A stretch of DNA of 64,000 nt, taken from Candidatus Woesearchaeota archaeon. Lineage in GTDB: Archaea; Nanobdellota; Nanobdellia; Woesearchaeales; UBA583. How positions within the stretch are numbered: position 1 is the first letter of the stretch; every line of letters begins with the position of its first letter. The stretch spans positions 552,713-616,712 of the forward strand of contig OZ242164.1 in assembly GCA_965205335.1 (NCBI GenBank). Reading direction: 5' to 3'. The translations under genes were made by a program, and so were the position numbers. Shown in pieces: positions 1-64,000 of this stretch. The notes under the pieces were generated by a model, which was not told the origin of the DNA, searched no databases, and worked only from the letters and a program-made list of their open reading frames with translations.

Positions 1-399
1 ACTATTAAAATTTAAATCTAATCTAAATCCATAAATGTCGTATTCTCCTGAGCCTATCTTTGTCCAGTTAGATGGACAAAATATGCTCCTAGTCCAAGTA
101 CAGACCCCCTCATCACACACCCTTCCTACTTGGGCATCAACGTAATCTTTATTAACGGCATCACTTCCATTTATCGGAGTTGGAACATCAGTTATCTTGC
201 CAGAATCTCCCAAACTTAGGGTACTGTTTAAAATAAAATTGGGAAAACCTTCATCACTTCCTAAAACCCCTCCTCTTATGTCAGAGGCATGATGCCAAAC
301 ACTGTTTGTGTCTGCAAAAACAGGAACTTCCATCCCTGTAAAAACAAAAAAAATGACAAAAATACTAATAAAAATTCCAAATAAATTCCTTCTAACCAT
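1..399 (-). CDS. Secreted/surface protein, N-terminal part (ORF starts ATG at 399 and runs off the window start); hydrophobic signal/anchor then a tail-fibre-like DAVNKDYVD motif
   Basis: Manual translation of the minus strand from 399 gives MVRRNLFGIFISIFVIFFVFTG...PTPINGSDAVNKDYVDAQV... with no stop before position 1. A TATA-like tatatata lies about 30 nt upstream on the minus strand. The ORF track does not list it because its stop is outside the window. Confidence 0.5.
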   Translation of the reverse strand, partial: MVRRNLFGIFISIFVIFFVFTGMEVPVFADTNSVWHHASDIRGGVLGSDEGFPNFILNSTLSLGDSGKITDVPTPINGSDAVNKDYVDAQVGRVCDEGVCTWTRSIFCPSNWTKIGSGEYDIYGFRLDLNFNS

Positions 400-547
400 G
401 AAAAGTTCCCCTTTGAAAAATATATATAAGTTAGTTTAAACTCCAAAGTAATAATAAACAAAAAATATACATCAAATAATAAACAACCCTGCTAAGAAAA
501 TTCCAACTACACTAAAATTTATATATAATACTTAGTTAATTTTTCAT

Positions 548-1264
548 ATGAATTCTAAAAAAGACAAAAAATCATCACATAATTCCAAACAAAAAAAAAA
601 TACCAAAATTCATAAAGTTACAGATGTCGTTTCAGAAGATGAAGTTGAAACTCAGTTATCAAAAGACCTTATTAAAAAAATAGAAAAAAAGAATCAAGAT
701 GATGAACCCAGATGGTATCACTACCTTATCGTCTCACTTTGCTTCATTGCTCTCTTTATAGGTTTATATTATACATTAGATTATTTTGAAAAAGAACCTC
801 CAAACCCTCATATCAATGTTCAATTATACACGTATCACTTCAAAGTCGGAGAAAAAAACGGTAGCATTCAGTTCTACACACCAATTAACAAAATTGAAGA
901 CTTAGATTATCCTATTGAAGTTTCAAAATATGACTTTCTAAACTCAAAACGAATAATACTATCCTTTATGGAATACAACGGAACCGATAATGGAGAAGTA
1001 GCACTAGTTTCAGGAAGACTGGCTCCTTTCATAAAACATGTTTACTCATTTGATTTTAACCCTTACGAGGACATCAAACATACTAATGAATCTAACTGTT
1101 CAACCTCAACATTAGATGAAAAAATTGTCACATTCAATCCCTACTCAGACAGAAATGGAGTTTTCTACAACGAATCAAACGGATGCATTGAATTTCTAAC
1201 AGATGATGCAACAAAAATGAGAGAACTTGGAGACATATTCTTCTATACCCTCATTAACGAATAA
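548..1264 (+). CDS. Hypothetical membrane-anchored protein (Lys-rich N-terminus, one TM, extracytoplasmic domain with N-glycosylation-type sequons)
   Basis: 238-aa ORF with TM segment YHYLIVSLCFIALFIGLYYTL and no recognisable catalytic motifs. Confidence 0.45.
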   Translation: MNSKKDKKSSHNSKQKKNTKIHKVTDVVSEDEVETQLSKDLIKKIEKKNQDDEPRWYHYLIVSLCFIALFIGLYYTLDYFEKEPPNPHINVQLYTYHFKVGEKNGSIQFYTPINKIEDLDYPIEVSKYDFLNSKRIILSFMEYNGTDNGEVALVSGRLAPFIKHVYSFDFNPYEDIKHTNESNCSTSTLDEKIVTFNPYSDRNGVFYNESNGCIEFLTDDATKMRELGDIFFYTLINE

Positions 1265-1265
1265 A

Positions 1266-1406
1266 ATGAATAACTCATATCTAACAGATTTAATTTGCTG
1301 TCCCAAATGCCAAAAAGACTTAACTGCAAAAAACAACAAACTAATCTGTTCAAACTGCAAAAAAGAATACATAATAAAAGACAACATTCCAATACTATTA
1401 ATATAA
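1266..1406 (+). CDS. Trm112-like small zinc-ribbon protein (46 aa), missed by the ORF track
   Basis: ATG at 1266 gives MNNSYLTDLICCPKCQKDLTAKNNKLICSNCKKEYIIKDNIPILLI, i.e. CPxC...CxxC followed by YxI.dnIPiLL, which is the Trm112/UPF0434 pattern. Confidence 0.45.
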   Translation: MNNSYLTDLICCPKCQKDLTAKNNKLICSNCKKEYIIKDNIPILLI

Positions 1407-1479
1407 GCAAAACAATACAAAACAAATCACATAGTAACCTTTATAAAACTTTAAAAATTAATTTACTTACTAAAAAAAA

Positions 1480-1552
1480 GGACCTGTGGTCTAGTGGCTA
1501 TGACGTTGCCCTTACAAGGCGAAGATCGCCGGTTCAAATCCGGTCAGGTCCA
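1480..1552 (+). tRNA. tRNA-Val (anticodon TAC)
   Basis: Cloverleaf read by hand: acceptor GGACCTG/CAGGTCC, anticodon stem TTGCC/GGCGA, loop CTTACAA, T-arm GCCGG-TTCAAAT-CCGGT. No encoded CCA. Confidence 0.85.
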
Positions 1553-1590
1553 TTTAAAATAACTTAATCTCTCCTATATCTAATACATAC

Positions 1591-1821
1591 TTAATCTATC
1601 TTATACACTCCAAAATCCTCAAAATATTCTCCTTTAGACTTTGCATTTTCCTCTTTTAACTTACTTAAAAACGCCGCTGCATCTTTTGAATCCTCCGACT
1701 TATAATAAACCCTCAAATTACTAAAAACTCTCGTCTTTGAGCATCTCTGACACTTAAAAACCTTAGATGTTCCACTTACTGCAAGCAAATAACAATTCGG
1801 ACACTTAACTACTCTAAACAC
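1591..1821 (-). CDS. Small zinc-ribbon protein (DUF1922-like archaeal Zn-ribbon)
   Basis: CPNC...CQRC motifs in the N-terminal 30 aa of a 76-aa ORF; 8-nt overlap with the upstream gene suggests an operon. Confidence 0.4.
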   Translation of the reverse strand: MFRVVKCPNCYLLAVSGTSKVFKCQRCSKTRVFSNLRVYYKSEDSKDAAAFLSKLKEENAKSKGEYFEDFGVYKID

Positions 1822-2320
1822 CCTCTATCTCAAACTCACGCCTACCCCTCCTTTTATCTGATATACTCCTATAAATCTCAGACAAACTCCTTGCCTGACG
1901 CGTCATAAGACTAATCAAATAGTCATTAAACATAACATAATCAACTGTTCTTGTAATAGTATCATCAATAATTGTTACTATAAAACTTTCTATATTAACA
2001 TCAAATGAAATCTCTTGCTTCTTAAAACCCCAATTAACCTTTAAAACAATTATCAAATCTTCCAAATCATAATACCATGTCTTAATTTCATCTTCATCTT
2101 CATTTAAAATCACAACTGACACAAACTCTCTAAATTCACTTGGTAGAAACCGTTTCAGAAAATCTTCTATAACCAAAGTCCTACTACTCTCTAAAAACTC
2201 AATTGCCTTTCTATTTCTATTCAAATAAAAAAACTCAGTAAACAAATCCTTATTAACAAGCTTCTTATTCTTCTTTTTGAACTGCCTCAAAATAAACTCA
2301 GTCTTTTCGCTTCTGTCCAT
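1814..2320 (-). CDS. Hypothetical protein
   Basis: 168-aa ORF translationally coupled to the Zn-ribbon ORF; no recognisable motifs. Confidence 0.4.
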   Translation of the reverse strand: MDRSEKTEFILRQFKKKNKKLVNKDLFTEFFYLNRNRKAIEFLESSRTLVIEDFLKRFLPSEFREFVSVVILNEDEDEIKTWYYDLEDLIIVLKVNWGFKKQEISFDVNIESFIVTIIDDTITRTVDYVMFNDYLISLMTRQARSLSEIYRSISDKRRGRREFEIEGV

Positions 2321-2406
2321 ATTTGAAACTTTAACTTCATTATTTTTAAATATTTGCTTTTAAAAAAAGATATTACATAATACAATTGCAAAAATTACTT
2401 ACATAC

Positions 2407-3390
2407 TGTGTTGTCCTAATTCTTTTTCCCACTTTTATTATCTCCAATCATTTTTATAAACCTACCTAATGTCCATGGCATTAATTCACGCCAGAACACT
2501 TGTTCAGGCGTATCAAAATCCAAGCTACCATGCGGTCTATGATTATACCAGTCCATAAATTCATTAAATGTATTGAATTTCTGTCTATGAAGTTCATAGG
2601 TATGATTCCACTTCTCAAACTTACCATTGGTTTGAGGGTGTTTATATCTACATTTTGAATGTATAATTTCTAACCTGGCAAGAACTCTTTGGAACTCAGA
2701 TATGCCTTGCTGCTTACCCTCTTGCTTATTTGCATAAAACTGACTGCCTCTATCAGTCAAACAAACATCAATTGGTTTTATATGCAAATACGTTTTGTAA
2801 GCTTGTTTGATCAACCCAATATTGTGTTTTGCTTCTTCTTTTTTGAACTCACCCCCACAAAGGATTTTCCTTGATTTATCATCTAAGACTGCACACATCC
2901 ACATTTGCAAATGTGAATTATAATGCCAATCCATATGAACCATATCTAAAGACCATGGTTTTTCATAACGAATCCATGGCTTTCTTCTCTTTTGTTTTCT
3001 AGGATTGGCAATTGCTTTATTATTTGCAAGTAACACAATATGAACATAGTTATTTGCAATTTTAAAGTTTTCTTTCTTACGCAGATATTGACAAATGTAA
3101 TTTGCTCCAAACCCTAGTTTTGAATGCAAAGAAAGAATTCTTCTTTCTAAACTTCTAGGATAGACTCTTTTTGGTTTCATGCCATTCTTCTGTAAAACAG
3201 GAAGTAACCCTGTTTTCTTAAATTCTAAGAAAAGTTGATTAACTCTTCTTTTACTAATATTGAACTGCTTAGCAATAAAAACAGATGAAACACCTTTATT
3301 CTTACGCTTAATTATCTTTTCAATGTCCAAAGCATTTAGTTTCATAAAAGACTCAATTTCCAAGGTGGGAAATTTTTTGCGGACAATACA
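2407..3390 (-). mobile_element. IS481-like insertion sequence (rve-type DDE transposase, about 1 kb)
   Basis: Imperfect 10-bp TIRs TGTGTTGTCC (2407-2416) and GGACAATACA (3381-3390). The same 18-mer caaaaattacttacatac occurs exactly 1000 bp apart at 2389-2406 and 3389-3406, in direct orientation flanking the element (the right copy shares its first 2 nt, ca, with the 10-bp TIR); it may be a target duplication. Confidence 0.5.
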
Positions 3391-3411
3391 AAAATTACTT
3401 ACATACCACAT
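2416..3411 (-). CDS. IS481-family transposase (N-terminal HTH plus rve/DDE integrase core)
   Basis: HPQTNGKFEKWNHT is the rve signature, with D...D...E spacing. N-terminal HTH region KLNALDIEKIIKRKNKGVSSVFIAKQFNISKRRVNQLF. The true start may be the internal Met at about 3345, since the first 22 codons lie outside the TIR. Confidence 0.8.
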   Translation of the reverse strand: MWYVSNFCIVRKKFPTLEIESFMKLNALDIEKIIKRKNKGVSSVFIAKQFNISKRRVNQLFLEFKKTGLLPVLQKNGMKPKRVYPRSLERRILSLHSKLGFGANYICQYLRKKENFKIANNYVHIVLLANNKAIANPRKQKRRKPWIRYEKPWSLDMVHMDWHYNSHLQMWMCAVLDDKSRKILCGGEFKKEEAKHNIGLIKQAYKTYLHIKPIDVCLTDRGSQFYANKQEGKQQGISEFQRVLARLEIIHSKCRYKHPQTNGKFEKWNHTYELHRQKFNTFNEFMDWYNHRPHGSLDFDTPEQVFWRELMPWTLGRFIKMIGDNKSGKKN

Positions 3412-3460
3412 TCTTTATAAATACCAATCTATTCTCGCAATAATAAAAGAGTAAAACAAG

Positions 3461-6310
3461 ATGAGTGGAAATTTTTTTGATAAGAGTATTTTAGAATCAT
3501 CATACGAAGAAGAATATGAGAGTATAAAAGATTACGATAAACTAACTTACTATTTGAAAAAAACTGAGAACCTATATAGTTTTCATTGCGAAATAAATGG
3601 ACAAAGACTAAACCAAGGAGAACTAAAAGCTCTCATCAAACTAAACGAAAACAAAAAAATCATGAACGAATCAGATGCAGAATTACTAACATACATAATC
3701 CATAAAATAAGTCCAATTCAGACAATATACAAACTATCCACAGACATAGAAGTAATCATCAAATACTTAGCCAACTGTAAATTTAAATTCTTCCTTAACG
3801 ACAAAGAATCAAAAGTTGTATCAAAAAACAAAAAACTTGACCTAAACCTCTACATTGGCAAAGATTCAAACATAAAACTAGACATACTAAACAAAGGTGG
3901 ATTTTTTTGGGGAAACTACGAAGCCTTCTACGTTGAAGATCAAACAATCATGCCAATCTCAGATGAACTACCCCTTAAACTTTACAAAGAAATAATTGAT
4001 GGGAATAACAAATTCTCAATAGAAACATTCTTCCAGATAAAAAATTCAATAATTCCAAAACTAAAAAAACTGCATAACTTAAAAATCTCGGATGAAATTG
4101 AAAAACTATCAAGCCTTTCAATAGAAGAAAAAATTGCCCCCTACATTTTAGAAATTGGAAAATCCGTTCACTTCATCACCTTTCACCTAAAATACAAAAT
4201 AGGCGATGAACTCTTTAACATTGAAGATTACAAATACCTTGAAACAATTAACTGGATGAACAAACCCAATCTAATCAAAATAACAAAAGAAGACTCCGGA
4301 CTTATCAAATACATCTCTGACGAAAAACTCTCAGAGCACACAATTGATACAATATTTGAAGGAGTTAGAATTAAATACAGCAAAAACCAAAAATCACCCT
4401 TCTCAATAATGGTTCCTATCTCAAGTCTTGAAACAGTTGTCAAAAAAGTTCTGCCAAAAGCTCACAAGACATTTCAAATTGAATACAAAGAAGGACAGAA
4501 ACTAACTCTGTCCAACTCAAATGTAAAATTTGAAATTGACACGAACCTAAAAAAAAACCTTAACTTATTTGAATTTAAAGTTCGCTTTAAAATTGGAGAC
4601 GAATTCTTTGACATTGAATTCTTAAAAGAAATTATGTCCAAAAACAGAAAACACGTTCAACTAAAAGACGGTAGAACTGTAAACATTGAAAACTTTCGTG
4701 ACATTAACAAATGGATTGAATTTTTAAATAAATTTGAATTTAAAAGAACAGAAAAAACTTACAAAGCCCAAAGCAGCAGTGCCCTTGAACTTAACGAATT
4801 TCTAAAAAATATTGAAGGAACAAAAGTTACATCAAACGAAGATTACAAGAATATGATTACAGAAGTAAAAGATAGGACTCCAATTGAGCCCATCAAAATC
4901 CCAAAGCAAGTTTCCAATGTCCTTCGTGACTATCAAATAGATGGAGTTTACTGGATGTATTTTCTAAAAAAATATGGCTTCGGAGGAATCTTAGCTGATG
5001 AAATGGGCCTTGGAAAAACCATTCAGGCTCTAACTGTTTTAAGTATGAACAATAACAATGGGACTCATTTAGTCGTATGTCCTAAATCTCTCATCTACAA
5101 CTGGGAAAATGAAATCAAAAAATTCCTTCCTGATATGAAAGTTTTAATTATTGATAAAGACCAAGAAAAAAGAAAAAAACTAATTAAAACTGCAAACAAC
5201 TATGACATAGTTATAACCTCATACTCTATTCTGCAAAGAGACTACTCTTATTACGACGAAAATAAAATCATATTTAATTATCAAATTTTAGATGAAGCTC
5301 ATTACATTAAAAACATAAAAACTCTCTCATCAAAAGCTGTTAGAGTAATTAATGCTAAAAGAAAAGTATTACTAACAGGAACCCCTCTTGAGAACAACTT
5401 AGATGAATTATTTGGAACATTTGAATTAATTATGCCAGGATATTTAGGAACTAAGACTGAATTCAGAAATAATTTTGTTGCAAAAATCGAAAGAAACAAC
5501 CAGATAGCCCTTGACATCTTGCAGGCAAAAATCAGACCTTTCATTTTGCGTAGAACAAAAAATGAGGTTTTAAAAGAATTACCTGACAAGCAAGAACAAA
5601 TAGTATATAACGAGATGACTAATAAACAGATAGGAGTATACAATGAAATCCTTAATCGTGTTAAAAGCGAAGTTAACATACTAATTGAAAAACAGGGATT
5701 TGAAAAATCAAGAATTCAGGTTTTATCTGCTCTTTTGAAACTAAGACAAGTATGCAACCATCCTTCCCTTGTTGATAAATCCTTTTCAGGTGAAGTTGGT
5801 ATCTCTGGAAAACATGAACAATTTAAAGAACTTCTCTCAGAAGTTATTGCATCAGGTGAGAAAGTCCTCGTATTTAGTCAATTCACATCAATGCTTAACA
5901 TCTTTGAAAAAGACTTAAATGAAAGAGATATTACTTTCTCCCGATTAGATGGTTCTACAAAAAATCGCCAAGAAGTCGTTGATGAATTTAACAATAACAA
6001 ATCAATCTCAGTTTTTTTAATTTCACTTAAAGCAGGAGGAGTTGGACTGAATTTGACCTCTGCAAGTGTTGTATTCTTATATGACCCTTGGTGGAATCCT
6101 ATGGTAGAACAACAAGCAGTTGATCGTGCTCACAGAATAGGACAAAAGAAAAAAGTTAACATCTACAAATTCATTACAAAAAATTCAATTGAAGAGAAAA
6201 TTCTCAAACTGCAAGAAAGAAAAGGAAACCTATTTGAGAACTTAGTTGTAGAAGATTCGGGATTTATGAAAAGACTTGAATGGGAAGATTTAATGGAACT
6301 ATTTGATTAA
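3461..6310 (+). CDS. SNF2/Swi2-family ATPase-helicase with a roughly 470-aa uncharacterised N-terminal domain
   Basis: Helicase motifs GILADEMGLGKT (I), DEAH (II, ILDEAHYIKN), LLTGTPLENNLDEL (III), QAVDRAHRIGQ (VI). Confidence 0.85.
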   Translation: MSGNFFDKSILESSYEEEYESIKDYDKLTYYLKKTENLYSFHCEINGQRLNQGELKALIKLNENKKIMNESDAELLTYIIHKISPIQTIYKLSTDIEVIIKYLANCKFKFFLNDKESKVVSKNKKLDLNLYIGKDSNIKLDILNKGGFFWGNYEAFYVEDQTIMPISDELPLKLYKEIIDGNNKFSIETFFQIKNSIIPKLKKLHNLKISDEIEKLSSLSIEEKIAPYILEIGKSVHFITFHLKYKIGDELFNIEDYKYLETINWMNKPNLIKITKEDSGLIKYISDEKLSEHTIDTIFEGVRIKYSKNQKSPFSIMVPISSLETVVKKVLPKAHKTFQIEYKEGQKLTLSNSNVKFEIDTNLKKNLNLFEFKVRFKIGDEFFDIEFLKEIMSKNRKHVQLKDGRTVNIENFRDINKWIEFLNKFEFKRTEKTYKAQSSSALELNEFLKNIEGTKVTSNEDYKNMITEVKDRTPIEPIKIPKQVSNVLRDYQIDGVYWMYFLKKYGFGGILADEMGLGKTIQALTVLSMNNNNGTHLVVCPKSLIYNWENEIKKFLPDMKVLIIDKDQEKRKKLIKTANNYDIVITSYSILQRDYSYYDENKIIFNYQILDEAHYIKNIKTLSSKAVRVINAKRKVLLTGTPLENNLDELFGTFELIMPGYLGTKTEFRNNFVAKIERNNQIALDILQAKIRPFILRRTKNEVLKELPDKQEQIVYNEMTNKQIGVYNEILNRVKSEVNILIEKQGFEKSRIQVLSALLKLRQVCNHPSLVDKSFSGEVGISGKHEQFKELLSEVIASGEKVLVFSQFTSMLNIFEKDLNERDITFSRLDGSTKNRQEVVDEFNNNKSISVFLISLKAGGVGLNLTSASVVFLYDPWWNPMVEQQAVDRAHRIGQKKKVNIYKFITKNSIEEKILKLQERKGNLFENLVVEDSGFMKRLEWEDLMELFD

Positions 6311-6345
6311 TATAAAAATTCTATTTATTTCAGAATTAAAAAAAA

Positions 6346-6834
6346 CTAACCACTTTGAGTTAGCCCTAACTTAAATTTATTTGCTAAATCATTTAACTCA
6401 TCTTCTGATAACTTCTCCCCTTTTAGATTAAAATCCAAGCCATCATGTTCATATCGTGGTATAACATGCATCATAAAATGAGAAGACTGCTGACCTGCTG
6501 CTTTCCCGTTCGCTATAAAAACAGTTGTATCCTTGCACTGCATACTCTCTTTCAATAAATCCGCTAAATATTTTGAAATAACAGACAGATGCCCCAAAAC
6601 CTCATCAGAAACCATAGGAAGCATCATATAATGTTCTTTGGGAATAAGCAGAAGATGTCCATTAGTTGCAGGATTTATATCAAGAACTGCAAAACAAATA
6701 TCATCTTCAAAAACTATCTTTGCATCCATCTCCTTTGATGCCATCTTACAGAAAACACAATTATCCTTCATTAACTGCATTCTCTTCTGCACTTCTTCCG
6801 AAGATAACTGCTCTCCGTTTCCTTGCTCTGCCAT
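6346..6834 (-). CDS. HIT-family (histidine triad) nucleotide hydrolase with an N-terminal extension
   Basis: CVFCKM...NPATNGHLLLIPKEHY...SSHFMMHVIPRY (variant HxHxHxx). Confidence 0.65.
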   Translation of the reverse strand: MAEQGNGEQLSSEEVQKRMQLMKDNCVFCKMASKEMDAKIVFEDDICFAVLDINPATNGHLLLIPKEHYMMLPMVSDEVLGHLSVISKYLADLLKESMQCKDTTVFIANGKAAGQQSSHFMMHVIPRYEHDGLDFNLKGEKLSEDELNDLANKFKLGLTQSG

Positions 6835-6947
6835 AAAATATCACAATAGCATTAATATATAAAACTTTGTTGTATAATTACAACGACAAAGAATTGAAAA
6901 TACTAAATGAATTCCATAGAGATCCCACCAAGTTCAAAAACCAATTC

Positions 6948-8234
6948 TTAAAATAACCCCAATATCCCATACAATAAAGAAGGCCATATCGTAAAAACAA
7001 TTAAAACCAAACTAATCCAAGAAATAACATGATACACATTCAGAGCAGTTTTCTCTTTAAACTTCTTTTCAAGAAGAGTCTTGGCTATCTGTCCCCCATC
7101 TGTAATCCATATAGGAAGCAGATTCATCAATCCAATTGCAATATTCAAAAACCAAATCCAAAAAATAGCTCTCTCAAAACCAATAGGAAAACTTCCTAAA
7201 AACCCATATCCTTCCTTTGGTTCTGTATCTACACCAACGCCAGTTATCCCTATCATACCCTTTCCTTCTACACTTGGATTCTCAAACGTTACAATACTAT
7301 AATTAGTTACAAGACCTCCTTCAAGCAAAGTCAAATCAATAGTCTCATTAACTGAAAGATTACTTATCTTCTCCAAAATAACCCCTACATCTTCCTCACC
7401 ATTTAAAGAAATAATTTCTCCTGACATCACCCCATACCCATACAGAGAACTCTCATTCATTGTATTTTGAAACGTAATACTACTAGCATCCATTGTATTA
7501 TCAACTAAAGGCACAGCCGCAAAAACCCATACAAGAAAAAACAAAAATCCGAAAATAAAATTAGAAGTAGAACCTGCCCCAAGAACTGCAATCTTCTGCC
7601 ACTTCGGTTTCTTATCCATCTGTCTCTCATCGGGCTCAACAAATGCTGCGGGAACAATAGGAGCAAGAATTCCCAAAAAAGCAAATCCACTTGACTTAAC
7701 CTTTATATTAAACCTCTCAGCAATCACCCCATGAGCAAATTCATGAACAATCGCAAGTACAAATATCGCTATAATCCAATACCAGAAAGGAACAAAAAAG
7801 ATTGGAACTGCATTATCAAGCCCCTTCTCTGTCTGAATAGGAAGAACCAAACCTCCTCCTGCACTCATCTCATTCTCAACAATAAACAACAACTGCCAGA
7901 ACATGAAAACAAACATAAACACCACACCAACAACTCCAACAAATATTGCCAAATATGCAAGATAAAGAAATATCTTTGGATGCTTCTTTGACCACTTATC
8001 CATCCTATTAAGCCCTAACTTAGTTCTATATATCATCATATAAAAAATAGGAAAAGCCCCAGATATACTGAGATTCTTCCTTTTAACAAACAGAAAAAGA
8101 GTCAACAACATAACAAAAATTACAAACACAATATTATTTGAAATAAATTCAATCATAAATAATATCACTTGCACTTGTTTAAAAATATTTACATTTATGA
8201 CAACACCAATAAAACTAAAATTTATAAATTTCAA
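6948..8234 (-). CDS. Site-2 protease (peptidase M50) with a PDZ-like insert
   Basis: HEFAHGVIA (HExxH) in a TM helix and NLLPIWITDGGQ (LDG-type second motif); multi-TM. Confidence 0.75.
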   Translation of the reverse strand: MKFINFSFIGVVINVNIFKQVQVILFMIEFISNNIVFVIFVMLLTLFLFVKRKNLSISGAFPIFYMMIYRTKLGLNRMDKWSKKHPKIFLYLAYLAIFVGVVGVVFMFVFMFWQLLFIVENEMSAGGGLVLPIQTEKGLDNAVPIFFVPFWYWIIAIFVLAIVHEFAHGVIAERFNIKVKSSGFAFLGILAPIVPAAFVEPDERQMDKKPKWQKIAVLGAGSTSNFIFGFLFFLVWVFAAVPLVDNTMDASSITFQNTMNESSLYGYGVMSGEIISLNGEEDVGVILEKISNLSVNETIDLTLLEGGLVTNYSIVTFENPSVEGKGMIGITGVGVDTEPKEGYGFLGSFPIGFERAIFWIWFLNIAIGLMNLLPIWITDGGQIAKTLLEKKFKEKTALNVYHVISWISLVLIVFTIWPSLLYGILGLF

Positions 8235-8249
8235 AAATAGAGAAACTAT

Positions 8250-8921
8250 ATGGAGTTTAAAACATACATAAAAAAATATTCAGACAGAATCCAAAGAATT
8301 GAGAAATTATTTCATCTAAAAGAGTTGAAAGTAAGTTACGATGTACTATCATCTAAAATAAGAAAAACCGAAAGAGAACTACTATACTTTGAATACTATG
8401 GAGTTGATGAAAGTGGAATATTCATATTCGGATTTGACTTTTTCATCAAAGAATTTGATGAACAAAACTTTAAAAAATACTTAGGAATGAACCCTTTAAA
8501 TATCAAAATCTATCACGCTTATAGCCACCTTGCAAAAAAACAAAAAAAAGTAAAAATATCCCAAATCCTGAACTTTATTCAAGACAAAAAAAAAGATTCT
8601 CTTGACATTCACAAATTCCTAAGAAGAATTCTAACTCTGGCATATTACTTCAAATGGGAATTAGAACAAGACAAAAAAGACTTAGAAGGAGACTACTTTC
8701 TGAAAATGCCTGACAAATTTTTAGTTAAAGTAAAACAAAGATTTAATTTTGATAAGATTACTTCAGTTTACGAAGATGAAAATATTTTCATATTTCTAAA
8801 CACAAGAGGAAAACTTAACTTAGTTTTCAAAGAAATTGACCAATTCACTAAAAAAGATATTGAAAAACACGTTATTCCTGCTTTGAAGAATACATTTGGA
8901 ATTAAAAAAATTACAACTTAG
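8250..8921 (+). CDS. Hypothetical protein
   Basis: 223-aa ORF with no recognisable motifs. Confidence 0.4.
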   Translation: MEFKTYIKKYSDRIQRIEKLFHLKELKVSYDVLSSKIRKTERELLYFEYYGVDESGIFIFGFDFFIKEFDEQNFKKYLGMNPLNIKIYHAYSHLAKKQKKVKISQILNFIQDKKKDSLDIHKFLRRILTLAYYFKWELEQDKKDLEGDYFLKMPDKFLVKVKQRFNFDKITSVYEDENIFIFLNTRGKLNLVFKEIDQFTKKDIEKHVIPALKNTFGIKKITT

Positions 8922-8926
8922 AGGTT

Positions 8927-9670
8927 TTGCAGAAATTGTTTATATTAGAAAAATCAAAAATTGAATTTCCTAAAAAGACCACAATAAAAAATAAGGTCTT
9001 TTACATAGAAGTTATATTCTCAGAAAAGAAAACATCCTCCGTTAGAATAAAAGATGACAAACTAATTTTCAGACTATCTTCTTACCTATCAAGAAAACAA
9101 GCCCAAATCCACTTCACAGAACTACTTGAAAAAATCACTCGCAGAATTTTAAAAGATGACACCAAAAACTTCATGCCTAACAAAAGTTTTCAGGAAATCT
9201 TTGAAAAAGGAGAATTCATATTTTCAAATGAAAAATACACATTTGAACTCACAAACAAAATTAGAGGAATTAAACTAAAAGAAAATACATTCTATGTGCA
9301 CACTGCTTCTAATTTAGAAAACATAGAAAAAAAAGTAATTAAATTCCTAATTGAAAAATACAAACAAAAACTATATAACTATATTAAAACATATAACTCA
9401 AATACATTTAACTATAAGATAAACGGCTTTGATTTAAAATTACTTAATTCCAAATGGGGGCACTGCACTCATAATAACAAAATTATGCTTAATCTTAAAC
9501 TCCTAAACGCAAAACCAGACATTCTAAACTATATCATATGCCACGAATTAGCACATATCAAAACTAAAAACCACTCCCAAAAATTCTGGGACGAAGTATC
9601 TAAATTCTGTCCTAACTATAAAATATTAAGAAAAGAACTAAAAGCAAATCCTTGTGAGGTATTTAATTAA
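8927..9670 (+). CDS. YgjP/DUF45-type metal-dependent hydrolase (M48-like HExxH)
   Basis: C-terminal ICHELAHIKTKNHSQKFWDEV matches the DUF45/WLM-like HExxH...NHS..FW signature. Confidence 0.55.
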   Translation: MQKLFILEKSKIEFPKKTTIKNKVFYIEVIFSEKKTSSVRIKDDKLIFRLSSYLSRKQAQIHFTELLEKITRRILKDDTKNFMPNKSFQEIFEKGEFIFSNEKYTFELTNKIRGIKLKENTFYVHTASNLENIEKKVIKFLIEKYKQKLYNYIKTYNSNTFNYKINGFDLKLLNSKWGHCTHNNKIMLNLKLLNAKPDILNYIICHELAHIKTKNHSQKFWDEVSKFCPNYKILRKELKANPCEVFN

Positions 9671-10592
9671 TATGAAAAGAAAATTTAATCCGAGATGGAG
9701 TAGAGAACTCAACCTAAGAGAAAATGAATATGAAATTCAATCAGATTTTAAACTCATCTTATCCCTACTAAAAGAACTCCTCTTTTACATCATAATGCTT
9801 ATTCCAAATCTTGCTGCAATGCTACTTTATTTAATTATAGGAAGAACCGATAAGGCCGGTGAATTTTTTTCAAAAATATTTCTTGAACCATTTAAAATAT
9901 TTGCAAAAATAACCCAATGGTTTTTTCAGGCAAAATACACAGGATTTCTAATTATCTTCTTATTTGCCATCTTTATAATCCAAATTCTATTTATTAACCA
10001 GAGCGAAACTCTTCTACAATCTCTAATGTCCCATCCTAATAACCTTGCAAATGGAAACTACTGGGGTGTTTTCACATCTTTATTTTTGCATGCTAACATT
10101 TCTCATCTGCTATCAAACCTATTAGCCCTCTTAGTATTTGGAAGAATTGTCGAAAAGCACTTTGGATTCAATGTCATTACAGCCTTTATCTCAAGTGGAA
10201 TAATTGCAAACATTGTTTCTAATTACATATGGCTATACCTAGGAGATATTGCATACAGCCTTGGAGCAAGTTCAGGTGTTGCAGGACTTATAATCCTTGC
10301 AATCCTTCTTGAACCATTTGCTATCACAAGCGTCTTTATCGTCCCACTCCCAATATTTTTAGTGGGATGGTTTCTAATTGCTCTTGATTTGATTGGACTA
10401 TCAAACCCATCCCAGACAAACCACTTGGCTCACCTAAGCGGTTATAGCACACTATTAATACTATTTTTCTTTTTAGAATTTAGAAATAGAAAAAAAATAA
10501 AATATGGACTGCTTATTAACTTAGGATTTCTTTTACTTGGATACTTAGTAATAAATCTCATAGGTATCAATTTCTTTAAAAAAATAATATGA
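9654..10592 (+). CDS. Rhomboid-family intramembrane serine protease
   Basis: GASSGVAGLI (GxSG catalytic Ser) and HLAHLSG (catalytic His) in TM helices; 6-7 TM. Confidence 0.75.
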   Translation: MRYLINMKRKFNPRWSRELNLRENEYEIQSDFKLILSLLKELLFYIIMLIPNLAAMLLYLIIGRTDKAGEFFSKIFLEPFKIFAKITQWFFQAKYTGFLIIFLFAIFIIQILFINQSETLLQSLMSHPNNLANGNYWGVFTSLFLHANISHLLSNLLALLVFGRIVEKHFGFNVITAFISSGIIANIVSNYIWLYLGDIAYSLGASSGVAGLIILAILLEPFAITSVFIVPLPIFLVGWFLIALDLIGLSNPSQTNHLAHLSGYSTLLILFFFLEFRNRKKIKYGLLINLGFLLLGYLVINLIGINFFKKII

Positions 10593-10615
10593 TAAAACTC
10601 AAATAATTTAAGAAA

Positions 10616-11131
10616 TCAAACTAAAGAATTGGACTTGCCAATGACTTCCTCATATTCTCTTATATTCCTCTTAAGAGCCTCAATCTTTCCTTCTTTATTT
10701 TCTTCATTCATTAAAGAAGAGCAAACAGGACATGAAAAATTTGATTCAAGGGCACTCTCAAACGACAGCCTCTTGCAAAAGTTTGGACAAATGTAAAATA
10801 TTGAAGTCTCCTCATTCTCTAATCTCTCTTTGAACTGTCCTAACTTTATTTTCTTCTCATTTCTATAAACAGTCTCAAAGTTCTGAGGTAAAACCCTCCA
10901 GTAATAAAGATACCAACCTTTTTCTTTATCCTTTCTTCTATCATAATCAATTAAGTTCCTTGATTTTAACTCATAAAGAATACTTCTAATCTGTCCAACT
11001 GTTAATCCAATCTTCTCATTAATGTCAAATTCTGAATATCCGGGGTTCTTATACAAGCATTCCACAACCCGCGCCGCATCTTCTCCAATTAATTCATATG
11101 TAATATCAAATAATCTGTTAGTGTCTACCAC
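10616..11131 (-). CDS. tfe: Transcription factor E (TFE/TFIIE-alpha homolog)
   Basis: N-terminal winged helix (DITYELIGEDAARVVECLYK...) plus a C-terminal Zn ribbon CPNFC...CPVC. Start called at GTG 11129-11131 because a TATA box tttataaat lies 24 nt upstream; the track's longer ORF to 11203 begins with an implausible hydrophobic peptide. Confidence 0.55.
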   Translation of the reverse strand: MVDTNRLFDITYELIGEDAARVVECLYKNPGYSEFDINEKIGLTVGQIRSILYELKSRNLIDYDRRKDKEKGWYLYYWRVLPQNFETVYRNEKKIKLGQFKERLENEETSIFYICPNFCKRLSFESALESNFSCPVCSSLMNEENKEGKIEALKRNIREYEEVIGKSNSLV

Positions 11132-11155
11132 GATTCTTAACTTATGGTTTTTTGG

Positions 11156-11170
11156 ATTTATAAATATATC
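11156..11170 (-). promoter_or_regulatory. BRE/TATA promoter of tfe (leaderless)
   Basis: Minus-strand aaaatagatatatttataaat with TATA at 11156-11164, 24 nt upstream of the GTG start. Confidence 0.4.
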
Positions 11171-11275
11171 TATTTTAACAACATAATAGATATATATTAA
11201 CATTTATTTAAAGTTGTGTTTAATAAGAGAGGACAAATATTTATAAATGATTCCAAGAAGCAAATAATGTAATAC

Positions 11276-11875
11276 ATGGCTTATAACACTAACAAAAAGG
11301 GAGCACAAGGGATTGGAACACTTATTATTTTCATTACCTTAATTCTTGTGGCAGCAGCAGTAGCAGGTGTGTTAATACAAACTGCAAGTAGTCTTCAATC
11401 CAAATCTTTAGGTGTTGGAAGACAATCATTAGAGAAAGTAACAACCAATATTATAGTAATCCAAGTATACGCCAAAGACACAAGTGATAGATATATTACA
11501 AACGACAAAGATAATCTCACAGTACTAATAAAACTTGAGGCAGGAAATGAACCGATTAAGTTTGAAGATTTGTTTATAAAAATTGAAAGTAATTATGGTG
11601 CAGCCTCTTACTCATACAATAGAGGAGGTGAAATTTTCGATTCTGATACATATAGTGCCAGACATATAAGTATAGACCCCAAAGCCTCCCAATACCTAAG
11701 TGATGGCAAAATTGCAGAAATAAAATTCACTTACAGTAGTGATTCTGCAAGCGCAGACATCGGAGAAGACGAAGCATTAACCCTATTAATTGTGCATAAG
11801 AATGGAACTGTAAGACTTACTCAGATGACTACTCCCTCAGTAATGTTAAAAAAAATTACACACCTTTACCCATAA
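11276..11875 (+). CDS. Archaellin (archaeal flagellin FlaB/ArlB) with class III signal peptide
   Basis: KKGAQGIGTLIIFITLILVAAAVAGVLIQTASSLQ is the archaellin N-terminal domain. No other arl/fla genes are present in the window. Confidence 0.7.
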   Translation: MAYNTNKKGAQGIGTLIIFITLILVAAAVAGVLIQTASSLQSKSLGVGRQSLEKVTTNIIVIQVYAKDTSDRYITNDKDNLTVLIKLEAGNEPIKFEDLFIKIESNYGAASYSYNRGGEIFDSDTYSARHISIDPKASQYLSDGKIAEIKFTYSSDSASADIGEDEALTLLIVHKNGTVRLTQMTTPSVMLKKITHLYP

Positions 11876-12089
11876 AATAAAATCCCTTTATCTTTTTTGA
11901 TTCCTTCATTATTAATTCCCTTATTCCTTCTTTATCTCTTTATTAGTGTTACTATCTGCTAACAACAAATATTTAAAATACATTTTTACAAATAGATAAT
12001 ATGAAATATACTAAAAATACTATATCTAAGGATAATCTACCATACTTTTTAAGATATAGTCTGAATTCAAGAGGAGGTGGAATTTTAAG

Positions 12090-15000
12090 ATGTCATACAT
12101 CAAAAGAATGAAACTAAAAGGGTTCAAATCATTTGCCAATCCAATAGTTTTAACATTTGAAAAGGGTTTCAACACAGTTATTGGTGCCAATGGTTCTGGA
12201 AAATCAAATGTATTTGATGCTCTGTGCTTCGTTCTAGGAAGAATGAGTTCAAAAGAACTTAGAACTGAAAAACTAGGGAATCTGGTTTTCAACGGCGGAA
12301 AGAACTTAAAACCATCAAAAGAAGCTCATGTTAGCGTTTATTTATCAAACGACAAAAGAGAACTGCTTGACAGCGATTTAAACGAGGTTAAAGTCACAAG
12401 AATAGTAACAAAAGAAGGAAAATCAAAATATCTCCTAAACAACGAAAAAGTTACAAGAACAGAGATTGTTGAAGTTTTAAACAGAGCAAGAATTGACCCT
12501 GATGGTTATAACATCATTCTTCAAGGAGACATCACAAGAATAGTTAACATGACTCCAAACGAGAGAAGAGAACTAATAGAAGAAATCTCAAACGTATGGG
12601 GTTATGAAGAAAAAAAACAAAAAGCAATTAAAAAATTAGACAAAGTTGAACTTGATTTAAAAGAAGCTGATCTTCTAATGGAAGAAAAAGCAAAATACAT
12701 TAAAGAACTTAAATCAGAAAAAGAACAGGCGGAAAAATACAAAGTTGCAAAAGAAGATTTAAGATACAATAGGTTGCTTCTAATAAAATCTAAAATTATC
12801 AGAAATACCTTCCTTAAAAAAAACAAAGAAAAAGAACTTGAAAAAAAAGAAGAGGAATTCACAAAATACAAGAACAAACTTGATGAATTTGAGAAAATCT
12901 CAAAAGATATTGGCTCAAAAATTGAAAAAATCGGAAAAGAGATTGAAATTAAATCACATAACAACTTCATTTCTATTACTAATAAAATCACAGAACTTGA
13001 ATCAAATATAACTTCTCTAAAAGAGAAAAAAGCAGAACATAAAAAGCAAAAAGCAGAACTTGAAGGAAAAAACAAAAACCTTAAAGCAGACATTGAGAAT
13101 AACAAAAAAGAAATTAAAAAACTTGAAATTCAGATTTTAGATTTGAACAAGAGAAAAGATATCACAAAAAAAGATTTTAACTCCTGCGATGAAAAACTAT
13201 CCAAACTAAAAAAGAATCTATCTTCTGATGTTTTCGAAAAAATTGAAGACATAGAAAAAGGGATTGAAGAACTAAATTCCAAAAAACATGATAAAGGATT
13301 AATCAGATATGACAATGCAATCCAAATTGAAAAATTAAATACAAAAATTGAACACTTAGAAGAAGACAGAGCAAAGATTGAAAAATTAAACGCACAAAAC
13401 AAAAGTTCAGCAAATGAATTAGAAACTCATAGAAAAGAACTCAAAAAATTAATTGTTCAAATCTCAGACAAAGCAAACAAGTCAAGTGAAACCTCCGCTA
13501 AACTAAACAGTCTTCAAAGGGAATATTCAGAAGTGGTTGAAGAAAACAACCGCCTTAAAATAAAACTTGATTCTTCTCGCGAGGCTATTGCATTAAATAA
13601 AGCCGTTGATACAATAATAAAACTAAAACCATCAGACTCCTCAATACTTGGAACTGTTGCAGAACTTGCAAGCGTTAGTGAAAAATACTCAAAAGCTCTT
13701 GAAACTGCGGCAGGCAAATCCTTATTCAATATCGTTGTACGTGACGATAGAACTGCAATTAAACATATCAACTATCTAAAAGAACACAAAATAGGAAGTG
13801 CTACTTTTCTGCCTCTAAACAAAGTTAATGCCAAAGTTCATTTAGATAATCAAGTTCTTGCAAAAAGAGGTGTTATTGATTATGCCCTTAATCTAATTAA
13901 ATTCAACAAAGAATACGAAAGCATTTTTAATTTAATATTTGGAGATTTGCTTATTATTGAAAGAATCGAAGATGCAAAATCCATTGGCATTGGGGATTAT
14001 AAAATGGTAAGTCTTGACGGTGATTTCGTTTCAAAATCAGGTGCTATGTCAGGTGGATTTAAATCAAGAAAAAACAGTTTAGGATTACTTAAAGACAATA
14101 AACTTGAAAAGAAAGCAAAAGATATAGAAAACAGAGCATTAAGCCTTAAATCAGCCATTAATCACTTGCAAGAAGAAAAAGAAAATACAGAAAAAGAAAT
14201 ATATGATTTAAGACATCACAAAATTGAAGTTGAAGGTGAGATTGCAAAACTTGAAAAACTTCTCTCAATTGAAGGACGTGACATAAGTACTCTAAACTCA
14301 GACATTGAAAATATTTTATCTGATAAAATAATTATTGAAAACAGCCTGAAAAAAATAGATAAAGATATTAACCAACTTAACTCTCAAATTGAAAAATTAA
14401 ACTCTAAGAAAAATGAACTCAAAGTACATTCAGGAAGTTCTGGAAATGTTATAAAAGATATTAGCGAATTTGAAGGCCAAAGAGAGAAACTTCGCGAGAA
14501 ACTATCAGAAATAACATCAGAAATTGATACGCGAAATATCCAAATTAAAAATGTTTTAACACCTGATATTACCCAGTCAATGAAAAATCTAAGTGAGGGG
14601 GAATCTGCACTAACGAATATTTCAAAATTACTCAAAGAATTAGACAACGAAATTAAGAAATCCCAATCTTCTTTAAAGGAAAATCAGGCAATAGAAAAAG
14701 AACTATCAAAGGAACACAAAGGACTTATTTCACAAAGAGATAATCTGCGTGAAGATAAAAAGAAACTTGAATTAAAATACGAAAAAGAATTTAACCTGTT
14801 TGATAAAATAAAAGAACAATGTTCACAGATAAGGCACACCATCTCAGAATTTAATACCTTAAATGAGACATTAGATGAAGAACTTGAAACATCTTATAAA
14901 GACGTTAAGATGGAACTTTTATCTGATGATGAGACAACAGGGAAAGGTAAATTAGAAGAATTATTAAATTCCGTTGAAAAGGCTTTATCCCAGAATTTAT

Positions 15001-15701
15001 GGGATGTTAAAGAACTTCAAAACAAAGTTAATAACCTAAAATCAAGAATTAGTTCCTTTGGAGCAATTAATATGAAAGCAGTTGAAGTTTATGACAAACT
15101 AAACGAAGAATTTTCAAAATTGCTTGAGAAAAGAGAAACTCTCAACAATGAAAGAAGAGACATTCTTAATTTTGTAGAGGAGATGGACAATAAGAAAAGA
15201 GAGAGATTTATGGAAACATTTAATGAACTTAAAACTAATTTCACTCATGTTTTCTCCAAATTATCAACAAAAGGAGAAGTTGAAATTATAATTGAAGACG
15301 AAAAAAATTTATGGGAGAGCGGGGTTTTAATAAGAGTTAAACTGTCCCAGAAAAATTACTTAGACATTAAAGCTCTGTCAGGAGGGGAGAAGAGTATTAC
15401 CGCTGTTGCATTTATTTTTGCAGTTCAGGAATTCAACCCTGCATCCTTCTACATATTTGATGAAATTGATGCCTCTCTTGATATTGTAAATTGTGAAAAA
15501 CTTGGAAAACTTGTCCGTGAGAATGCCCACAAGGCTCAGTATATTGTAGTTAGTCACAGCGAACGTTTTATTCAGTCCGCCCAGAGCATTTATGGGGTTA
15601 CAATGGACAACTCAAAAATCAGTTCAATTGTATCACTTGACTTAAAAGGAATGAAAGACTATGTAGACACTAATGCAACCCCTGCCCCTAATGAAGTTTA
15701 A
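12090..15701 (+). CDS. smc: SMC chromosome condensation ATPase
   Basis: Walker A GANGSGKSN, hinge, signature LSGGEKS, Walker B FYIFDEIDASLD, long coiled coils. Shine-Dalgarno gaggaggtgg upstream. Confidence 0.9.
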   Translation: MSYIKRMKLKGFKSFANPIVLTFEKGFNTVIGANGSGKSNVFDALCFVLGRMSSKELRTEKLGNLVFNGGKNLKPSKEAHVSVYLSNDKRELLDSDLNEVKVTRIVTKEGKSKYLLNNEKVTRTEIVEVLNRARIDPDGYNIILQGDITRIVNMTPNERRELIEEISNVWGYEEKKQKAIKKLDKVELDLKEADLLMEEKAKYIKELKSEKEQAEKYKVAKEDLRYNRLLLIKSKIIRNTFLKKNKEKELEKKEEEFTKYKNKLDEFEKISKDIGSKIEKIGKEIEIKSHNNFISITNKITELESNITSLKEKKAEHKKQKAELEGKNKNLKADIENNKKEIKKLEIQILDLNKRKDITKKDFNSCDEKLSKLKKNLSSDVFEKIEDIEKGIEELNSKKHDKGLIRYDNAIQIEKLNTKIEHLEEDRAKIEKLNAQNKSSANELETHRKELKKLIVQISDKANKSSETSAKLNSLQREYSEVVEENNRLKIKLDSSREAIALNKAVDTIIKLKPSDSSILGTVAELASVSEKYSKALETAAGKSLFNIVVRDDRTAIKHINYLKEHKIGSATFLPLNKVNAKVHLDNQVLAKRGVIDYALNLIKFNKEYESIFNLIFGDLLIIERIEDAKSIGIGDYKMVSLDGDFVSKSGAMSGGFKSRKNSLGLLKDNKLEKKAKDIENRALSLKSAINHLQEEKENTEKEIYDLRHHKIEVEGEIAKLEKLLSIEGRDISTLNSDIENILSDKIIIENSLKKIDKDINQLNSQIEKLNSKKNELKVHSGSSGNVIKDISEFEGQREKLREKLSEITSEIDTRNIQIKNVLTPDITQSMKNLSEGESALTNISKLLKELDNEIKKSQSSLKENQAIEKELSKEHKGLISQRDNLREDKKKLELKYEKEFNLFDKIKEQCSQIRHTISEFNTLNETLDEELETSYKDVKMELLSDDETTGKGKLEELLNSVEKALSQNLWDVKELQNKVNNLKSRISSFGAINMKAVEVYDKLNEEFSKLLEKRETLNNERRDILNFVEEMDNKKRERFMETFNELKTNFTHVFSKLSTKGEVEIIIEDEKNLWESGVLIRVKLSQKNYLDIKALSGGEKSITAVAFIFAVQEFNPASFYIFDEIDASLDIVNCEKLGKLVRENAHKAQYIVVSHSERFIQSAQSIYGVTMDNSKISSIVSLDLKGMKDYVDTNATPAPNEV

Positions 15702-15727
15702 CTTTTAATAAACAATAAATCTAATTC

Positions 15728-15982
15728 TCAGAGGGTTTCAAGAGTCTTTAGAATATCATCCATCTCATCCTTTGGAATCTTCTTTTTAGTAAAACTCTTA
15801 TTCCCAACAGACAACCTATTAATTTTATCATTTAAAATTGCAAGAGCAACCCAAATCTGAGCCTTTGACTTATCCTCTGCTCTAGAAATTGCATAATCAT
15901 ATTCCTTAGTCTCCTTCACCAACTCACTTAAATTCTGCTCAATTAAAGAATCCAAATTTTCCCTAAATTCCCTGTCTGTCAT
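15728..15982 (-). CDS. Hypothetical small protein
   Basis: 84-aa ORF. Confidence 0.3.
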   Translation of the reverse strand: MTDREFRENLDSLIEQNLSELVKETKEYDYAISRAEDKSKAQIWVALAILNDKINRLSVGNKSFTKKKIPKDEMDDILKTLETL

Positions 15983-16069
15983 AAATACTTATAGGTTAAC
16001 TTTACTTATAAACTTTGCTTTTGTCTTTAAATAGTTGCGACAAACAGAAAAATTTATAAATACCTAACA

Positions 16070-16477
16070 TTGGCGATTAACTACCAAGGAGATATAAAAA
16101 TGAAAGGAACTAAATGTAAATTAAAAATTCTGGTGGGAATTCTAATTGCTCTCCTTATAATTATTGGATTCATTATATTATACCAATCCACAAATGAAGA
16201 TGTAAAAACTCAGCCACCAGTCAATTCAAGCACTGAAATAGTGGATTTTAAACCATTACAAAAAATGGAAAAACCAAAAACTACACAAATCGTAACAGAT
16301 AAATTCACTCAGAAATTAGATACAAAAGGCAATGTTGTTGTGGTAAAAGTAGATGGTAAAATGTACATAGCTCGAAAAGGAACAGTCCTAACAGATGGGA
16401 TGATAATAACTGCAAACAAAGAATCATACGAAATAAGAAGACTAAACAATGAAAGAGCATCTGTTTCATCAAATTAA
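16070..16477 (+). CDS. Hypothetical membrane-anchored protein
   Basis: N-terminal TM ILVGILIALLIIIGFIILY; likely start at internal Met MKGTKCK. Confidence 0.4.
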   Translation: MAINYQGDIKMKGTKCKLKILVGILIALLIIIGFIILYQSTNEDVKTQPPVNSSTEIVDFKPLQKMEKPKTTQIVTDKFTQKLDTKGNVVVVKVDGKMYIARKGTVLTDGMIITANKESYEIRRLNNERASVSSN

Positions 16478-16571
16478 ACTCTTATTTTTCCTTCTTTTAT
16501 GATCTATAAACTTTAACCAAAAACCCTAGCAAACAAAACATAAAGAATTCAGATACTGCTTCAAAGTTAAA

Positions 16572-19500
16572 ATGGCTCAATATATTTGTAAACTAAAATT
16601 AAACTATATGGAACTAGTCAAAGATGATACAATTAAAAAAATCATACTAGTTTTAGTTCTTCTTTTTGGAGTATCCTTAGTTCTCGGAGCAACAAGCAAT
16701 GGCGAGCCAGATTTTTATGATGATCCCTATGCACCTAACTCTTATGATGATCCCTACTCTTCTGGATCTTATAATGATCCCCATACACCTAACTATGATG
16801 ATCCCTACACTCCTGGATTTTATGATGATCCCTATGCACCTGGCTATTATGATCCCCATACACCTAACCATGATGATCCCTATGCACCTGGCTATTATGA
16901 TCCCCATACACCTAACTATGATGATCCCTACACTCCTGGATTTTATGATGATCCCTATACACCTGGATTTTATGATAATAATTATGATGCTGTGGATGGA
17001 GTTTGCGGTGTAGATGTTGATACATGTAAAAACGGGACCTACAAGAGCCTTCTGGATAATTCAACCCATTATTTATGGAATTGCATAGGATTAAATGGTG
17101 GAAGTGATGCATCTTGCAGTAAACCAAAATCTTCTACTGATGGAGTATGTGATAATTCTGGAAGAAATAGATGTTCAAGTGGAAGTTCTAATGATGGAGC
17201 ACATGCAGATACAACTTGTGAGCATAGATGGCGTTGTGATGGAGTACGTGGAGGAAGTAATTCGGGTATGTGCAGTATAGTCAAACCAAGCCGAATTGTA
17301 AATGGAGTATGTGATAATTCTGGAAGGAATAGATGTTCAAGTGGAGATGATAATGATGAGGCTGTCACAGATACAACCACTCACTATAGATGGCGTTGTG
17401 GTGGAAGTTGTGGTGGAAGTAATTCAGGAACGTGTAGTTATCCTATACCACCATCTTCTATTGATGGTGTTTGTGGTTCAAGTGTTAATAGTTGTATTGA
17501 TGGAACTTTGAGTGATATTGGAGATAATTCAACCCATTATTTATGGAATTGCATAGGATTAAATGGTGGAAGTGATGCATCTTGCAGTAAACCAAAATCT
17601 TCTACTGATGGAGTATGTGATAATTCTGGAAGAAATAGATGTTCAAGTGGAAGTTCTAATGATGGAGCACATGCAGATACAACTTGTGAGCATAGATGGC
17701 GTTGTGATGGAGTACGTGGAGGAAGTAATTCGGGTATGTGCAGTATAGTCAAACCAAGCCGAATTGTAAATGGAGTATGTGATAATTCTGGAAGGAATAG
17801 ATGTTCAAGTGGAGATGATAATGATGAGGCTGTCACAGATACAACCACTCACTATAGATGGCGTTGTGGTGGAAGTTGTGGTGGAAGTAATTCAGGAACG
17901 TGTAGTTATCCTATACCACCATCTTCTATTGATGGTGTTTGTGGTTCAAGTGTTAATAGTTGTATTGATGGAACTTTGAGTGATATTGGAGATAATTCAA
18001 CCCATTATTTATGGAATTGCATAGGGTTAAATGGCGGAAGTAACGCTTCATGTAATGAAAGAATATCATTAAATGAAGATGATAATACCTCAAATAGAAA
18101 TAATTCTAATAATAATTCAGAAAAGATTAAATTAAATATTATTTTTGGCTCATATTATGATAAATTATACCGTCCTTCTCAAGAACATATTCAACTTGAA
18201 TTTTCACAGAGAAATCTCTTTATGAATTGCAATGAGTTTGAAATCGATATTACACTAAATAATGAGTTTAACTACAAATATGATTTTCAAAAAAGAGTGA
18301 TTCCTGTGCATCTTGGTATTGGTCTTTTCGACATAACACTTGATGAACTCAGAAATGAATCAGACACTGTTAAGTATAACGCAGTTCTATCTGGAAAATG
18401 TGAAAACAATCCTAACAAAAGAACAACACTCTTATCGCAAGAAGGAACATTTCAAATACCTCCTTTTGATGTTACCTATGATCGGCTTACTAATAAGATA
18501 AGAATTAAACTCCCTGGATATACCCATTTAGAAAATTATGATATATATATGTTTAATATTACATTACACAATAAATTTAGTCTCACGTCTATATTTGAAC
18601 AACTTTCAAATAGAAAAGAATCATTTATAGAATTTAGTGTTGAACCTTCATTATTAGATAAACTTAGAGAAGAACCAGACTTAGTTAAATACAATGCAAT
18701 TCTTTATGGAGGAAAAACTGTAGGAGGGGATGAAAACCATTTGAATTTCAGCAAAATACTTGGTTCACAAGAAGGACTGTTTCTAATCCAGTTTCTAACC
18801 CTGTATGGTGAACAGTATGGTGAAGAAGGATGTGGGGGATACTGTGATATAGGACCTTTTCTATGGATGGGTGATGGAGATCACTCAAAATATGACTTAT
18901 TTTTTGTATTTGAGGGCAAAACAGTTGAGGAAGTAGAGGACCAATTAGATAGACATTTTAGAAACGGAGATTATTCTTTGTTTAAAACAAACCCTTTTAT
19001 TGAACAAGAAGATAAGTTTAATATTTATTATGCAATAATTTCAGATGCATATGATTATAAACTGAATAAGGAATGTAAATGGGGAACTTATCCCAGACCA
19101 GATTCTCATTTCAACAACATCTTCGCTCAATATGATTGGATAGATGGAGAAGTTCATTTTAGTCAGAACCCATCTGTATGGCCTTATGCTAAGTATGGTA
19201 AGTATATTCAGATGTCTTATGCTTGTTACAGATCTGTTTGGGGTGTCAATTGGGATAAAACTTTTGTCCATGAATTTGGGCATCTGTTCGGCTCTTTGAG
19301 AGATGAATACATTTATCCTTCTTTATCAGATAATAATGCTCGTTCACATGACAGAAAAAATTGTCTTTACATAAGGGAACTAGTGGGTAAAAAATGTGAA
19401 AATGGATGTGAACTAAAAGGAACTCACAGATGGGAACATATTCCAAACTTTGATGGAGAAGTACTCTCTGGATGTAAACATCCTCTTCTTTTTAGGGGTG

Positions 19501-19616
19501 AATTTAATAGTATCATGAGAAACGAATTGCAATTTTATAAAGACACTTGGGCAGGTGGTTGGGGTCCAGTTAATGAGTATTATCTAAGAGAAAAGTTAGA
19601 GGAGAATTATAGTTAA
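16572..19616 (+). CDS. Large surface protein: signal anchor, Tyr/Pro/Asp-rich 9-aa repeats, duplicated Cys-rich modules and a C-terminal M64-like (IgA-peptidase type) zinc metalloprotease domain
   Basis: N-terminal hydrophobic segment; (DDPYxPGxY) x about 12; modules DGVCG...THYLWNCIGLNGGS...C; C-terminal VHEFGHLFGSLRDEY matches the M64 HEFGHxFxxLxDEY signature. Confidence 0.7.
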   Translation: MAQYICKLKLNYMELVKDDTIKKIILVLVLLFGVSLVLGATSNGEPDFYDDPYAPNSYDDPYSSGSYNDPHTPNYDDPYTPGFYDDPYAPGYYDPHTPNHDDPYAPGYYDPHTPNYDDPYTPGFYDDPYTPGFYDNNYDAVDGVCGVDVDTCKNGTYKSLLDNSTHYLWNCIGLNGGSDASCSKPKSSTDGVCDNSGRNRCSSGSSNDGAHADTTCEHRWRCDGVRGGSNSGMCSIVKPSRIVNGVCDNSGRNRCSSGDDNDEAVTDTTTHYRWRCGGSCGGSNSGTCSYPIPPSSIDGVCGSSVNSCIDGTLSDIGDNSTHYLWNCIGLNGGSDASCSKPKSSTDGVCDNSGRNRCSSGSSNDGAHADTTCEHRWRCDGVRGGSNSGMCSIVKPSRIVNGVCDNSGRNRCSSGDDNDEAVTDTTTHYRWRCGGSCGGSNSGTCSYPIPPSSIDGVCGSSVNSCIDGTLSDIGDNSTHYLWNCIGLNGGSNASCNERISLNEDDNTSNRNNSNNNSEKIKLNIIFGSYYDKLYRPSQEHIQLEFSQRNLFMNCNEFEIDITLNNEFNYKYDFQKRVIPVHLGIGLFDITLDELRNESDTVKYNAVLSGKCENNPNKRTTLLSQEGTFQIPPFDVTYDRLTNKIRIKLPGYTHLENYDIYMFNITLHNKFSLTSIFEQLSNRKESFIEFSVEPSLLDKLREEPDLVKYNAILYGGKTVGGDENHLNFSKILGSQEGLFLIQFLTLYGEQYGEEGCGGYCDIGPFLWMGDGDHSKYDLFFVFEGKTVEEVEDQLDRHFRNGDYSLFKTNPFIEQEDKFNIYYAIISDAYDYKLNKECKWGTYPRPDSHFNNIFAQYDWIDGEVHFSQNPSVWPYAKYGKYIQMSYACYRSVWGVNWDKTFVHEFGHLFGSLRDEYIYPSLSDNNARSHDRKNCLYIRELVGKKCENGCELKGTHRWEHIPNFDGEVLSGCKHPLLFRGEFNSIMRNELQFYKDTWAGGWGPVNEYYLREKLEENYS
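16720..16985. repeat. Imperfect 27-nt tandem repeats encoding DDPYxPGxY
   Basis: gatgatccctaYRcMcctggMtWttat units repeated in frame inside the large ORF. Confidence 0.6.
17055..17990. repeat. Two identical 468-bp tandem copies (17055-17522 and 17523-17990) with a diverged third start
   Basis: Sequence beginning ataattcaacccattatttatggaattgcatag recurs at 17055, 17523 and 17991; the ORF-track pairs 17069-17380/17537-17848 etc. are identical. Confidence 0.85.
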
Positions 19617-19617
19617 A

Positions 19618-20406
19618 ATGAAACGAAAAATATTTTTAATACTATTATTTTTGATTGGTCTTTCAGCAGGAGTTTATGGTGATAGTGCGGGAGATGAACG
19701 TATGGAAATAATGGGAATTACCCTAAGCTATTTTAGTGGAGAATTTGAAATTAAAGATGTTTACATTATTACTGGATTTCCAAGTAAAGAACTCGAGTTT
19801 CCAACACATACTCTTAGTGTACTCAATAAGAAAGAAAAGAGCCTTTACTCTGTTAAATTCTCAATAGAAGATGTGTATTTTTCCCCGCCTGAGGAACATT
19901 GGTTTGATGAAGATGGAAATCAGATTTACATCCCAGAATTTGTAGAACAGGAAATCAGTCAAATTATTTTTGTTCCATACTTAAAAGATGGATACTACAT
20001 AACTGTTGAAGATTTGGAGGGAAATGAACTTCTAAGGGATGAAATAAAAAAATGGTTTGGAATTATCAGCGATGATATAAAGTATGAGATAAAACTAGAT
20101 AAAGAAAATAATATTAAAGATAACATATTATATGAGAATGTGGATGTACAAGAATATGAATTGGATAAGAGGGATAGTATAGAAAAGAATGAACCAGACA
20201 AGGAAGAAGATAATGACAAGGATTATGGACAGAATGAAAAAAATGATATTGAAAATAAAGGATTGAACGAGAAAGATAAAATAGAAGAAAACGAAAAAGG
20301 GGGGAAAATAGTGATGTGGTTTTTCCTGATTTCAATTATAATAATTGTTGTATACACAATTGGAATTCTGTATCTTACACATATTAATAAAAAACATAGG
20401 ACTTAA
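19618..20406 (+). CDS. Secreted acidic protein with C-terminal TM anchor, co-transcribed with the M64-like gene
   Basis: Signal peptide MKRKIFLILLFLIGLSAGVYG, Asp/Glu/Lys-rich tail, C-terminal TM MWFFLISIIIIVVYTIGILYL; starts 2 nt after the upstream stop. Confidence 0.5.
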   Translation: MKRKIFLILLFLIGLSAGVYGDSAGDERMEIMGITLSYFSGEFEIKDVYIITGFPSKELEFPTHTLSVLNKKEKSLYSVKFSIEDVYFSPPEEHWFDEDGNQIYIPEFVEQEISQIIFVPYLKDGYYITVEDLEGNELLRDEIKKWFGIISDDIKYEIKLDKENNIKDNILYENVDVQEYELDKRDSIEKNEPDKEEDNDKDYGQNEKNDIENKGLNEKDKIEENEKGGKIVMWFFLISIIIIVVYTIGILYLTHINKKHRT

Positions 20407-20489
20407 TTCCTGCTCTAAAATATTTGAGTGGTATACTCAGATGATATTAAGGCAGATTTAATTAAGAGAATAAAAAAAATTAAACTGAA

Positions 20490-20861
20490 TTAAACCAACA
20501 CACCATATAAAGTAGCATTCTGCCCGGGTCTTGATGTAATCCTTACATCTCCCTTATCGGTTTTAACAATTGCACCCTTCGTTATAATATTACGTCTTGT
20601 ATAATTAATATTTGAAGGATTTGACACTACGCTTTCAATCTTAGCTTTTACTATTTTATTATCCTTGTTAATGCACACAATATTATGCGATAACAATTGC
20701 CTCTTTGAATTTCCTCCAAGAGTCCTCTTAACCTTAACTCTCTTCTCCCCAATATGAGTTAGAGCAGAACTTCCGCCCAAATCAGATAATCTTTTCTTTC
20801 TAACTCCTAAGTACTTTTTTCCAGACACCTTCCTCTTTGATCTAAATTGAGATCTTGCCAT
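20490..20861 (-). CDS. rps8e: Ribosomal protein S8e
   Basis: MARSQFRSKRKVSGKKY...RRNIITKGAIVKTD...RITSRPGQNATLYGVLV aligns well with archaeal S8e. Confidence 0.85.
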   Translation of the reverse strand: MARSQFRSKRKVSGKKYLGVRKKRLSDLGGSSALTHIGEKRVKVKRTLGGNSKRQLLSHNIVCINKDNKIVKAKIESVVSNPSNINYTRRNIITKGAIVKTDKGDVRITSRPGQNATLYGVLV

Positions 20862-21440
20862 TTACCTTAACCTCCTATTATTTGCCCTTAGCGAAGGTCT
20901 TCCCTTCTCAGTTCCAGAACCCCTCTTTCTAAGCCCTCTTGCCTTATTCCCAGCAGACGTTAAACCTCTTGATGCTCTCTTTGTATGCTTATTTAACACA
21001 ATCCAACTTATATCCTTATCAGCCAAAATCTGAGTATGATAAACATCAACTAAAATAACCTCATACCAATAATACTTCTCATCATCCCCAACCCAATATG
21101 AATTCAAAACCTCTAAATTAGGAAATCTCCTTGCAACTCTTTCCTCAGAAATCCACTTATAATTCTTACTCTGGGCAATCCTTGTTGAAAGATTCCCTCC
21201 ATCTCTTCCTCCCATTATTCGAGGATTCTTTGAACCTGAGCGAATAACTCTTACTCTAACAACAACAAACCCCTGCTTTGCTTTATATCCTAAAGATCTT
21301 GCTCTATCAATTCTGGTCGGATAATCAACTCTAACAATTGCTCTCTCTCTTCTCCAATGAACTAAATTCTCCTTATAAGAATCCCTAATATTCTTTCTGG
21401 GCTGTTCCCATGCTTTCTTAATATACTTTAAATATCCCAT
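20862..21440 (-). CDS. rpl15e: Ribosomal protein L15e
   Basis: MGYLKYIKKAWEQPRKN...YKAKQGFVVVRVRV... is typical of L15e; adjacent to S8e. Confidence 0.85.
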   Translation of the reverse strand: MGYLKYIKKAWEQPRKNIRDSYKENLVHWRRERAIVRVDYPTRIDRARSLGYKAKQGFVVVRVRVIRSGSKNPRIMGGRDGGNLSTRIAQSKNYKWISEERVARRFPNLEVLNSYWVGDDEKYYWYEVILVDVYHTQILADKDISWIVLNKHTKRASRGLTSAGNKARGLRKRGSGTEKGRPSLRANNRRLR

Positions 21441-21583
21441 TTTGAACTATGAAATCATGATAACAAGAAATACAAAAATCTTATCACCAATCTTTCGAAA
21501 AGGTGCTTTAAGTCATGTAACCTGCTACGATCTTATGTCCTCATCGTCAATTAGAATTTATGACTATAAAAAACAAATAAAGG

Positions 21584-21784
21584 ATGTTTTATAAAGATTA
21601 TTATGCTACACAGATTATGGCAGAAGATAATACAATTAATGTTAAAGACTTGGATTTGATTGATGAGGCATACGACAGAGTAGATGTCTTAGTTGAAATA
21701 CTTGATAAAAAAGGAATTATAAGCAAAAAAGAATATGAAACAAAACTAAACCAATTTCTTGATGAAAAATATTCTAAAAATTAA
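21584..21784 (+). CDS. Hypothetical small protein
   Basis: 66-aa ORF. Confidence 0.3.
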   Translation: MFYKDYYATQIMAEDNTINVKDLDLIDEAYDRVDVLVEILDKKGIISKKEYETKLNQFLDEKYSKN

Positions 21785-21814
21785 ACTCTGAAATACTTGT
21801 AAAGATTTATCCCA

Positions 21815-22729
21815 TTAATTCTTATCCTTCTTATTATTAAGCCACCACAAAAGCACGCTTGAATTCATGCACCAAGTTGAAATAAAATCAACAACTAAAC
21901 CAATAACTAATATTAAAGCAATCTCAAAAATAACATCAGAATTAGTTATAATAAGAGCACAAATACCTGCAAGCAATGTTGTAACAGACATCAAAACACC
22001 AGTCTTAAGCGCAAAACCTGTCTTCTCAAAATAATCATCCCCTCTCTCCTTAAACACTCTATTTGTTAAAAGAATATCAGTATCAATAGAATAACCTAAA
22101 ATCATAAGCAAAGCGCCAATCCCTGCAATTGACACCTTAAACTCCATTGCATTCAAAACTCCAACAGTCACAATCAAATCAAAAATTGCAGAAAGAACAA
22201 CAGCAATACTTGGAACGAATTCTCTAAAATAAATAAAAATAACTCCTGACATCAAAACAAGTGAAATAACTAAAATATACACTGCCTGCCTAAAAAAAGC
22301 ACCTGACAAAGTAGGACTTATAAAATTTGAAGAATAATTCTGGGAGAACTCTAATTCAATACCATACCTGTCAGAAACAAATTCCATAAGTAAATTCTCC
22401 TCTAAATCCGTATCAATTATAAAACCTGCTCTCTCGCCCTCACTTGATAAATCAGAAACCGAGAAAGAATTACCCGCAAAACTCCTCTCTAATTCTATCT
22501 GTAAAGATTGGGCAGATTCCAGTGTATCAACAGTAACCGCAGCAGACAAACCACCCTTTAAAGAAACATCCCTATAAATCGGAGTACCATCATTAGAAAC
22601 TGCAACAAATATAAAAATAATAGATAAAAAAAACAAAACCGCTGGAAGAATTAAAAATTTCTTATAATTATTCTTATAGAAGTCTAAAAAATTGAAACTA
22701 CCTTTGATTTTATGCCCTTTACTCACCAT
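21815..22729 (-). CDS. secF: SecF/SecD-family protein-export membrane protein (size fits SecF)
   Basis: N-terminal TM, periplasmic domain, C-terminal 5-6 TM with GIGALLMILGYSIDTDILLTNRVFKE. Confidence 0.6.
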   Translation of the reverse strand: MVSKGHKIKGSFNFLDFYKNNYKKFLILPAVLFFLSIIFIFVAVSNDGTPIYRDVSLKGGLSAAVTVDTLESAQSLQIELERSFAGNSFSVSDLSSEGERAGFIIDTDLEENLLMEFVSDRYGIELEFSQNYSSNFISPTLSGAFFRQAVYILVISLVLMSGVIFIYFREFVPSIAVVLSAIFDLIVTVGVLNAMEFKVSIAGIGALLMILGYSIDTDILLTNRVFKERGDDYFEKTGFALKTGVLMSVTTLLAGICALIITNSDVIFEIALILVIGLVVDFISTWCMNSSVLLWWLNNKKDKN

Positions 22730-22789
22730 AAAAAACTAATTAATACCCCATTTAAAAAGGTTTCCCGTAACCCCATTCAACTCTCTAAT

Positions 22790-23422
22790 CTAACGTTCAA
22801 AATACGTAACATCAATTGCAAAAGCCATAGCAAGTATTATCATTTTTAAATTATTATCTGATGTATTCATAAAATCAACAACAAAATTATCTGCATCAGA
22901 AATAAGTTCCTTCCCACCAGACCACTTCTTTGTAATCCTTGCAAACTCCCTATTATTTTCCATAAAATTAAATGTCCAGGGGTGAACTGCCTTTGACTCA
23001 CATATAAAAGTCTTTGAAGAATTAGACATTCTTATCTCCAATACTTTTCTCAGAAAAGTAAATTTACCCTTAACATCTGCTATAACTTCTCCCTTCTCAT
23101 TATAAATCTTCATCTTAGGCACAAAGAAATAAAAAGGTCTTTCAACCGACACACAAATATCTCTCTTATCGTCCATTACATTGATTTTCGTAGGTCTGTT
23201 TCTGCCGCCAAAATACCGAGCCGCAAAAGAACTATCCTCAAAAGCATAAGAAAAACTCCCTCCTCCCTCTGTCTGAATCTCATACTTATTTCTTGTCTCA
23301 AAGCCCGTAAAAATCTCTGCCATTTCCTTTATTTGCTTAACTATCAATTTATTATAAGGTATCTCCATACCCACTTTCATAGAAGAATATTTATAATAAT
23401 TTTCTGTCACGATATAGTACAT
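22790..23422 (-). CDS. Phospholipid scramblase-family (tubby-like fold) protein
   Basis: C-terminal ISDADNFVVDF...KMIILAMAFAIDVTYFE closely mirrors the eukaryotic PLSCR C-terminal signature FTDADNFGIQFP...KAVMIGACFLIDFMFFE. Confidence 0.6.
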   Translation of the reverse strand: MYYIVTENYYKYSSMKVGMEIPYNKLIVKQIKEMAEIFTGFETRNKYEIQTEGGGSFSYAFEDSSFAARYFGGRNRPTKINVMDDKRDICVSVERPFYFFVPKMKIYNEKGEVIADVKGKFTFLRKVLEIRMSNSSKTFICESKAVHPWTFNFMENNREFARITKKWSGGKELISDADNFVVDFMNTSDNNLKMIILAMAFAIDVTYFER

Positions 23423-23439
23423 TACATTCCAAACACCAA

Positions 23440-24480
23440 TTAAAATTCTGATTCAATGTTCACATAAGCATTTGGTTTCAAATCATTAATATCAGTTCTT
23501 GCAGAGGCTCTGTCTAAATACCCCTGCCATGCAATCATAACACCATTATCCAAAGCATACTCCATACAAAAACTATCATACTTAGCCCCTCTTTGCCGAC
23601 ACATCTCCCCTGCCATTTCTGTTAATCTCTTATTTGATGCAACCCCTCCAACAATTATCATCTCCTTTTTATTAGTATAAGCCATCGCCCTCTCGCATAT
23701 TTCCATAACCATTGCAAAGCAATTCTCCTGAAGAGAATAACACAAATCCTCTATTTCATACTTTTTAGAGTTCACCTTCTGCTTTAAATTAGAATAAATT
23801 CCTGCAAGAGATAAATTCATCCCCTTAACTGTATACGGCAATTCAACAAACTTTTCCGACTTCTTAGCCATTTCCTCAATCTTAGGACCTGCCGGAAAAC
23901 CAAAACCAATAAACCTTCCAAACGAATCAAACAAATTCCCAAGTCCTATATCCTCACTCTCACCATATATCTTATACCTCCGCGTCTCATCCTTTGCAAT
24001 AACCTGAGTATTCACACCAGAAACATACAAAAACATAGGCTCAGACATCCCCGTAAGCATCTTTCCAATTTCCAAATGAGCCTTTATATGATTTACTCCA
24101 ACAACTGGAATATTATATTTTAAAGATAAAACCTTAGCGCAAAGAGAGCCAATCTTTAACGAATTACCAATGCCAGGTCCTCTTGAAAAAGAAATCAAAT
24201 CAATATCACAAAAACCTTTCCCAATAGATTTCAAGAATTTCTTTGCCTCCTTTAAAACACAATCAAAATTTGCAACATGAAAATCAGAAAGTTTTCTTAA
24301 ATCCATTCCATCAGAAGAATCCTTAAACGAAGACTTCTCATTAAAAAGAATCTTCTTCTTAGAACAATCAACTATTCCAATTCCAAAAGTATGAGCAGTG
24401 CATTCAATCCCAAGAACTAACATAAAAAAGATAAGAACAACTAACTTATAAAATATTCCAAAGAAGATGCACAGTAACAA
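23440..24480 (-). CDS. kae1: Kae1/TsaD tRNA N6-threonylcarbamoyladenosine synthase
   Basis: GIECTAHTFGIGIVD N-terminal motif and VGVNHIKAHLEIG (metal-binding His pair); probable true start at internal Met near 24423. Confidence 0.8.
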   Translation of the reverse strand: MLLCIFFGIFYKLVVLIFFMLVLGIECTAHTFGIGIVDCSKKKILFNEKSSFKDSSDGMDLRKLSDFHVANFDCVLKEAKKFLKSIGKGFCDIDLISFSRGPGIGNSLKIGSLCAKVLSLKYNIPVVGVNHIKAHLEIGKMLTGMSEPMFLYVSGVNTQVIAKDETRRYKIYGESEDIGLGNLFDSFGRFIGFGFPAGPKIEEMAKKSEKFVELPYTVKGMNLSLAGIYSNLKQKVNSKKYEIEDLCYSLQENCFAMVMEICERAMAYTNKKEMIIVGGVASNKRLTEMAGEMCRQRGAKYDSFCMEYALDNGVMIAWQGYLDRASARTDINDLKPNAYVNIESEF

Positions 24481-24593
24481 AAGTGAATATGTTGTAGATA
24501 TGGAAATTATGTAACTTTGGAAATTGTTTTTGGATGCTATACTAAAAATTAGTGTCTGGAAAAGTTTAAAAAAAGTTTTTTTTCTTATGTTCT

Positions 24594-25721
24594 ATGGAAG
24601 AAAGAGAAAATATTTTAAAAGAGATTGAAAAAAGGGAAAAAGAGATAAAGAAATATCATGAGTTATTTTTTGGTTACCCTTGTAATGCTTGTTTTAATTA
24701 TAAAAAACTTTTTGGTTTTATGAATTATCCTATTAATAATGTTGGGGATCCTTTTGTTCCTTCTTCGTATAAACTCTCTACAAAAGACTTTGAACAAAAG
24801 GTTTTGAAATTCTTTGCAAAACTCTACAAAATTAAAGAGGATGTGTTTTGGGGATATGTTACTTCTGGAGGAACGGAAGGGAATATGTACGGATTGTTTT
24901 TAGCAAGAGAGTTATATCCTAATGGAAGACTTTATTTTTCAGAGGATTCTCATTATTCCATTCTTAAAATTGCAAAGATATTAAAGCTAAAGTATTCTAT
25001 TGTAAAGTCTCTAAACTCTAAAACTGAATGGGGAGAGATTGATGTTAAACATTTAGAGAAACTTCTAATTAAATATAAGAAATCCCCTCCAATATTAAGT
25101 TTGAATATAGGAACTACTATGAAGGGTGGGATTGATAATCTCAATGAAATTTGTGCTATTTTTAAAAGGCATAATATTAAAGAGCATTATATTCATTGTG
25201 ATGCCGCTCTTTTTGGAATGATTATTCCTTTCTTAAAGAAAACTCCTGTAATTGATTTTACTCAGCCTATTAAAAGTATTGCTATCTCAGGGCATAAGTT
25301 TATAGGCTCTCCTATTCCTTGTGGTATTGTTCTTACTAAAAAAGAGTTTGTTAAGAGAATAGAAACAAAGATAAGTTATATTGATACATTAGATACTACT
25401 CTTTCAGGTTCAAGAAATGGAATAACTCCTCTTATTTTATGGTATGCTATTAAAACAAGAAAACTTACAGGGTTTAGAAAGGAGGTTAATGCTTGTATAA
25501 AGAACTCTAAGTATCTTTATGCTTCTTTGAGGAAAATAAAATATCCTGTGAGGTTAAATGAGTTTTCAAATACTGTTGTTATTAAGAAACCTGTTGATGA
25601 GAGATTTGTAAAGAGGTGGCAACTTGCAACTCAGGGGGATTATGCTCATATTGTTGTTATGCAACATATCACAAAACAAAAAATAGATAGATTTATTTCC
25701 GAACTAAAAAAGACATTGTAG
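24594..25721 (+). CDS. PLP-dependent group II amino-acid decarboxylase (MfnA/tyrosine-aspartate decarboxylase-like)
   Basis: TSGGTEGNMYGLFLARE and SISGHKFIGSPIPCG (PLP-binding Lys in the S-x-S-G-H-K motif). Confidence 0.7.
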   Translation: MEERENILKEIEKREKEIKKYHELFFGYPCNACFNYKKLFGFMNYPINNVGDPFVPSSYKLSTKDFEQKVLKFFAKLYKIKEDVFWGYVTSGGTEGNMYGLFLARELYPNGRLYFSEDSHYSILKIAKILKLKYSIVKSLNSKTEWGEIDVKHLEKLLIKYKKSPPILSLNIGTTMKGGIDNLNEICAIFKRHNIKEHYIHCDAALFGMIIPFLKKTPVIDFTQPIKSIAISGHKFIGSPIPCGIVLTKKEFVKRIETKISYIDTLDTTLSGSRNGITPLILWYAIKTRKLTGFRKEVNACIKNSKYLYASLRKIKYPVRLNEFSNTVVIKKPVDERFVKRWQLATQGDYAHIVVMQHITKQKIDRFISELKKTL

Positions 25722-25778
25722 AGTGGTAAGTATTAGTTTCTATGTGAGTGTTAGAATTAGGGACATAATTTTGAATTC

Positions 25779-25906
25779 GGCTCTGTCCGAAAATTCAAGA
25801 GAACTTAAAATATTGTATCAGTAAAGCAATTTTTGACAAATTATTTTTTTCTTTGACTGAATATAGTTAGCATAGATTTTGGAAAAACCAATTTCCGGAC
25901 AGATGG
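25779..25906. mobile_element. MITE copy A (about 128 bp, TIR GGCTCTGTCCGAAAATT family)
   Basis: Left end ggctctgtccgaaaatt, right end ccggacagatgg (degenerate); flanked by GAATTC on both sides. Confidence 0.6.
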
Positions 25907-25914
25907 ACGAATTC

Positions 25915-26046
25915 GTGGCTCTGTCCGGAAAGTCAAGAGAGCATAAAATATTATATAAATAAAACAATTTTTGACAAATAATTTCTTTCTTTGATTGAAC
26001 ATAACTAGCATAGATTTTGAAGAAAACAATTTCAGGACAGAGCCAC
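25915..26046. mobile_element. MITE copy B (about 132 bp), tandem to copy A
   Basis: Left TIR GTGGCTCTGTCCG, right TIR CGGACAGAGCCAC, flanking GAATTC duplication (25909-25914 and 26047-26052). Confidence 0.6.
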
Positions 26047-26093
26047 GAATTCCAAAGTTTTATAAACAACTTGCTGTTAAAACTTCTTATTTA

Positions 26094-27170
26094 ATGGACC
26101 TAAAATTCGGGCTAATTAGTCTGGGGAGTACCTCCTCTAAGATGATTTTGGAAGAAGCAAAAGCTTACTTTGATGTAGTAGATAGTATTGACCTAAAAAA
26201 GATTGAAATCAAAATTAACGATAGTATATCAGTATTATATGATGGAGAATCTCTCCCTGAATATGACTGTCTATACTTTAAGGGGAGTTTTAAATACTCT
26301 ACACTTCTTTTCTCTCTCTCTGAGATCTTTAAGGATAAATGTTATATTCCTATCAGACCAAACGCTCATATAATTGCTCATAACAAATTTATGACTCATC
26401 TTCTCTTATCTTCCGATAAATCCCTTAAAATGCCTTCAACTTACTTTACAGCAAAGATTTCCGAAACTAAAGCTTTCTTAAAAACTCTTAATTATCCTAT
26501 TATTATGAAATTTCCTTCTGGAACTCATGGTAAAGGAGTTATCTTTACAGAAAGTTATTCAAGCGCCAGTTCTATGATTGATGCTTTAGATGTCTTCGAT
26601 CAGCCTGTAATCATTCAGGACTACGTTAATATAAAGTCAGATCTAAGAATTATTGTTGCAGGAGATAAAGTCGTTGGAGCTATGAGGAGGATTGCAAAAG
26701 CCGATGATGTCCGTGCAAATGCTCATGCAGGAGGCAATGCTGAACCCTATTTACCAACTCCTGATGTCAAAAGAATGTCAATTAATGCTGCAAAAAAAAT
26801 TGGAGCTGATATTTGCGGTGTAGATATTATAGAAACTGATTATGGACCTCAGATTCTTGAAGTAAATACTTCACCTGGGCTTCAGAAGATTACAGAGGTT
26901 ACAAAGAAAAACATAGCAAAGGAAATTGTTGAGTTCCTATATGAGAAAACAAAGGAAAGAAAAGAAAGAAAAGACAAAACCATTGCAAAATCAATGGTTG
27001 GAGAATTGGGAATTGATGAGATTGGAATTCGTGAACTTGAAGGAGATATTAGAATAGTTAACGGAAAAATTGTTCTGCCTGAATTTGTATCAAAGATGAG
27101 TGATTTTAGTGATGGGGAAAGCGTTAACTTAAAAGTTTCAAAAGACAGTGTAACAATTGGCAAAAACTAA
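26094..27170 (+). CDS. ATP-grasp ligase of the RimK/LysX/CofF/MptN type (amino-acid or glutamate ligase) with a C-terminal extension
   Basis: FPSGTHGKGV, IIQDYVN, DLRIIVAGDKVVGAMRRIAKADDVRANAHAGGNAEPY, ICGVDIIETDYGPQILEVNTSPGL. Start set at Met 26094, 28 nt downstream of TATA aaagttttataaa. Confidence 0.65.
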   Translation: MDLKFGLISLGSTSSKMILEEAKAYFDVVDSIDLKKIEIKINDSISVLYDGESLPEYDCLYFKGSFKYSTLLFSLSEIFKDKCYIPIRPNAHIIAHNKFMTHLLLSSDKSLKMPSTYFTAKISETKAFLKTLNYPIIMKFPSGTHGKGVIFTESYSSASSMIDALDVFDQPVIIQDYVNIKSDLRIIVAGDKVVGAMRRIAKADDVRANAHAGGNAEPYLPTPDVKRMSINAAKKIGADICGVDIIETDYGPQILEVNTSPGLQKITEVTKKNIAKEIVEFLYEKTKERKERKDKTIAKSMVGELGIDEIGIRELEGDIRIVNGKIVLPEFVSKMSDFSDGESVNLKVSKDSVTIGKN

Positions 27171-27538
27171 TCTTTCAGAACACCTTTAAGCGTTCCTGAA
27201 ACTTTAATTATTTCTATTTTTGCTGGAGTTTTATCTATTCTCTGAATCAGAGAAAGAACTCCAATTAGTTTCTCCTTTGTTCTCGTATCAACTTTTATAA
27301 CTAATTCCTGATTTTTTTCATTAAACTTATCTCTAAGAATCCAAAACCCTGATTTTGATATCTCAATACTCCCTAAAAACATTATAACCTGCGATAATAT
27401 GCTCTCTGATAGTTCCTTAAATTCAAATTTCTTATCAGAAACTATTTTTGCTCTTATGAACCTCTTCTTTGTTCTAAGCGTTGGCGAGAGAGGTTTTAGT
27501 TTTGAATCATAAGAAGCATTCTTAGTTTTATTTAACAT
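27167..27538 (-). CDS. RNase P protein subunit Pop5 (Rnp2)
   Basis: LKPLSPTLRTKKRFIRAKIVSDKKF resembles the archaeal Pop5 N-terminus (LPPTLR.KKRYI.FEV); 123 aa. Confidence 0.55.
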   Translation of the reverse strand: MLNKTKNASYDSKLKPLSPTLRTKKRFIRAKIVSDKKFEFKELSESILSQVIMFLGSIEISKSGFWILRDKFNEKNQELVIKVDTRTKEKLIGVLSLIQRIDKTPAKIEIIKVSGTLKGVLKD

Positions 27539-27669
27539 GTATTAATTCTTTATAACTGCTCTTTTATTAAAAAGCTTTGTTATATCAAAATAAGAAGACG
27601 AAAATAATTAACCTCCAAAAGTTAAACATAAATATTATAAAGCAAAGACACAAAGTTAAATTTAGCACA

Positions 27670-28584
27670 ATGGCTACAAATTCAAAGAAAAAAACAAAAC
27701 CAAAGAAAGCAACAGAGAATATGAAGGCAACAATGCATAGTGAACAGTGTGATACAATGGCTAATGGAAGTTGTTCAAGTAACATAAACACATTACTCAT
27801 AGTTTTAGTAGTGTTGGCTGTTATACAACTTATTTTCTCTGTAATGATGTTGTACCCTCAAGGCAATGATACAGATATGAACATGATGGATAAAGGTATG
27901 AATTTAGATGATTCCTTAATGAAAAAAATTGACTCAATAGAGAGCAAAGTAAATTCAATTGATAATTTCTTTGCATCAAATGTCCAAGGCTACAATCCTG
28001 GTTCAGATAATGGACAACAAGTTGCTCCTACACCAAGTGCTCCTTCTCAACCTGTTGGAGAGCCAGATATAAATGGAGAGCCAACTCTTGGAGATGCTAA
28101 TGCTCCTGTAACAATTGTTGAGTATAGTGACTATGAATGTCCTTTCTGTGCAAGATTCTACAGCCAAACTCTTGGACAGTTAAAAAAAGAATACATAGAC
28201 ACTGGGAAAGTTAAACTTGTATACAAAGATTTCCCATTAGATTTCCACCAGAATGCAAAACCTGCAGCAATTGCAGCAAACTGTGTACATAAAGAATTAG
28301 GAAATGTGAAATATTTCGAATATCACGATATGATCTTTGAGAACCAACAAAGTCTTAACACACAGAATCTTAAAAAATGGGCTCTTGAATTAGGAGTATC
28401 TGAGAATGCTTACGATACTTGTATTAATGACCCACAAATGGCAGCAGAAGTTGAGGAAGACACGAGAGAAGGAAGTTCATTTGGTGTTAGCGGAACTCCA
28501 TCATTTCTAATCAATGGAGAACTTATTGTTGGAGCTGTACCTTACAGCCAGATTAAAGCAACAATTGATAGCAAATTATCATAA
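27670..28584 (+). CDS. Membrane-anchored DsbA-like thioredoxin-fold thiol:disulfide oxidoreductase
   Basis: TM, low-complexity linker, then APVTIVEYSDYECPFCARFY (CPFC active site) ... KVKLVYKDFPL. Confidence 0.7.
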   Translation: MATNSKKKTKPKKATENMKATMHSEQCDTMANGSCSSNINTLLIVLVVLAVIQLIFSVMMLYPQGNDTDMNMMDKGMNLDDSLMKKIDSIESKVNSIDNFFASNVQGYNPGSDNGQQVAPTPSAPSQPVGEPDINGEPTLGDANAPVTIVEYSDYECPFCARFYSQTLGQLKKEYIDTGKVKLVYKDFPLDFHQNAKPAAIAANCVHKELGNVKYFEYHDMIFENQQSLNTQNLKKWALELGVSENAYDTCINDPQMAAEVEEDTREGSSFGVSGTPSFLINGELIVGAVPYSQIKATIDSKLS

Positions 28585-28678
28585 ATTCTTTTTCTTTTAA
28601 CATTTAAAAGAACACATAAATATCTAATATTATAGATTATATGAAAAGTATTATAAACAACAAATTCTCAAACTAAAT

Positions 28679-29116
28679 ATGATGAAAAAACACAAATTCA
28701 AAGGAATAGAATATAAAAGCACAGGTGAGTATGAAATTGCTAAATTTCTAACAAGTCTTGATTTAGAATTTGAATATGAATTTCCAATAGCTATAGTTGA
28801 TAATAAAAAACCAAAATTATGGTACCCAGATTTCTATCTAAAAGAATACCAAGTAGTGATAGAATATTTTGGAATGTACAATTATAACAAAGTGTATAAA
28901 GACAATGCAGAACATAAAAAAGAGATATACAAACAATGTGGAATTCAGTTTGTTGCAATATATCACATAAGTAAAAATTGGCAGGAATATCTACTAAAAA
29001 CAATTCTTACGCATCAGGAAATAAAAGCCAAAAAGATGACATCCATCTTAGATAAATTTGAGAAGAAAAATAAAGGTTTTGCAAAAAAATTCAGATGGGA
29101 TTTCTGGAAGCATTAG
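28679..29116 (+). CDS. Hypothetical protein with a PD-(D/E)xK-like nuclease motif
   Basis: E...YPDFYL...VVIEYFGMYNYNK has spacing consistent with E-PD-ExK. Confidence 0.35.
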   Translation: MMKKHKFKGIEYKSTGEYEIAKFLTSLDLEFEYEFPIAIVDNKKPKLWYPDFYLKEYQVVIEYFGMYNYNKVYKDNAEHKKEIYKQCGIQFVAIYHISKNWQEYLLKTILTHQEIKAKKMTSILDKFEKKNKGFAKKFRWDFWKH

Positions 29117-29117
29117 A

Positions 29118-29438
29118 ATGAAAGAAATTAAAACTGAAAATAAATTACATGTATTTGTTTGTGTAAATGAGAGAATTAACAAAGATTCCTGCTCACATAC
29201 AATTTCTCAAAAAGATTTTTATGAATTAAAAAAATGGGCGAAAGAAGAAGGACTAATTCCCAATATATTCATAACAAAAACAGGCTGTCTTGGATTCTGT
29301 AACCCTATTGGAGGATGCATTGCAATATATCCTAATAAGAAATTCTACTCCGAAATAAAATCAATAGACGAAATAAAGGAAATAATTAGAAAATTTTCAA
29401 AAGAGAATTTAGAAAATACTTTGGAAATGAAAGTTTAA
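29118..29438 (+). CDS. Thioredoxin-like [2Fe-2S] ferredoxin-domain protein
   Basis: VFVCVNER...SCSH...GCLGFCNPIGGC gives four Cys in a NuoE-like arrangement; start set at Met after the upstream stop. Confidence 0.45.
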   Translation: MKEIKTENKLHVFVCVNERINKDSCSHTISQKDFYELKKWAKEEGLIPNIFITKTGCLGFCNPIGGCIAIYPNKKFYSEIKSIDEIKEIIRKFSKENLENTLEMKV

Positions 29439-29528
29439 GGAATATTTGCATAAATGAATTTAAACAATTTTGATAATATTGATTTCACAAAACCTTATAA
29501 ATCAAAATTCATTACTAATTAGTTAAGA

Positions 29529-30521
29529 GTGGTGTCTTTGTTAAGGGAGAAAACTAACAGTTCAGAAAACCATAGACTGGAACAAAGATTAGAAGGTTGG
29601 AGAAGATTAGACTATTTAGGAAGAGAATACGTTAGATTATACAAAGATTTAGTCCATGAAGATGAGCAAGGTAATCCATTACCATTTGAAGAAACCCCTA
29701 AAATGAGATCTACTAAAGACGAAATTCTCACAAAAATTCAGCGTTATTTACATTATCTAATGAGGGAAATTGTTTTCAAAGGCAAAACAATAAATCTGAG
29801 AGGTAGAGAAGTTGGACTTTCCCTATTTGGTAATCCAGAATGGGTGAATAATAGAGAGTATCTTCTCAATGAAGTAATTCAGGATGCAAACTTAGCAATT
29901 CTTGAAAATTTACATAAATACAATCCAGAATTTGCCTTCTCACAATATGTTTCTCTTATGTTTGTAACAGGTGTTAAAAGATATATGAATAAAAGAAGAG
30001 GTTTAATCAGAATCTCCATTCATAGACAATCACCTTTTTTTTGGAAATGTCTAAGCAAATCAAACGGATTAGAAGATTTTGTTAGATTAGTTAATAAAGA
30101 AACAGGATTGAAGGATAATGCATGCTGTGCTATTTACTTTGGATTAACAAATGAGTATGAACCTCTCTTTGAAGAACCCCAATATAAACAAGAAGATGGG
30201 AGTACTGCCCCTCTATCTTATGAGGAAAGCCTTGCAGATGAATCCTTATCAGGAAGAGACCCTTTAAAAATATTTGAGAAATTTGAACTTCGTGAAAATA
30301 CCAGATATGTTTTAAGTGAGACACGACTAACCAAACGTGAACGAGATATAATCTCTCTTCATTTTGGATTAGACAATAATAAAGAGTTAACTTTAGAAGA
30401 AATTGGAAAAAGGTATGGTGTAACAAGAGAGGCAATCCGACAGATTGAAGCGGAAGCATTTAAAAAATTACGCAGAAGAACTCTTAATACCCCTCACCTT
30501 AAAGAATATCTTGGTTCTTAA
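29529..30521 (+). CDS. Sigma-70-family RNA polymerase sigma factor-like protein (regions 2 and 4)
   Basis: LNEVIQDANLAILENLHKYNPEFAFSQYVSLMFVTGVKRYMNKRRGLIRISIH aligns with sigma region 2 (LIQEGNIGLMKAVEKFDPE...TIRIPVH). DIISLHFGLDNNKELTLEEIGKRYGVTREAIRQIEAEAFKKLR is a textbook region 4.2 HTH. GTG start lies 26 nt from TATA ccttataaatc. Confidence 0.65.
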   Translation: MVSLLREKTNSSENHRLEQRLEGWRRLDYLGREYVRLYKDLVHEDEQGNPLPFEETPKMRSTKDEILTKIQRYLHYLMREIVFKGKTINLRGREVGLSLFGNPEWVNNREYLLNEVIQDANLAILENLHKYNPEFAFSQYVSLMFVTGVKRYMNKRRGLIRISIHRQSPFFWKCLSKSNGLEDFVRLVNKETGLKDNACCAIYFGLTNEYEPLFEEPQYKQEDGSTAPLSYEESLADESLSGRDPLKIFEKFELRENTRYVLSETRLTKRERDIISLHFGLDNNKELTLEEIGKRYGVTREAIRQIEAEAFKKLRRRTLNTPHLKEYLGS

Positions 30522-30639
30522 ACTTAATCTCTATACAACTTTAGAAGTTGGAACACAGTAAACAAAAAAGAAGTTTTAAATACATATTTAAAACAACACA
30601 TATTCTAATATACAAAGAAAATCTATATGGTGATAAGTA

Positions 30640-31683
30640 ATGAAATTAGTAAAAACAATTCTTAGCATATTTATAGTTGCCCTCACTCTATTTCTTGTAT
30701 TTATCCTATGGGCTTCATCTCAAAGTGGCATAGCACACCAGATAAATGGCGTACACACTACAACAAACACATCCTATAACTCTCCCTATGAAAGTTTAGA
30801 CAACAATAAAATAATAATAGCAACATATAATATTGGATATTTTTCATATCTTTCAAATATGGGTTTATATATTGATAAGAATATCAATGAATCCTTCCAG
30901 AAATTTGACAAACGCCCATCCAAGAACATATATGATACCGCAGAGAAGACATTTCAAAAAATAATGAAAGACAAACAAATAGATATACTTGCCACACAGG
31001 AAGTTGATTTTAAAGCATATCGCTCATACCATGCTAATCAGGGAGAGATAATTACATCACTCCTATCATTTCCTTATTCTGCATACATAGTAACATGGGA
31101 TAAAACTTTTGTACCATACCCCTATTCATTTGATTACGCAACACGTGATGTAGTTTCAGGACAGGGAGTATTTTCACGCCACCGTATTATCTCGCAGGAA
31201 ACCATTAGCCTCCCTCAATCAGGCGGAATCCTTCGCCGGCACTTTGATTTTAAAAAAAAGATACAAATAATAAGTATGGAAATTGACAAAGAAGTTGTAT
31301 ATATCATACACGCGCATCTTGATGCCTTTGATGCAGATACCAACTTTAAACAGGGACAGATACTTTTTGATACATATAAAAAAACTAAAGAGAAGGGTCC
31401 AACAATTGTACTTGGCGATTTCAACAATGATATAAAAACAGAAAAAGGGGAGAATGCTCTCTCAATATTTTTAAAATCTGATGAGATCGCACATATCTCG
31501 CAAGAGCCTCTTGATGAAAATTTCTATACATACCCATCAAATAACCCCATATTTCCTATTGATCACATACTATATGACCCAGATCATTTCTCTGTTGAAA
31601 AATGGGAAGTACTTAATATCTCAGGGGTATCTGATCACCTTCCAGTTATCGCAACACTGCATCTTATTAACAAATCACAATAA
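30640..31683 (+). CDS. Secreted endonuclease/exonuclease/phosphatase (EEP) family hydrolase
   Basis: Signal/TM; IATYNIGYF, LATQEVD, VLGDFNN, SDHLPVIATL are EEP catalytic motifs. Confidence 0.7.
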   Translation: MKLVKTILSIFIVALTLFLVFILWASSQSGIAHQINGVHTTTNTSYNSPYESLDNNKIIIATYNIGYFSYLSNMGLYIDKNINESFQKFDKRPSKNIYDTAEKTFQKIMKDKQIDILATQEVDFKAYRSYHANQGEIITSLLSFPYSAYIVTWDKTFVPYPYSFDYATRDVVSGQGVFSRHRIISQETISLPQSGGILRRHFDFKKKIQIISMEIDKEVVYIIHAHLDAFDADTNFKQGQILFDTYKKTKEKGPTIVLGDFNNDIKTEKGENALSIFLKSDEIAHISQEPLDENFYTYPSNNPIFPIDHILYDPDHFSVEKWEVLNISGVSDHLPVIATLHLINKSQ

Positions 31684-31706
31684 CCAAAAGGAAAATCAAA
31701 AAATCT

Positions 31707-33845
31707 CTAAACTTTTTTAACCAAATCCTTATAATACATAAGTCCCAACTGAGGTCCTTTCTTTGTCACAACATTGGCGCTATTTCCCGCTGCATACTCC
31801 ATTGCCTTTTTAATTGTACATCCCTTTGAATAAAAATACATAAAAGTTGCTCCAAAACAATCCCCTGCTCCTGTTGTATCAACAATCTTATCTGGCTTGA
31901 ATGCAGCAGTAAAATACTCCATATTCCCATCATAAGCGTAAGAACCATTCGCTCCATCCGTTACAATAACCAACTCACACGCAAGTTTCTTCAAACCCCT
32001 AAGAACAGAACTAAAAGACTGCTCCTTTCCCAAAATCTCACAAGCCTCCTCATAATTCAAAATAATAACATCACAAATCCTAATTAAATCCATTAACTTA
32101 GGTTCAGTGTGAATTAAAGAAGGACTTGCTCCATAAAAAATCTTTGCTCTCTTATTTCTCTTCTTTATAATCTTAGCAAGCTCTAACTGAGTCTTAAAAC
32201 TCTCCCCACTAAGAGCTGTAAAATAATAAAAATTTGAAGAAAATTTATTATAATCAAAATTATCTAACTCTAAAAACTGATTTGAACCCCTATAAGTAAT
32301 AATCAATCTGTCATTATCTTTTGTATCCAAAAGAATTGACTTGGCAATTGGTTTTTTTGTCTTCTTTGACTCAATTAATCTCACATTCTCTATATCAAGC
32401 CTCTCCTTTAAAAAATCAAACTCATTATATGAAATTTTTCCTAAATAGGCAACCCTTGCTCCCAACCTTGCAAGACAAACAGACATATTAACTCCCCCCC
32501 CCCCAAGTTCTTTCTTAAAATCATCCTTAACCCTAACTTTCTCACCAATATACAAATTTGAGAACTTCTCATTAACACTAACCACTGTATCCAAAACATT
32601 TGAACCCACTACTATAAAATCCTCTCTTCCTTCAAACTTAGAACATAACATCTCAAGAACTTCAATTCCAAAAAGTCTCTCATTTGACAAAAACTTAACC
32701 AAAGCCCCTCCAGCAAGACTAACATACGAAAACTTATCCAAACACTTGAACTTCTCTGCAACAGTTACACTATGCCCTCCTCCCACAAAAGAAAACCCCT
32801 TTGAATTTACAATCTCTCTTAGAATGCTCTTAGTTCCAACATCACACCCTTTAAGCTCAAAATTCCCGCAAGGCCCCTTCAAATAAATACCTCCTGCCTG
32901 CCTTAACAATAACGAATACTTTCTTATAGTATCACTTCCTATATCATTTATCATATTCTTATCCAAAAACTTCCTATTACTACCCAACCCACTTGCTTTT
33001 ATCTCAACCCTTCTTCCATTCAAAACTAATGCAACATCACTTGGAAATAAAATCTTCTTTGGATACTTTCTAAGAAGTCCCCTTAAATCCTTCTCAACTG
33101 ATAAATAATTATTCTCTCTTAGAAAATCCAGTTTCTTCCCCAGATAAAAACCATTAACATGCAGTGCAATCTCCCCAATAACACCTGTTAGCAAAATACA
33201 ATCAACTTCCTTTAACCTAAGAGACTTCTCAATCAAAGGAATTAAATCATCAGGCTTAGCTCCTCCAAAAACATATACTAATGGCCTATGAACTAATGAA
33301 ATACTATTTAACCCTCTAAGTTCTCTATCCATTAACCTTCCTGCAATTACTGGAATCTTTGAAAAACCAACAACAGACGTCTGCTTCCTATGACATACAG
33401 AAAACGCATCAAAAACATAATAATCGAAAACCCTCTCAAGCGACTTTATAATATTACCCTTCTTATTTACATCCAACTCATCATCATAGAACCTCAAATT
33501 CTCAAGCAAAAGAATCTCCCCACATTTTAGAGATAAAATCCTATCATCTCTTCTCTTATCATCCAAATCACAAAAACCAATCTTCCTATTAATACACTTT
33601 GAAATCAGCTTAGAATGCTGCTTTAAAGAAATACAATCCACCTTCCCAGTCCTGCCCTGATGCGCCAAAATAACTACTCTTGCTCCCTTACTTACAAGTT
33701 CATCTATTGTCGAAGACGCCTTAACAATTCTCTCATTTAGAACCACCTTTGACTTAATAACAGGAGAATTAATATCAATCCTTAGCCCTACAATCCTATC
33801 CTTTAAATCAAAACTATCAAGAGTGAAATAATTATGCATAAACAC
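31707..33845 (-). CDS. pgk: Fusion protein: phosphoglycerate kinase (N-terminal, about 400 aa) plus PfkB-family carbohydrate or nucleoside kinase (C-terminal, about 300 aa)
   Basis: PGK: RIDINSPV...VVILAHQGRTG...LLLENLRFY. PfkB: GGGGVNMSVCLARLG ... DTTGAGDCFGATFMY...GNSANVV. Confidence 0.75.
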   Translation of the reverse strand: MFMHNYFTLDSFDLKDRIVGLRIDINSPVIKSKVVLNERIVKASSTIDELVSKGARVVILAHQGRTGKVDCISLKQHSKLISKCINRKIGFCDLDDKRRDDRILSLKCGEILLLENLRFYDDELDVNKKGNIIKSLERVFDYYVFDAFSVCHRKQTSVVGFSKIPVIAGRLMDRELRGLNSISLVHRPLVYVFGGAKPDDLIPLIEKSLRLKEVDCILLTGVIGEIALHVNGFYLGKKLDFLRENNYLSVEKDLRGLLRKYPKKILFPSDVALVLNGRRVEIKASGLGSNRKFLDKNMINDIGSDTIRKYSLLLRQAGGIYLKGPCGNFELKGCDVGTKSILREIVNSKGFSFVGGGHSVTVAEKFKCLDKFSYVSLAGGALVKFLSNERLFGIEVLEMLCSKFEGREDFIVVGSNVLDTVVSVNEKFSNLYIGEKVRVKDDFKKELGGGGVNMSVCLARLGARVAYLGKISYNEFDFLKERLDIENVRLIESKKTKKPIAKSILLDTKDNDRLIITYRGSNQFLELDNFDYNKFSSNFYYFTALSGESFKTQLELAKIIKKRNKRAKIFYGASPSLIHTEPKLMDLIRICDVIILNYEEACEILGKEQSFSSVLRGLKKLACELVIVTDGANGSYAYDGNMEYFTAAFKPDKIVDTTGAGDCFGATFMYFYSKGCTIKKAMEYAAGNSANVVTKKGPQLGLMYYKDLVKKV

Positions 33846-34035
33846 ACAACAATAAAAACCAATAAAAGAAATTATATAAACTCAATAGAGAAGACTACCC
33901 AAAATAAACCCAAAACATTCCCCTGTCGTTGTTGACTTTAGCCTTTCAAAAACTCTTATTTTCTAAAAGGAAACCAGAATTAACCCCCTTAAAATAATTA
34001 ATAACTTATATAATACTCCTAATGATAATTCTATT

Positions 34036-36360
34036 ATGAATACAAAAACAAAAGCCGCCCAAAAAGTTGTCCAGAAAAAGTCCCAAGCAAAACGTACAAA
34101 AAAAGCAGAAACAGTTGTTACAAAAGAAGATGCAAAACTCTTAGATGATACTCTAAATATGGTTAAATCACTAAACCAAAAAATTAGTACTGTCAGTAAA
34201 GCAAAAACAAAACTCCAAAAGGATGTATCAGAACTAAGCAGAAGAATTGACTCAAAGGATAAAAACCAAACAGATGATTCAAAGTTAAAAGACGAAATAA
34301 TAGAAGAATTTAAACCAATCTTTAATAAACTAAATCCTCAGACATTAAAAACCCAGTTAAATAAAGAAATTAATTCATCCCTTAAACAGGAAATTGAAAA
34401 AGCAAAATCCCAAGTAAAATCAGATACGAAAAAAGGAGCAGAAGAAATCTCAAAGAAAGTAGCACATTTAGAGAAGGATTTAATGCAGTCAATAAAATCA
34501 AATGAAAAACTAAAAAATGAACTAAACAGATTAAGCAACTCAAAATTAGGTGAAGATATTTTTATAGGAGTTGAAAAGAAAATCCGTGAACATGTTGAAA
34601 TCTCCCTAAGAAAAATTTCAAAGGAAATTTCAGAGTTAAGAGTTAATCCACAAGGACATCAGGACAAATCCTTAAACAATAAGATAAGTAACATTGAAAA
34701 GTCTTTAAACAAACTTGAAAAGGAATTGAAAAAAACAGAGGATAAAACATCTAAAAGCATTCAAAAAGAAGTAGAAAACATCAAAAAGAAGATTCTAAGC
34801 GATTTGAAATCAAAAGATTTAAACCATAAAAGAGAACTTGAAGTATTTAAGATTGAAGTATCAAAGCATATCAGGGCATTACTTGATGGATTACATGCAG
34901 AATACAACCTACTAAAAGAGAAGGCTCAGGAGTCCCAGATGGAAGAAGAGAAATTCTTAGAGGAAGTAGCGCAGGGAAATTTGGACAGATATGAATTATT
35001 TTCACAAAGGGTTGATAAGGCAATAAAATCAAACAAAGAAACCGAAGAGAAACTTGTGGAATTAACTTATAACAATAAAGTTGAACTTGAAAACATATTT
35101 GCGCAGCAAATCAAAGAGGACTTAGCACAGAAAACAATTTCCAATAATGAGTTCTTATTAAATCTAAAAAAATTAGCAAAAGAGAAACAGGAGGAATTGT
35201 CAGAGAATATTGATAACAAATTAGTTAATTCAGTTGCCCAATTTGAAGGAAAGTTTCATGAGTACATGCAGGATTTTGACAAGGCCTTAAAGGAGAAAGA
35301 AAAAGAGTTTTTAGAAAAGTTAAAAGTAGTTGAGAATGAACGTTATGAAGTTATCTCTCAAATGGAAGAATTTAAAGAAGAAATATCAAAATTAACAAAA
35401 GAATATATGGCAAACCTTCATGATGAACTTGAGAGAATTAAGAAAAAAGAAGTTAAATTAGGTAATGAGAAAAACCAGTTTCTTGTACATATCAATGAAT
35501 CATCAAAGGCAAGAAAATTAGAAATTGAAGATCTTGCAAATCAAATGAAAGATAGAGTTAAGGGAGTTTTAGAGGAAGAGAGAGACGCATTTGACAGACA
35601 TGAAGAAACATTTAGAGGAGTGTTTTATGAAAAAGTCCAGAATCTGCATGATTTCTCAAAGAAAAAACTAGAAAATATTGAAAGAAAGTTTGTTGACAAG
35701 AATCTAAAATATGTTAGTGATAAAATTAATTCAATGCTTGAACCTCTAAGATTACTTGAAGAAAGTGTCAATGCAAAGGAAGGTGAAATTTCAAAATTAG
35801 GTCAGGAAATCAACAGCAAACAGGAAGTCTTCTTAGAAGATTTTCATTCACATCAAAAGAATTTAAATCAGGATTTTACAAAACTTGAGAAAAAGTTAAA
35901 TGAAAAACTTGAAGATTCAGACAAGCAAATTATAAAATCAAGAAGTGTTGTCAAAGCTATTCTTGAAGAAGTTGAATTCTCAATGACAAAAATGGATAAT
36001 TTAATCAATTCAAAGATAGAGGAAATTAATGCAGGCTTAAACAGATTAAAATCCATAGAAAGTAGACTCGTGGGAATTTCACAAATAGATTATAAGATTA
36101 ATCAGATAGAATCAAATATGAACAATATGCATGGTAAAATCAATGAAATTGAAAATCTAAATCATACACATGGGTTTGAATCACTTAATTTATTAGTTTC
36201 AACAATTGGAGAATACGAGCAAAATTTAATTGCCTTAGTAAAATCACTTAAATCAGAAGGAGTTTCAGAAGAGCACATTAAAACCATTCTAAGACAGAAA
36301 GGTCACCCTATGCTATATGTCTCAATGGTCTTGGAAAATCTGAACTTCTTAGAGCACTAA
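34036..36360 (+). CDS. Long coiled-coil protein (774 aa, Lys/Glu-rich), function unknown
   Basis: Heptad-rich low-complexity sequence throughout; no enzymatic motifs. Confidence 0.5.
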   Translation: MNTKTKAAQKVVQKKSQAKRTKKAETVVTKEDAKLLDDTLNMVKSLNQKISTVSKAKTKLQKDVSELSRRIDSKDKNQTDDSKLKDEIIEEFKPIFNKLNPQTLKTQLNKEINSSLKQEIEKAKSQVKSDTKKGAEEISKKVAHLEKDLMQSIKSNEKLKNELNRLSNSKLGEDIFIGVEKKIREHVEISLRKISKEISELRVNPQGHQDKSLNNKISNIEKSLNKLEKELKKTEDKTSKSIQKEVENIKKKILSDLKSKDLNHKRELEVFKIEVSKHIRALLDGLHAEYNLLKEKAQESQMEEEKFLEEVAQGNLDRYELFSQRVDKAIKSNKETEEKLVELTYNNKVELENIFAQQIKEDLAQKTISNNEFLLNLKKLAKEKQEELSENIDNKLVNSVAQFEGKFHEYMQDFDKALKEKEKEFLEKLKVVENERYEVISQMEEFKEEISKLTKEYMANLHDELERIKKKEVKLGNEKNQFLVHINESSKARKLEIEDLANQMKDRVKGVLEEERDAFDRHEETFRGVFYEKVQNLHDFSKKKLENIERKFVDKNLKYVSDKINSMLEPLRLLEESVNAKEGEISKLGQEINSKQEVFLEDFHSHQKNLNQDFTKLEKKLNEKLEDSDKQIIKSRSVVKAILEEVEFSMTKMDNLINSKIEEINAGLNRLKSIESRLVGISQIDYKINQIESNMNNMHGKINEIENLNHTHGFESLNLLVSTIGEYEQNLIALVKSLKSEGVSEEHIKTILRQKGHPMLYVSMVLENLNFLEH

Positions 36361-36374
36361 ATTTTTTAATGCTA

Positions 36375-37223
36375 TCAATTAATACTTTCTATTTCAACAG
36401 GCTTTGTACGATAAGTAACTAAAAACTCTGACTTATCGTACAACAGGTTAGCAGTAATTCCCAAGTTTTCCATTTCCATAATAAGAACGCAAATATTATG
36501 GCATACAATTTTACATAACACTTCGTTTACCTGTGCTGTCCTGTTTTTAGATTTAACATTATCCCCAAACTTCTTTTTCACCATACTAAATGTAGTTTCA
36601 ACATTACTTCGTTTATGATAATGTTCCATAAACTCATCCTGATTATAAAGGAAATAATGTAATGCTTTCTTCCAGATTATACCTCGTTTATGTTTGGATT
36701 TTTCATTTACATTATTTTTGAAAGGAATATAAGGAACTGCTCCTACTTCATTGATTGCTTCTAAGTTTTCCTTACTGATATACGCCTTATCTCCTGAAAA
36801 CTCCTCTATTGTGAAGACTTCATTAGTCTTATCCAGTAACTCTTTTAACTGTGGGCTGTCGTGGTCAAATTCAGACGTTATTTTAACTGCTGGAATGATG
36901 TTAGTATGAACTCCTGAAACTATGTGACATTTAACCCATTTCTTATATCTGTCCTGTGTGGAATGCTTATACTTATTCCAGTTCTGCACTATTGACGTAC
37001 CAAATCCCGAACTGTCTATTGCAAAATTGGTTTCAACTTCTTTCAATGGCTGTGATGTAATCTTAATCAGGTTGTGCAGAATCTCTGAAACCTCTTTTTT
37101 ATTAAAGTAAACTTTAAGTGTTGTAAATGGAACTTCCTTAGTTATGTACTCAAAATCCTTGCTTAACTGCATATCACAGGTAAATCTACGCCCAGAAACC
37201 CCTGAATACACTTTAAATATCAT
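36375..37223 (-). CDS. IS transposase orfB (DDE_Tnp_1 / IS4-IS5-like catalytic domain)
   Basis: DSSG...GDKAY...YHKRSNVETTFSMVKKKFG (Y-x2-R-x3-E-x6-K signature). The ORF reads through the left TIR into flanking DNA for its last 8 codons. Confidence 0.75.
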   Translation of the reverse strand: MIFKVYSGVSGRRFTCDMQLSKDFEYITKEVPFTTLKVYFNKKEVSEILHNLIKITSQPLKEVETNFAIDSSGFGTSIVQNWNKYKHSTQDRYKKWVKCHIVSGVHTNIIPAVKITSEFDHDSPQLKELLDKTNEVFTIEEFSGDKAYISKENLEAINEVGAVPYIPFKNNVNEKSKHKRGIIWKKALHYFLYNQDEFMEHYHKRSNVETTFSMVKKKFGDNVKSKNRTAQVNEVLCKIVCHNICVLIMEMENLGITANLLYDKSEFLVTYRTKPVEIESIN

Positions 37224-38062
37224 TGAGTTAAAATATCGTGTATAGGTGTTTTAGGTCGCCCAAACTTATAACCTTCCTCCTGTGAGTTCTTAACTAAATC
37301 GCTCAACAATTTCATAAACTTGTCCTTCTCTGTTTTCTGTGCCTCATCATAAGCACTCCAATTCTGTGTGTATATCTTCTTAGTTACTTCCTGTTTTAAA
37401 GTTCCGTCGGTATAAATTGTCTGAGTTACAGTATATTCTACTGCAAAGATATGCTTACATTTAGAGTGACGCTTCTTATAGTCCATACAACTGCATTTAG
37501 CACCAAAACCATTACTCTTAACCACATAGCACATTTTAGTATTCGTTTGGCTCGTACTATCTACGTTGTATCATTCTCCTTCTTAATCTTGAAGTCCTTT
37601 GCAATTTCAAGACCTCTTTCTTGTCTTAAGTTTTGTTGTGGTTGTTTGTTTTGTACCATAATAAGTAATAATTATTACTCTTAAAATATTTATTAATACC
37701 TATACCTAATAATCCTGAAAAAATATCCTAAATTATTAAAGAGAATATAAAAATTGCTAAAAAGTCAAGAATAGAGGAATTAAAAGCAATGTCCAAAATT
37801 AATGAAACTCCTATAATTTCAATTTTTGGTTCAATACAAAAAAACTAAGGACAAAAACATTTAAATATCTCTACCTTTTTATTGTATAAGAGATTTCGCT
37901 TAATTTCACTCGTGGTTGTTTGTTTTTAGGCGAAATCTCTCTTATTTTTAAATAATATATATAAATATTAAAGTTTAGTAAATTTTATGACAAACCAAGT
38001 AATTTAAGACTTTTCGTACAGATTCCTTACTTTTCGTACAAAACACACTTTTCGTACAAAGC
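36400..38062 (-). mobile_element. IS element (1663 bp) of the IS4/IS5-type DDE superfamily with a separate SWIM-zinc-finger orfA
   Basis: 17-bp TIRs GGCTTTGTACGATAAGT (36400-36416) and ACTTTTCGTACAAAGCC (38046-38062). 9-bp direct target duplication ATTTCAACA at 36391-36399 and 38063-38071. Three subterminal acttttcgtaca repeats at 38010-38062. Confidence 0.7.
37220..37534 (-). CDS. IS orfA: SWIM zinc-finger DNA-binding protein
   Basis: CSCMDYKKRHSKCKHIF (CxCxnCxH SWIM); stop overlaps the orfB start in ATGA, indicating translational coupling. Confidence 0.6.
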   Translation of the reverse strand: MCYVVKSNGFGAKCSCMDYKKRHSKCKHIFAVEYTVTQTIYTDGTLKQEVTKKIYTQNWSAYDEAQKTEKDKFMKLLSDLVKNSQEEGYKFGRPKTPIHDILTQ

Positions 38063-38108
38063 CATTTCAACAATAATCTTTATAAAAGAATTCCAATTAT
38101 TTTCAAGT

Positions 38109-38300
38109 ATGATAATCCCAATAAGATGTTTTTCATGCGGTAAACCAGTAGGTCATTTATGGGAAGAATTTAAAACCCAAACTGAAAAAGGGAAACCAGT
38201 AAAAGAAGTTCTTGACTCTTTAGAATTAAAAAGATTCTGTTGCAGAACAGTTGTTATGTCCCATGTTGATTCAATAGATATTGTAGGAAAATACAAATAA
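38109..38300 (+). CDS. rpoN: DNA-directed RNA polymerase subunit N (Rpb10 homolog)
   Basis: MIIPIRCFSCGKPVGHLWEEF...LKRFCCRTVVMSHVD is canonical RpoN; TATA tttataaaa lies 18 nt upstream. Confidence 0.8.
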   Translation: MIIPIRCFSCGKPVGHLWEEFKTQTEKGKPVKEVLDSLELKRFCCRTVVMSHVDSIDIVGKYK

Positions 38301-38389
38301 TTCTCTATTTCTGCTTAATCCATACCCTACCTCTTAGTTTTTTATTATATCTTACAAAGTTTTATATTATTGTAATTTAAAATATTTTT

Positions 38390-39040
38390 ATGGAAGTGAA
38401 AATAATCCCAAGTGTATTTGCAACAAGCATTCAGACTTTTAATTCAAAACTTGAGAAACTAAAGTTTTCAAATGAAATTCACCTAGATTTCATGGATGGA
38501 AAATTCACGCCCAAAAAATCAGTTAAACTCTTAGATACGAATAAAATAAAGAACCACCCTAATATTAAGTTTGAAACTCATTTAATGGCATACAATCCAA
38601 TAAAATATAAAAATAAACTAAAAGACATGGGAGTTAAAAAAATTCTAATACATTTTGAGGTATTTAACAAAAGAGAAAATCTCATTCAAACATTAGATGA
38701 ATTCAAAAAAGAAAAATTTGAGGTATTTCTCGTATTAAACCCTAACACAAACATAGAGAGCATTCTAAACTATACAAGATTAATTGATGGTATAATGCTA
38801 ATGTCAGTAATCTCTGGTGCTGAAGGGCAGAACTTCATTGAGAAAACTTATAAGAGGATAGAATCTCTGAGAAAAAATGAGCCCAATGTAATAATTCAGA
38901 TAGATGGGGGAATAAAAGATACAAATATAGAGAAAATGGTTAAGAAAGGAGCGAATATCCTAACTATTGGTTCTTATATTTCATCCTCAGAAACTCCAGA
39001 AGATAATTTTAAAAAACTAAACCATTTAATAGGAAATTAG
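38390..39040 (+). CDS. rpe: Ribulose-phosphate 3-epimerase
   Basis: IIPSVFATS...HLDFMDGKFTP...IQIDGGIKDTN motifs. Confidence 0.7.
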   Translation: MEVKIIPSVFATSIQTFNSKLEKLKFSNEIHLDFMDGKFTPKKSVKLLDTNKIKNHPNIKFETHLMAYNPIKYKNKLKDMGVKKILIHFEVFNKRENLIQTLDEFKKEKFEVFLVLNPNTNIESILNYTRLIDGIMLMSVISGAEGQNFIEKTYKRIESLRKNEPNVIIQIDGGIKDTNIEKMVKKGANILTIGSYISSSETPEDNFKKLNHLIGN

Positions 39041-39137
39041 AATCCTAATTACTCTTTTATTAAAAAATGTTAGCAATTTTTTCACGACATTTTTTAAAAC
39101 ATAAATAATATTAATGAGTTTTAAGAGATATTTTTAG

Positions 39138-39416
39138 ATGGAACTTAACATACTGCATAATTATGAATTTAAAGACGTGCTTAACACATTCCCAGTATTA
39201 AAAGAAACATTGGATGAATTAGACATCAATTTAGAAGATATTCATGATGGTGAGACAATGGATAATTACTTTAGCAGAAAATCCCTATCACAAGAAGAGG
39301 TTGATGTTATTATCAGAAAAATGAATCGTAAACTGCAAACACATTTTCACAGAACTGATGAAAAAAGAGAACCCTCCTCGTTTGAAAAGCTCACAATAAG
39401 AGAAGAGGAGGAATAA
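39138..39416 (+). CDS. Hypothetical small acidic protein
   Basis: 92-aa ORF. Confidence 0.3.
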   Translation: MELNILHNYEFKDVLNTFPVLKETLDELDINLEDIHDGETMDNYFSRKSLSQEEVDVIIRKMNRKLQTHFHRTDEKREPSSFEKLTIREEEE

Positions 39417-39627
39417 TCTTCTCCTTAAATCCTAATATTTTTAAATCATGTATCCTTTCCACTTCTTACAACAACAAAGTTAAATGTAAAGGCGCCAAGT
39501 TTTGAAGTTATAACATATCATAATAAACCCACATAAGAAATATATAATTTAGAGAGAACAATCCAAAGCAAACTTATGTAACTCTTTTGAGATAATTACA
39601 AATTCTTTTTAATAAAAAAAGGACAAA

Positions 39628-40440
39628 ATGAGCATGACAGATTATAGAAACATAAAGAAAGCAATGAAAAAACTTGAAACTGATGGGAAATCTTTCTTTT
39701 TAGCATATGATCATGGTCTTGAACATGGGCCAAGTGATTTAAGTGATGATAATGAGAATCCACAAGATTTATTTTATTGGGCTGAGAAGGGGGAATTTGA
39801 TGGTTTCATCTGTCAGAAAGGAATTGCAGAAAAATATGGAGATTCTTATAAAACAAATATAATTCTTAAAGTTAATGGCAAGACAACTCTTGGCATAAAG
39901 GACGATCCTTATTCTCCTGTTATTTGTAGTGTGAAAAGAGCTGTCGAGTTAAACGCAAAATGTATTGGGTTTACTTTCTTCCCTGGCTCTTCATACCAGT
40001 CTAAGATGTACGAAGACTTTAGAAAGATTCAGGAAGATGCCCATGACTTTGGGCTTCCTGTTGCCGCTTGGATGTATCCAAGAGGTAAAGCAATTAAAAA
40101 CGATATGGATGGAGAACTTTTGGCTTACTGCGCAAGAATTGGGCTTGAGATAGGTGCTGATATGGTTAAGATGAAATACAACGGAAACAAAGATGATTTC
40201 GCAAAACAAGTTCAAACAGCAGGAAAAACTAAGGTTTTATTATCTGGAGGACCTAAACATAACTCAACAAAGGAGTTTTTACAAGATGTATGCGATGTTA
40301 CAAGTGTTGGGGCACATGGGCTTGCAATCGGGAGAAATATATGGCAACACGAAAAACCAATTGAATTAAGCAAAGCAGTCAGAGATGTTCAGATAAGAGG
40401 CAAAGACATTTACACAGCCCTTAAAAGATTAGAAAATTGA
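39628..40440 (+). CDS. Class I fructose-bisphosphate aldolase / DhnA-family aldolase (FBA or ADH synthase AroA')
   Basis: FLAYDHGLEHGP ... GADMVKMKY (Schiff-base Lys region) ... LSGGPK; about 270 aa is typical of the archaeal DhnA family. Confidence 0.6.
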   Translation: MSMTDYRNIKKAMKKLETDGKSFFLAYDHGLEHGPSDLSDDNENPQDLFYWAEKGEFDGFICQKGIAEKYGDSYKTNIILKVNGKTTLGIKDDPYSPVICSVKRAVELNAKCIGFTFFPGSSYQSKMYEDFRKIQEDAHDFGLPVAAWMYPRGKAIKNDMDGELLAYCARIGLEIGADMVKMKYNGNKDDFAKQVQTAGKTKVLLSGGPKHNSTKEFLQDVCDVTSVGAHGLAIGRNIWQHEKPIELSKAVRDVQIRGKDIYTALKRLEN

Positions 40441-40469
40441 CTATATACAATCTCTCTTGTATTAAATTC

Positions 40470-41008
40470 CTAAAAAAAAATATTCCATAAAGTATCATAA
40501 TTATAAATAACAATAAAAGTAATAATATACCACAAAAGAACCACCCCAATTAATGGTAAATAATCTGTCTCAAACTCCTCTTTAAACACATAAAGAGAAG
40601 TAAACATCTGCTTAAGCGAGTAATAACCAATAACAAATGATGCTAAAAGAGAAATACTATATACTAATAAAAGAGGAACTAAAGAAGATGAGGCAAGAGT
40701 ATATCCTATAGCTAAAGTAGTTAATCCCATATAAATTAAACTAAATAACACTATTCCAATATAAACAGGCAAATGCAAATAAGTTAGTACTATATAAAAT
40801 TGCGTTGCAGATAGATCTGTTTTAAAAAAGATTTTTGTATAATAATACCCTACAAAATAATGAAAAATAGAAATCCAACCAACCAAGAAGATAGTGAAAT
40901 CAAAAAAGTAAAATAAGGATTACCTGTAATTGCTAGGAGAATTGGTACTGTGAGGATCAAAGTTGGTACTGAACTTACTAATCCTAAAAGCACATGAATA
41001 AGAAGCAT
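40470..41008 (-). CDS. Hypothetical multi-TM membrane protein
   Basis: The track ORF (TTG start) extends in frame to ATG at 41006-41008: MLLIHVLLGLVSSVPTLILTVPILLAITG... Confidence 0.4.
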
Positions 41009-41260
41009 ATATTTCCATTTAAGTTTAGAAGACTTTTCTACAAACTTAGAAATCTTCTCATCATCTTTCTTCCAACTATAATATCTTATGAATCAAAATA
41101 ATTAACCATTATAATAACTTGATTTCTACGAATATATATATGCATTAACCAGAAAGTAATCATTTGTACAAAATTCTAATAGTAATATAACATAAAACTT
41201 TATTACTAGACCTAAAAAACCAAAACATTAAGCACAATCAAAAGTAATAATTTGTTACAA

Positions 41261-43435
41261 TTACTGATTTTCGCTTAAACCTTTCCTATCTCTTATTTGC
41301 TTGATAATATTATCCTGCAATTCTGTTGGCAGTCTCTCAAACTCTTGATATTTCACAAAAAATGAGCCCTTCCCATCTGTTGATGACCTTAAATCCCCTG
41401 TCATACCAAATGTTTCTGCCACCGGAACTTTCGCAATAACTGATAAATTATCCTCATCCATAATCATATCCTGAACCTGTCCACGCCTATTATTAATAAC
41501 TGCTGTTACATTACCCATCATATCCTGAGGACAATCAATCTGTATAGTCTGTATTGGTTCAAACAAAGAAGGACCCGCCCCCAATATCGCTTGTTTTAAC
41601 CCATCACGAATTGCTGGGTACACCTGCCCTGGTCCCCTGTGAATTGCATCCTCATGAAGAGTTACATCAGTTAATTTAACCTTAAAATTAATACATGTTT
41701 CCCTTGCCATAGGACCTGCATTCATAACCTGTACAAACCCCTCAAGCACAAGTTCAATCACTTCATTTAGAGCAACTATACCCCTTGTCATATCAACAAA
41801 AACATTACCTTTATAGATTTGCTTAACTCTCTCAGCCTCATCTTTTGGAAGTCCTTTCTCATGTAACAAATCCCATAACTCTCTGTCCTTCTTCTTAATC
41901 ACACCCAGAGGAACTTCCTGATTTGCAAGTGCCTTTGAAAAAGACTCCTCAAGAGGTTCAATTGTCATATAGAACTTATTATGCTTATTTGGAGACTTTC
42001 CCTCAACCTCAGGAGATAACTTTGTAACTGCTTCCCTATACACAACAATTGGAGGAGAAACTTTAATCTGCATACCTTTCTCATCTCTAATTCTGTTCGT
42101 TACAACCTCAAGATGCAACTCTCCCATTCCTGCAATAAGAAACTCCCCTGTCTCCTCATTAATCTTTACCTTTAACGATGGGTCTTCCTTACCTACAACC
42201 TTAAGAACTTCAAGAAGCTTAGGCAAATCAGCAGGTTTTGTGGGTTCAACTGCAACAGTTACAACAGGTTCAAATATGTGCTGTATGTCCTCAAACGGTG
42301 TAATTCCATTAACTGAAATTGTCTCACCAACATATATATCTCTAATCCCGGTAATTCCTATAATATTTCCAGCTACTGCTTTTTCAATCTGAATTCTCGC
42401 AGAGCCCTTTGAAATAAATACCTGTTGAACTCTCCCCTTCTGTCCACCAGATGTTACAACCTCTACACCCTTGCTAACCGTCCCCGAAAACATACGCCCT
42501 GTACACACCTCTCCTGCATGTTTATCCTGAGTAATCTTCGTTACAACAAACGCTAACTCTCCATTAGGATTACACTCAGCAAGATCCCTTCCTTCGTTTG
42601 ACTCTGCATCTCCAGGCCAAATTAACGGAATTCTGTACTTTTGGGCATCAATCGGATTTGGTAAATGATCAACCACTGAATTTAATAAAACCTCATGTAA
42701 CGGGGCTTCCTTTGCTAACTTTTTAATCTCTTCTCCATCATCTTCTTTCTCATAAGCCTCTATTACTTTGCTAAAAGTAACCCCTTTCCTCTTCATATAA
42801 GGAACTGACAGAGCCCAATTTGAATAAGCCGAACCAAAACACACCGAACCATCAGACACATTAACCTGCCACTTGATCTTAAACTCAGGAGGAGCAATCT
42901 TTTTTATCAGAACATTCAATTCATTAATAATCTTAATAAACCTCTCCTGCATCATCTCAGGGGTTAATTTCAACTCCTTAATCAACCTGTCAGCCTTATT
43001 AATAAAAAGAATAGGTTTAACCTTCTCTTTTAGAGACTGCCTTAAAACAGTTTCGGTCTGAGGCATAATCCCCTCAACGGCACATGACAAAACCACCGCG
43101 CCATCTACTGCTCTCATAGCTCTTGTTACATCCCCTCCAAAATCCACATGCCCAGGGGTATCTATAAGATTAATTAGAAAATCTGTTCCTTCCACCTCAT
43201 GAATCATTGAAACATTAGCAGCATCAATAGTAATTCCTCTCTGAGCCTCATCCTCATGAAAGTCCATAAACCTCTGCTTCCCAGCAAGCTCTTCACTTAT
43301 CATCCCTGCACCTGACAATAAATTATCAGAAAGAGTTGTTTTTCCGTGATCAATATGAGCAGCAATTGCAATATTTCTAATCAAAGTAGGTCTTCTCATT
43401 GCCTCAACTACTGCCTGTCCTAAATCCTTTGCCAT
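41261..43435 (-). CDS. fusA: Translation elongation factor aEF-2
   Basis: RNIAIAAHIDHGKTTLSDNLL G-domain; DTPGHVDF; diphthamide-site loop HEDAIHRGPGQV; 724 aa. Confidence 0.9.
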   Translation of the reverse strand: MAKDLGQAVVEAMRRPTLIRNIAIAAHIDHGKTTLSDNLLSGAGMISEELAGKQRFMDFHEDEAQRGITIDAANVSMIHEVEGTDFLINLIDTPGHVDFGGDVTRAMRAVDGAVVLSCAVEGIMPQTETVLRQSLKEKVKPILFINKADRLIKELKLTPEMMQERFIKIINELNVLIKKIAPPEFKIKWQVNVSDGSVCFGSAYSNWALSVPYMKRKGVTFSKVIEAYEKEDDGEEIKKLAKEAPLHEVLLNSVVDHLPNPIDAQKYRIPLIWPGDAESNEGRDLAECNPNGELAFVVTKITQDKHAGEVCTGRMFSGTVSKGVEVVTSGGQKGRVQQVFISKGSARIQIEKAVAGNIIGITGIRDIYVGETISVNGITPFEDIQHIFEPVVTVAVEPTKPADLPKLLEVLKVVGKEDPSLKVKINEETGEFLIAGMGELHLEVVTNRIRDEKGMQIKVSPPIVVYREAVTKLSPEVEGKSPNKHNKFYMTIEPLEESFSKALANQEVPLGVIKKKDRELWDLLHEKGLPKDEAERVKQIYKGNVFVDMTRGIVALNEVIELVLEGFVQVMNAGPMARETCINFKVKLTDVTLHEDAIHRGPGQVYPAIRDGLKQAILGAGPSLFEPIQTIQIDCPQDMMGNVTAVINNRRGQVQDMIMDEDNLSVIAKVPVAETFGMTGDLRSSTDGKGSFFVKYQEFERLPTELQDNIIKQIRDRKGLSENQ

Positions 43436-43560
43436 TTTTTATCTAATATACTCTAAAAGAACTATAATACCTTTATAAAAGTTTTTAGTATTCAAAAGAG
43501 TTAAAACAATTCGCAAACAAAATTAAAACAGAATAAACAAATGAAAATCCTATAAAAATA

Positions 43561-43633
43561 TAGTCCCGCCCAGATTCGAACTGGGGTCTGCAGATCCAGA
43601 GTCCACAATGATAGTCCACTACACTACGGGACT
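43561..43633 (-). tRNA. tRNA-Gln (anticodon CTG), with an unusual D-arm
   Basis: Minus strand AGTCCCG...CGGGACT acceptor with discriminator A, T-arm CCCAG-TTCGAAT-CTGGG, anticodon stem GUGGA/UCUGC with loop CUCUGGA. Overall similarity to archaeal tRNA-Gln (UAGUGUAGUGG..UAUCAU). Followed by oligo-T. Confidence 0.7.
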
Positions 43634-43780
43634 GCAACAAATAAATCAAGTCAATTAGGTTTTATAAATTTTATTTCCATCATCCTCTCAATCATAACCC
43701 AGTCAGCACAAAAAAACACTCAAAAACTTAAAAAATCCTACGCCAATAACATATAACACTCAGCAAGAACCAATTAAACC

Positions 43781-45775
43781 CTAAAAATAAATTTCCTTCT
43801 TCTCTCTCTCTTCTGTAATCCTTTGAATGAACTCCTTTAAAGTTGTAGTAAACTCTTCATTCTTACCATTTTCAAACTTGCGGGTTCTAACTGAGATTGT
43901 TTTATTCTTCTCATCCTTATCTCCAATAATTAAAGTATAATTTGGCTTCTCCTCATCACGAGACATTGCAATCTTTTTGCTAACCCCTTCATTCTCATAC
44001 CCGCTTGAAACCCTAAAATCCAACTTCTCAAGTTCCGATTTAATCTTCTCACAATACTTAACATGCCTGTCTGCAACATTTATAATCTTAATCTGAGTTG
44101 GGGACAACCACAAAGGAAACTTGCCTGCAAAATGCTCAATCAGAACTCCAATGCTTCTCTCAAGACTTCCTGCAATTGCCCTGTGTATTACAATAGGTCT
44201 TTGCTTCTTTGCATCCTCATCAATATAAAACAACTCAAACTTATCAGGAAGATTAAAATCTAATTGAATAGTAGACAACTGATGCTCTCTCCCGATAGCA
44301 TCCTTAAACATAAAATCCAATTTAGGCCCATAAAATGCCGCCTCACCTTCAACTTTTTTGTAATCAACTCCAAGTTCCTTTGCAATCTCTTCTAAAACAC
44401 TCTCTGCAATATCCCAGACATCATCAGAACCCACATAATCCTTCTTATTTCCTTTATCTCTAACTGACAGACTTACCCAGTAATCCTCTGCCATCCCCAT
44501 AACTTCATAGAACTCTTTAATTATTTCAACAATTACCTCAACCTCTTTTTTTATCTGATCTTTTCTGCAAAACAAATGCCCATCATCCTGCGTAACTGCC
44601 CTGACTCTCGTTAAACCGCTAAGAGTCCCGGACAACTCATCCCTGTAAACCGTTGCAGGTTCAAAATACCTAACAGGCATATCCTTATACGAAAAATAAT
44701 TATCCGCAAAAATCTGCATATGATGAGGACAATTCATGGGCTTTAGCATAAACTCCTCTTTGTCCTTTCCCATTGCCTTAAAATTCTCTTTATAATGTTC
44801 ATAATGTCCCGACTGCTTATACAACTCGGACTTTGCAATATGAGGTGTCCACACTCTTGTATACCCTCTCTTTTTATGCAAACTCCAGAGAAAATCTTCA
44901 ATCTCCTTTCTTAAAACAGTTCCTTTCGGTCCAAATAACGGCAATCCCGCTCCAACCATTTCCGAAATTGTAAATAACTTCATCCTTGAGCCTAAAATCC
45001 TATGATCTCTCTTCTTAGCTTCCTCTAACATCTCAAAATACTCATCCATTTGAGACTTCTTCCAAAAAGCAGTTCCATACACCCTAAACAACTGCTTATT
45101 CTTTGAATCCGCTCTCCAGTATGCTCTTGTTATCTTCTCTAACTTAAACGCCTTGACTAATCCAGTTCTTGGAAGATGCGGACCTGTGCAAATATCTTCA
45201 AACTCTCCTTGCTTATAGAACTTAAACTTACCACTTCGAATTGAACCTTCCTTCTTCTCCTCATCACTAAGACTTCCAGAAGCGATAGAATCAATTATCT
45301 CCTGCTTATATTGATTATTATAAAAATGCTTTTTGGCTTCATCAAGAGACTTATAATTTACTGTAATCTCTAAATCTTCATATATTATTTTTTGCATTTC
45401 CTTCTCTATTGCTTCAAGTTTATCCTCTGTTAAATCATCATAATCAACATCATAATAAAATCCATTATCTATTGACGGTCCTATTGTGATTTTTGCTTCT
45501 GGGAATAACCTCAAGACTGCTTGAGCAAATACATGAGCAGTCGTATGTCTTAATATCTCAACAGACTCTTCACTTTTTGGAGTAATTACTTCAACCTTAG
45601 AACCCTTCGTAATTACTTGGGTCAAATCAGAAAGTTCGCCATTTATCTTTATAGCAACAGCACTCTTCAAAAGTCCTTGCGATATGGATTTTGCAATCTC
45701 CAAGCCATTTGTTTCCTTCTCAAACTCTCTTATGCTCCCATCTGGCAAAGTAATCTCTATCATAGTACTATCCAA
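43781..45775 (-). CDS. thrS: Threonyl-tRNA synthetase
   Basis: N-terminal TGS domain, class II core (RDHRILG, FRNE-like YRDELSG, GLTRVRAV), C-terminal anticodon-binding domain. Confidence 0.9.
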   Translation of the reverse strand: MDSTMIEITLPDGSIREFEKETNGLEIAKSISQGLLKSAVAIKINGELSDLTQVITKGSKVEVITPKSEESVEILRHTTAHVFAQAVLRLFPEAKITIGPSIDNGFYYDVDYDDLTEDKLEAIEKEMQKIIYEDLEITVNYKSLDEAKKHFYNNQYKQEIIDSIASGSLSDEEKKEGSIRSGKFKFYKQGEFEDICTGPHLPRTGLVKAFKLEKITRAYWRADSKNKQLFRVYGTAFWKKSQMDEYFEMLEEAKKRDHRILGSRMKLFTISEMVGAGLPLFGPKGTVLRKEIEDFLWSLHKKRGYTRVWTPHIAKSELYKQSGHYEHYKENFKAMGKDKEEFMLKPMNCPHHMQIFADNYFSYKDMPVRYFEPATVYRDELSGTLSGLTRVRAVTQDDGHLFCRKDQIKKEVEVIVEIIKEFYEVMGMAEDYWVSLSVRDKGNKKDYVGSDDVWDIAESVLEEIAKELGVDYKKVEGEAAFYGPKLDFMFKDAIGREHQLSTIQLDFNLPDKFELFYIDEDAKKQRPIVIHRAIAGSLERSIGVLIEHFAGKFPLWLSPTQIKIINVADRHVKYCEKIKSELEKLDFRVSSGYENEGVSKKIAMSRDEEKPNYTLIIGDKDEKNKTISVRTRKFENGKNEEFTTTLKEFIQRITEEREKKEIYF

Positions 45776-45958
45776 ACCTTATACTTTATAAATATTATCT
45801 CTTGGATTCTCTTTAAATTAAGTTTTCATGCAAAAATATCTTGCAAAATAATAGAATATCCTGCTTAGTTCAAACTTTAAAAAAGCCAAAAATTCAAAAA
45901 TATCCTTACACCTTAATAATACCAAATTTATTTAAAGCATTAAATCAAGTCTTAGATA

Positions 45959-46420
45959 ATGTTTAATAATAAAAAAGGCTCTCTTCCAGTACTTGAACTT
46001 ATATTCATACTTCTTCTATCTACAATAATATTAGTTTTATGGGTATTAGTTCTTCTAAATGCCCAGAATTTCTATATCGATGAAAGAAAAATTCAAACTC
46101 AATTAGTAATAAATAATATACTCTCAAATGATTGTTTTGGTAATGGTTACGCGGTATTTAATCTTGATGAATTCACTCAGAATTCTCTTGATACCTGTTT
46201 AAGCGGACTTAATGACTCATCAGCATTAGTTAGAATAAAATTAGAGTCAAAAAGGTTTGTCGCATTCAAAAGAGATAAAGATTTCCAAGAAAAAGCAGTT
46301 TTGTGTACAAGATCCAGTTCTATACTCTGCACTGAAATGAGGTATCCTGTAAGAATACTGTCTCAAAACAACGAAGAAATGGATATATTAACTCTTCAAA
46401 GTATAGCCACTGTATCATAA
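45959..46420 (+). CDS. Hypothetical protein with N-terminal signal/TM (possibly pilin-like)
   Basis: KKGSLPVLELIFILLLSTIILVLWVLVLL. Confidence 0.35.
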   Translation: MFNNKKGSLPVLELIFILLLSTIILVLWVLVLLNAQNFYIDERKIQTQLVINNILSNDCFGNGYAVFNLDEFTQNSLDTCLSGLNDSSALVRIKLESKRFVAFKRDKDFQEKAVLCTRSSSILCTEMRYPVRILSQNNEEMDILTLQSIATVS

Positions 46421-46618
46421 TCATTCACATTTATCACTTTTTAATTATAAGACAAAACTTTATAAATATGTAGGTTTCCTCTTTAGTATCAATTAAGTAG
46501 TTAATTGAAGTCCTTTTAACTGGATACTAAATAGTTTGTATTATTTCACGGTCAAAACTATTGGTAAGTTTTATAAATAAGGGAGTATTAATAATACTAT
46601 TAATAAGTATGATAAAAA

Positions 46619-47416
46619 ATGATTGTTAAGGAAGAATTTCTAAATATGCTAAGGCAGTATTTTAGTCTAAATCTTTATGAAGTTAAGATTTGGACTGCCC
46701 TTTTATCACGAAAAGTAGCAACTGCTGGCGAACTAAGTGACTTAGCTGTAGTACCTAGATCAAGAACATATGATGTTTTGGAATCTCTTGAGAAGAAAGG
46801 ATTTGTAATGGTTAAGTTAGGCAAACCAATTAAATACATTGCCATATCTCCAGCCGATGTTATCGACAGAGTAAAGAAAAGATTTACAGAAAAGTCTAAA
46901 GAGAAATTGGATAAGTTAGAGGCCTTAAGGGATTCTGACGTTTTAAAGGATTTAGAGCAATTACATGAACAAGGAATTCAATTAGTTGAACCCTCTGATT
47001 TAAGTGGTGCTCTAAAAGGAAGATATAACCTATACAATCATTTAGAAGCAATGGTTAAGTCAGCTGAATCTGAAGTAATCATAATGACTACTTCAACTGG
47101 ATTTCTAAGAAAGGTTGAAGCTCTTAGAGGAGTATTTGAAGAATTACAAGACAGAGGAGTTTCCATTAAGATTGCATGCCCTAAAACTGATAAAACAAAA
47201 GATTTAAGCAGTACCCTAAAAGACTTAGCAGAAGTAAGGTTCACAAATGAAATTGAAGCAAGATTCTGCATCATTGATGGAGAAGAAGTATTATTTATGA
47301 CACTTCATGACAAAGATATTTACCCAGCATATGACATTGGAGTATGGGTTAACACACCATTTTTCGCCCAGGCTCTTCAGCAATTATTTGAAATCGCTTG
47401 GAAAGAGATGAAATAA
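46619..47416 (+). CDS. TrmB-family transcriptional regulator
   Basis: N-terminal wHTH LYEVKIWTALLSRKVATAGELSDLAVVPRSRTYDVLESLEKKGFV plus a C-terminal sensor-like domain. Confidence 0.65.
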   Translation: MIVKEEFLNMLRQYFSLNLYEVKIWTALLSRKVATAGELSDLAVVPRSRTYDVLESLEKKGFVMVKLGKPIKYIAISPADVIDRVKKRFTEKSKEKLDKLEALRDSDVLKDLEQLHEQGIQLVEPSDLSGALKGRYNLYNHLEAMVKSAESEVIIMTTSTGFLRKVEALRGVFEELQDRGVSIKIACPKTDKTKDLSSTLKDLAEVRFTNEIEARFCIIDGEEVLFMTLHDKDIYPAYDIGVWVNTPFFAQALQQLFEIAWKEMK

Positions 47417-47566
47417 TTCCTTAATTCTCATATATTATTATACTAAATAAATATTAACTCATTCTAATTAGAACAAAAAACTTCACACATTTCTCACACC
47501 AAACAAATCATACAGTAGATTTTATAAATTAATTATAGTTAATTTTAATTATTTCTCATATTTCAA

Positions 47567-47640
47567 GCCGATTTAGCTCAGCTGGTTAGAGTGCCAGACT
47601 CATAATCTGGAGGTCCCGTGTTCAAGTCATGGAATCGGCA
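47567..47640 (+). tRNA. tRNA-Met (anticodon CAT; elongator type or Ile2 candidate)
   Basis: GCCGATT acceptor, D-arm GCTCAGCTGGTTAGAGT, anticodon stem CCAGA/TCTGG with loop CTCATAA, T-arm CCGTG-TTCAAGT-CATGG, discriminator A. Confidence 0.85.
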
Positions 47641-47794
47641 TTTAAGATTTCAGTAATACCATAATTTGAAACCCTAAACCCTCTTTCAACAACTCTCTTA
47701 ATCAAGATATGCATATACGAAAAATCAAACCTACTTAATCTCACTGAAACTTCTAAACACAAAATTTATAATATATCATTAATGCTCCATAACT

Positions 47795-48259
47795 ATGGCT
47801 GAAAAAATTACAGCAAGATTTGTAATACAAATTGCAGGAAAACCTGTTGAAAATGTATCAAAAGTACTTGAAAAAATTGAAGAGAGTATAAAAGAAGATG
47901 AAAGATTTAAAGTTCTTGATTCAGAAATAATTGAACCAGAATTAGATAAAGAAACAACAATGTATTCAGGACTAATTGAATTGGGAATTAAATTTGAAAA
48001 TAGTGAAAAACTAATGGAATTCATTGTAGACTACACACCAAATTCAGTTGAAATTGAAGACCCAAGCACTCTTAAATTTGATTCTGTTTCATTTACCGCA
48101 ATTCTAAACGATATGAGTTCTCATCTATTAAGAAACAGTATTAATCTCAGACAGGCATTAATTAGAATCCAAATACTTGAAAAAGAACTAAGAGAATTAC
48201 AGGAAAAATCTAAAAAAGAACCAACTTCTAAACCTAAAAATTCCAAAAAGAAAAAATAA
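47795..48259 (+). CDS. Hypothetical protein
   Basis: 154-aa ORF with Lys-rich C-terminus. Confidence 0.35.
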   Translation: MAEKITARFVIQIAGKPVENVSKVLEKIEESIKEDERFKVLDSEIIEPELDKETTMYSGLIELGIKFENSEKLMEFIVDYTPNSVEIEDPSTLKFDSVSFTAILNDMSSHLLRNSINLRQALIRIQILEKELRELQEKSKKEPTSKPKNSKKKK

Positions 48260-48351
48260 GCCTAATGCTTCCTCTATTTATTCAGAATTTCACCACTGTT
48301 TAAACACAAAAACCTAAGTTTTATAAATACAATATAATTCACTATTATAAT

Positions 48352-48765
48352 ATGCGAGAAATTGCTAAAGCTGACAAGAAATCAAACAAGTTACTATCAC
48401 AAATCAGAAAAAACATAACTCATTTGATAGAACTAAACGACTCAAATCACAAAGACGCAAAAAAACTTAAGGAAGTTATAGATGAAATTCACTATGGATT
48501 AAATAAATATGAATCAACTGAAGAAGACAAAAATAACCAAACCCTGCCAGATGAATCTTTCAAAAAGCACAAAGAAGAAAAAAATTTGAAGTCAAATATA
48601 GACTTAAAAAATCTAATGACACAAAGCAAAACTGAAATGGATAATGTGAGAGAATCCCAAAAAGAAGAACTAAAATATTTAGATGTGCCAAGCAAAATTG
48701 TAGTAAAAAGAATATCAAGAAGAAGATCTTTTTCAGGGTGGCTGTTTAATAATATGGACATATAA
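48352..48765 (+). CDS. Hypothetical protein
   Basis: 137-aa ORF. Confidence 0.3.
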   Translation: MREIAKADKKSNKLLSQIRKNITHLIELNDSNHKDAKKLKEVIDEIHYGLNKYESTEEDKNNQTLPDESFKKHKEEKNLKSNIDLKNLMTQSKTEMDNVRESQKEELKYLDVPSKIVVKRISRRRSFSGWLFNNMDI

Positions 48766-48770
48766 GAAAA

Positions 48771-49196
48771 ATGATGATAGGTAAACTAATAACACTAAAC
48801 ATATTGGGGCTTTTAGCAATGCTAAATACTTTCTATACTTTCTTTAATAATGGAATTCTTCCTTTCTCACTAAGTAACGATTATTTTTCACATATAGCTC
48901 AAGGTGGTTTTTTAATCCTTCTTATATGGCTTTTAATACTAATATCCACTCTAAATTCTGCAGCAAATAGAGCATTACATAAAAAAAACATGCTTAGAGT
49001 TCCATTAGTATTTTTTGTAGTATTATTACTAATTAGTATCTCCTTAAGAATTAACGAAGCGTTAAACGGAACTTACTGTATACCATGCTATATCCAGACA
49101 GTATTATACTTACTTATTATAATTGTTTTATATCTAATGCTAAAAAACCTGCATATAACTATAGATACATTACTTAGCGAAAAAAAACAAGTTTAA
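48771..49196 (+). CDS. Hypothetical membrane protein (4 TM)
   Basis: Hydrophobic helices throughout. Confidence 0.35.
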   Translation: MMIGKLITLNILGLLAMLNTFYTFFNNGILPFSLSNDYFSHIAQGGFLILLIWLLILISTLNSAANRALHKKNMLRVPLVFFVVLLLISISLRINEALNGTYCIPCYIQTVLYLLIIIVLYLMLKNLHITIDTLLSEKKQV

Positions 49197-49221
49197 TAAG
49201 TAAACAGTTTCTTTAAATTTT

Positions 49222-49824
49222 ATGACTAAATCAAGAAAGAATTTCTCATATAAAAAAAACAAGGAAATTTTTTACAAAGATGCAAAAAACAAAGATATCA
49301 GAGCCCGTTCCTATTTTAAACTGCAACAGATAAACGAAAAATTTAACCTAATAAAAGACAACCAGAACATAATTGACTTGGGAGCATCCCCTGGAGGCTG
49401 GCTTCAATATATTGATGAGAATATAAAAAAAGGAAATATAATTGGAATTGATATCTTGGAAATAAGAAATACTCACAAATTTAGCAATAATATCTCTATA
49501 ATAGAAGATGACTTTAATAACATTGAAAATTACAACCTAGGCAAATTTGATTTGATTCTATCAGATATGGCTCCTGAATTTAGCGGAGATTCAAAAGCCG
49601 ATAGGGGAAGAACCCATAAACTTAATATTTCAGTTATTGAATTTTGTAAAAAGCATCTAAAAAAAGGTGGAAACTGTATATTCAAATCCTTTGAAGGAGA
49701 AGACTTACAATATGTAACAAACACTGCAAGAAACCTATTTCAAGAAATCAAACATTTCAAACCAAAATCTTCTATGAAAAAAAGTTCTGAGGTGTTCATA
49801 ATCTGTCTAAACAAAAAATTATGA
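49222..49824 (+). CDS. rlmE: FtsJ/RlmE-type 23S rRNA 2'-O-methyltransferase
   Basis: RARSYFKLQQI, DLGASPGGWLQY (motif I), DLILSDMAPEFSGD. Confidence 0.75.
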   Translation: MTKSRKNFSYKKNKEIFYKDAKNKDIRARSYFKLQQINEKFNLIKDNQNIIDLGASPGGWLQYIDENIKKGNIIGIDILEIRNTHKFSNNISIIEDDFNNIENYNLGKFDLILSDMAPEFSGDSKADRGRTHKLNISVIEFCKKHLKKGGNCIFKSFEGEDLQYVTNTARNLFQEIKHFKPKSSMKKSSEVFIICLNKKL

Positions 49825-49872
49825 TTAATTAGATAATCTGTTATTCAATTAATATCTAAAACTCAATATCTA

Positions 49873-50391
49873 TTATGGAGTACATATACTAAAAGTCGGT
49901 TGGTTGGTAGAGTTCCATGCACTAGCTCCTCTACTAAAATTACCACAATCTATTACTCTATTTGTATTCCATAAACTTATATCTCCATTAAATGAAGTTG
50001 CACCATCAAACATACTTCCCATATCTGTAGTACCTGTCAAATTCAATACATCGGTAGCAGACACATCTAAATTAGAACACCCTTGAAAATAACCTCTATA
50101 ACCGCCAAGTCTTAATGAACCCCAATTCTTAATATCAATGATTTTATTCTTATCTCCCGAATCACTGAATCTAAAACCTATTATATCCCCTTTAATTCTT
50201 ATTTTATATTCTCCCTCATGCGGATATGAATGCATTACTTCTGACTGATTCCATTGAGTGATTCTATAATGAGTTCCATCCCCCCCAAAAAACCGTAAAA
50301 TCATATCTTCCTGAAGGAGATAAAGGTAATTTAATTGAATGACGATTTGAACTTCCCAAACTTGTTTCATTTGTTCTCCAGACTGAAACAA
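49873..50391 (-). CDS. DUF285 (BspA-type surface repeat) domain protein fragment
   Basis: TDMGSMFDGATSFNGDISLWNTNRVIDCGNF matches the DUF285 repeat. The N-terminus carries T7/G7 homopolymers (FFGGDG), so it may be a frameshifted continuation of the upstream ORF. Confidence 0.45.
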   Translation of the reverse strand: MFQSGEQMKQVWEVQIVIQLNYLYLLQEDMILRFFGGDGTHYRITQWNQSEVMHSYPHEGEYKIRIKGDIIGFRFSDSGDKNKIIDIKNWGSLRLGGYRGYFQGCSNLDVSATDVLNLTGTTDMGSMFDGATSFNGDISLWNTNRVIDCGNFSRGASAWNSTNQPTFSICTP

Positions 50392-50408
50392 ACGAACCCT
50401 TAAAATCC

Positions 50409-50846
50409 CTAATAGGTCCTTAAAGAAATTCCCTCAAATCTATTCTTGTGCGGCTTTGAAAAATTAATCTCTACATCTCCATTTGCACGCTCTGAAAAAT
50501 TTATTCTGACATTTTCAGGGATATTATAATGATAAACATCTGCTCTATCTCTGGCATAATGAAAATATTCAAACGAAAGAGAACTTCCATTAATACTTAA
50601 ATTAAAACTCTCAGTATGTGAAGACGGAATGACAATCTGTCTTGAATATCCCTCATCAACCTCTTGGAGAATCTCAAACTCAATAAAAATTCTCTCTGCA
50701 AAATCATCACTAATCTTTCTGGCTTCATTATCTTTTAAATCAATAACAATCCTCCCAGAAATTGCAATTATAGTAGTTACAATGATAATAACGAAAACAA
50801 AAATAGAAAGAAATTCAAATGCTATCTGAGTTTTCCTATTTCCCAT
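50409..50846 (-). CDS. Pilin-like or surface protein N-terminal part (class III signal peptide-like)
   Basis: MGNRKTQIAFEFLSIFVFVIIIVTTIIAI; ends 17 nt before the DUF285 ORF in another frame. Confidence 0.4.
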   Translation of the reverse strand: MGNRKTQIAFEFLSIFVFVIIIVTTIIAISGRIVIDLKDNEARKISDDFAERIFIEFEILQEVDEGYSRQIVIPSSHTESFNLSINGSSLSFEYFHYARDRADVYHYNIPENVRINFSERANGDVEINFSKPHKNRFEGISLRTY

Positions 50847-50988
50847 AACAAAAAACCAAATCTATAATTTATAAATTTGTTTATTCTCTAAATAAAATAA
50901 ATTAATAACAAAAACTTGAATTTGCTTTATTAATCAAACAATCCATTTAATTAAAGTCATTTTATAAAGTATTAACTTAAAATATTAT

Positions 50989-51981
50989 TTAATAATTAAA
51001 TTCCTTTCTAAATATTCTAATAAGAGTTGTAAACAAAGAAATAATCAAAGGTCCAATTAGAATACCAATAAATCCAAAAAAACTAAGCCCCATAAAAACC
51101 CCTAAAAACGTTTCAAGAGGGTGAATATTTGCAAATTTATTTACAAGTTTTGGACGAATGAAATTATCAACCTGAGACACAACAAGAACTCCCCATACAA
51201 GAACAAAAATTCCTTGCCATATCTGTCCGCTAATTAAAAGAAAAATTCCAGCTGGAAGCCAGATCAAAAACGCTCCTACAACAGGAATAATAGATAAAAT
51301 AGTCATGATAATTCCCCAGAAGAAAAAACCTGAAATCCCCACAATAATAAACGAAAACATTCCAAGAGCACCTTGAATAATTGCAGTTAAAACCTGCCCA
51401 ATCAATACTGCCTTTATTACTCGTGAACTATTACTTAACAATTCCTTTGTATTATTCTTAGAAAAAGTGGAAATACGGTAACATTCATTAATAAAAAAAT
51501 CCTTTGAAACAAGCAGATAAAATAGAATAAAAAATACTATGAAAATTTCAAGCAGGAAATTAGATGTATATGAAAAAAAAGATGGTAGACTTTCTTTAGC
51601 TGTGCTTTGAATCCATTCCTGCCCCCTCGCCATTAATTCAAAGAAATTAATTTCAACTCCAATTTTATTTGCAAAAAAATACTCAATTCTCTCAACCTTT
51701 TCTTCATCAATCTCAAAGTTGTCAATCTGTTCAAATAACACCGCCGCAACAGTACTAATAGGTATAATTATAATCAAGAAAAGCCCAACCAAAACAATTG
51801 ATGCCGCTGTAACATCACTCCTAAATTTGCTCCTAATCCACTTATACGAAGGATACAAAAGAGGAGCAATAACAATCGCACTTAAAATTGGAGTAATAAA
51901 TCTCCCAAGCATATAAAGAATTGCAATCCCTAAAACAATTATTACAAAAAATGAAACATACTTCCTTACAAGTTTTTCCAT
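50989..51981 (-). CDS. AI-2E/UPF0118-family transporter-like membrane protein
   Basis: 330 aa with about 8 TM and AI-2E-like topology; assignment is by architecture only. Confidence 0.4.
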   Translation of the reverse strand: MEKLVRKYVSFFVIIVLGIAILYMLGRFITPILSAIVIAPLLYPSYKWIRSKFRSDVTAASIVLVGLFLIIIIPISTVAAVLFEQIDNFEIDEEKVERIEYFFANKIGVEINFFELMARGQEWIQSTAKESLPSFFSYTSNFLLEIFIVFFILFYLLVSKDFFINECYRISTFSKNNTKELLSNSSRVIKAVLIGQVLTAIIQGALGMFSFIIVGISGFFFWGIIMTILSIIPVVGAFLIWLPAGIFLLISGQIWQGIFVLVWGVLVVSQVDNFIRPKLVNKFANIHPLETFLGVFMGLSFFGFIGILIGPLIISLFTTLIRIFRKEFNY

Positions 51982-52081
51982 ACGAAAAGATATTTTTATT
52001 AATTTATAAACTCTCCTATATCCGAACTAAGAATATAATATTGGGGCTTTACTTTCTAACCTCACACATAAATTCTATTAG

Positions 52082-52210
52082 TGGCTCTGTCCGAAAATTC
52101 AAGAGAACTTAAAATATTGTATTAATAAAACAATTTTTGACAAATAATTTTTTTCTTTGATTGAAGATAGTTAGCATAGATTTTGGAAAAAACAATTTTC
52201 GGACAGAGCC
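52082..52210. mobile_element. MITE copy C (TIR GGCTCTGTCCGAAAATT family)
   Basis: tggctctgtccgaaaattc ... aattttcggacagagcc, flanked by CTATTAG at 52075-52081 and 52211-52217. Confidence 0.65.
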
Positions 52211-52218
52211 CTATTAGT

Positions 52219-52233
52219 AAAAGTTTTATAAAT
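52219..52233 (+). promoter_or_regulatory. BRE/TATA promoter (aaaagttttataaat) for the gene at 52254
   Basis: Consensus archaeal TATA 21 nt upstream of ATG; lies immediately downstream of MITE C. Confidence 0.45.
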
Positions 52234-52253
52234 AAGAACTTTTTAAATGTACT

Positions 52254-53093
52254 ATGGAAAAAATTATAGACGCTCTTCTAAAAAAAATAAAATCAAAACC
52301 ACAAATTAAGCATTTAGAAGACAAATTTATACTAGAGAGAATTAGAAAGTTTCTCAAAACAAACGGTGATATTAGAGTAAAACTTGAAAAAGAATTTAAG
52401 TTAAAACAAGATAAAATAACTAAATCAAAAGTTTTCAAGGAAATTGTAAAAGCAATCAGATGGGAAATAGGAGTAATCTATGGAAGTTTTCTGACAAAGA
52501 GCTTTCCAAAAAAAAATAAATTAATTGAAAGCAATTACAAAGACTTACTAAAACTTCACAAATCAACAAAAGAGAGAATTGAACTATATGAAAAAATTTA
52601 CAGACAGATACTCAGATGGTATAAACCAAAAAAAATAGGGGACTTAGGATGCGGATTAAATCCTATCTCTTATGAAATAATTGAAAAAATTCTAAAATAC
52701 AAACCAGAATACTTTGCATCAGATTTAAACTCTGAGGACATAGAATTTTTAAATAACTACTTTGAATCAAACGACATTAAGGGAAAAGCCAAAGTATATA
52801 ACATAACAAACCTTGAAATATTAAAAGATGAAGATTTTAAAGAGTGTGATTTAATATTCTTATTTAAGGTTCTTGACAGTTTTGAATTCATTAAAAAAAA
52901 TATCTCAAAGAAATTGCTTGATGAAATAAAATCAAAACATATAGTTGTTTCATTTCCAATGAAATCCCTTATTTCAAAGAAGACTTTTGATTTCAGTAAA
53001 AGAAACTGGTTTAAGAATTACATAAATAAAATGAATTGGGATTACAAAGCATTTGAAGTTGAAAACGAAATATTTTATTTAATTAAAAAATAG
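52254..53093 (+). CDS. Hypothetical protein with a class-I SAM-methyltransferase-like motif
   Basis: IGDLGCGLNP resembles motif I (DxGxGxG); the rest is unassigned. Confidence 0.35.
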   Translation: MEKIIDALLKKIKSKPQIKHLEDKFILERIRKFLKTNGDIRVKLEKEFKLKQDKITKSKVFKEIVKAIRWEIGVIYGSFLTKSFPKKNKLIESNYKDLLKLHKSTKERIELYEKIYRQILRWYKPKKIGDLGCGLNPISYEIIEKILKYKPEYFASDLNSEDIEFLNNYFESNDIKGKAKVYNITNLEILKDEDFKECDLIFLFKVLDSFEFIKKNISKKLLDEIKSKHIVVSFPMKSLISKKTFDFSKRNWFKNYINKMNWDYKAFEVENEIFYLIKK

Positions 53094-53347
53094 ACAATGC
53101 ATAAGCCACGTTCTGTAATTTCTGTAGCACCTAAACATTTAGGCAACGAAATTCGTATAATTCATCTAAGCGAGCATTAAACTCTTGCACCAGTCAGTTT
53201 GTTTCAACTTTGAAGGATTTATAACGCTCAACTAATATCATCGCTAAATCAACCAAAGGGATTTTCTGTATAGGCTGTTTCCATCCTCTGACTATAACTA
53301 AGGGTGCGTGGACTTTCCTCCCAAAAGGGTTTATACTAATTGCCTAT
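53086..53347 (-). ncRNA. rnpB: RNase P RNA (minimal archaeal type), about 250 nt
   Basis: Minus-strand transcript has GGGAGGAAAGUCCACGC (CR-I, P4 5' strand) near the 5' end, CUUAGAUGAAU, and ACAGAACGUGGCUUAUG (CR-V, P4 3' strand; AAGUCCACG pairs with CGUGGCUU) near the 3' end, followed by oligo-U. The region is GC-richer than its surroundings and has no ORF. Confidence 0.65.
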
Positions 53348-53394
53348 TGCAATAAAACATACGAGATTTTATTTATAAAACTATCTCCACTTGG

Positions 53395-53511
53395 GGCTTT
53401 GTACGAAAAGTAACAATTGCTTTAAAAAAGATTAAAACATTATATTATATATTGATAATTTTAATTATTTCTAATTTATTGTTAATTCTTAATGACTTTT
53501 CGTACAAAGCC
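53395..53511. mobile_element. MITE (117 bp) derived from the IS at 36400-38062
   Basis: TIRs GGCTTTGTACGAAAAGT and ACTTTTCGTACAAAGCC, 9-bp target duplication TCCACTTGG (53386-53394 and 53512-53520), AT-rich non-coding core. Confidence 0.6.
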
Positions 53512-53576
53512 TCCACTTGGAAATTCTACAACCCTCACTAAAAAAATTTTATAAAAGGATGTCAATTAAACAATTT

Positions 53577-54497
53577 ATGAGAAAAGCTATTTCCATTAAA
53601 AACTTGAAAAAAACATATGACAACAATTTTCAGGCTCTTAAAGGAATTAACTTGGAAATTGAAGAAGGAGACTTCTTTGCACTCTTAGGCCCAAACGGTG
53701 CAGGCAAATCCACAACCATAGGAATACTAACATCCTTGGTTAGAAAAACGTCAGGACAAGTTAAAATTTTTGGAATAGACATAGATGAAGATTTTGATAA
53801 AGCAAAAACATACATTGGGGTAGTTCCTCAGGAATTCAACCTTGGAATCTTTGAAAAAGTAGAAGAAATAATAACAACACAGGCAGGATATTATGGAATC
53901 CCGTACAAAGAAGCAAAAAAAAGAGCAGAAAAATACCTTAAAGAATTAGGACTCTGGAATAAAAAAGACCATAAAGCAATGCTTCTCTCAAGCGGAATGA
54001 AAAGAAGATTAATAATTGCAAGAGCCTTAGTTCACGAACCAAAACTATTAATTCTTGACGAGCCAACTGCAGGCGTTGACATTGAAATAAGAGCAACCAT
54101 TTGGAAACTCCTTAAAAAAATAAACAAAGAAGGAGTAACCATTGTTCTTACAACCCATTACTTAGAAGAAGCAGAAGCCATGTGCAAAAACATAGCAATA
54201 ATTGACAAAGGAGAAATTGTAGTAAACACATCCATCAAATCACTATTAAGAAAAGCAAACACTCAGACAATTTTAGTTGATACAAAAAATCCAGTTCATA
54301 AAATCCCAAAACTAAAAGACTGCAAATATGAATTAATTGACGAGCATACAATTAAAATAAGTTTTTCAAACAAAGTAACACTTAATGATGTATTTAACTG
54401 CCTGAACAAATATGAAATTCAAATCATTTCAATGAGAAATCAAAGAAACAGATTAGAGGGATTATTCTTAGAACTAACAAGAGGTACATTAAGATGA
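53577..54497 (+). CDS. ABC transporter ATP-binding protein
   Basis: Walker A GPNGAGKST, signature LSSGMKRRL, Walker B LLILDEPTAGVD. Start set at Met 53577 (MRKAISIKNLKKTY), 21 nt downstream of TATA ttttataaaa. Confidence 0.85.
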   Translation: MRKAISIKNLKKTYDNNFQALKGINLEIEEGDFFALLGPNGAGKSTTIGILTSLVRKTSGQVKIFGIDIDEDFDKAKTYIGVVPQEFNLGIFEKVEEIITTQAGYYGIPYKEAKKRAEKYLKELGLWNKKDHKAMLLSSGMKRRLIIARALVHEPKLLILDEPTAGVDIEIRATIWKLLKKINKEGVTIVLTTHYLEEAEAMCKNIAIIDKGEIVVNTSIKSLLRKANTQTILVDTKNPVHKIPKLKDCKYELIDEHTIKISFSNKVTLNDVFNCLNKYEIQIISMRNQRNRLEGLFLELTRGTLR

Positions 54498-55270
54498 GAA
54501 TCTCATACACAAAAAGAATTGCATTTTACACAATCGCAAGAAAAGAAATTAATAGAATCCTAAGAATATGGACTCAAACACTTTTCCCATCAGTTATAAC
54601 CTCAATACTATATTTTGTAATCTTTGGTGGTTTAATAGGTTCTCATATTGGAGAAATGGATGGAATTGAGTATATATCGTTTATTATCCCTGGCTTTATT
54701 ATGATGGCTGTAATCAATAACTCATATATAAACACAGCATCATCATTTTTTATGAACAAATTCCATAAATCAATTGAAGAGATAATAGTTAGTCCAACTC
54801 CAAGTTGGGTTATCGCAACAGGTTATGCTATTGGTGGAATGTTCAGAGGACTTGTCGTGGGTTTTTTAGTGATATTAGTATCTTTATTTTTTGTGGAACT
54901 AGAAATCTTCAACATTGCAATTCTTATATCAAGCATTGTTTTAACATCAGCACTGTTCTCATTTGCAGGATTAATCAATGGGATTTATGCTAAAAAATTT
55001 GATGATGTCGGAATTATCCCCATATTTATATTAACTCCCTTAACCTACTTTGGAGGAGTTTTCTATTCAATAACACTTCTTCCTCAATTCTGGCAGAATC
55101 TTTCACTAATTAACCCTATTCTTTATATGGTAAACATTTTCAGATATGGATTCTTTGGAGTATCAGATGTAAACATTATATTCGCCATTTCAATGATTAT
55201 AATCTTACTTGTAATATTTTACGTATGGGTAATTTATCTTCTAAGCAAAGGCCATAGCATGCGCTCATAG
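54494..55270 (+). CDS. ABC-2 type transporter permease
   Basis: 6-TM ABC-2 topology; 4-nt overlap with the ATPase gene. Confidence 0.7.
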   Translation: MRISYTKRIAFYTIARKEINRILRIWTQTLFPSVITSILYFVIFGGLIGSHIGEMDGIEYISFIIPGFIMMAVINNSYINTASSFFMNKFHKSIEEIIVSPTPSWVIATGYAIGGMFRGLVVGFLVILVSLFFVELEIFNIAILISSIVLTSALFSFAGLINGIYAKKFDDVGIIPIFILTPLTYFGGVFYSITLLPQFWQNLSLINPILYMVNIFRYGFFGVSDVNIIFAISMIIILLVIFYVWVIYLLSKGHSMRS

Positions 55271-55316
55271 AACCAAATCAACTCAGGATTTAAGCAAAGC
55301 CATTATCTCTGACAAA

Positions 55317-56258
55317 CTAAATTTTTGAAATGCAATTATTTCCCCCTTTAAGACAGCATACAAAAAAACCCTGAGTGTGTGATTTATACGGCATAAATCT
55401 AATAGATTTCTGACTCTTAATTACTGGTTGAGTTGGAAAAGGGAATTTTAATTTAGGTCTGAAATCTATTAAGGAAAAATTTTCCTTGAAATATTCAACA
55501 TTCTCCTCATTTTCACAAACTTCAATAGAACAAGTGGAATAAATCAAAATTCCATCTTTATTTAACATACCAGATATATTAGAAACAATATTTCTTTGAA
55601 TTTTAGCCATTTTCAAAATTCCATTTAAATCTCTTTTTTTAAGCCAGTCCTCATCAGAAATCAAATTTCCACTGCACGGAACATCTGCTAATATAATATC
55701 AAACCTGATATTTGTTTTGAAATCCTCTGCTTTGGATTCAATGACTTTAACATTTCTAAAACCCTGCTTCTGAACATTATTAATTAAACTTCTATGCCTC
55801 TTAATCTGAGGTTCAAGAGCAATTATTTCATATTCTATCTCATGATAATTTAACAAATCCGCAAGCTGAGTTGTTTTAGAACCAGGAGAAGCGCAAGAAT
55901 CAAGAATATTTATTTTTCTATCTTTTCTTTTCAGACTTTCAAAATCAATACAATTAACTGGAACTAATGAAGTTAAGTCCTGTGAATAGATTTTTCCTGA
56001 TAGTGCATTAACAGATGAATTAATCTTAAAGAAAGTTTTTTCAATTTTAAGACAATTATATATAAAAGTTTGTGAAAACTCGGCTCTGTTATTTTTAAGA
56101 AAATTTTCAATCTCATATTTCTTAGTTTTAGACAAATTAATTCTTATATATTCATCACTTGAATATTTCCTTCTAGAATCAAGTAAATTTTTAAATGTGC
56201 CCACTCCAAATGTTTCATCATACATCTTTCTGAAATCCGTCTTAGGCTCTCTCATCAT
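55317..56258 (-). CDS. NOL1/NOP2/Sun-family RNA (cytosine-C5) methyltransferase
   Basis: DSCASPGSKTTQLAD, DVPCSGNLISDED, YSTCSIEVCENEENV (catalytic Cys motifs). Confidence 0.8.
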   Translation of the reverse strand: MMREPKTDFRKMYDETFGVGTFKNLLDSRRKYSSDEYIRINLSKTKKYEIENFLKNNRAEFSQTFIYNCLKIEKTFFKINSSVNALSGKIYSQDLTSLVPVNCIDFESLKRKDRKINILDSCASPGSKTTQLADLLNYHEIEYEIIALEPQIKRHRSLINNVQKQGFRNVKVIESKAEDFKTNIRFDIILADVPCSGNLISDEDWLKKRDLNGILKMAKIQRNIVSNISGMLNKDGILIYSTCSIEVCENEENVEYFKENFSLIDFRPKLKFPFPTQPVIKSQKSIRFMPYKSHTQGFFVCCLKGGNNCISKI

Positions 56259-56350
56259 ATTTATCTGAAATAAAACACCAATTATAAAGTTTTAGTTCAA
56301 AAATCAAATACAATATTTATAGAAATACACTTACTAAGAGTTCATATACT

Positions 56351-56400
56351 ATTCATTAAATTGAAGATAGTTAGCATAGATTTTGGAAAAAACAATTTTC
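56351..56400. repeat. Truncated right half of the GGCTCTGTCCG-family MITE (solo end)
   Basis: ttgaagatagttagcatagattttggaaaaaacaattttcggacagagcc is identical to the right 50 bp of copy C; the left half is absent. Confidence 0.55.
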
Positions 56401-56454
56401 GGACAGAGCCTTTTAAATAAAAGTTTTATAAATCAAAGTTTCTTAGTTTTACTT

Positions 56455-56922
56455 ATGACAGATTTAAAAGAAAAAATTATTGAAGTTCTAAGAGATGTAT
56501 ATGACCCAGAAATTCCCGTTAATGTGTACGATTTAGGTTTAATCTATGAAATAAATATAAAAGAGGATTCATCTGTTCACATCCTAATGACTTTAACATC
56601 CCCTACATGTCCAACAGCAGAATATATTCAGACTATGATTGAGGATGCAATTAAAACAATTTCTGATGTCAAGGATGTAGAAATTGAACTAACATTTACG
56701 CCTGCATGGACTCCTGATAGAGTTTCTATGGATGCGAAAGAAGAATTAGGACTTGGAGATGTTCAATCACAGGACAATTTAGCAGTTCAGTCAGTATACG
56801 GAGATGATAGTGTTTGTTCAAAGTGCAATATTTCAAGTGATAAGAAAATTCTTCTAAAAGCAGTTTGTGACAATAAAGAGATTTTGATTTGTAATGATTG
56901 TCTTGTTAAACAAGAGAAGTAA
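56455..56922 (+). CDS. DUF59 (MIP18/SufT-like Fe-S assembly) domain protein with a C-terminal Cys-rich extension
   Basis: IEVLRDVYDPEIPVNVYDLGLIYEI...LTSPTCP is the DUF59 signature. C-terminal CSKCN...CDNKEILICNDC. Start at Met 56455, 21 nt from TATA. Confidence 0.6.
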   Translation: MTDLKEKIIEVLRDVYDPEIPVNVYDLGLIYEINIKEDSSVHILMTLTSPTCPTAEYIQTMIEDAIKTISDVKDVEIELTFTPAWTPDRVSMDAKEELGLGDVQSQDNLAVQSVYGDDSVCSKCNISSDKKILLKAVCDNKEILICNDCLVKQEK

Positions 56923-56989
56923 CTTATTTAGGAACGATAAATTTATAAATATCAAAGCATATATATTATTATCTACTTTAATACTAAAA

Positions 56990-57577
56990 ATGAATATTGA
57001 CATAACTAAAATTAATATTGGTGAAATATCTCAGGTAATAAAAAGAGGAATATCGTCATATTATTTATGTGAGGAAGGTAATATTGAGAATTTTGTAAAT
57101 ATTAAAGATATTCAAAATGGAGTTATAAATATGGAATTCGTTGAAAGAGTTAAGATTAAAATTACAAATTCAACTAAAAATTCACAATTAGAAGTTGGAG
57201 ATTTGGTTTTAGCAGTCAAAGGCTCTAATTATAAGTGTGGTTTAGTTGATGAAAATTCAGAAGGTTCATATATTAGCAGTAATTTAATTGCAATTAAACT
57301 TAAACATCAATACAATTCTGAACTCGTTTTGGAATATTTGAACAGTTCTTTTGGTCAAAAGGAATTAAATATAAGAGCAAGTGGCAACTTTCAAAAATCA
57401 TTATCTATTAAGTCCATCTTAGATATTGAGATACCTATTTTTCCTAAAGATAAGGAAAATGTATTAGTTAAGTTTTTTGAGTTAAGTAAGAAGTTAGTTA
57501 AATTAAATATGCAAGAGTTAAAGTTAAGAAGCAAGTTAAATAATGAGATAATTGGAGAGGTTTTAAAAAATGATTGA
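56990..57577 (+). CDS. hsdS: Short (single-TRD) Type I restriction-modification specificity subunit HsdS
   Basis: N-terminal INIGEISQVIKRG start of a TRD and C-terminal conserved coiled region IPIFPKDKENVLVKFFELSKKLVKLNMQELKLRSKLNNEII; overlaps hsdM by 8 nt. Confidence 0.55.
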   Translation: MNIDITKINIGEISQVIKRGISSYYLCEEGNIENFVNIKDIQNGVINMEFVERVKIKITNSTKNSQLEVGDLVLAVKGSNYKCGLVDENSEGSYISSNLIAIKLKHQYNSELVLEYLNSSFGQKELNIRASGNFQKSLSIKSILDIEIPIFPKDKENVLVKFFELSKKLVKLNMQELKLRSKLNNEIIGEVLKND

Positions 57578-59069
57578 AAATACACTAACAGATGAACAGT
57601 TAAAAAGCAAAGTATGGCAGGCGGCAGATATATTAAGAGGTTCTATTGATTCATCAGATTATAAGAACTATATTTTCGGATTTTTATTCTTAAAAAGGTT
57701 GTCTGATGTTTTTGAAGAGAAAGTGCAGAAGATTTTAGATGAAGGAGAGAGTAAAGGTGTTGCATATGATCCTGATGAACACAAATTCTTTGTTCCCGAA
57801 AAAGCAAGATGGAAAAATATTAAGAAACAGCCTTCACAAATTGGTGATTATCTAAACAAAGTTGCAGCAGAGTTGGAGGATGAAAACAAATCATTGGACG
57901 GAGTTCTCAAAACTATTGATTTTAACAGCGAGCAGTTAGGAGATGTAAAGCAGAGAGATTCTACTTTATTGCAGTTAGTTCAGCACTTTTCAGCAATTCC
58001 TTTGAGAAATTCTGATATACACAGAGCTGACGCTTTAGGAGATGTATATGAGTATTTAATTGAGAAATTCGCTGATGATTCCGGAAAGAAAGGTGGAGAG
58101 TTTTATACACCAAAGGAAGTCGTTAAATTGATAGTTGAATTGTTAGACCCAAAAGAAGGAATGAGAATTTGCGACCCCACCTGCGGTTCTGGTGGTATGC
58201 TAATTGAAAGTGCTCATCATATTAAGGAAAGCAAAGGTAACGAACATAATATTTCTTTGTTTGGACAGGAAAAGAATGTCGGAACTTGGAGTATATGCAA
58301 GATGAATATGCTTTTGCATAATCTTCCCGATGCAGATATTAGAAAAGGAGATACTATTCGTGAGCCTAAATTATTATCTGACGGGCAGTTAGTATTGTTT
58401 GATAGAGTAATCGCCAATCCTCCTTTCTCCTTGGACAGATGGGGTATTGAAACCGCTCAAAATGATGGCTTTGGAAGGTTCATTTATGGAATACCTCCCA
58501 AGTCCAAAGGGGACTTTGCGTTTATTGAGCATATGATTGCAACAACTAATCAGGATGGAATGGTTGGAGTTGTAGTTCCTCACGGAGTTTTATTTAGAGG
58601 AGCATCTGAAGGAAGAATAAGGACTAATTTTATTGAAAAAGATTTAATTGAGGCTGTTGTTGGATTGCCTTCAAATCTGTTTTATGGCACAGGCATTCCT
58701 GCCGCAATTTTAGTGTTTAACAAATCCAAGTCTGCAGACAGAAGAAATAAGGTATTGTTCATTGATTCATCGCAGAATTTTGAAAGCGGAAAAAATCAGA
58801 ATAAGTTAAGAAGCAGTGATATTTCTAAAATTGTTAATGCATTTAAGGATTATAAGACTATTGATAAGTATTCAAGAGTTGTAGAGATTAAAGAGATTAA
58901 AGAGAATGATTACAATTTGAATATTTCAAGATATGTTGATACAACGCCAGAGGAAGAGCCCATTGACATTAAGGCGACTATAAAGGAGTTGAATGATATT
59001 GAGAAAGAGAAAGCAGAAGTAGAAAAAGAGATGAACAAATATTTAGAAGAGTTGGGATTTAAGAGGTGA
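57570..59069 (+). CDS. hsdM: Type I restriction-modification DNA methyltransferase subunit HsdM (N6-adenine)
   Basis: HsdM_N region, GEFYTPKEVVKLIVELLDP, motif I DPTCGSGGMLI, motif IV NPPFS. Confidence 0.9.
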   Translation: MIENTLTDEQLKSKVWQAADILRGSIDSSDYKNYIFGFLFLKRLSDVFEEKVQKILDEGESKGVAYDPDEHKFFVPEKARWKNIKKQPSQIGDYLNKVAAELEDENKSLDGVLKTIDFNSEQLGDVKQRDSTLLQLVQHFSAIPLRNSDIHRADALGDVYEYLIEKFADDSGKKGGEFYTPKEVVKLIVELLDPKEGMRICDPTCGSGGMLIESAHHIKESKGNEHNISLFGQEKNVGTWSICKMNMLLHNLPDADIRKGDTIREPKLLSDGQLVLFDRVIANPPFSLDRWGIETAQNDGFGRFIYGIPPKSKGDFAFIEHMIATTNQDGMVGVVVPHGVLFRGASEGRIRTNFIEKDLIEAVVGLPSNLFYGTGIPAAILVFNKSKSADRRNKVLFIDSSQNFESGKNQNKLRSSDISKIVNAFKDYKTIDKYSRVVEIKEIKENDYNLNISRYVDTTPEEEPIDIKATIKELNDIEKEKAEVEKEMNKYLEELGFKR

Positions 59070-59073
59070 TAAT

Positions 59074-60417
59074 ATGAGAAAGAAAGATATTCTTAAATTA
59101 ATTGAAACTGGAGAAGGTTATAAATTGGAGTTTAAGGAGACTTTTAGTAGTTCTATCGGAAAGGAAGTTTGCGCTTTTGCAAATGCATCAGGAGGTAAGA
59201 TTATTCTGGGAGTTAGAGATGATAATACAATTAGAGGTTGCTCATTAAATAATTCAGAATTTTCACGAATACAAGATATTGCACGAAATATAGAACCTTC
59301 TTTTAATGTTAGCATTGAACAGGTTGATGATTTAGTTGTTATTGATGTTTCAGAGGGCAAAGAGAAACCTTATTCTGTTAATGGGCATTTTTATATTCGT
59401 CAGGGGGCAAACTCCCAGAAGTTAAGAAGAGACGAAGTAAGAGGTTTTTTTCAAAGAGAGAATTTAATCAGGTTTGATAATAAAGCAAATCCTGATTTTG
59501 ATATTAGAAATGATTTTGACAGGGAAAAATTTAAAGCATTTGTTCAGAAATTAGGAGTTGATAAATCATTACCACAGAAGAATTTGTTGCAGAATTTAGG
59601 TTTAGTAACCGATGGAAAATTAAATAATACAGGGGTTTTGTTTTTTTCGCATAGAATTTCAAAGTTCTTTCTTAATTCTGTTATTTGTTGCGTTTTGTAT
59701 GATGGCAGAACAAAGACAAAGATTTTAGACAAGAAAGAATATGATGGGGATTTTGTTTCAAACTTTAATGATGCTGTGCTTTTTGTTCTGAGAAACCTCA
59801 GAACTGAATTTGTCATTGAGAAGATTGAGCGGGAGGAAAAAGAAGAGATTCCAGAAAATGCTTTAAGGGAGTTGATTATTAATGCAATGGCACACAGGGA
59901 TTATTTTTCAGAAGGACGCATATTAATTGAGATTTTTTCAGATAATGTTAAAATATCAAATCCCGGCAGTTTGTTGTTTGATAAAAAAGATTTTGGGAAA
60001 AGGAGTCTTTCAAGAAATCCCTTAATTGTTGATATAGCCCACAGATTAAAATTTGTTGAGCGTTTAGGTTCAGGTATTGAGAGAGTCAGAGAGATTTTAA
60101 AAGACAGAGTTAAATTTGAGATAAGTTCAGATTGGTTTGAGGTTATAATTAAGAGAAGGCAGATAAGAATTATTGCAGAAGAAACAGAGAATTACAGAAA
60201 GAGTTCACCAAAAGTTCATCAAAAAAGTTCACCAAAAATAATTGAGTTAATGAGAGAAAATCCTAATATAACAATAACAGAACTTTCCCTGATTATTGGA
60301 ATAACAGAGAGGGGAATAAAGAAGAATATTGCTAAATTAAAACAGGAAGGAATAATAAAAAGAGTTGGTTCATACAGGGCTGGTTATTGGAAAGTATTGG
60401 GGGATAATAAAAAATGA
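59074..60417 (+). CDS. AlbA_2 (divergent-AAA/Schlafen-like) plus HATPase_c_4 plus C-terminal wHTH protein embedded in the Type I R-M operon
   Basis: ETGEGYKLEFKETFSSSIGKEVCAFANASGGKIILGV (AlbA_2); ELIINAMAHRDYFSEGRILIEIFSDNVKISNPGSL (HATPase_c_4); C-terminal HTH ITITELSLIIGITERGIKKNIAKLKQEGII. Confidence 0.7.
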   Translation: MRKKDILKLIETGEGYKLEFKETFSSSIGKEVCAFANASGGKIILGVRDDNTIRGCSLNNSEFSRIQDIARNIEPSFNVSIEQVDDLVVIDVSEGKEKPYSVNGHFYIRQGANSQKLRRDEVRGFFQRENLIRFDNKANPDFDIRNDFDREKFKAFVQKLGVDKSLPQKNLLQNLGLVTDGKLNNTGVLFFSHRISKFFLNSVICCVLYDGRTKTKILDKKEYDGDFVSNFNDAVLFVLRNLRTEFVIEKIEREEKEEIPENALRELIINAMAHRDYFSEGRILIEIFSDNVKISNPGSLLFDKKDFGKRSLSRNPLIVDIAHRLKFVERLGSGIERVREILKDRVKFEISSDWFEVIIKRRQIRIIAEETENYRKSSPKVHQKSSPKIIELMRENPNITITELSLIIGITERGIKKNIAKLKQEGIIKRVGSYRAGYWKVLGDNKK

Positions 60418-61202
60418 TAGAGTACATAAAGTTATTTTTTGGGAAGCATTGGAAATTGGTTTTGGTTTTTGTAATTGGAGTTATCATTACTTTCAGTATA
60501 ATGTCTCATTTTCATCAAAAAGATATTGACATAAAGGATAGTACCATAGAAATAAAAGATAGCACTATAGAAAATTTGAAAGAACAACATCAGAAAGATA
60601 TAGATATAAAAGATAGCACCATAAAAAGTCTGGAAGTTCAGAATAATAATTTATCTTATCAAATTGGATATGTAAAAGAAGAAAGTTTAGAATGTAAAAT
60701 TGAATTCGGAGACTTTGATTTATCAAATAACAACATAATAAATTTTTCCACTCAAAAAGATTTAAATTTCAGTTGTATAGAGAAAGATGTTGTAATTGAT
60801 AAACTAATTGATAAAACTAATTCACAAGATGAAAGTTTGAGGATTTCAGAAAATAAGAATCAAGTTCTTGAAGAAGAAAATAACCAATTATCAAACGAGA
60901 ACTCAGATTTAAAAAGTAAAATTGGAATTGAGAAGAATTTCTTAAATAGTACAATCACGATTAATAATCTTAAAACATATGAAGCAGAAAATGGAAAATT
61001 CGCAATTACTGTAACAGGTATATTTAATGGGCAAACATCATTGAAAATTAATGGCAAGGACTTTAATAACTTAGGCAGAGGAACTCAAATAAATTTCACT
61101 TACAAAAACCAAGAATACATTTTGAGAATAAACGAGATTTATGGTGAGTCAGCATATCATAATCAAAATTACATAATTATTAGGATTATTAAAAATGACT
61201 AA
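60414..61202 (+). CDS. Hypothetical protein: N-terminal TM, internal near-identical QKDIDIKDSTI repeats, coiled-coil, beta-rich C-terminus
   Basis: TM WKLVLVFVIGVIITFSI; repeat HQKDIDIKDSTIE / HQKDIDIKDSTIK at 60520-60625; 4-nt overlap with the upstream gene. Confidence 0.4.
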   Translation: MIEYIKLFFGKHWKLVLVFVIGVIITFSIMSHFHQKDIDIKDSTIEIKDSTIENLKEQHQKDIDIKDSTIKSLEVQNNNLSYQIGYVKEESLECKIEFGDFDLSNNNIINFSTQKDLNFSCIEKDVVIDKLIDKTNSQDESLRISENKNQVLEEENNQLSNENSDLKSKIGIEKNFLNSTITINNLKTYEAENGKFAITVTGIFNGQTSLKINGKDFNNLGRGTQINFTYKNQEYILRINEIYGESAYHNQNYIIIRIIKND

Positions 61203-61254
61203 AACAAATGAAAACACTATTCCAAACTGTTGGCAAAAAGCAAAATCAAGATAA
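61195..61254 (+). pseudogene. Truncated duplicate of the hsdS 5' end (19 codons then stop)
   Basis: atgactaaaacaaatgaaaacactattccaaactgttggcaa... is about 75% identical to the start of the full hsdS at 63096 (atgactcaaacaaatgaaaacactatcccagaagattggcaa...). It encodes MTKTNENTIPNCWQKAKSR* versus MTQTNENTIPEDWQEVKLNE. Confidence 0.5.
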
Positions 61255-61262
61255 AAGAGAAA

Positions 61263-62354
61263 ATGGCAAGCACAACAAATAAACTGCAAACTAAGGATTT
61301 GATAAGATTTAAGCATATGTTTAAATTATTAGACATCTTTAGTTTTGTAATTACTAATTTTATTTTTTTTATAATTATTCTTTACTTTTACGATTTGAAT
61401 ATAAATCCCTTGCATCTTGCATTCTTGATAAACCTTTTAATTTTTATCATGATTTTAATCCTCAATTTTATCTTGCTAAAACCAGAACATATCTTGTTAT
61501 GGAAAAATTCTAAAAAGTATTTCGGTTTTATTCCATCATTAAATAAATTAGAAAGAAAAAACAGAAAATTTTTAAGCAGTTTCCATATTATCACATTGTT
61601 AATAATTATCACTAGAACTCTTTTCTTTGAAATCTTAAGAAATTTTTTTATAATTACAATAATTTGGAGTTCTATCCTATTGCTATTGTACTTTTTGGGA
61701 ATTTATGTAATAAATCAAAATATAGGATATGAAGCCTTCATATATCTAATCACTGCAATTGGGATTTTTTCTGGAATATTCCAATTTTATTTTAAAGATT
61801 ATAAAAACGAAGAGAAAAACAGAGTTCTTTTAATTATTCAAAATTATTTGAAAGAGAAAATTAAATTGGTTTCACAAGAAGAATTCTTAGAATATCTTAG
61901 TGAGAAAAACTCAAAATTGCACAACACTTTCAAAGATAAATGTAGAGATAATGTCGCTTATAATCAGAATAGAAACAATACTCTTTATCTTTCATTTCCC
62001 AATTATAAAAACTTTAATATTGTGATGAAAGAAATGGAAAATGGCGATAAAGAGGAATTTACTAATCATTTAAACAATTTTTTTGAAGAAAGATTTAATG
62101 AGGTTAAGGGAGACTTAGAAAAAGATTTTAAAACTGAGGAACTTATGGAATTAAGAGTACGTATCCTCACAATAATAACATTTTTAGATGACGCATTAGT
62201 TACTTTTCTAAATACAGAATTCAACTTGACAAAAAATCAGGAGAAAAACGAGAAATATGAGGACTATTTAAGCACTTTTATTACAGAAATATATGAGTGC
62301 CTCTTTGATTATTTCTTACTTGGAGAAAACACAAATAAAGAGGAGAAAAAATAA
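61263..62354 (+). CDS. Hypothetical membrane protein (4 N-terminal TM helices plus a roughly 190-aa cytoplasmic Lys/Glu-rich domain)
   Basis: Start MASTTNKL placed after the hsdS remnant; TM helices in residues 30-190. Confidence 0.45.
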   Translation: MASTTNKLQTKDLIRFKHMFKLLDIFSFVITNFIFFIIILYFYDLNINPLHLAFLINLLIFIMILILNFILLKPEHILLWKNSKKYFGFIPSLNKLERKNRKFLSSFHIITLLIIITRTLFFEILRNFFIITIIWSSILLLLYFLGIYVINQNIGYEAFIYLITAIGIFSGIFQFYFKDYKNEEKNRVLLIIQNYLKEKIKLVSQEEFLEYLSEKNSKLHNTFKDKCRDNVAYNQNRNNTLYLSFPNYKNFNIVMKEMENGDKEEFTNHLNNFFEERFNEVKGDLEKDFKTEELMELRVRILTIITFLDDALVTFLNTEFNLTKNQEKNEKYEDYLSTFITEIYECLFDYFLLGENTNKEEKK

Positions 62355-62355
62355 A

Positions 62356-63099
62356 ATGAGTTCTGAGAATAAATTGAAGGAGAAGAAGAAGAAGGAATGT
62401 GGAAATTATTATGATTGGTTATGTGGTGATGAAGATTTAGAAAGGGTAAAATTCTCTGAAAATATATCTGAAGAAGATATTGAAAAAATCAAATTTTTAT
62501 TTAGAAACTGTTGTTATAATAAAAACAGATTTGAGGAAGAATTTAATAGAGATGAAGGCTGGAAGTTTGACAAAGGATTTTTTAAACATAACAATCTTAA
62601 ACTTAAAGCACAAATTCCATTTACAATGTGGGCAGATATTCACGTTTTTGAGTTTAATTCTTTCTTGTTTAATGTTTCAAGATTAATAAATTTTTTAGTT
62701 AAAGTAGAATTGGAAATGGAAAGCATAGATACTAAGAGAACTCCCACAATTAATGAACTCTTAAATGAGAAAAGGAAAGCGAAATTCAAATCATTCAAAC
62801 TTTATGATTTTTTTAAGGAAGAAAATGAGAAATGGGTAAGATTTCTAAACAATTTGAGGAATGAAATTACTCATAAGGAAATAGAGAGAAAATTAGAAGG
62901 TTATTACAAATTAGATGTTAGGATGGACAAGAAAAGTGATGAATTGGTAGTTAAGCAAGAAAAAATCTTTGAAGTAAAGAAATACAACATAGACAATTTG
63001 AAAGTTTATATAAATATGAGTTTGAATAATCTTACATATTTAATAAATGAATTTATGAACAGGATAGAAGTAAATTATCAAATCAAAAATAAGAAATGA
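62356..63099 (+). CDS. Hypothetical soluble protein with an Abi_2/HEPN-like RNxxxH motif
   Basis: FLNNLRNEITHKEIERKL matches the Rx4-6H HEPN motif in its AbiD/AbiF-like R-N-x3-H form. Translationally coupled to the upstream 4-TM gene (stop, one nt, then ATG) and to hsdS (ATGA). Confidence 0.35.
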   Translation: MSSENKLKEKKKKECGNYYDWLCGDEDLERVKFSENISEEDIEKIKFLFRNCCYNKNRFEEEFNRDEGWKFDKGFFKHNNLKLKAQIPFTMWADIHVFEFNSFLFNVSRLINFLVKVELEMESIDTKRTPTINELLNEKRKAKFKSFKLYDFFKEENEKWVRFLNNLRNEITHKEIERKLEGYYKLDVRMDKKSDELVVKQEKIFEVKKYNIDNLKVYINMSLNNLTYLINEFMNRIEVNYQIKNKK

Positions 63100-64000
63100 C
63101 TCAAACAAATGAAAACACTATCCCAGAAGATTGGCAAGAAGTTAAATTGAACGAAATAATAAAGATTAAAAAGGGGAAAACCCAAAGTCCTCTTTTTGAT
63201 AATAAGGTTGATAGTTCATTACCTCATATTTTAGTTGAATCTTTTGATGGAAATTATAAAAGATTTACAACTTCAAAAAATGGAGTCTTATGTTCAAAAA
63301 ATGAAATATTAACTATCTGGGATGGTTCAAGATTTGGCTTAGTCGCAAAAAATTTAGAAGGGTATGTAGGTTCAACTATTGGAATCTTAACACCCATTAA
63401 TAACTTAAATAAAGACTATCTTTACTATTTTTTAGAGGAAAATTATAATAATATTAGAAAGACCACAGCTGGAAGTGGAATTCCGCATATAGATAAAAAT
63501 TACTTATTAAGTTTAAAGATTTGTTTGTTTTCCATAAAAAAACAGCAAAAGATAGCGTCTATATTAACAAGTGTTGATGATTTAATAGAACAAACACAAA
63601 GAACACTTGAAAACAATCAAGTTTTAAAAAAAGGATTAATGAATGAATTATTAACAAAAGGAATAGGACACAAAGAATTTAAAAAAATAAAATTAGGATT
63701 AAAGGAAATTGAAACACCCATTGATTGGGGAATTATGAATTTCGGAGAATTTACAAAAATGATTTCTAAAAAAAATACAGATAAACAAATAACTAATGTT
63801 GTTTCTGTGACTAAATATGATGGTATTGTTGATTCATTAGAATATTTTAAGAAACAAGTTTATAGTAAAGAACTAGGAGTATATAAAATAATTAAAAAAT
63901 ATCAATTTGCTTATGCAACAATTCATCTTGAAGAGGGTTCAATAGGTTATTTAGATATTTATGATGAAGCAGTTTTAAGTCCTATGTATACTGTTTTTGA
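63096..64000 (+). CDS. hsdS: Type I restriction-modification specificity subunit HsdS (5' partial in window, continues beyond 64000)
   Basis: IPEDWQEVKLNEIIKIKKGKTQS (TRD1 start) and central conserved region SIKKQQKIASILTSVDDLIEQTQRTLENNQVLKKGLMNELLTKG, followed by TRD2. Confidence 0.7.
   Translation, partial: MTQTNENTIPEDWQEVKLNEIIKIKKGKTQSPLFDNKVDSSLPHILVESFDGNYKRFTTSKNGVLCSKNEILTIWDGSRFGLVAKNLEGYVGSTIGILTPINNLNKDYLYYFLEENYNNIRKTTAGSGIPHIDKNYLLSLKICLFSIKKQQKIASILTSVDDLIEQTQRTLENNQVLKKGLMNELLTKGIGHKEFKKIKLGLKEIETPIDWGIMNFGEFTKMISKKNTDKQITNVVSVTKYDGIVDSLEYFKKQVYSKELGVYKIIKKYQFAYATIHLEEGSIGYLDIYDEAVLSPMYTVF

Follow-up and report, generated by a model that had tools for sequence, protein, structure and literature searches.

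Does a 64,000-nucleotide stretch of Candidatus Woesearchaeota DNA (hereafter the window, part of a 1.2-Mb contig) encode the catalytic RNA of RNase P, and how could such a gene escape routine annotation? The initial annotation had proposed an unannotated, minimal RNase P RNA on the minus strand, in an ORF-free and GC-enriched interval. A search with Rfam covariance model RF00373 bears out the central claim. The model matches 258 nt over its full length (positions 1-288 of 288) with a score of 59.6 bits (E = 4.2e-16 in a local search and 4.4e-14 over the whole 64-kb window), and this is the single RF00373 match in the window.

53090..53347, minus strand: RNase P RNA gene, 258 nt, first to last base of P1 (RF00373 and explicit helix model)

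Judging from sequence, this is very probably a functional gene for the RNase P catalytic RNA of a DPANN archaeon of the Nanoarchaeota/Woesearchaeota group.

A match below the curated threshold

A default scan of the window at the Rfam gathering thresholds reported three tRNAs only and no RNase P RNA. The gathering score for RF00373 is 84 bits, of which the 59.6-bit match falls short, and the match surfaces only when the E-value, and not the curated gathering cutoff, is taken as the criterion. Three relatives of the same lineage (L030, L031 and L033) score 53.6-58.5 bits against RF00373, all below 84. Since all four lineage members score 53.6-59.6 bits against a cutoff of 84, it is plausible that the gene went unannotated in the source record. 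The low score is due to deleted model helices (P8, P10/11 and P16/17), an unmodelled P19 insert and AT-rich helices, and not to loss of core motifs; the gathering score is an operational cutoff, not a biological criterion. RNase P trims tRNAs at their 5´ ends and its RNA is universal, so that what lies here is an expected housekeeping gene, stripped down, AT-rich and overlooked by standard database thresholds.

Some of the descriptive claims made for this interval need qualification. The GC enrichment is real but modest (0.36-0.37 versus 0.22-0.30 in the flanks, and 0.37-0.38 for the RNA itself). The word minimal was overstated: type A RNAs have about 300 nt or more (the figure used in the initial annotation), versus 258 nt here, and this length sits within the 235-330 nt of 16 other DPANN RNAs. 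The absence of ORFs holds up, with no ORF of at least 40 aa on either strand in 53094-53516; the sole ORF overlap comes from the convergent methyltransferase gene, whose stop codon TAG (53091-53093) lies inside the P1 3´ strand.

The catalytic domain

CR-I to CR-V are all present in canonical order, with their universally conserved nucleotides intact. The elements of the catalytic domain, together with P15 and an added hairpin, are located as follows.

53339..53347, minus strand: P1 5´ strand, AUAGGCAAU, 9 bp with 53090-53098
53090..53098, minus strand: P1 3´ strand, AUUGUCUAU (helix model, lineage alignment)
53332..53336, minus strand: P2 5´ strand, GUAUA, 5 bp with 53155-53159
53155..53159, minus strand: P2 3´ strand, UAUAC, right after GAAU (helix model, covariation)
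53320..53329, minus strand: P3 hairpin, CCC-UUUU-GGG (RF00373 alignment, helix model)
53307..53320, minus strand: CR-I with P4 5´ strand, GAGGAAAGUCCACG, U53312 bulged (helix model; motif invariant in all homologs)
53102..53116, minus strand: CR-V with P4 3´ strand, ACAGAACGUGGCUUA (helix model; distal P4 pairs covary)
53303..53306, minus strand: P5 5´ strand, CACC, pairs with GGUG at 53188-53191; invariant within the lineage
53160..53171, minus strand: CR-IV motif, GCUUAGAUGAAU (RF00373 alignment, helix model)
53172..53184, minus strand: P15, closed 13-nt hairpin GAGU-UUAAU-GCUC; no L15 loop, P16, P17 or P6
53117..53153, minus strand: P19-type hairpin between the P2 3´ and P4 3´ strands, AAUUUC/GAAAUU base and GCCUAA/UUAGGU tip

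CR-I reads GAGGAAAGUCC at 53320-53310, with GGAAAGUCC within it at 53318-53310. In P4, AAGUCCACG (53315-53307) pairs with CGUGGCUU (53110-53103) through eight Watson-Crick pairs, and U53312 is bulged, which is the canonical geometry. Both P4 strands, the further element and the oligo-U tract on which the locus was originally recognized were each found on the minus strand. Together, P1, P2, P3, the P4 pseudoknot with its bulged U, P5, CR-I, CR-IV and CR-V make up a complete catalytic domain. By analogy with RNase P RNAs that have been studied, this domain is expected to coordinate the catalytic Mg2+ and to bind the acceptor stem of the tRNA.

At P15, the 36-nt P16/17 block of the Rfam model is reduced to 4 nt, and the loop, UUAAU, is without GGU. 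With P15 closed off as a hairpin, the RNA has no means of pairing with 3´-CCA. This is consistent with the host tRNA genes: the three found in the window, among them tRNA-Val at 1480-1552, do not encode CCA, in keeping with the loss of L15 (PMC4919922). The P19 hairpin is a 34-nt insertion relative to RF00373, folds with a dG of -8.2, and would extend the P2 stack. A survey of archaeal RNAs describes P19 as variable in length, extending P2 stacking and occurring in various archaeal clades (PMC12974513).

A trimmed specificity domain

53288..53293, minus strand: P7 5´ strand, AGUCAG (RF00373 alignment, helix model)
53188..53197, minus strand: P7 3´ strand CUGACU and P5 3´ strand GGUG, joined directly, then conserved J5/15 CAAG
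53273..53286, minus strand: P9 hairpin, GGAUG-GAAA-CAGCC, GNRA loop, one internal A.G (RF00373 alignment, helix model)
53263..53269, minus strand: CR-II / J11-12 motif, ACAGAAA (RF00373 alignment, helix model)
53208..53258, minus strand: P12 with K-turn-like motif, aligned to the Rfam consensus GAuGAU...cuGAg block
53201..53207, minus strand: CR-III motif, UUGAAAC (RF00373 alignment, helix model)

P7 and P9 are retained, and the A.G mismatch in P9 recurs in all four lineage members. P8 is absent: the model columns for this helix are deleted in the window RNA, in L033 and in L013, an independent AT-rich metagenomic RNA, and just 2 nt separate P7 from P9 in the window RNA. P10/11 is reduced to UAU/AAA and is vestigial, with at most one to three unsupported A-U pairs; relatives show C.A or G.A there. 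An alternative pairing, UAUAG with CUAUA (RNA positions 51-55 with 75-79), was rejected: its register is lost in L033, and it would be pseudoknotted with P7.

The CR-II/CR-III module recognises the tRNA T-loop. Since P8 is gone and P10/11 is reduced, this module and P12 are attached through P7 and P9 only, and the lost RNA-RNA struts have presumably been replaced by protein subunits. P12 carries a K-turn-like motif, 5´-GC-GAU-GA...GA-GC-3´, at 53244-53226, and the changes in P12 of L030 and L033 either keep pairing (C-G to U.G, and U-A to U.G twice) or fall in a 3-nt bulge. By analogy with characterized archaeal RNAs (PMC5499556), the K-turn is the expected binding site for L7Ae.

One protein subunit is encoded in the window, where the initial annotation had placed it.

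27167..27538, minus strand: Pop5 (Rpp14/Pop5 family), RNase P protein subunit (PF01900, 42.8 bits, cutoff 23, E 5.9e-11)

Pfam scans of 50 ORFs in this 64-kb portion of the 1.2-Mb contig did not find Rpp21, Rpp29, Rpp30 or L7Ae, so that one of the five expected RNase P protein subunits lies inside the window.

Gene context and host

The RNA gene lies between an ABC transporter gene and a methyltransferase gene and is antisense to both. Two elements that could delimit its transcript flank P1.

53370..53379, minus strand: TATA-box-like element, TTTATAAATA, putative promoter (read from the sequence)
53085..53090, minus strand: oligo-U tract UUUUUU directly after P1, likely archaeal terminator

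The TATA box has its centre about 27 nt upstream of the start of P1; it is invariant in L030, L031 and L033, and is also present in L013. The oligo-U tract is kept in L030 and L031 and reads UUUUUC in L033. Transcription of the RNase P RNA probably starts from a dedicated TATA-box promoter (53379-53370) and probably stops at the oligo-U tract (53090-53085). Outside the promoter element, only about 15 bp upstream of the TATA box, there is a mobile-element insertion. There is no rRNA near the window copy of RNase P RNA.

As first supposed, the host is an archaeon with a reduced genome, and it belongs to DPANN. The source contig measures 1.2 Mb. The best named aEF-2 relatives share 80-81% identity and come from Nanoarchaeota, Woesearchaeota or Nanoarchaeia archaea, and the best named homologs of aEF-2 and the methyltransferase are from Nanoarchaeota, Woesearchaeota or Nanoarchaeales archaea.

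Covariation and conservation in relatives

The proposal that the two P4 strands pair could be checked by covariation in homologous loci, for which we used a set of 18 DPANN RNase P RNAs. Its outcome is clear: the three distal pairs of P4 occur in eight sequence variants among the 18 RNAs, and all 54 cells are paired (53 Watson-Crick and one G.U). The P2 strands are complementary in every one of the 18, with about 12 sequence versions among them. The P15 region has only 9-14 nt in every RNA of the set, and a hairpin is found at the P19 site in 17 of the 18.

In L030, L031 and L033 the RNase P RNA sits between the same two genes as in the window. The identity of the RNA to that of the window (95.0%, 96.1% and 89.2%, respectively) exceeds that of the adjacent methyltransferase gene (87.8%, 88.5% and 75.6%). 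In the alignment of this lineage, 97.5% of the named-structure cells are paired, versus 28-41% when partners are slid by one to three columns. The alignment holds double compensatory changes in P2 (U-A to C-G in L033) and P19 (A-U through G.U in L031 to G-C in L033, with two further wobble-compatible changes), as well as nine one-sided wobble-compatible changes; in P1, L033 has G.U changed to G-C and A-U to G.U. A shuffle control within the lineage, on four sequences, was not significant (65/500). The metagenomic RNA L013 shows the same architecture with different helix sequences, for example GCACCUU/AAGGUGC for P7 at the same place and GUCAA-GAAA-UUGAU for P9 at the same position.

Synteny linked to the methyltransferase holds only down to about 70% protein identity (L030, L031 and L033). 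In three loci where the methyltransferase is 59-63% identical (L032, L034 and L035), the neighbours are different and RNase P RNA was not found nearby. Three relatives at 82-83% identity in aEF-2 were examined over the 10-kb flanks of that gene, which are non-syntenic and in which RNase P motifs were not found. A loose three-motif pattern gave 12 matches in a viral collection, all by chance and in coding DNA; a specific RNase P motif pattern gave zero matches there. One candidate from the metagenome scan (L017) was rejected as a chance match.

Alternative readings

Could the locus be a decaying RNase P RNA pseudogene, with a second RNA copy or a protein-only enzyme elsewhere in the genome supplying the activity? 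The score under the Rfam gathering threshold, the missing P8, P10/11 and P16/17, and the mobile element so close to the TATA box might be taken as signs of decay, and the evidence here covers 64 kb of a 1.2-Mb genome. We nevertheless consider decay extremely unlikely. Across three relatives the RNA has changed less than the coding DNA beside it, helix substitutions preserve pairing and include the two double compensatory changes, and the universally conserved nucleotides of CR-I to CR-V have been spared. The promoter element is conserved, with the mobile element outside it, and the independent L013 has the same reduced architecture. Moreover, the protein-only alternative HARP was found in none of the DPANN genomes examined by Daniels et al. 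(PMC6380272). A functional gene also has to be weighed against a chance or convergent match, in which the stretch would be some other structured RNA or the leader of the ABC transporter or methyltransferase gene. The sequence is AT-rich and intergenic, between two genes, and its predicted folding energy is unexceptional, no better than that of shuffled sequence (z = -1.16). However, the E-value of 4.4e-14 extends across the full 288-position model, the five separate conserved motifs follow one another in the correct order and at the correct distances, and the long-range P4 and P2 pairings covary over 18 homologs. Because the RNA is antisense to both flanking genes, it cannot be the leader of either. 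Chance resemblance, to which we assign next to no likelihood, is effectively refuted by the P4/P2 covariation and the whole-window E-value.

If the gene is functional, its reductions could still have been acquired by common descent or horizontal transfer, making it a true type M RNA, as known from Methanococcales and Archaeoglobus. Like type M, the window RNA is without P8, P16, the P6 pseudoknot and the P15 (L15) substrate loop, in line with the published structural definition (PMC4919922), and it retains the P12 K-turn region, which is common to type A and type M (PMC5499556). Against this stand P19, which the window RNA has and type M is scored as lacking, and P10-11, vestigial here and scored present in type M (PMC2858038 Table 3), as well as a DPANN host of Nanoarchaeota/Woesearchaeota type, outside the Methanococcales/Archaeoglobus range. 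In addition, two DPANN RNAs (L002 and L008) share the closed P15 but keep P8 and a 7-bp P10/11, so loss of P8 looks lineage-specific within DPANN, and a 2026 survey reports that such deletions arose independently in many archaeal lineages (PMC12974513). Common descent with type M, or horizontal transfer, seems very improbable. Compared by published description, the likeness is most likely convergent reduction, and, by analogy, dependence on protein is likely to be similar to that of type M.

Significance

The gene is a further member of a known RNase P RNA family; its interest is modest and lies chiefly in its being a false negative of annotation. Among the distinct DPANN RNase P RNAs that we collected, 7 of 20 fall below the Rfam threshold, and pipelines that apply the 84-bit gathering threshold will report such genomes as being without RNase P RNA. 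A false absence driven by a threshold matters because, for at least one member of DPANN (Nanoarchaeum equitans), a lack of RNase P has been put forward as a peculiarity of its biology.

The locus is also a well-supported example of specificity-domain trimming, in which the T-loop module and the L7Ae K-turn are kept while P8 is absent and P10/11 nearly so, and is relevant to the replacement of RNA struts by protein in archaeal and eukaryal RNase P. We tentatively raise the possibility, which we think rather doubtful, that the window RNA, L013 and the three syntenic relatives form a structural class of their own within DPANN, in which the P7-P10-P11 stack is reduced to P7 alone, P8 is lost and P19 is kept. 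The P7-P10-P11 stack normally keeps the T-loop-binding module (CR-II/CR-III/P12) at a distance from the active site, and its length is thought to set the measuring distance of the enzyme along the tRNA. If such a class exists, the missing spacer would for that reason need to be made up for by protein or by another arrangement of the domains. The text of the 2026 survey, which covers 298 archaeal RNAs, makes no mention of P10/11 loss with P12 retained (PMC12974513).

Comparison with known RNase P RNAs

The window RNA shares P1-P5, P7, P9, the P12 K-turn region and P15 with type A RNAs (RF00373, e.g., those of Pyrococcus and Methanothermobacter), and CR-I to CR-V and the P4 pseudoknot with its bulged U align end to end. 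Unlike type A, it is without P8, P6, P16, P17 and the L15 internal loop, and its P10/11 is vestigial. The elements missing here are already documented as losses, both from type M and from further archaeal RNAs (PMC4919922, PMC12974513), and all the losses and gains of architecture seen here are published kinds of archaeal variation.

Parallels are also found among 16 other DPANN RNAs (L001-L016, from Woesearchaeota and Iainarchaeota MAGs and from metagenomes), which have identical conserved regions and, in all cases, a closed P15 and no P16, P17 or P6. The P19 hairpin is present in 12 of 13 DPANN RNAs outside the lineage of the window. Unlike the window RNA, most of the 16 are above the Rfam threshold (80-149 bits), and many keep P8 and the 7-bp P10/11; the full architecture of the window RNA is found in only one of them, L013. 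RNAs of the Iainarchaeota type carry one more hairpin, placed after the P10/11 3´ strand and before the P5 3´ strand. At seven loci, the RNase P RNA lies 94 bp to about 5 kb downstream of the LSU rRNA, on the same strand.

Further afield, the P19 hairpin occupies the same position, between the P2 3´ and P4 3´ strands, as P19 of eukaryal nuclear RNAs and some bacterial RNAs (Geobacillus type B), although there is no sequence similarity between the lineages. The type T/P RNAs of Thermoproteaceae (Pyrobaculum) are another strongly reduced form of archaeal RNase P RNA. In these, almost the entire specificity domain is absent (PMC4919922), whereas P7, P9, CR-II, P12 and CR-III are all kept in the window RNA.

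A member of a known RNA family below the Rfam threshold

Run at gathering thresholds, the default Rfam scan of the window reported three tRNAs only and no RNase P RNA. In E-value mode, the archaeal RNase P RNA model RF00373 matched 53090-53347 on the minus strand over its full length (59.6 bits; model positions 1-288 of 288), with E = 4.2e-16 in a 601-nt search; in the whole-window search this was the sole such match (E = 4.4e-14). The covariance-model check suggested in the initial annotation, which had read an unannotated minimal RNase P RNA here, thus gave a full-length match, though one that scores under Rfam's curated gathering cutoff, 84. Three syntenic relatives, L030, L031 and L033, score 55.1, 58.5 and 53.6 bits, and the entire lineage therefore falls under the Rfam threshold; 7 of the 20 distinct DPANN RNase P RNAs collected score below 84 bits. 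The window RNA is a genuine RNase P RNA of an already known family, its gene is probably unannotated, and the practical lesson is that this lineage escapes Rfam's threshold.

Each motif claimed from the sequence was found on the minus strand within 53085-53347:

53318-53310, minus strand: motif GGAAAGUCC
53171-53160, minus strand: motif GCUUAGAUGAAU
53116-53102, minus strand: motif ACAGAACGUGGCUUA
53090-53085, minus strand: UUUUUU

P4 is formed by AAGUCCACG (53315-53307) and CGUGGCUU (53110-53103), with eight Watson-Crick pairs and a bulged U53312, a geometry canonical for P4 of RNase P RNAs. The stretch had also been called ORF-free and GC-enriched, and we found no ORF of at least 40 aa within 53094-53516 and a modest enrichment (0.36-0.37 versus 0.22-0.30 in the flanks). 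The Pop5 protein reported in the window was recovered as well (PF01900, 42.8 bits, cutoff 23). Folding energy against shuffles (z = -1.16) does not discriminate on its own. Two copies of the CR-V hexamer ACAGAA stand 9 nt from each other, at 53125-53120 and 53116-53111; the upstream one contributes to the 3´ strand at the base of P19, and L030, L031 and L033 keep the duplication.

Helix architecture, covariation and selection

With window 53347 numbered as RNA position 1, the remaining helices (P), junction (J) and conserved regions (CR), all on the minus strand, are:

53347-53339 with 53098-53090: P1, 9 bp
53336-53332 with 53159-53155: P2, 5 bp
P3: hairpin CCC-UUUU-GGG
P5: CACC/GGUG
J5/7: 9 nt
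P7: AGUCAG/CUGACU
P9: hairpin GGAUG-GAAA-CAGCC
CR-II: ACAGAAA
53258-53208: P12, containing 5´-GC-GAU-GA...GA-GC-3´
CR-III: UUGAAAC
P15: closed 13-nt hairpin
CR-IV: between P15 and the extra hairpin in 5´-3´ order
53153-53117: extra two-part hairpin, 37 nt, between the P2 and P4 3´ strands
CR-V: after the extra hairpin in 5´-3´ order

The P12 motif is K-turn-like in form; its counterpart in the Rfam consensus is the GAuGAU...cuGAg block, where L7Ae binds RNAs of types A and M (PMC5499556). Relative to this consensus, P8, P10, nearly all of P11 and a 36-nt P16/P17 block are deleted, and 34 nt are inserted at the extra-hairpin site. The Rfam model aligns L033 and L013, an independent AT-rich metagenomic RNA, with the same deletions and insertion. 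Since L013 builds P1, P2, P4, P7, P9 and the inserted hairpin from wholly different sequences, these helices are supported; a P10/11 helix is not, because the UAU and AAA at its site are replaced by C.A or G.A in relatives.

By its position between the P2 and P4 3´ strands, the extra hairpin is P19. According to a recent survey of 298 archaeal RNAs (PMC12974513; PNAS 2026), P19 occurs in various archaeal and bacterial clades, varies in length, extends P2 stacking and is sporadically lost; archaeal P19 has been scored as present in type A and absent in type M (PMC2858038, Table 3). A stable hairpin occupies the site in 17 of 18 DPANN RNAs, a count that includes L001-L011, where the search pattern imposed it. 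Of the five metagenomic RNAs retrieved by a pattern that left the site unconstrained, four have it; the exception is L014.

The homologs came partly from a three-anchor pattern, leaving the helices free, that was run against GTDB species genomes. All 11 resulting loci (10 labelled Woesearchaeota, Iainarchaeum or 'archaeon', and one 'Methanosarcinales') match RF00373, with 80-149 bits over 235-330 nt. A metagenome scan requiring the short P4-to-CR-II spacing of the window copy gave five further true RNase P RNAs and one chance match; pattern scans of the viral collection gave chance matches or nothing. Homologs of the FmrO-like methyltransferase that adjoins the RNA led to L030, L031 and L033 (90, 88 and 70% protein identity), contigs in which the RNA sits between the same two genes as in the window. 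Among remoter methyltransferase homologs this synteny is gone, and the aEF-2 flanks searched in three relatives yielded no RNase P RNA.

Covariation in P4 and P2 was read across 18 RNAs with invariant motifs as anchors, and hence alignment-free. The three distal pairs of P4 occur in eight variants (ACG/CGU, GCG/CGU, AUA/UAU, GCC/GGC, GCU/AGC, ACC/GGU, GUC/GAC and GGC/GCC) with 54 of 54 cells paired, 53 of them Watson-Crick and one G.U; a lack of P4 covariation in homologs, which the initial annotation had named as grounds for rejection, is thus not what we observe. With the P2 3´ strand taken as the 5-6 nt straight after GAAU, a perfect or wobble complement stands at the expected 5´ position in 18/18 RNAs, in about a dozen sequences. 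In the alignment of the close lineage (window RNA, L030, L031 and L033), 97.5% of named-structure cells are paired, versus 28-41% once partners are shifted 1-3 columns. Two changes are double and compensatory, U-A to C-G in P2 and A-U to G-C in P19 (L031 carries the G.U intermediate of the latter), and nine more are one-sided and wobble-compatible; the shuffle control is not significant (65/500) for these only four sequences of ~95% identity. Identity of the RNA in L030, L031 and L033 (95.0, 96.1 and 89.2%) exceeds that of the neighbouring methyltransferase gene (87.8, 88.5 and 75.6%), where substitutions fall mostly at third codon positions, indicating that the RNA is under purifying selection.

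Genomic setting

The window's proteins, among them aEF-2, ThrRS, SMC, TFE-alpha, archaellin, S8e and L15e, lie on an NCBI/ENA contig of 1,199,749 bp, and the best named aEF-2 homologs (80-81% identity) belong to Nanoarchaeota, Candidatus Woesearchaeota and Nanoarchaeia archaea. Elements near the RNA, and sites of the terminal repeat that bounds one of them, are:

53379-53370, minus strand: TATA-like TTTATAAATA, centred ~27 nt upstream of the P1 5´ end
53395-53511: 117-bp MITE-like element, ~15 bp from the TATA box of the RNase P RNA on its upstream side
25779-25933, 36393-38070, 52083-52210, 56394-56410: terminal-repeat motif sites

L030, L031 and L033 conserve the TATA-like element, and the layout in L013 is the same. 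An oligo-U tract directly follows P1, and the convergent methyltransferase gene has its stop codon inside the P1 3´ strand. The window's three tRNA genes do not encode 3´-CCA, consistent with an RNA without the L15 GGU loop (PMC4919922). Rpp21, Rpp29, Rpp30 and L7Ae were absent from the 50 ORFs scanned, which is uninformative for 64 kb of a 1.2-Mb genome.

The 117-bp element is bounded by terminal inverted repeats of 17 bp, GGCTTTGTACGAAAAGT, and lies between copies of a direct repeat, CCAAGTGGA(G), at 53385-53394 and 53511-53520. At the same spot, TTTCCAAGTGAAGATAG runs uninterrupted in L030 and L031, an empty site, and the insertion is therefore recent. Weak Rfam 'MIR2606/MIR8562' matches were rejected as merely the hairpin of this element. 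Its terminal-repeat motif has 11 copies in the window (up to 3 mismatches) versus 0.18 expected, including a second MITE-like inverted pair (52083/52194) on the opposite side of the methyltransferase gene. The same inverted repeats bound a 1.68-kb element (36393-38070) holding most of a DDE_Tnp_1 transposase ORF (36375-37223, with its start 18 bp outside the repeat); this larger element is the likely autonomous parent.

Several other features were noted. A single 712-aa ORF (31707-33845, minus strand) joins a full PF00162 phosphoglycerate kinase (residues 9-387) to a full PF00294 pfkB-family carbohydrate kinase domain (423-700), an unusual two-kinase fusion. At 57570-60417 (plus strand), a type I restriction-modification methylase, HsdM (PF02384 and PF12161), followed by a Schlafen/AlbA_2, HATPase_c_4 and HTH protein looks like a small defence island. 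Pfam gave no significant domain for plus-strand ORFs 16572-19616 (1014 aa) and 34036-36360 (774 aa), the latter having only a sub-threshold apolipoprotein-like coiled-coil match. A methyltransferase homolog of 322 aa (P0063, 55% identity) is recorded with both PF07091 (FmrO) and PF01900 (Pop5), which would put the methyltransferase beside Pop5, or in one protein with it, in that relative; its window counterpart borders the RNase P RNA. The pairing could be a gene-calling artefact. In 7 of 16 DPANN loci, the RNase P RNA lies downstream of the 3´ end of a same-strand LSU rRNA gene, at ~94-108 bp (L002, L008, L011), ~1 kb (L007, L009) or 3-5 kb (L003, L012). Co-transcription with the rRNA operon is possible at the short distances; the window RNA has no rRNA linkage.

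Comparison with known RNase P RNAs

The analysis documented an RNA homologous to RNase P RNA, its helices and their covariation, purifying selection on it, and a promoter-like element that is conserved. By analogy with the family, the P4/CR-I/CR-V core with its bulged U would position catalytic Mg2+, J5/15 and CR-IV would contact the acceptor end, and CR-II and CR-III would recognise the T-loop. The P12 K-turn may recruit L7Ae, P19 may stack on P2, and Pop5-Rpp30 and Rpp21-Rpp29 may replace the missing RNA struts (L8-P4, P6/P16/P17).

With this E-value and covariation, a chance match to RF00373 is ruled out, and a pseudogene is unlikely given the conservation pattern and intact core. Type M is defined by the lack of P8, P16, the P6 pseudoknot and the P15 substrate-recognition loop (PMC4919922), and the window RNA shows all four losses. 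However, it has P19, lacks a real P10/11 and comes from a different host. In other DPANN RNAs (L002, L008) the P15 hairpin is likewise closed, yet P8 and a P10/11 of 7 bp remain, and therefore the loss of P8 and P10/11 appears to be a later, lineage-specific step. The survey (PMC12974513) states that many archaeal lineages underwent such deletions independently, and that the five proteins make them tolerable. Type M by common descent is thus unlikely, and convergent reduction is the better reading of these losses. Since the specificity domain is kept, the RNA is not type T/P either.

The Iainarchaeota-type RNAs (L003, L005, L009, L012, L014, L015) lack a hairpin where P8 usually sits and carry an extra one between the P10/11 and P5/7 3´ strands, as if the fourth junction arm had moved to the opposite side. 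Loss of P10/11 with P12 kept goes unmentioned in the text and examined supplement of the 2026 survey (PMC12974513). The individual deviations of the window RNA are all already described in Archaea. As for 'minimal', the 258 nt of the RNA lie inside the DPANN range of 235-330 nt, and the term is therefore relative.

Follow-up and report, generated by a model that had tools for sequence, protein, structure and literature searches.

A type I restriction-modification operon with embedded second-line defence candidates, probably gathered in at least two acquisitions

Introduction

Do four genes lying between hsdM and hsdS of a type I restriction-modification (R-M) operon form a single undescribed defence system, or were they gathered separately? 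Embedded defence genes have been reported in type I R-M, BREX, DISARM and Hma operons, among them HEC-08, HEC-09 and PrrC (Payne et al. 2024, bioRxiv 10.1101/2024.01.29.577857). HEC-08, a DUF3644 HEPN protein, is a single-gene defence that needs the histidine of its Rx4-6H motif, and HEC-09 is a NYN protein (bioRxiv 10.1101/2024.01.29.577857). Solo HEPN families embedded in R-M operons include ApeA, Abi2/AbiD/F, AbiU2, AbiJ and EC042_2821 (PMC3710099), and the two-gene system TgvAB is found within the type I R-M operon of Vibrio cholerae VPI-2 (PMC11411939). The premise of the preliminary description of this locus, that type I R-M operons embed defence genes, is therefore well founded in these three sources. 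Its further proposal, that the four genes (here A, B, C and D) belong with the R-M genes to one undescribed system, fared less well. The region is more probably a type I R-M operon, from an archaeon with a small genome, with embedded second-line defence candidates, acquired on at least two separate occasions, than one multi-gene system.

Organisation of the operon

The gene order half-size hsdS, hsdM, A, B, C, D and hsdS was found in the 64-kb window (the whole stretch of DNA analysed), with all genes on the plus strand and packed tightly. The half-size hsdS (56894–57577; 227 aa as called, although the true start may be ATG 56990) lies 5′ of hsdM, overlaps its start by 8 nt and encodes a single target-recognition domain; it matched PADLOC Specificity_I (3.1e-16) and 51 other S-subunit models, with no Pfam match at E ≤ 0.1. 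The methyltransferase gene hsdM (57570–59069, 499 aa) was recognised by Pfam N6_Mtase (4.7e-112) and HsdM_N (3.4e-34) and by PADLOC MTase_I (3e-168). It is followed by A (59074–60417, 447 aa), B (60414–61202, 262 aa), C (61263–62354, 363 aa counted from its ATG, with TTG 61230 open too) and D (62356–63099, 247 aa, or 268 aa from ATG 62293 further upstream). The full-length type of hsdS starts at 63096 and runs beyond 64000, with 301 codons open up to the window end, and was identified by Pfam Methylase_S (6.6e-20) and PADLOC Specificity_I (1.8e-47). No hsdR was found inside the 64-kb window, whose end falls within hsdS, and the type I assignment is based on HsdM and HsdS, both encoded within the window. 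The ORF calls and the Pfam and PADLOC domains thus confirm that four genes of one orientation stand between hsdM and hsdS.

These genes had also been described as chained by adjoining stop and start codons. This holds for A–B and D–hsdS, which are joined by ATGA overlaps, and for C–D, joined by a stop, 1 nt and an ATG, with GAGGAG 5′ of the D start; hsdM and A are separated by a gap of 4 nt. It does not hold for B–C, where a spacer of 60 nt carries a decayed duplicate of the sequence around the hsdS start codon. No terminator-like site was detected within the A–B–C–D block. The four genes are not chance ORFs, since the longest alternative-frame ORF over 59074–63099 reaches 90 aa, at about 25% GC, and D has true homologues.

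A remnant of the hsdS start between B and C

The decayed duplicate (61195–61254, plus strand), which derives from the 5′ end of hsdS, is a 19-codon ORF, MTKTNENTIPNCWQKAKSR, closed by a stop codon, and its ATG overlaps the stop of B. It corresponds to the first copy (61188–61246, plus strand; DNA repeat D2) of a 59-nt direct repeat, the second copy of which (63089–63147, plus strand) contains the functional hsdS start, so that the two copies flank C–D. They are identical at 48/59 nt (81%), whereas the mean across the window is 17.7 matches (sd 3.7) and the next best values are 32–34. The position of this remnant, after B and ahead of C, shows that the block came together in two or more steps, with C–D arriving separately. 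An incoming C–D–hsdS block could equally have replaced an older hsdS; a separate origin would still be implied, though by another history.

Gene A, a Schlafen-ATPase-HTH protein

In profile searches of the four proteins, A was assigned three Pfam domains, and B, C and D matched no Pfam or PADLOC family. By its sequence, A combines a nuclease domain of the Schlafen (AlbA_2) type with a GHKL-type ATPase (HATPase_c_4) and a C-terminal winged HTH ("Schlatpase-HTH"), as had been described. All three domains exceeded the curated Pfam cut-offs: SLFN_AlbA_2 (8.6e-22, 78.3 bits, cut-off 25.3), HATPase_c_4 (PF13749; 3.7e-14, 52.9 bits, cut-off 26) and HTH_24 (residues 388–429; 6.2e-08, 32.5 bits, cut-off 21.9). 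Further matches were obtained with the Schlafen/ATPase portion of a pAgo model in PADLOC (1e-17), phrog_12156 (6.9e-65) and PDB 3lmm (8.2e-06). The nuclease motif is intact, GEGYKLEFKE (E14-x4-E19-x-K21) being kept in 10 homologues. Its spacing is that of E17-x4-D22-x-K24 in CbCash, a tRNase with the catalytic triad E17/D22/K24 (PMC13462974), which by motif suggests equivalent residues.

A tight association of Schlafen-ATPase-DNA-binding proteins with R-M, BREX and type I CRISPR has been reported (PMC13462974), and the form of the "Schlatpase" module seen most often carries an HTH at its C terminus and undergoes exchange with type I R-M (bioRxiv 10.64898/2026.05.29.728809). The recurrence of AlbA_2/Schlafen-like proteins at R-M loci, as previously claimed, agrees with this R-M-linked class. 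Of six A homologues whose loci were inspected, one is placed between hsdR and hsdM, another adjoins a Cas7 gene and a third a CBASS cyclase. With the Schlatpase proteins (SLFN-pAgo, Cash and the R-M/BREX/CRISPR-linked clusters) A shares AlbA_2, the PF13749 GHKL ATPase, the C-terminal HTH, the retained catalytic motif and the R-M operon location, but it has no Argonaute, Csx15 or NACHT sensor parts.

Genes B and C, orphan membrane proteins

The transmembrane (TM) segment and internal repeats ascribed to B were both recovered, as one N-terminal segment at residues 15–33 by hydropathy and three HQKDIDIKDSTIE-type repeats (DNA repeats D1, D3 and D4; TRF). The protein also has a polar stretch rich in repeats, earlier taken for a coiled coil, and a C-terminal region of ~85 aa. 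No family was found for B in Pfam, PADLOC, NCBIfam or PHROGs, no match in the PDB, plasmids, phages or viral contigs, and no homologue in any A- or D-homologue locus fetched, and within these searches B is an orphan. Gene C had been taken for a four-TM protein; it is indeed a polytopic membrane protein, but one with 4–5 hydrophobic segments at residues 22–177 (hydropathy) and a helical C-terminal tail of ~185 aa. Its AF2 single-sequence model was all-helical, with a pLDDT of 46. Among 5.8 billion proteins C matched itself alone and is thus a singleton, with no match in Pfam, PADLOC, NCBIfam, PHROGs or the PDB; viral matches to C were judged spurious. Guilt by association is inapplicable to B and C because these searches found no homologue of either.

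Gene D, founder of a HEPN-like family

In the homologue search D founded a small, unannotated family (about 17 members) that looks confined to low-GC DNA (family loci of 25–41% GC, one with clear archaeal markers). D matched no family in Pfam, PADLOC or PHROG, and no HEPN model there or in NCBIfam. R168 and H173 (R168-x4-H173) were found in 14/14 members covering the motif and E99 in 16/16. The AF2 model of D, built on a 17-sequence alignment (pLDDT 89.1, pTM 0.84), is a four-helix up-down bundle (helices 39–64, 95–121, 150–174 and 215–246), with R168/H173 at the C-terminal end of helix 3, E99 inside helix 2, and an insert at 122–149 between helices 2 and 3 that contains two short helices. HEPN domains are defined by Rx4-6H at the end of helix 3 or the start of the helix 3–4 loop, an acidic helix-2 residue and a helix 2–3 insert (PMC3710099). 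The modelled bundle, with motif, E99 and insert placed as that definition has them, therefore carries the defining HEPN features, and D is probably HEPN-like, a predicted RNase acting through R168-x4-H173. The RNxxxH of D, earlier read as a HEPN mark, thus gained support from the structure prediction. The suggested likeness to Abi_2 had to be abandoned, as neither D nor any of the 17 members gave an Abi_2 match even at E ≤ 1.

Weak Pfam HEPN matches in several members fell on the motif helix; the best was HEPN_Apea, in 4/17 members (5.6e-4, 20.8 bits at best, against a cut-off of 24.4), and no Pfam HEPN gathering threshold was reached by D or its family members. Foldseek searches against the PDB and BFVD returned nothing significant. 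Compared with the HEPN domains of RnlA and LsoA (PDB 6y2r and 5hy3), D showed 13% and 7% identity, respectively, with scores inseparable from those of non-HEPN helical bundles. The strict conservation of R-x4-H and E99 at 25–45% family identity argues for a catalytic site.

Relatives of D were observed to recur in defence or mobile contexts. The closest (36% identity) lies inside another type I R-M operon, hsdM...hsdS-Dhom-154aa-NYN-hsdR, in which the NYN gene, two genes downstream of the D homologue, is HEC-09-like (2.7e-12). Other homologues adjoin SIR2_2, lie near Mrr_cat and an integrase, are carried in a Prim-Pol/integrase/HNH element, or stand near the toxin-antitoxin genes ParE or DUF4258/DUF2283, and in two further contexts the D homologue overlaps an unrelated small 2-TM protein. 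An R-M operon location was found in 2 of about 9 D-family contexts.

Among known systems, HEC-08 and HEC-09 offer a likeness in being small nuclease genes placed between restriction-system core genes. D differs from HEC-08 in matching no PADLOC model, HEC-08 included, and in having beta-hairpin inserts and no zinc-finger tail, and the A–D block differs from both cases in including two orphan membrane proteins. PrrC and RloC, anticodon nucleases of type I R-M operons (EcoprrI), are latent HEPN-type RNases, and the logic proposed for D is alike, with RNA cleavage as a fallback against defeat of the restriction system. In PrrC the nuclease is fused to an N-terminal ABC ATPase, whereas D (247 aa) has no ATPase domain and matches neither a PrrC model nor PrrC in sequence; physical control of D through the R-M complex would be purely conjectural. 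The solo HEPN families share with D an R-x4-H that closes helix 3, the acidic helix-2 residue and the R-M embedding, but D lacks the N-terminal beta-rich domain of ApeA, and all its family's HEPN_Apea matches fall below the gathering threshold. In contrast to RnlA/LsoA, no RnlB/LsoB-like antitoxin is present at the locus. A HEPN-MNT toxin-antitoxin pair was rejected, the neighbours of D being C (no NTP_transf match) and hsdS, with no adjacent minimal nucleotidyltransferase. TgvAB shows that a functional cassette of two genes can interrupt a type I R-M operon and complement it, but it is a GmrSD-like type IV restriction system, unrelated to C–D in sequence or mechanism.

One system or separate acquisitions

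The genes A–D resemble a mosaic of additions, each acquired on its own: a Schlafen nuclease-ATPase, a probable RNase of HEPN-like type and a pair of orphan membrane proteins. Under the reading of A–D, hsdM and the two hsdS genes as a single integrated undescribed defence system, A would sense or regulate, B and C would form a complex in the membrane, and D would be the effector RNase. This agrees with the one orientation, the tight or overlapping junctions, the lack of a terminator-like site in the block and the location of all four genes within one operon. It is nevertheless highly improbable: the 15 A-homologue loci examined contained no counterpart of B, C or D, nor did about 9 D-family loci contain one of A, B or C, so that no second locus among these holds any two of the four; moreover, C is a singleton, D homologues stand alone in varied contexts, and the hsdS-start remnant divides A–B from C–D. 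The narrower claim of C and D as a conserved effector pair was likewise not upheld by the conservation check, with C having no homologues and no C-like neighbour standing beside D homologues in the loci examined.

C–D could also be a selfish, toxin-antitoxin-like addiction cassette, in which the HEPN toxin D would be restrained by C and the pair would persist since its loss harms the host, with no tie to virus defence or R-M. The translational coupling and joint arrival of C and D would fit, as would the D homologues near ParE and DUF4258/DUF2283 genes and on an integrase element, and the small 2-TM protein overlapping D homologues in two contexts. We consider this unlikely, as no known antitoxin type (MNT, RnlB-like) adjoins D, the partners of D homologues are mutually non-homologous and several of these homologues lack any partner in the same orientation; besides, a protein can serve in both toxin-antitoxin and abortive-infection roles. 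Equally unlikely is that B, C and possibly D are unrelated cargo in a recombination-prone spot, that is, membrane or surface proteins particular to the lineage, together with a helical bundle that has no catalytic role, with only A defence-related; this is opposed by the R-x4-H and E99 kept strictly across so divergent a D family, and by the closest D homologue being likewise within a type I R-M operon with a HEC-09-like gene nearby.

Proposed mechanism and significance

Under the preferred reading of separate acquisitions, activities and triggers, and possible contacts of the proteins with the R-M complex, can be proposed as follows. The operon would first have gained A, perhaps together with B. 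If A works as Cash and SLFN-pAgo do, it would be a latent tRNA or RNA endonuclease, switched on in infection by ATP-dependent oligomerisation and DNA binding, and perhaps sensing the DNA products of restriction. In a second event, a 1.9-kb C–D cassette would have inserted at the very start of hsdS, leaving the decayed 19-codon start copy. D may dimerise and cleave RNA at its R-x4-H site, stopping translation once the restriction barrier fails, in an abortive-infection logic like that of PrrC, ApeA or HEC-08. C, translationally coupled to D and acquired together with it, would anchor D to the membrane or regulate it there, or else serve as a further effector, though not as a conserved partner; a membrane-disrupting role, as first suggested for C, would be conjectural. 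Embedded acquisition of this kind is an already known route by which defence genes accumulate; the D family itself is new.

Operon organization and gene calls

The gene layout claimed in the preliminary description was found to be real, and ORF calls placed all of its genes on the + strand: a half-size hsdS (56894-57577, 227 aa), hsdM (57570-59069, 499 aa), gene A (59074-60417, 447 aa), gene B (60414-61202, 262 aa), gene C (61263-62354, 363 aa), gene D (62356-63099, 247 aa) and hsdS (63096 onward, 301 open codons up to the window end). HsdM and both HsdS genes were confirmed with Pfam and PADLOC. A gap of 4 nt separates hsdM from A, the A/B and D/hsdS junctions are ATGA overlaps, and the C/D junction consists of a stop, 1 nt and ATG, with GAGGAG upstream of the D start. 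Since alternative-frame ORFs in the A-D block (~25% GC, versus roughly 30% for the source contig of about 1.2 Mb) do not exceed 90 aa, the A-D ORFs are not due to chance. The host is an archaeon, as the EF-2 encoded in the window matches the aEF-2 equivalog (1024.8 bits), and we infer a DPANN-type organism. A scan for sigma-70 promoters and intrinsic terminators, which is not applicable to archaea, gave nothing above shuffles.

The half-size hsdS encodes a single recognition domain and lies directly upstream of hsdM, which it overlaps. The ORF begins inside the preceding FeS-assembly gene (56383-56922), so translation may in fact start from the ATG at 56990. The two hsdS copies are arranged in direct orientation, with no long repeats detected between them. 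Elsewhere in the window, a 712-aa ORF on the - strand (31707-33845) presents an unusual fusion of a complete phosphoglycerate kinase (PGK, 4.6e-86) with a PfkB-family carbohydrate kinase (2.8e-41). Two + strand ORFs, of 1014 aa (16572-19616) and 774 aa (34036-36360), have no convincing Pfam family, the latter showing a sub-threshold Apolipoprotein repeat match alone.

The duplicated hsdS start

The four genes had been described as tightly chained, but the B-to-C junction is instead a 60-nt spacer. This spacer contains a 19-codon ORF (61195-61254, MTKTNENTIPNCWQKAKSR*), with an ATG overlapping the B stop. Sequence comparison shows it to be the true hsdS start (MTQTNENTIPEDWQEV..., 63096) in decayed form. 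The two sites share a 59-nt direct repeat (61188-61246 and 63089-63147) with 48 of 59 positions matching; window-wide, the same query gave a mean of 17.7 (sd 3.7) and a next best value of 32-34. With such a copy at its stop codon, B was once translationally coupled to an hsdS start. The C-D segment (1.9 kb) is a later arrival, whether it was inserted at the 5' end of hsdS or was carried in with a replacement hsdS; by either route, A, B, C and D are not one inherited unit. The duplicated start is a clean molecular scar illustrating how embedding happens. No flanking duplication of this kind was found at L005, a metagenomic locus where a D homologue is also R-M-embedded.

Gene D as a candidate HEPN ribonuclease

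The profile HMM check proposed for the four proteins assigned A and left B, C and D unrecognised by the libraries. For D, no match was obtained in Pfam, PADLOC, NCBIfam or PHROG at accepted cut-offs, nor against plasmids, and a word-index protein search returned the self-match alone. The family was found by exhaustive phmmer and by no other search, with 16 relatives at 25-45% identity. A profile search of a 5.8-billion-protein set with the D-family alignment A1 retrieved five proteins, and a related-locus search with alignment A2 retrieved one metagenome locus and no viral locus.

The D-family alignment contains three conserved blocks, the last being WIxxxNxLRNxxxH. R168 and H173 are kept in all 14 members covering this motif, and E99 in 16/16. 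The AlphaFold2 model built with the alignment (pLDDT 89.1, pTM 0.84) predicts four long helices (39-64, 95-121, 150-174 and 215-246) plus beta-hairpin inserts, and shows all three features of the HEPN definition of Anantharaman et al. (PMC3710099): the R-x4-H motif at the end of helix 3, a conserved acidic residue (E99) in helix 2, and an insert between helices 2 and 3, which HEPN proteins often carry. Several family members gave sub-threshold Pfam matches to HEPN_Apea, Swt1, HepT and Cthe2314; those to HEPN_Apea and Swt1, the two whose positions were checked, fall on the motif helix. Foldseek found no significant match for the model in PDB or BFVD. Motif and model together indicate that D very probably adopts a HEPN fold with a catalytic R-x4-H, as suggested in the preliminary description, and it would accordingly be expected to have RNase activity.

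Closer identities were rejected. D is not PrrC, being a 247-aa protein without an ATPase domain or a PrrC model match; nor is it Abi_2, for which no match was found in D or 17 family members even at E<=1; nor HEPN-MNT, as its neighbours are C and hsdS and no minimal nucleotidyltransferase is adjacent. A weak NCBIfam match (4.8e-5, 22 bits versus a cut-off of 300) links residues 93-212 to the N-terminal portion of KamC, the reactivase ATPase of lysine 5,6-aminomutase; composition, or a helical-bundle segment common to both, might account for it. The HEPN-like D family is missed by current HMM libraries, and its profile could join defence annotation tools.

Genomic contexts of the D family

R-M embedding was observed in two of about nine contexts. 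The D homologue P0003 (36% identity) lies, at L005 and L006, in the order hsdM-99-290-227-198-hsdS-Dhom-154aa-NYN-hsdR. The NYN gene matches HEC-09 (2.7e-12), a validated embedded defence gene (10.1101/2024.01.29.577857). At L005 (4532-15510; JGI 3300033141, Ga0366833_1005466) the type I R-M operon holds seven embedded genes, and L006 is alike; the four unannotated genes between hsdM and hsdS (99, 290, 227 and 198 aa) match neither PADLOC nor window A, B or C, the 154-aa protein has two C-terminal TM helices, and hsdR is followed by a YgjP-like gene. Other family members adjoin a SIR2_2 gene, have Mrr_cat and an integrase nearby, lie inside a Prim-Pol/integrase/HNH element or are found near ParE or DUF4258/DUF2283 genes, and the remainder lie among unannotated genes. 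Overall, the D family has the character of a solo accessory gene that is mobile and found in defence-type neighbourhoods. At L027, a 490-aa gene (4624-6096) directly upstream of the D homologue P0006 showed a weak PADLOC match (7.8e-5) to Csx1, in its C-terminal HEPN portion; were this match genuine, two HEPN-type genes would stand in tandem.

Gene A, a Schlafen-ATPase-HTH protein

The AlbA_2 + HATPase_c_4 + HTH_24 architecture of A was confirmed with Pfam and PADLOC, and A is a Schlafen(AlbA_2)-GHKL ATPase-wHTH protein. The Schlafen+PF13749 pair has been named 'Schlatpase', with a C-terminal HTH alone in most such proteins, and its module exchange with type I R-M systems is documented (bioRxiv 10.64898/2026.05.29.728809). 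Prokaryotic Schlafen domains have been shown to act as tRNA endonucleases through an E-D-K triad, and R-M, BREX and type I CRISPR systems are reported to be tightly linked with Schlafen-ATPase-DNA-binding proteins (PMC13462974). A retains E14-x4-E19-x-K21, inside a GEGYKLEFKE block invariant across 10 homologues, and is probably a nuclease effector, not solely a regulator.

Fifteen genomes proved to carry a homologue of A. Among six loci examined, that of L015 lies between hsdR and hsdM, that of L012 (764-6565, Micrarchaeota MAG) adjoins a Cas7 gene and that of L014 (3048-7382, Marinifilaceae MAG) adjoins a CBASS cyclase. The L012 homologue is immediately upstream of the Cas7-containing gene row, and that of L014 is two genes downstream of the SMODS/AGS_C cyclase; both contexts fit the published association of this Schlafen class with several defence systems. 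On the basis of its domains, retained motif, literature links and homologue contexts, A is a member of a recognised class. It adds another natural case of an R-M operon that contains a Schlafen-ATPase-HTH protein. The closest genomic homologue (60% identity; L010:8001-9308, Methanosarcinaceae MAG JAMJFS010000003.1) has an in-frame TAA at 8112 replacing a conserved lysine codon, and is a pseudogene or an assembly error; pyrrolysine was ruled out, the codon being TAA and not TAG.

Genes B and C and the membrane-partner question

B combines an N-terminal anchor with repeats and with a C-terminal region of no assigned fold, and gave no match in Pfam, PADLOC, NCBIfam, PHROGs, PDB, viral contigs, plasmids or phages. 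C shows 4-5 hydrophobic segments, plus a tail that is helical, according to hydropathy and a single-sequence AF2 model that was otherwise unusable (pLDDT 46). No relative of C was found in the 5.8-billion-protein word-index search (self-match alone), viral contigs, PDB or D-family loci; two viral matches were rejected as a chance WKNSKKYF word within a larger phage protein.

C and D had been proposed as an effector pair. Conservation of such a pair is not supported by the D-family loci, where none of the D homologues adjoins a C-like gene. Translational coupling (a 1-nt gap or a 4-nt overlap) joins a D-family gene to a multi-TM protein in three contexts, namely window C (61263-62354), L005:10711-11175 (154 aa) and L009:8360-8710 (116 aa), which are mutually non-homologous. 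Divergent multi-TM neighbours occur at L007 (386 aa) and L003 (132 aa). The coupling is a weak trend, not significant with nine contexts.

Proposed mechanism and alternative explanations

We consider it reasonably probable that second-line candidates were added to a type I R-M operon on at least two occasions, with distinct roles for A, D and C and no role assigned to B. A would assemble on a DNA cue in an ATP-driven step and then cleave tRNA or other RNA. D would be a dimeric HEPN RNase stopping translation upon restriction failure, by analogy with PrrC, ApeA or HEC-08, and C, having arrived with and being coupled to D, may tether or gate it. That all four genes form one undescribed system, as initially proposed, is very improbable, the hsdS-start remnant indicating that they are not one inherited unit.

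The C-D segment admits further readings. It is unlikely to be a new two-gene archaeal abortive-infection module, with the membrane protein sensing or gating and the HEPN RNase, of a hitherto unrecognised family, held at or released from the membrane; if it were, the repeated coupling to small multi-TM proteins unrelated to one another would point to 'membrane partner + HEPN' as a general design, with a loose resemblance to Cas13b with Csx27/Csx28. A selfish toxin-antitoxin-like C-D cassette is likewise doubtful. It is similarly improbable that B and C are unrelated cargo with D non-catalytic; against this, the R-x4-H residues of D are conserved throughout the members covering the motif.

Significance

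That type I R-M operons host embedded defence genes, as the preliminary description stated, agrees with earlier work: embedded nuclease genes, many of them HEPN, have been described since 2013 (PMC3710099), a systematic treatment under the name 'guilt by embedding' has been given (10.1101/2024.01.29.577857), and TgvAB is an experimental example (PMC11411939). The window locus opens no new category of system; its new elements are a HEPN-like family that had no annotation, a pair of orphan membrane proteins and a clear insertion scar. Small-genome archaea are reported to have few R-M and CRISPR systems and many compact single-gene defence candidates (PMC12988326), and at the window locus such single-gene candidates are accumulating within a type I R-M operon.

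Follow-up and report, generated by a model that had tools for sequence, protein, structure and literature searches.

A partial copy of the hsdS 5´ end beside two embedded genes in an archaeal type I restriction-modification operon

Gene content of the operon

The last part of the window (the whole 64,000-nt stretch of DNA that was analyzed) is occupied by a single, tightly packed type I restriction-modification (R-M) operon of an archaeon, probably a DPANN archaeon with a small genome. From position 56894 to the window end, all genes are co-directional on the + strand and follow one another at distances of -8 to +4 nt, the sole exception being a 60-nt gap that holds a short hsdS-like remnant. 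The gene order is a half-size hsdS, hsdM, an AlbA_2/HTH gene, p262, the remnant, TM363, the RNxxxH gene and hsdS. The half-size hsdS-like gene (56894-57577; 227 aa with one target-recognition domain, TRD) matched PADLOC Specificity_I (3.1e-16) as well as NCBIfam MAD5/type I S profiles, was under the Pfam threshold, and lies directly 5´ of hsdM with an 8-nt overlap. The product of hsdM (57570-59069; 499 aa) carries the N6_Mtase (4.7e-112) and HsdM_N (3.4e-34) Pfam domains expected of a type I methyltransferase, matched PADLOC MTase_I (3e-168) and has its closest relative, 70% identical, in a Pacearchaeota MAG. For hsdS, the first 301 codons (63096-64000) are present before the gene continues beyond the window, and these encode TRD1, the central conserved region and the start of TRD2 (Pfam Methylase_S, 6.6e-20; PADLOC Specificity_I, 1.8e-47, with residues 6-301 corresponding to profile positions 8-317 of 418). 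No hsdR was found upstream in the window; in related loci (L002, L009 and L082) hsdR is 3´ of hsdS, a position that here falls beyond base 64000.

Four further genes separate hsdM from hsdS. The first (59074-60417) encodes a 447-aa protein with Schlafen/AlbA_2, HATPase_c_4 and winged HTH domains by Pfam. The second, p262 (60414-61202), is a 262-aa orphan with one N-terminal TM segment, a coiled-coil-like region and an internal 54-nt tandem repeat at 60546-60649. The third, TM363 (61263-62354), encodes an orphan membrane protein that the initial annotation had described as a 4-TM protein; a hydropathy scan yielded four to five hydrophobic segments in residues 22-172, and the C-terminal half is soluble and probably helical. 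Neither p262 nor TM363 belongs to a family in Pfam, PADLOC, NCBIfam or PHROGs. In word-indexed protein searches each returned only itself (for p262, among 5.8 billion proteins), and scans of IMG/VR gave no match for p262 and two short, low-complexity TM matches for TM363, which we took to be spurious. The fourth, the RNxxxH gene (62356-63099), encodes a 247-aa protein from the ATG at 62356, a divergent HEPN-like helical-bundle protein with the motif LRNEITH. Its TGA stop overlaps the ATG of hsdS as ATGA (63096-63099), as had been noted initially.

A direct repeat of the hsdS start

The initial annotation reported a roughly 75% identical copy of the hsdS start at 61195, with the TM gene and the RNxxxH gene exactly between the two copies. 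The alignment upheld both observations. When the start codons were aligned (61195-61254 and 63096-63155), 46 of the 60 bases were identical (77%), and in the best register 61188-61246 matched 63089-63147, the 5´ end of the intact hsdS, at 48/59 positions (81%), including a 19-nt exact run. The copies are in direct orientation, 1901 nt apart in the same genome. The remnant ORF (61195-61254) has 19 codons and the translation MTKTNENTIPNCWQKAKSR before its stop, compared to MTQTNENTIPEDWQEVKLNE for the N-terminus of the intact HsdS, and lies precisely between p262 and the two-gene block formed by TM363 and the RNxxxH gene. On its left, p262, which ends with a TAA at 61200-61202, overlaps the ATG-initiated remnant by 8 nt (ATGACTAA), with no ATGA at this junction; on its right, the TM363 ATG is 8 nt past the remnant stop. 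No RNA structure was found at the remnant (z = +1.0).

A generic AT-rich start context, or chance, could be excluded as the source of this similarity, since the second-best ungapped match of the 59-mer on both strands of the 64-kb window was 34/59 compared to 48/59 for the repeat. We accordingly regard the short ORF as genuinely homologous to the 5´ end of hsdS. The homology begins at the hsdS ATG and fades past about +52, and mismatches are unevenly distributed, with 2/30 in the first 30 nt and 7/22 thereafter (Fisher p = 0.027), the change falling after codon 10. Even the weaker tail, with 15 of 22 bases identical, is above the chance level based on composition (p = 1.5e-4). The clustering of mismatches after codon 10 suggests two hsdS alleles in which a conserved N-terminus is followed by the variable TRD. 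We infer no dedicated function for the remnant and read it only as a scar. Separately, no transposase or integrase gene is present in the block, and the repeat is a gene start (59 nt at 81%) with no target duplication, which led us to reject a transposon or integrative element.

Related loci and the RNxxxH family

Comparison with orthologous loci, as the initial annotation had proposed, revealed that the hsdM-hsdS interval is a variable hotspot with turnover of accessory genes, though a cassette-free orthologue with p262 directly followed by hsdS, the pre-insertion state, was not among the loci examined, none of which is a close relative. HsdM relatives with 62-70% identity have differing genes between hsdM and hsdS: genes for proteins of 179 and 155 aa (L001), 277 aa (L002), 250 aa together with AlbA_2 (L003), 345 aa (L005), 192 aa (L006), and AlbA_2 with 173 and 302 aa (L051). 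The arrangement of a half-size hsdS with hsdM is also found in L002-L006 and L051, and an AlbA_2 homologue immediately follows hsdM in L051 and comes one gene later in L003. Among 80 loci from an HsdM search of genome contigs, there were no homologues of p262, TM363 or the RNxxxH protein. No hsdS remnant was detected in the related loci either; the best of 55 hsdS-like ORFs scanned reached 38/59, owing to internal repeats of TRD1/TRD2. The remnant is thus a one-off rather than a general hsdS-stub signature. A degenerate DNA scan of metagenome contigs for MT(K/Q)TNENTIP gave one match, to a fragment of a mammalian LINE-1 ORF2 read in a different frame, which was discarded.

Sixteen relatives of the RNxxxH protein were found, and with it they make up a small, unnamed family that has 17 representatives among 1.8 billion proteins. 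The word-indexed protein search returned only the protein itself, tblastn against plasmids and phages gave no match, and the exact RNxxxH, TM363 and p262 proteins were absent from the contig index. All 14 full-length family members have R-x4-H, and the residue after the R is N in 11 and D, Q and G in one each. LRNEITH corresponds to the HEPN motif (Rx4-6H with a polar residue after the R), and we describe the fold as HEPN-like, an assignment to the superfamily that is below Pfam thresholds. No HEPN profile in Pfam, PADLOC, NCBIfam or PHROGs matched the protein in the window. Its relatives gave Pfam matches that were all sub-threshold, to HEPN_Apea in 4/17 (best 5.6e-4) and, in a single protein each, to HepT-like, Swt1 and Cthe_2314. 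Structure searches of PDB and BFVD with Foldseek returned nothing significant, a PDB profile search gave only chance-level matches, and the single-sequence AF2 model (pLDDT 42) was too low in confidence to use. The nearest known group comprises HEPN RNase toxins and Abi proteins (HepT/SO_3166, LsoA/RnlA, Csm6/Csx1 and the Pfam Apea-like HEPN). We rejected a HEPN-MNT toxin-antitoxin pair, given that the neighbors are a membrane protein and hsdS, neither with an NTP_transf_2 domain. Taken with the genomic context, motif and fold suggest that the RNxxxH protein is probably a HEPN-type RNase effector, that is, an RNA-cutting toxin, and mark TM363 as a candidate partner or second effector; both embedded genes are candidate accessory defense genes.

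The contexts of the RNxxxH relatives are varied. One of 11 is inside a type I locus (L082/L083), where the homologue is directly 3´ of hsdS, with no flanking repeats in L082. Others are beside SIR2_2, Mrr_cat or DNA methyltransferases, and several are in integrase islands; one relative is near Mrr_cat, a 23S_rRNA_IVP gene and an integrase, and others are in integrase or Prim-Pol islands. TM-protein neighbors are marginally enriched (p ~0.05), and none of the neighbors of RNxxxH homologues is homologous to TM363, indicating that the TM/HEPN pairing is not conserved. The proposal that the two genes are mobile as a pair is thus not supported, TM363 being an ORFan. As for the related proposal of an accessory defense cassette, the RNxxxH family does occur in unrelated genomic contexts that include another type I locus, and context and motif suggest a possible defense role.

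Possible origins of the remnant

We favor, with a probability of roughly 0.55, the interpretation that the 59-nt element is a recombination scar, left when modules were swapped at a variable hotspot. It would represent the first ~17 codons of another hsdS allele, either an older one or a second one, caught between p262 and the 1.9-kb block. A segment from another hsd locus could have brought TM363 and the RNxxxH gene together with an hsdS start of its own, and probably with all of the hsdS now seen, and have taken the place of the resident hsdS body. One crossover would have been homologous, downstream in hsdS or hsdR, and the other joint illegitimate, ~52 nt into the resident hsdS and with 16 nt left before the ATG of TM363. 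The start codon of the resident gene, overlapping the p262 stop, would have been left behind as the 19-codon ORF, and the ATGA by which the incoming hsdS overlaps the RNxxxH gene would be its original one. This modifies the initial proposal of insertion into, or recombination with, the hsdS 5´ end: the homologue at the left edge of the block is there as described, but a regenerated start codon is superfluous given homology that begins at the ATG and clustered mismatches. Composition does not mark a foreign origin, as GC3 in the block (0.265) equals the window background (0.263). GC3 in hsdS (0.153) is unlike that of the block, which counts mildly against a long shared history of the two. As to polarity, the present order may reflect arrival of the cassette, arrival of the p262 block, or deletion of a second hsdS that lay upstream.

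The last of these histories requires no insertion. An ancestor with the order p262-hsdS1-TM363-RNxxxH-hsdS2 could have lost the stretch from about codon 18 of hsdS1 to just upstream of TM363. Precedents exist, in that L082/L083 have hsdS followed by an RNxxxH-family gene, the operon here already has a further S gene, the half-size hsdS at 56894, and multi-hsdS loci are common (PMC7394358); the allele-like divergence of the copies also fits a deletion as well as it fits a swap. However, the deletion would need a right end placed just 16 nt ahead of the start of TM363, no 3´ fragment of hsdS is left, and two full hsdS genes flanking accessory genes were not found in any related locus. On balance we consider such a deletion unlikely.

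Slightly more doubtful is the opposite polarity, in which TM363-RNxxxH-hsdS is the older arrangement and a p262 block, possibly together with the AlbA_2 gene, came from another hsd locus with p262 ahead of an hsdS and carried the first ~52 nt of that hsdS with it. The structure is symmetrical, so the scar is equally at the right edge of p262. Moreover, p262 is an ORFan just like TM363, its GC3 (0.228) is no more host-like than that of the block, and its stop overlaps the remnant ATG in a manner resembling a native p262-hsdS junction. Nothing observed speaks directly against this polarity. The occurrence of an AlbA_2 gene near hsdM in L051 and L003 suggests a greater age for the left side of the operon, but is silent on p262 itself.

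The presence of both copies in one genome, as direct repeats 1901 nt apart, is also what an in-situ tandem duplication of the hsdS start would produce, with the upstream copy decaying neutrally and two genes arriving independently between the copies. This is very improbable, as the boundary would match the start codon by chance, the mismatches are non-uniform, 19% divergence without indels is unlikely for a neutral relic (31% GC, 1.2-Mb genome), and two separate events would be required at one spot. From the aligned copies, two hsdS alleles, each with its own upstream neighbor and joined by recombination, appear to fit better. Finally, recombining duplicated or partial hsdS copies are well documented in type I loci (PMC7394358, PMC7383803), but we dismiss a silent substrate for phase-variable hsdS switching, as the repeat is direct rather than inverted and comprises ~17 codons with no TRD, no recombinase gene lies in the operon or elsewhere in 54-64 kb of the window, and recombination between the copies would merely delete the block.

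Relation to embedded defense systems

Type I R-M operons are well known to house accessory defense genes, as for TgvAB in Vibrio cholerae VPI-2 (PMC11411939), and genes inside Campylobacter jejuni type I loci were described by Miller et al. 2005, as cited in PMC11411939. The 'guilt by embedding' study of Payne et al. covers PrrC, other embedded systems and candidates including the validated HEPN protein HEC-08 (doi 10.1101/2024.01.29.577857). The locus resembles these systems in having genes of unrelated function between core hsd genes, in one operon and with content that varies among related loci; the block lies between hsdM and hsdS in the same orientation, and, as for HEC-08, one embedded gene has a HEPN-type R-x4-H motif. 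It differs in its small-genome archaeal host, probably DPANN, in candidate genes outside the described families, and in the preserved scar of the exchange event, which the TgvAB and guilt-by-embedding papers do not describe.

Homology-facilitated illegitimate recombination is documented (PMC3240628), and module displacement that leaves orphan fragments is known from V. cholerae T6SS effector-immunity arrays and Rhs/CDI orphan arrays (PMC5361080). There, as proposed here, a conserved segment provides the anchoring homology, and an incoming module replaces part of the earlier gene and strands a fragment of that gene at its side. In those arrays, however, the anchor is at the conserved 5´ end and 3´ fragments or immunity genes accumulate downstream, whereas here a 5´ stub is upstream, one round is visible and the mechanism is inferred. 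Like multi-hsdS phase-variable type I systems (PMC7394358), the locus has more than one hsdS-derived sequence; unlike them, it has a direct repeat, a 59-nt stub without a TRD and no recombinase, and could not change specificity.

With regard to function, ribosomes arriving from p262 may terminate via the remnant ORF 8 nt before the TM363 start, and recombination at the exact 19-nt core could remove the block precisely, restoring a p262-hsdS junction. A broader scenario, which we regard as quite speculative and improbable, is that the RNxxxH protein and its membrane partner form an undescribed abortive-infection module specific to type I R-M operons and defense islands of small-genome archaea, with HsdS translation chained to the module through the ATGA and the hsdS start acting as a reusable docking sequence for swap-in and precise pop-out of modules.

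As a scar, the element is of an ordinary kind at a known hotspot for accessory defense genes and leaves current understanding unchanged. It would be a rare sequence-level footprint of accessory-gene entry into the type I hsdM-hsdS gap, with a pattern that favors hsdS-anchored exchange among hsd loci over insertion of a mobile element. To our knowledge, recombination pathways in DPANN archaea are unstudied, and in lineages that are AT-rich and mostly uncultured we know of few defense systems other than R-M and CRISPR. The RNxxxH family recurs in defense contexts of such lineages, and both the family and the scar provide leads for catalogues of embedded defense genes in archaea.

An hsdS 5´ copy within the operon

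The window, of 31% GC, is archaeal by its equivalog matches to aEF-2 (1025 bits) and SMC. All genes from 56894 to its end lie on the + strand. These are a half-size hsdS (56894-57577; PADLOC Specificity_I), hsdM (57570-59069; N6_Mtase, 4.7e-112), a gene with Pfam AlbA_2, HATPase_c_4 and wHTH matches (59074-60417), the orphan gene p262 (262 aa, 60414-61202), an hsdS 5´ remnant (61195-61254), the orphan membrane-protein gene TM363 (61263-62354; 4-5 hydrophobic segments), the gene for the HEPN-like RNxxxH protein (62356-63099) and the intact hsdS (63096 onward; Methylase_S, Specificity_I 1.8e-47). The intergenic distances, in that order, are -8, +4, -4, +60 (holding the remnant), +1 and -4 nt, making the remnant the sole real gap in the operon. 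Both hsdS starts overlap the end of the preceding gene, the remnant ATG with the p262 stop codon (TAA, 61200-61202; ATGACTAA) and the intact hsdS ATG with the RNxxxH stop codon (ATGA). These stop/start overlaps look native, and the upstream partner differs between the two.

By reading of 60900-64000 and pairwise alignment, ATGACTAAAACAAATGAAAACACTATTCCAAACTGTTGGCAAAAAGCAAAAT... at 61195 aligned with ATGACTCAAACAAATGAAAACACTATCCCAGAAGATTGGCAAGAAGTTAAAT... at 63096, with 46/60 identical positions across the ORF; the encoded peptides are MTKTNENTIPNCWQKAKSR followed by a stop for the remnant and MTQTNENTIPEDWQEVKLNE for hsdS. A repeat finder independently returned a two-copy direct repeat (61188-61246 and 63089-63147) that is 59 nt long, with 81% identity between copies 1901 nt apart. 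When the hsdS 59-mer was slid over both strands of the whole window, its match at the remnant was 48/59, against a maximum of 34/59 elsewhere. The longest exact run between the copies is 19 nt, and even the weaker 3´ part of the repeat (15/22 identical) exceeds composition-based chance (p = 1.5e-4). Together these values exclude a generic AT-rich start context as the source of the similarity and bear out the initial annotation in reading the short ORF as a partial copy of the hsdS 5´ end, with 48/59 as the best register. The homology begins essentially at the ATG and is lost past about +52; the 5/7 identity in the seven nt 5´ of the ATG is uninformative at 31% GC.

Several other repeats were noted. 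A 54-nt tandem repeat inside p262 (60546-60649; two copies, 76-82% identity) encodes (E/D)IKDSTI(E/K)(N/S)L(K/E) units. A 1014-aa ORF with no family match (16572-19616) probably encodes a repetitive surface protein; it is full of tandem repeats, both 24/27-nt units that encode YDDPY-type motifs and 468-nt units with 100% identity. An intergenic element of ~135 nt, found upstream of several genes, occurs at 25773-25906, 25911-26044 and 52077-52210, with only its right half at about 56340-56440, just left of the hsd operon, and a related palindrome at 53395-53511. The element is bounded by 17-nt inverted repeats (GGCTCTGTCCGAAAATT...AATTTTCGGACAGAGCC), contains a conserved core, folds as a long hairpin (z = -4.95) and gave only chance-level matches to Rfam families; a MITE-like element and a structured leader are both possible readings.

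Turnover between hsdM and hsdS

The closest match to HsdM (70% identity) is from a Pacearchaeota MAG. The host is likely an archaeon of DPANN type. Among the closest loci, the genes that follow hsdM differ in each case: genes of 179 and 155 aa (L001), 277 aa (L002) or 345 aa (L005), or AlbA_2 with genes of 173 and 302 aa (L051), all then followed by hsdS, and a 250-aa gene with AlbA_2 (L003) or a 192-aa gene (L006) on contigs that end before any hsdS. The hsdM-hsdS interval is therefore a turnover hotspot, the general setting that an insertion of the kind first proposed needs. No homologues of p262, TM363 or the RNxxxH protein were found in the 80 closest HsdM loci.

A half-size, single-TRD hsdS directly upstream of and overlapping hsdM, as at 56894-57577, was also common to the closest loci with sequence upstream of hsdM (L002-L006 and L051; 62-70% HsdM identity), the sequences of L001 and L009 being cut at or within hsdM. 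Its conservation besides the full downstream hsdS implies two S genes per system in this HsdM clade.

The scar is a one-off and no standard feature of hsdS loci: when an upstream copy of its own first 59 nt was sought for each hsdS-like ORF of the retrieved loci (55 in all), none was comparable, and the best matches (38/59) correspond to the known internal TRD1/TRD2 repeat. The sole metagenome match to back-translated MT[KQ]TNENTIP (Ga0115855_100721, L081 2986-3282) is mammalian LINE-1 ORF2-like host DNA, unrelated to hsdS.

The RNxxxH family and its neighbors

TM363 and p262 matched only themselves among 5.8 billion proteins and gave no profile matches, so both are ORFans. The RNxxxH protein also matched only itself in a word-indexed search, while exhaustive phmmer against 1.8 billion representatives recovered 16 relatives at 25-48% identity. 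The main conserved block of the family alignment is W-x7-8-R-[NDQG]-x3-H, with R-x4-H kept in all 14 full-length members. A confident AlphaFold model made with this alignment (pLDDT 89.6, pTM 0.85) has long helices and a beta-hairpin at 179-207, and Foldseek returned no significant match. Some relatives had sub-threshold Pfam HEPN matches (HEPN_Apea in four; HepT-like, Swt1 and Cthe_2314 in one each). The protein is probably a divergent HEPN domain: it carries the motif, and its fold is compatible but non-specific, while the profile matches, seen in relatives, are all under threshold. The public gene model (268 aa, P0001; 62293-63099) starts 63 nt, or 21 codons, earlier and overlaps TM363 by 62 nt. 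Because relatives align only from about residue 17 of the 247-aa version, and a Shine-Dalgarno-like GAGGAG lies 10 nt ahead of ATG 62356, we prefer the shorter model; the public start is probably too early.

Homologues of the RNxxxH protein were found directly after hsdS in another type I locus (hsdM, four small genes, hsdS, homologue, 154-aa TM protein, NYN, hsdR; L082/L083), adjoining SIR2_2 (L084), near Mrr_cat, a 23S_rRNA_IVP gene and an integrase (L085), beside a 490-aa protein with its own RNDLVH motif (L086), in an island that also holds an integrase and N6_N4 methyltransferases (L087), in an integrase/Prim-Pol element (L089-L091), near an integrase (L094), and preceded by a 94-aa four-TM protein (L096). 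Given these contexts, the family is mobile and tied to defense islands. They support its status as an accessory gene and, by association, a possible role in defense. The pairing is not conserved, as no neighbor of an RNxxxH homologue is homologous to TM363. A membrane-protein gene of some kind adjoins the homologue in 9/11 contexts, marginally above expectation (p about 0.05).

As further observations, the 490-aa protein (L086 4624-6096), just upstream of the homologue P0008, ends in a C-terminal LREIRNDLVHG, placing two HEPN-motif genes in tandem. The 94-aa protein (L096 3443-3727) is 42% identical to a 99-aa protein (L082 6300-6599), defining a small four-TM family that co-occurs with the RNxxxH family, adjacent and upstream in L096 and directly following hsdM in the type I locus L082. 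Within the window, a Snf2-family helicase gene (3461-6310; 949 aa) with partial ZorD and DrmD matches, all far under family cut-offs, is a possible second defense-related gene.

Origin and possible function of the scar

In HsdS proteins, a short conserved N-terminus gives way to a variable TRD at about codon 10. The mismatches between the two copies lie mostly past this codon (2/30 vs 7/22, Fisher p = 0.027), the homology boundary falls on the start codon, and the copies follow different upstream genes, each in a native stop/start overlap. For these reasons, the copies are more likely the starts of different hsdS alleles that recombination brought together than products of duplication in situ. 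In the simplest history, a resident hsdS would have lain directly downstream of p262, and a segment carrying TM363, the RNxxxH gene and hsdS from another hsd locus would have replaced its body. This exchange would require two joints, a homologous crossover downstream and an illegitimate joint ~52 nt into the resident hsdS, the same pattern as homology-facilitated illegitimate recombination (PMC3240628). It also resembles the displacement model proposed for T6SS and Rhs modules, in which gene fragments are stranded too (PMC5361080).

Two other histories lead to the same end state. Loss of most of a full-length upstream hsdS, sparing its start, is less likely but made plausible by L082, where an RNxxxH homologue follows hsdS. 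The p262 block might also have come in with a stub of its former hsdS neighbor, which is slightly less likely again. Composition was rejected as a discriminator of the histories, with GC3 of 0.265 for the block of TM363 and the RNxxxH gene, equal to background, and 0.228 for p262. The GC3 of hsdS itself (63096-63998) is very low, 0.153 compared with 0.263 +/- 0.036 for window ORFs and 0.265 for the two upstream genes, which hints at a separate history of hsdS or its TRDs. The proposed cassette insertion into hsdS is thus partly supported, as a scar left by rearrangement where an accessory block begins within a variable hotspot. Insertion of a conserved mobile pair with start-codon regeneration goes beyond this support.

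A role for the scar as a specificity-switching element was ruled out, there being neither a recombinase nor an inverted copy, and no RNA structure was detected at the remnant (z = +1.0). The 19-codon ORF begins at the p262 stop and ends 8 nt ahead of the TM363 ATG, and could plausibly hand ribosomes along the operon. Likewise, the 19-nt exact core could plausibly allow the block to be excised precisely, which would restore a p262-hsdS junction.

Genes embedded in type I R-M operons are well documented, among them the two-gene system TgvAB (PMC11411939), and PrrC together with hundreds of "guilt-by-embedding" candidates, one of them a HEPN protein that needs its Rx4-6H histidine for defense (doi 10.1101/2024.01.29.577857). 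The locus described here is another instance of this arrangement, in an archaeal host; its gene families are undescribed and its junction scar is preserved.
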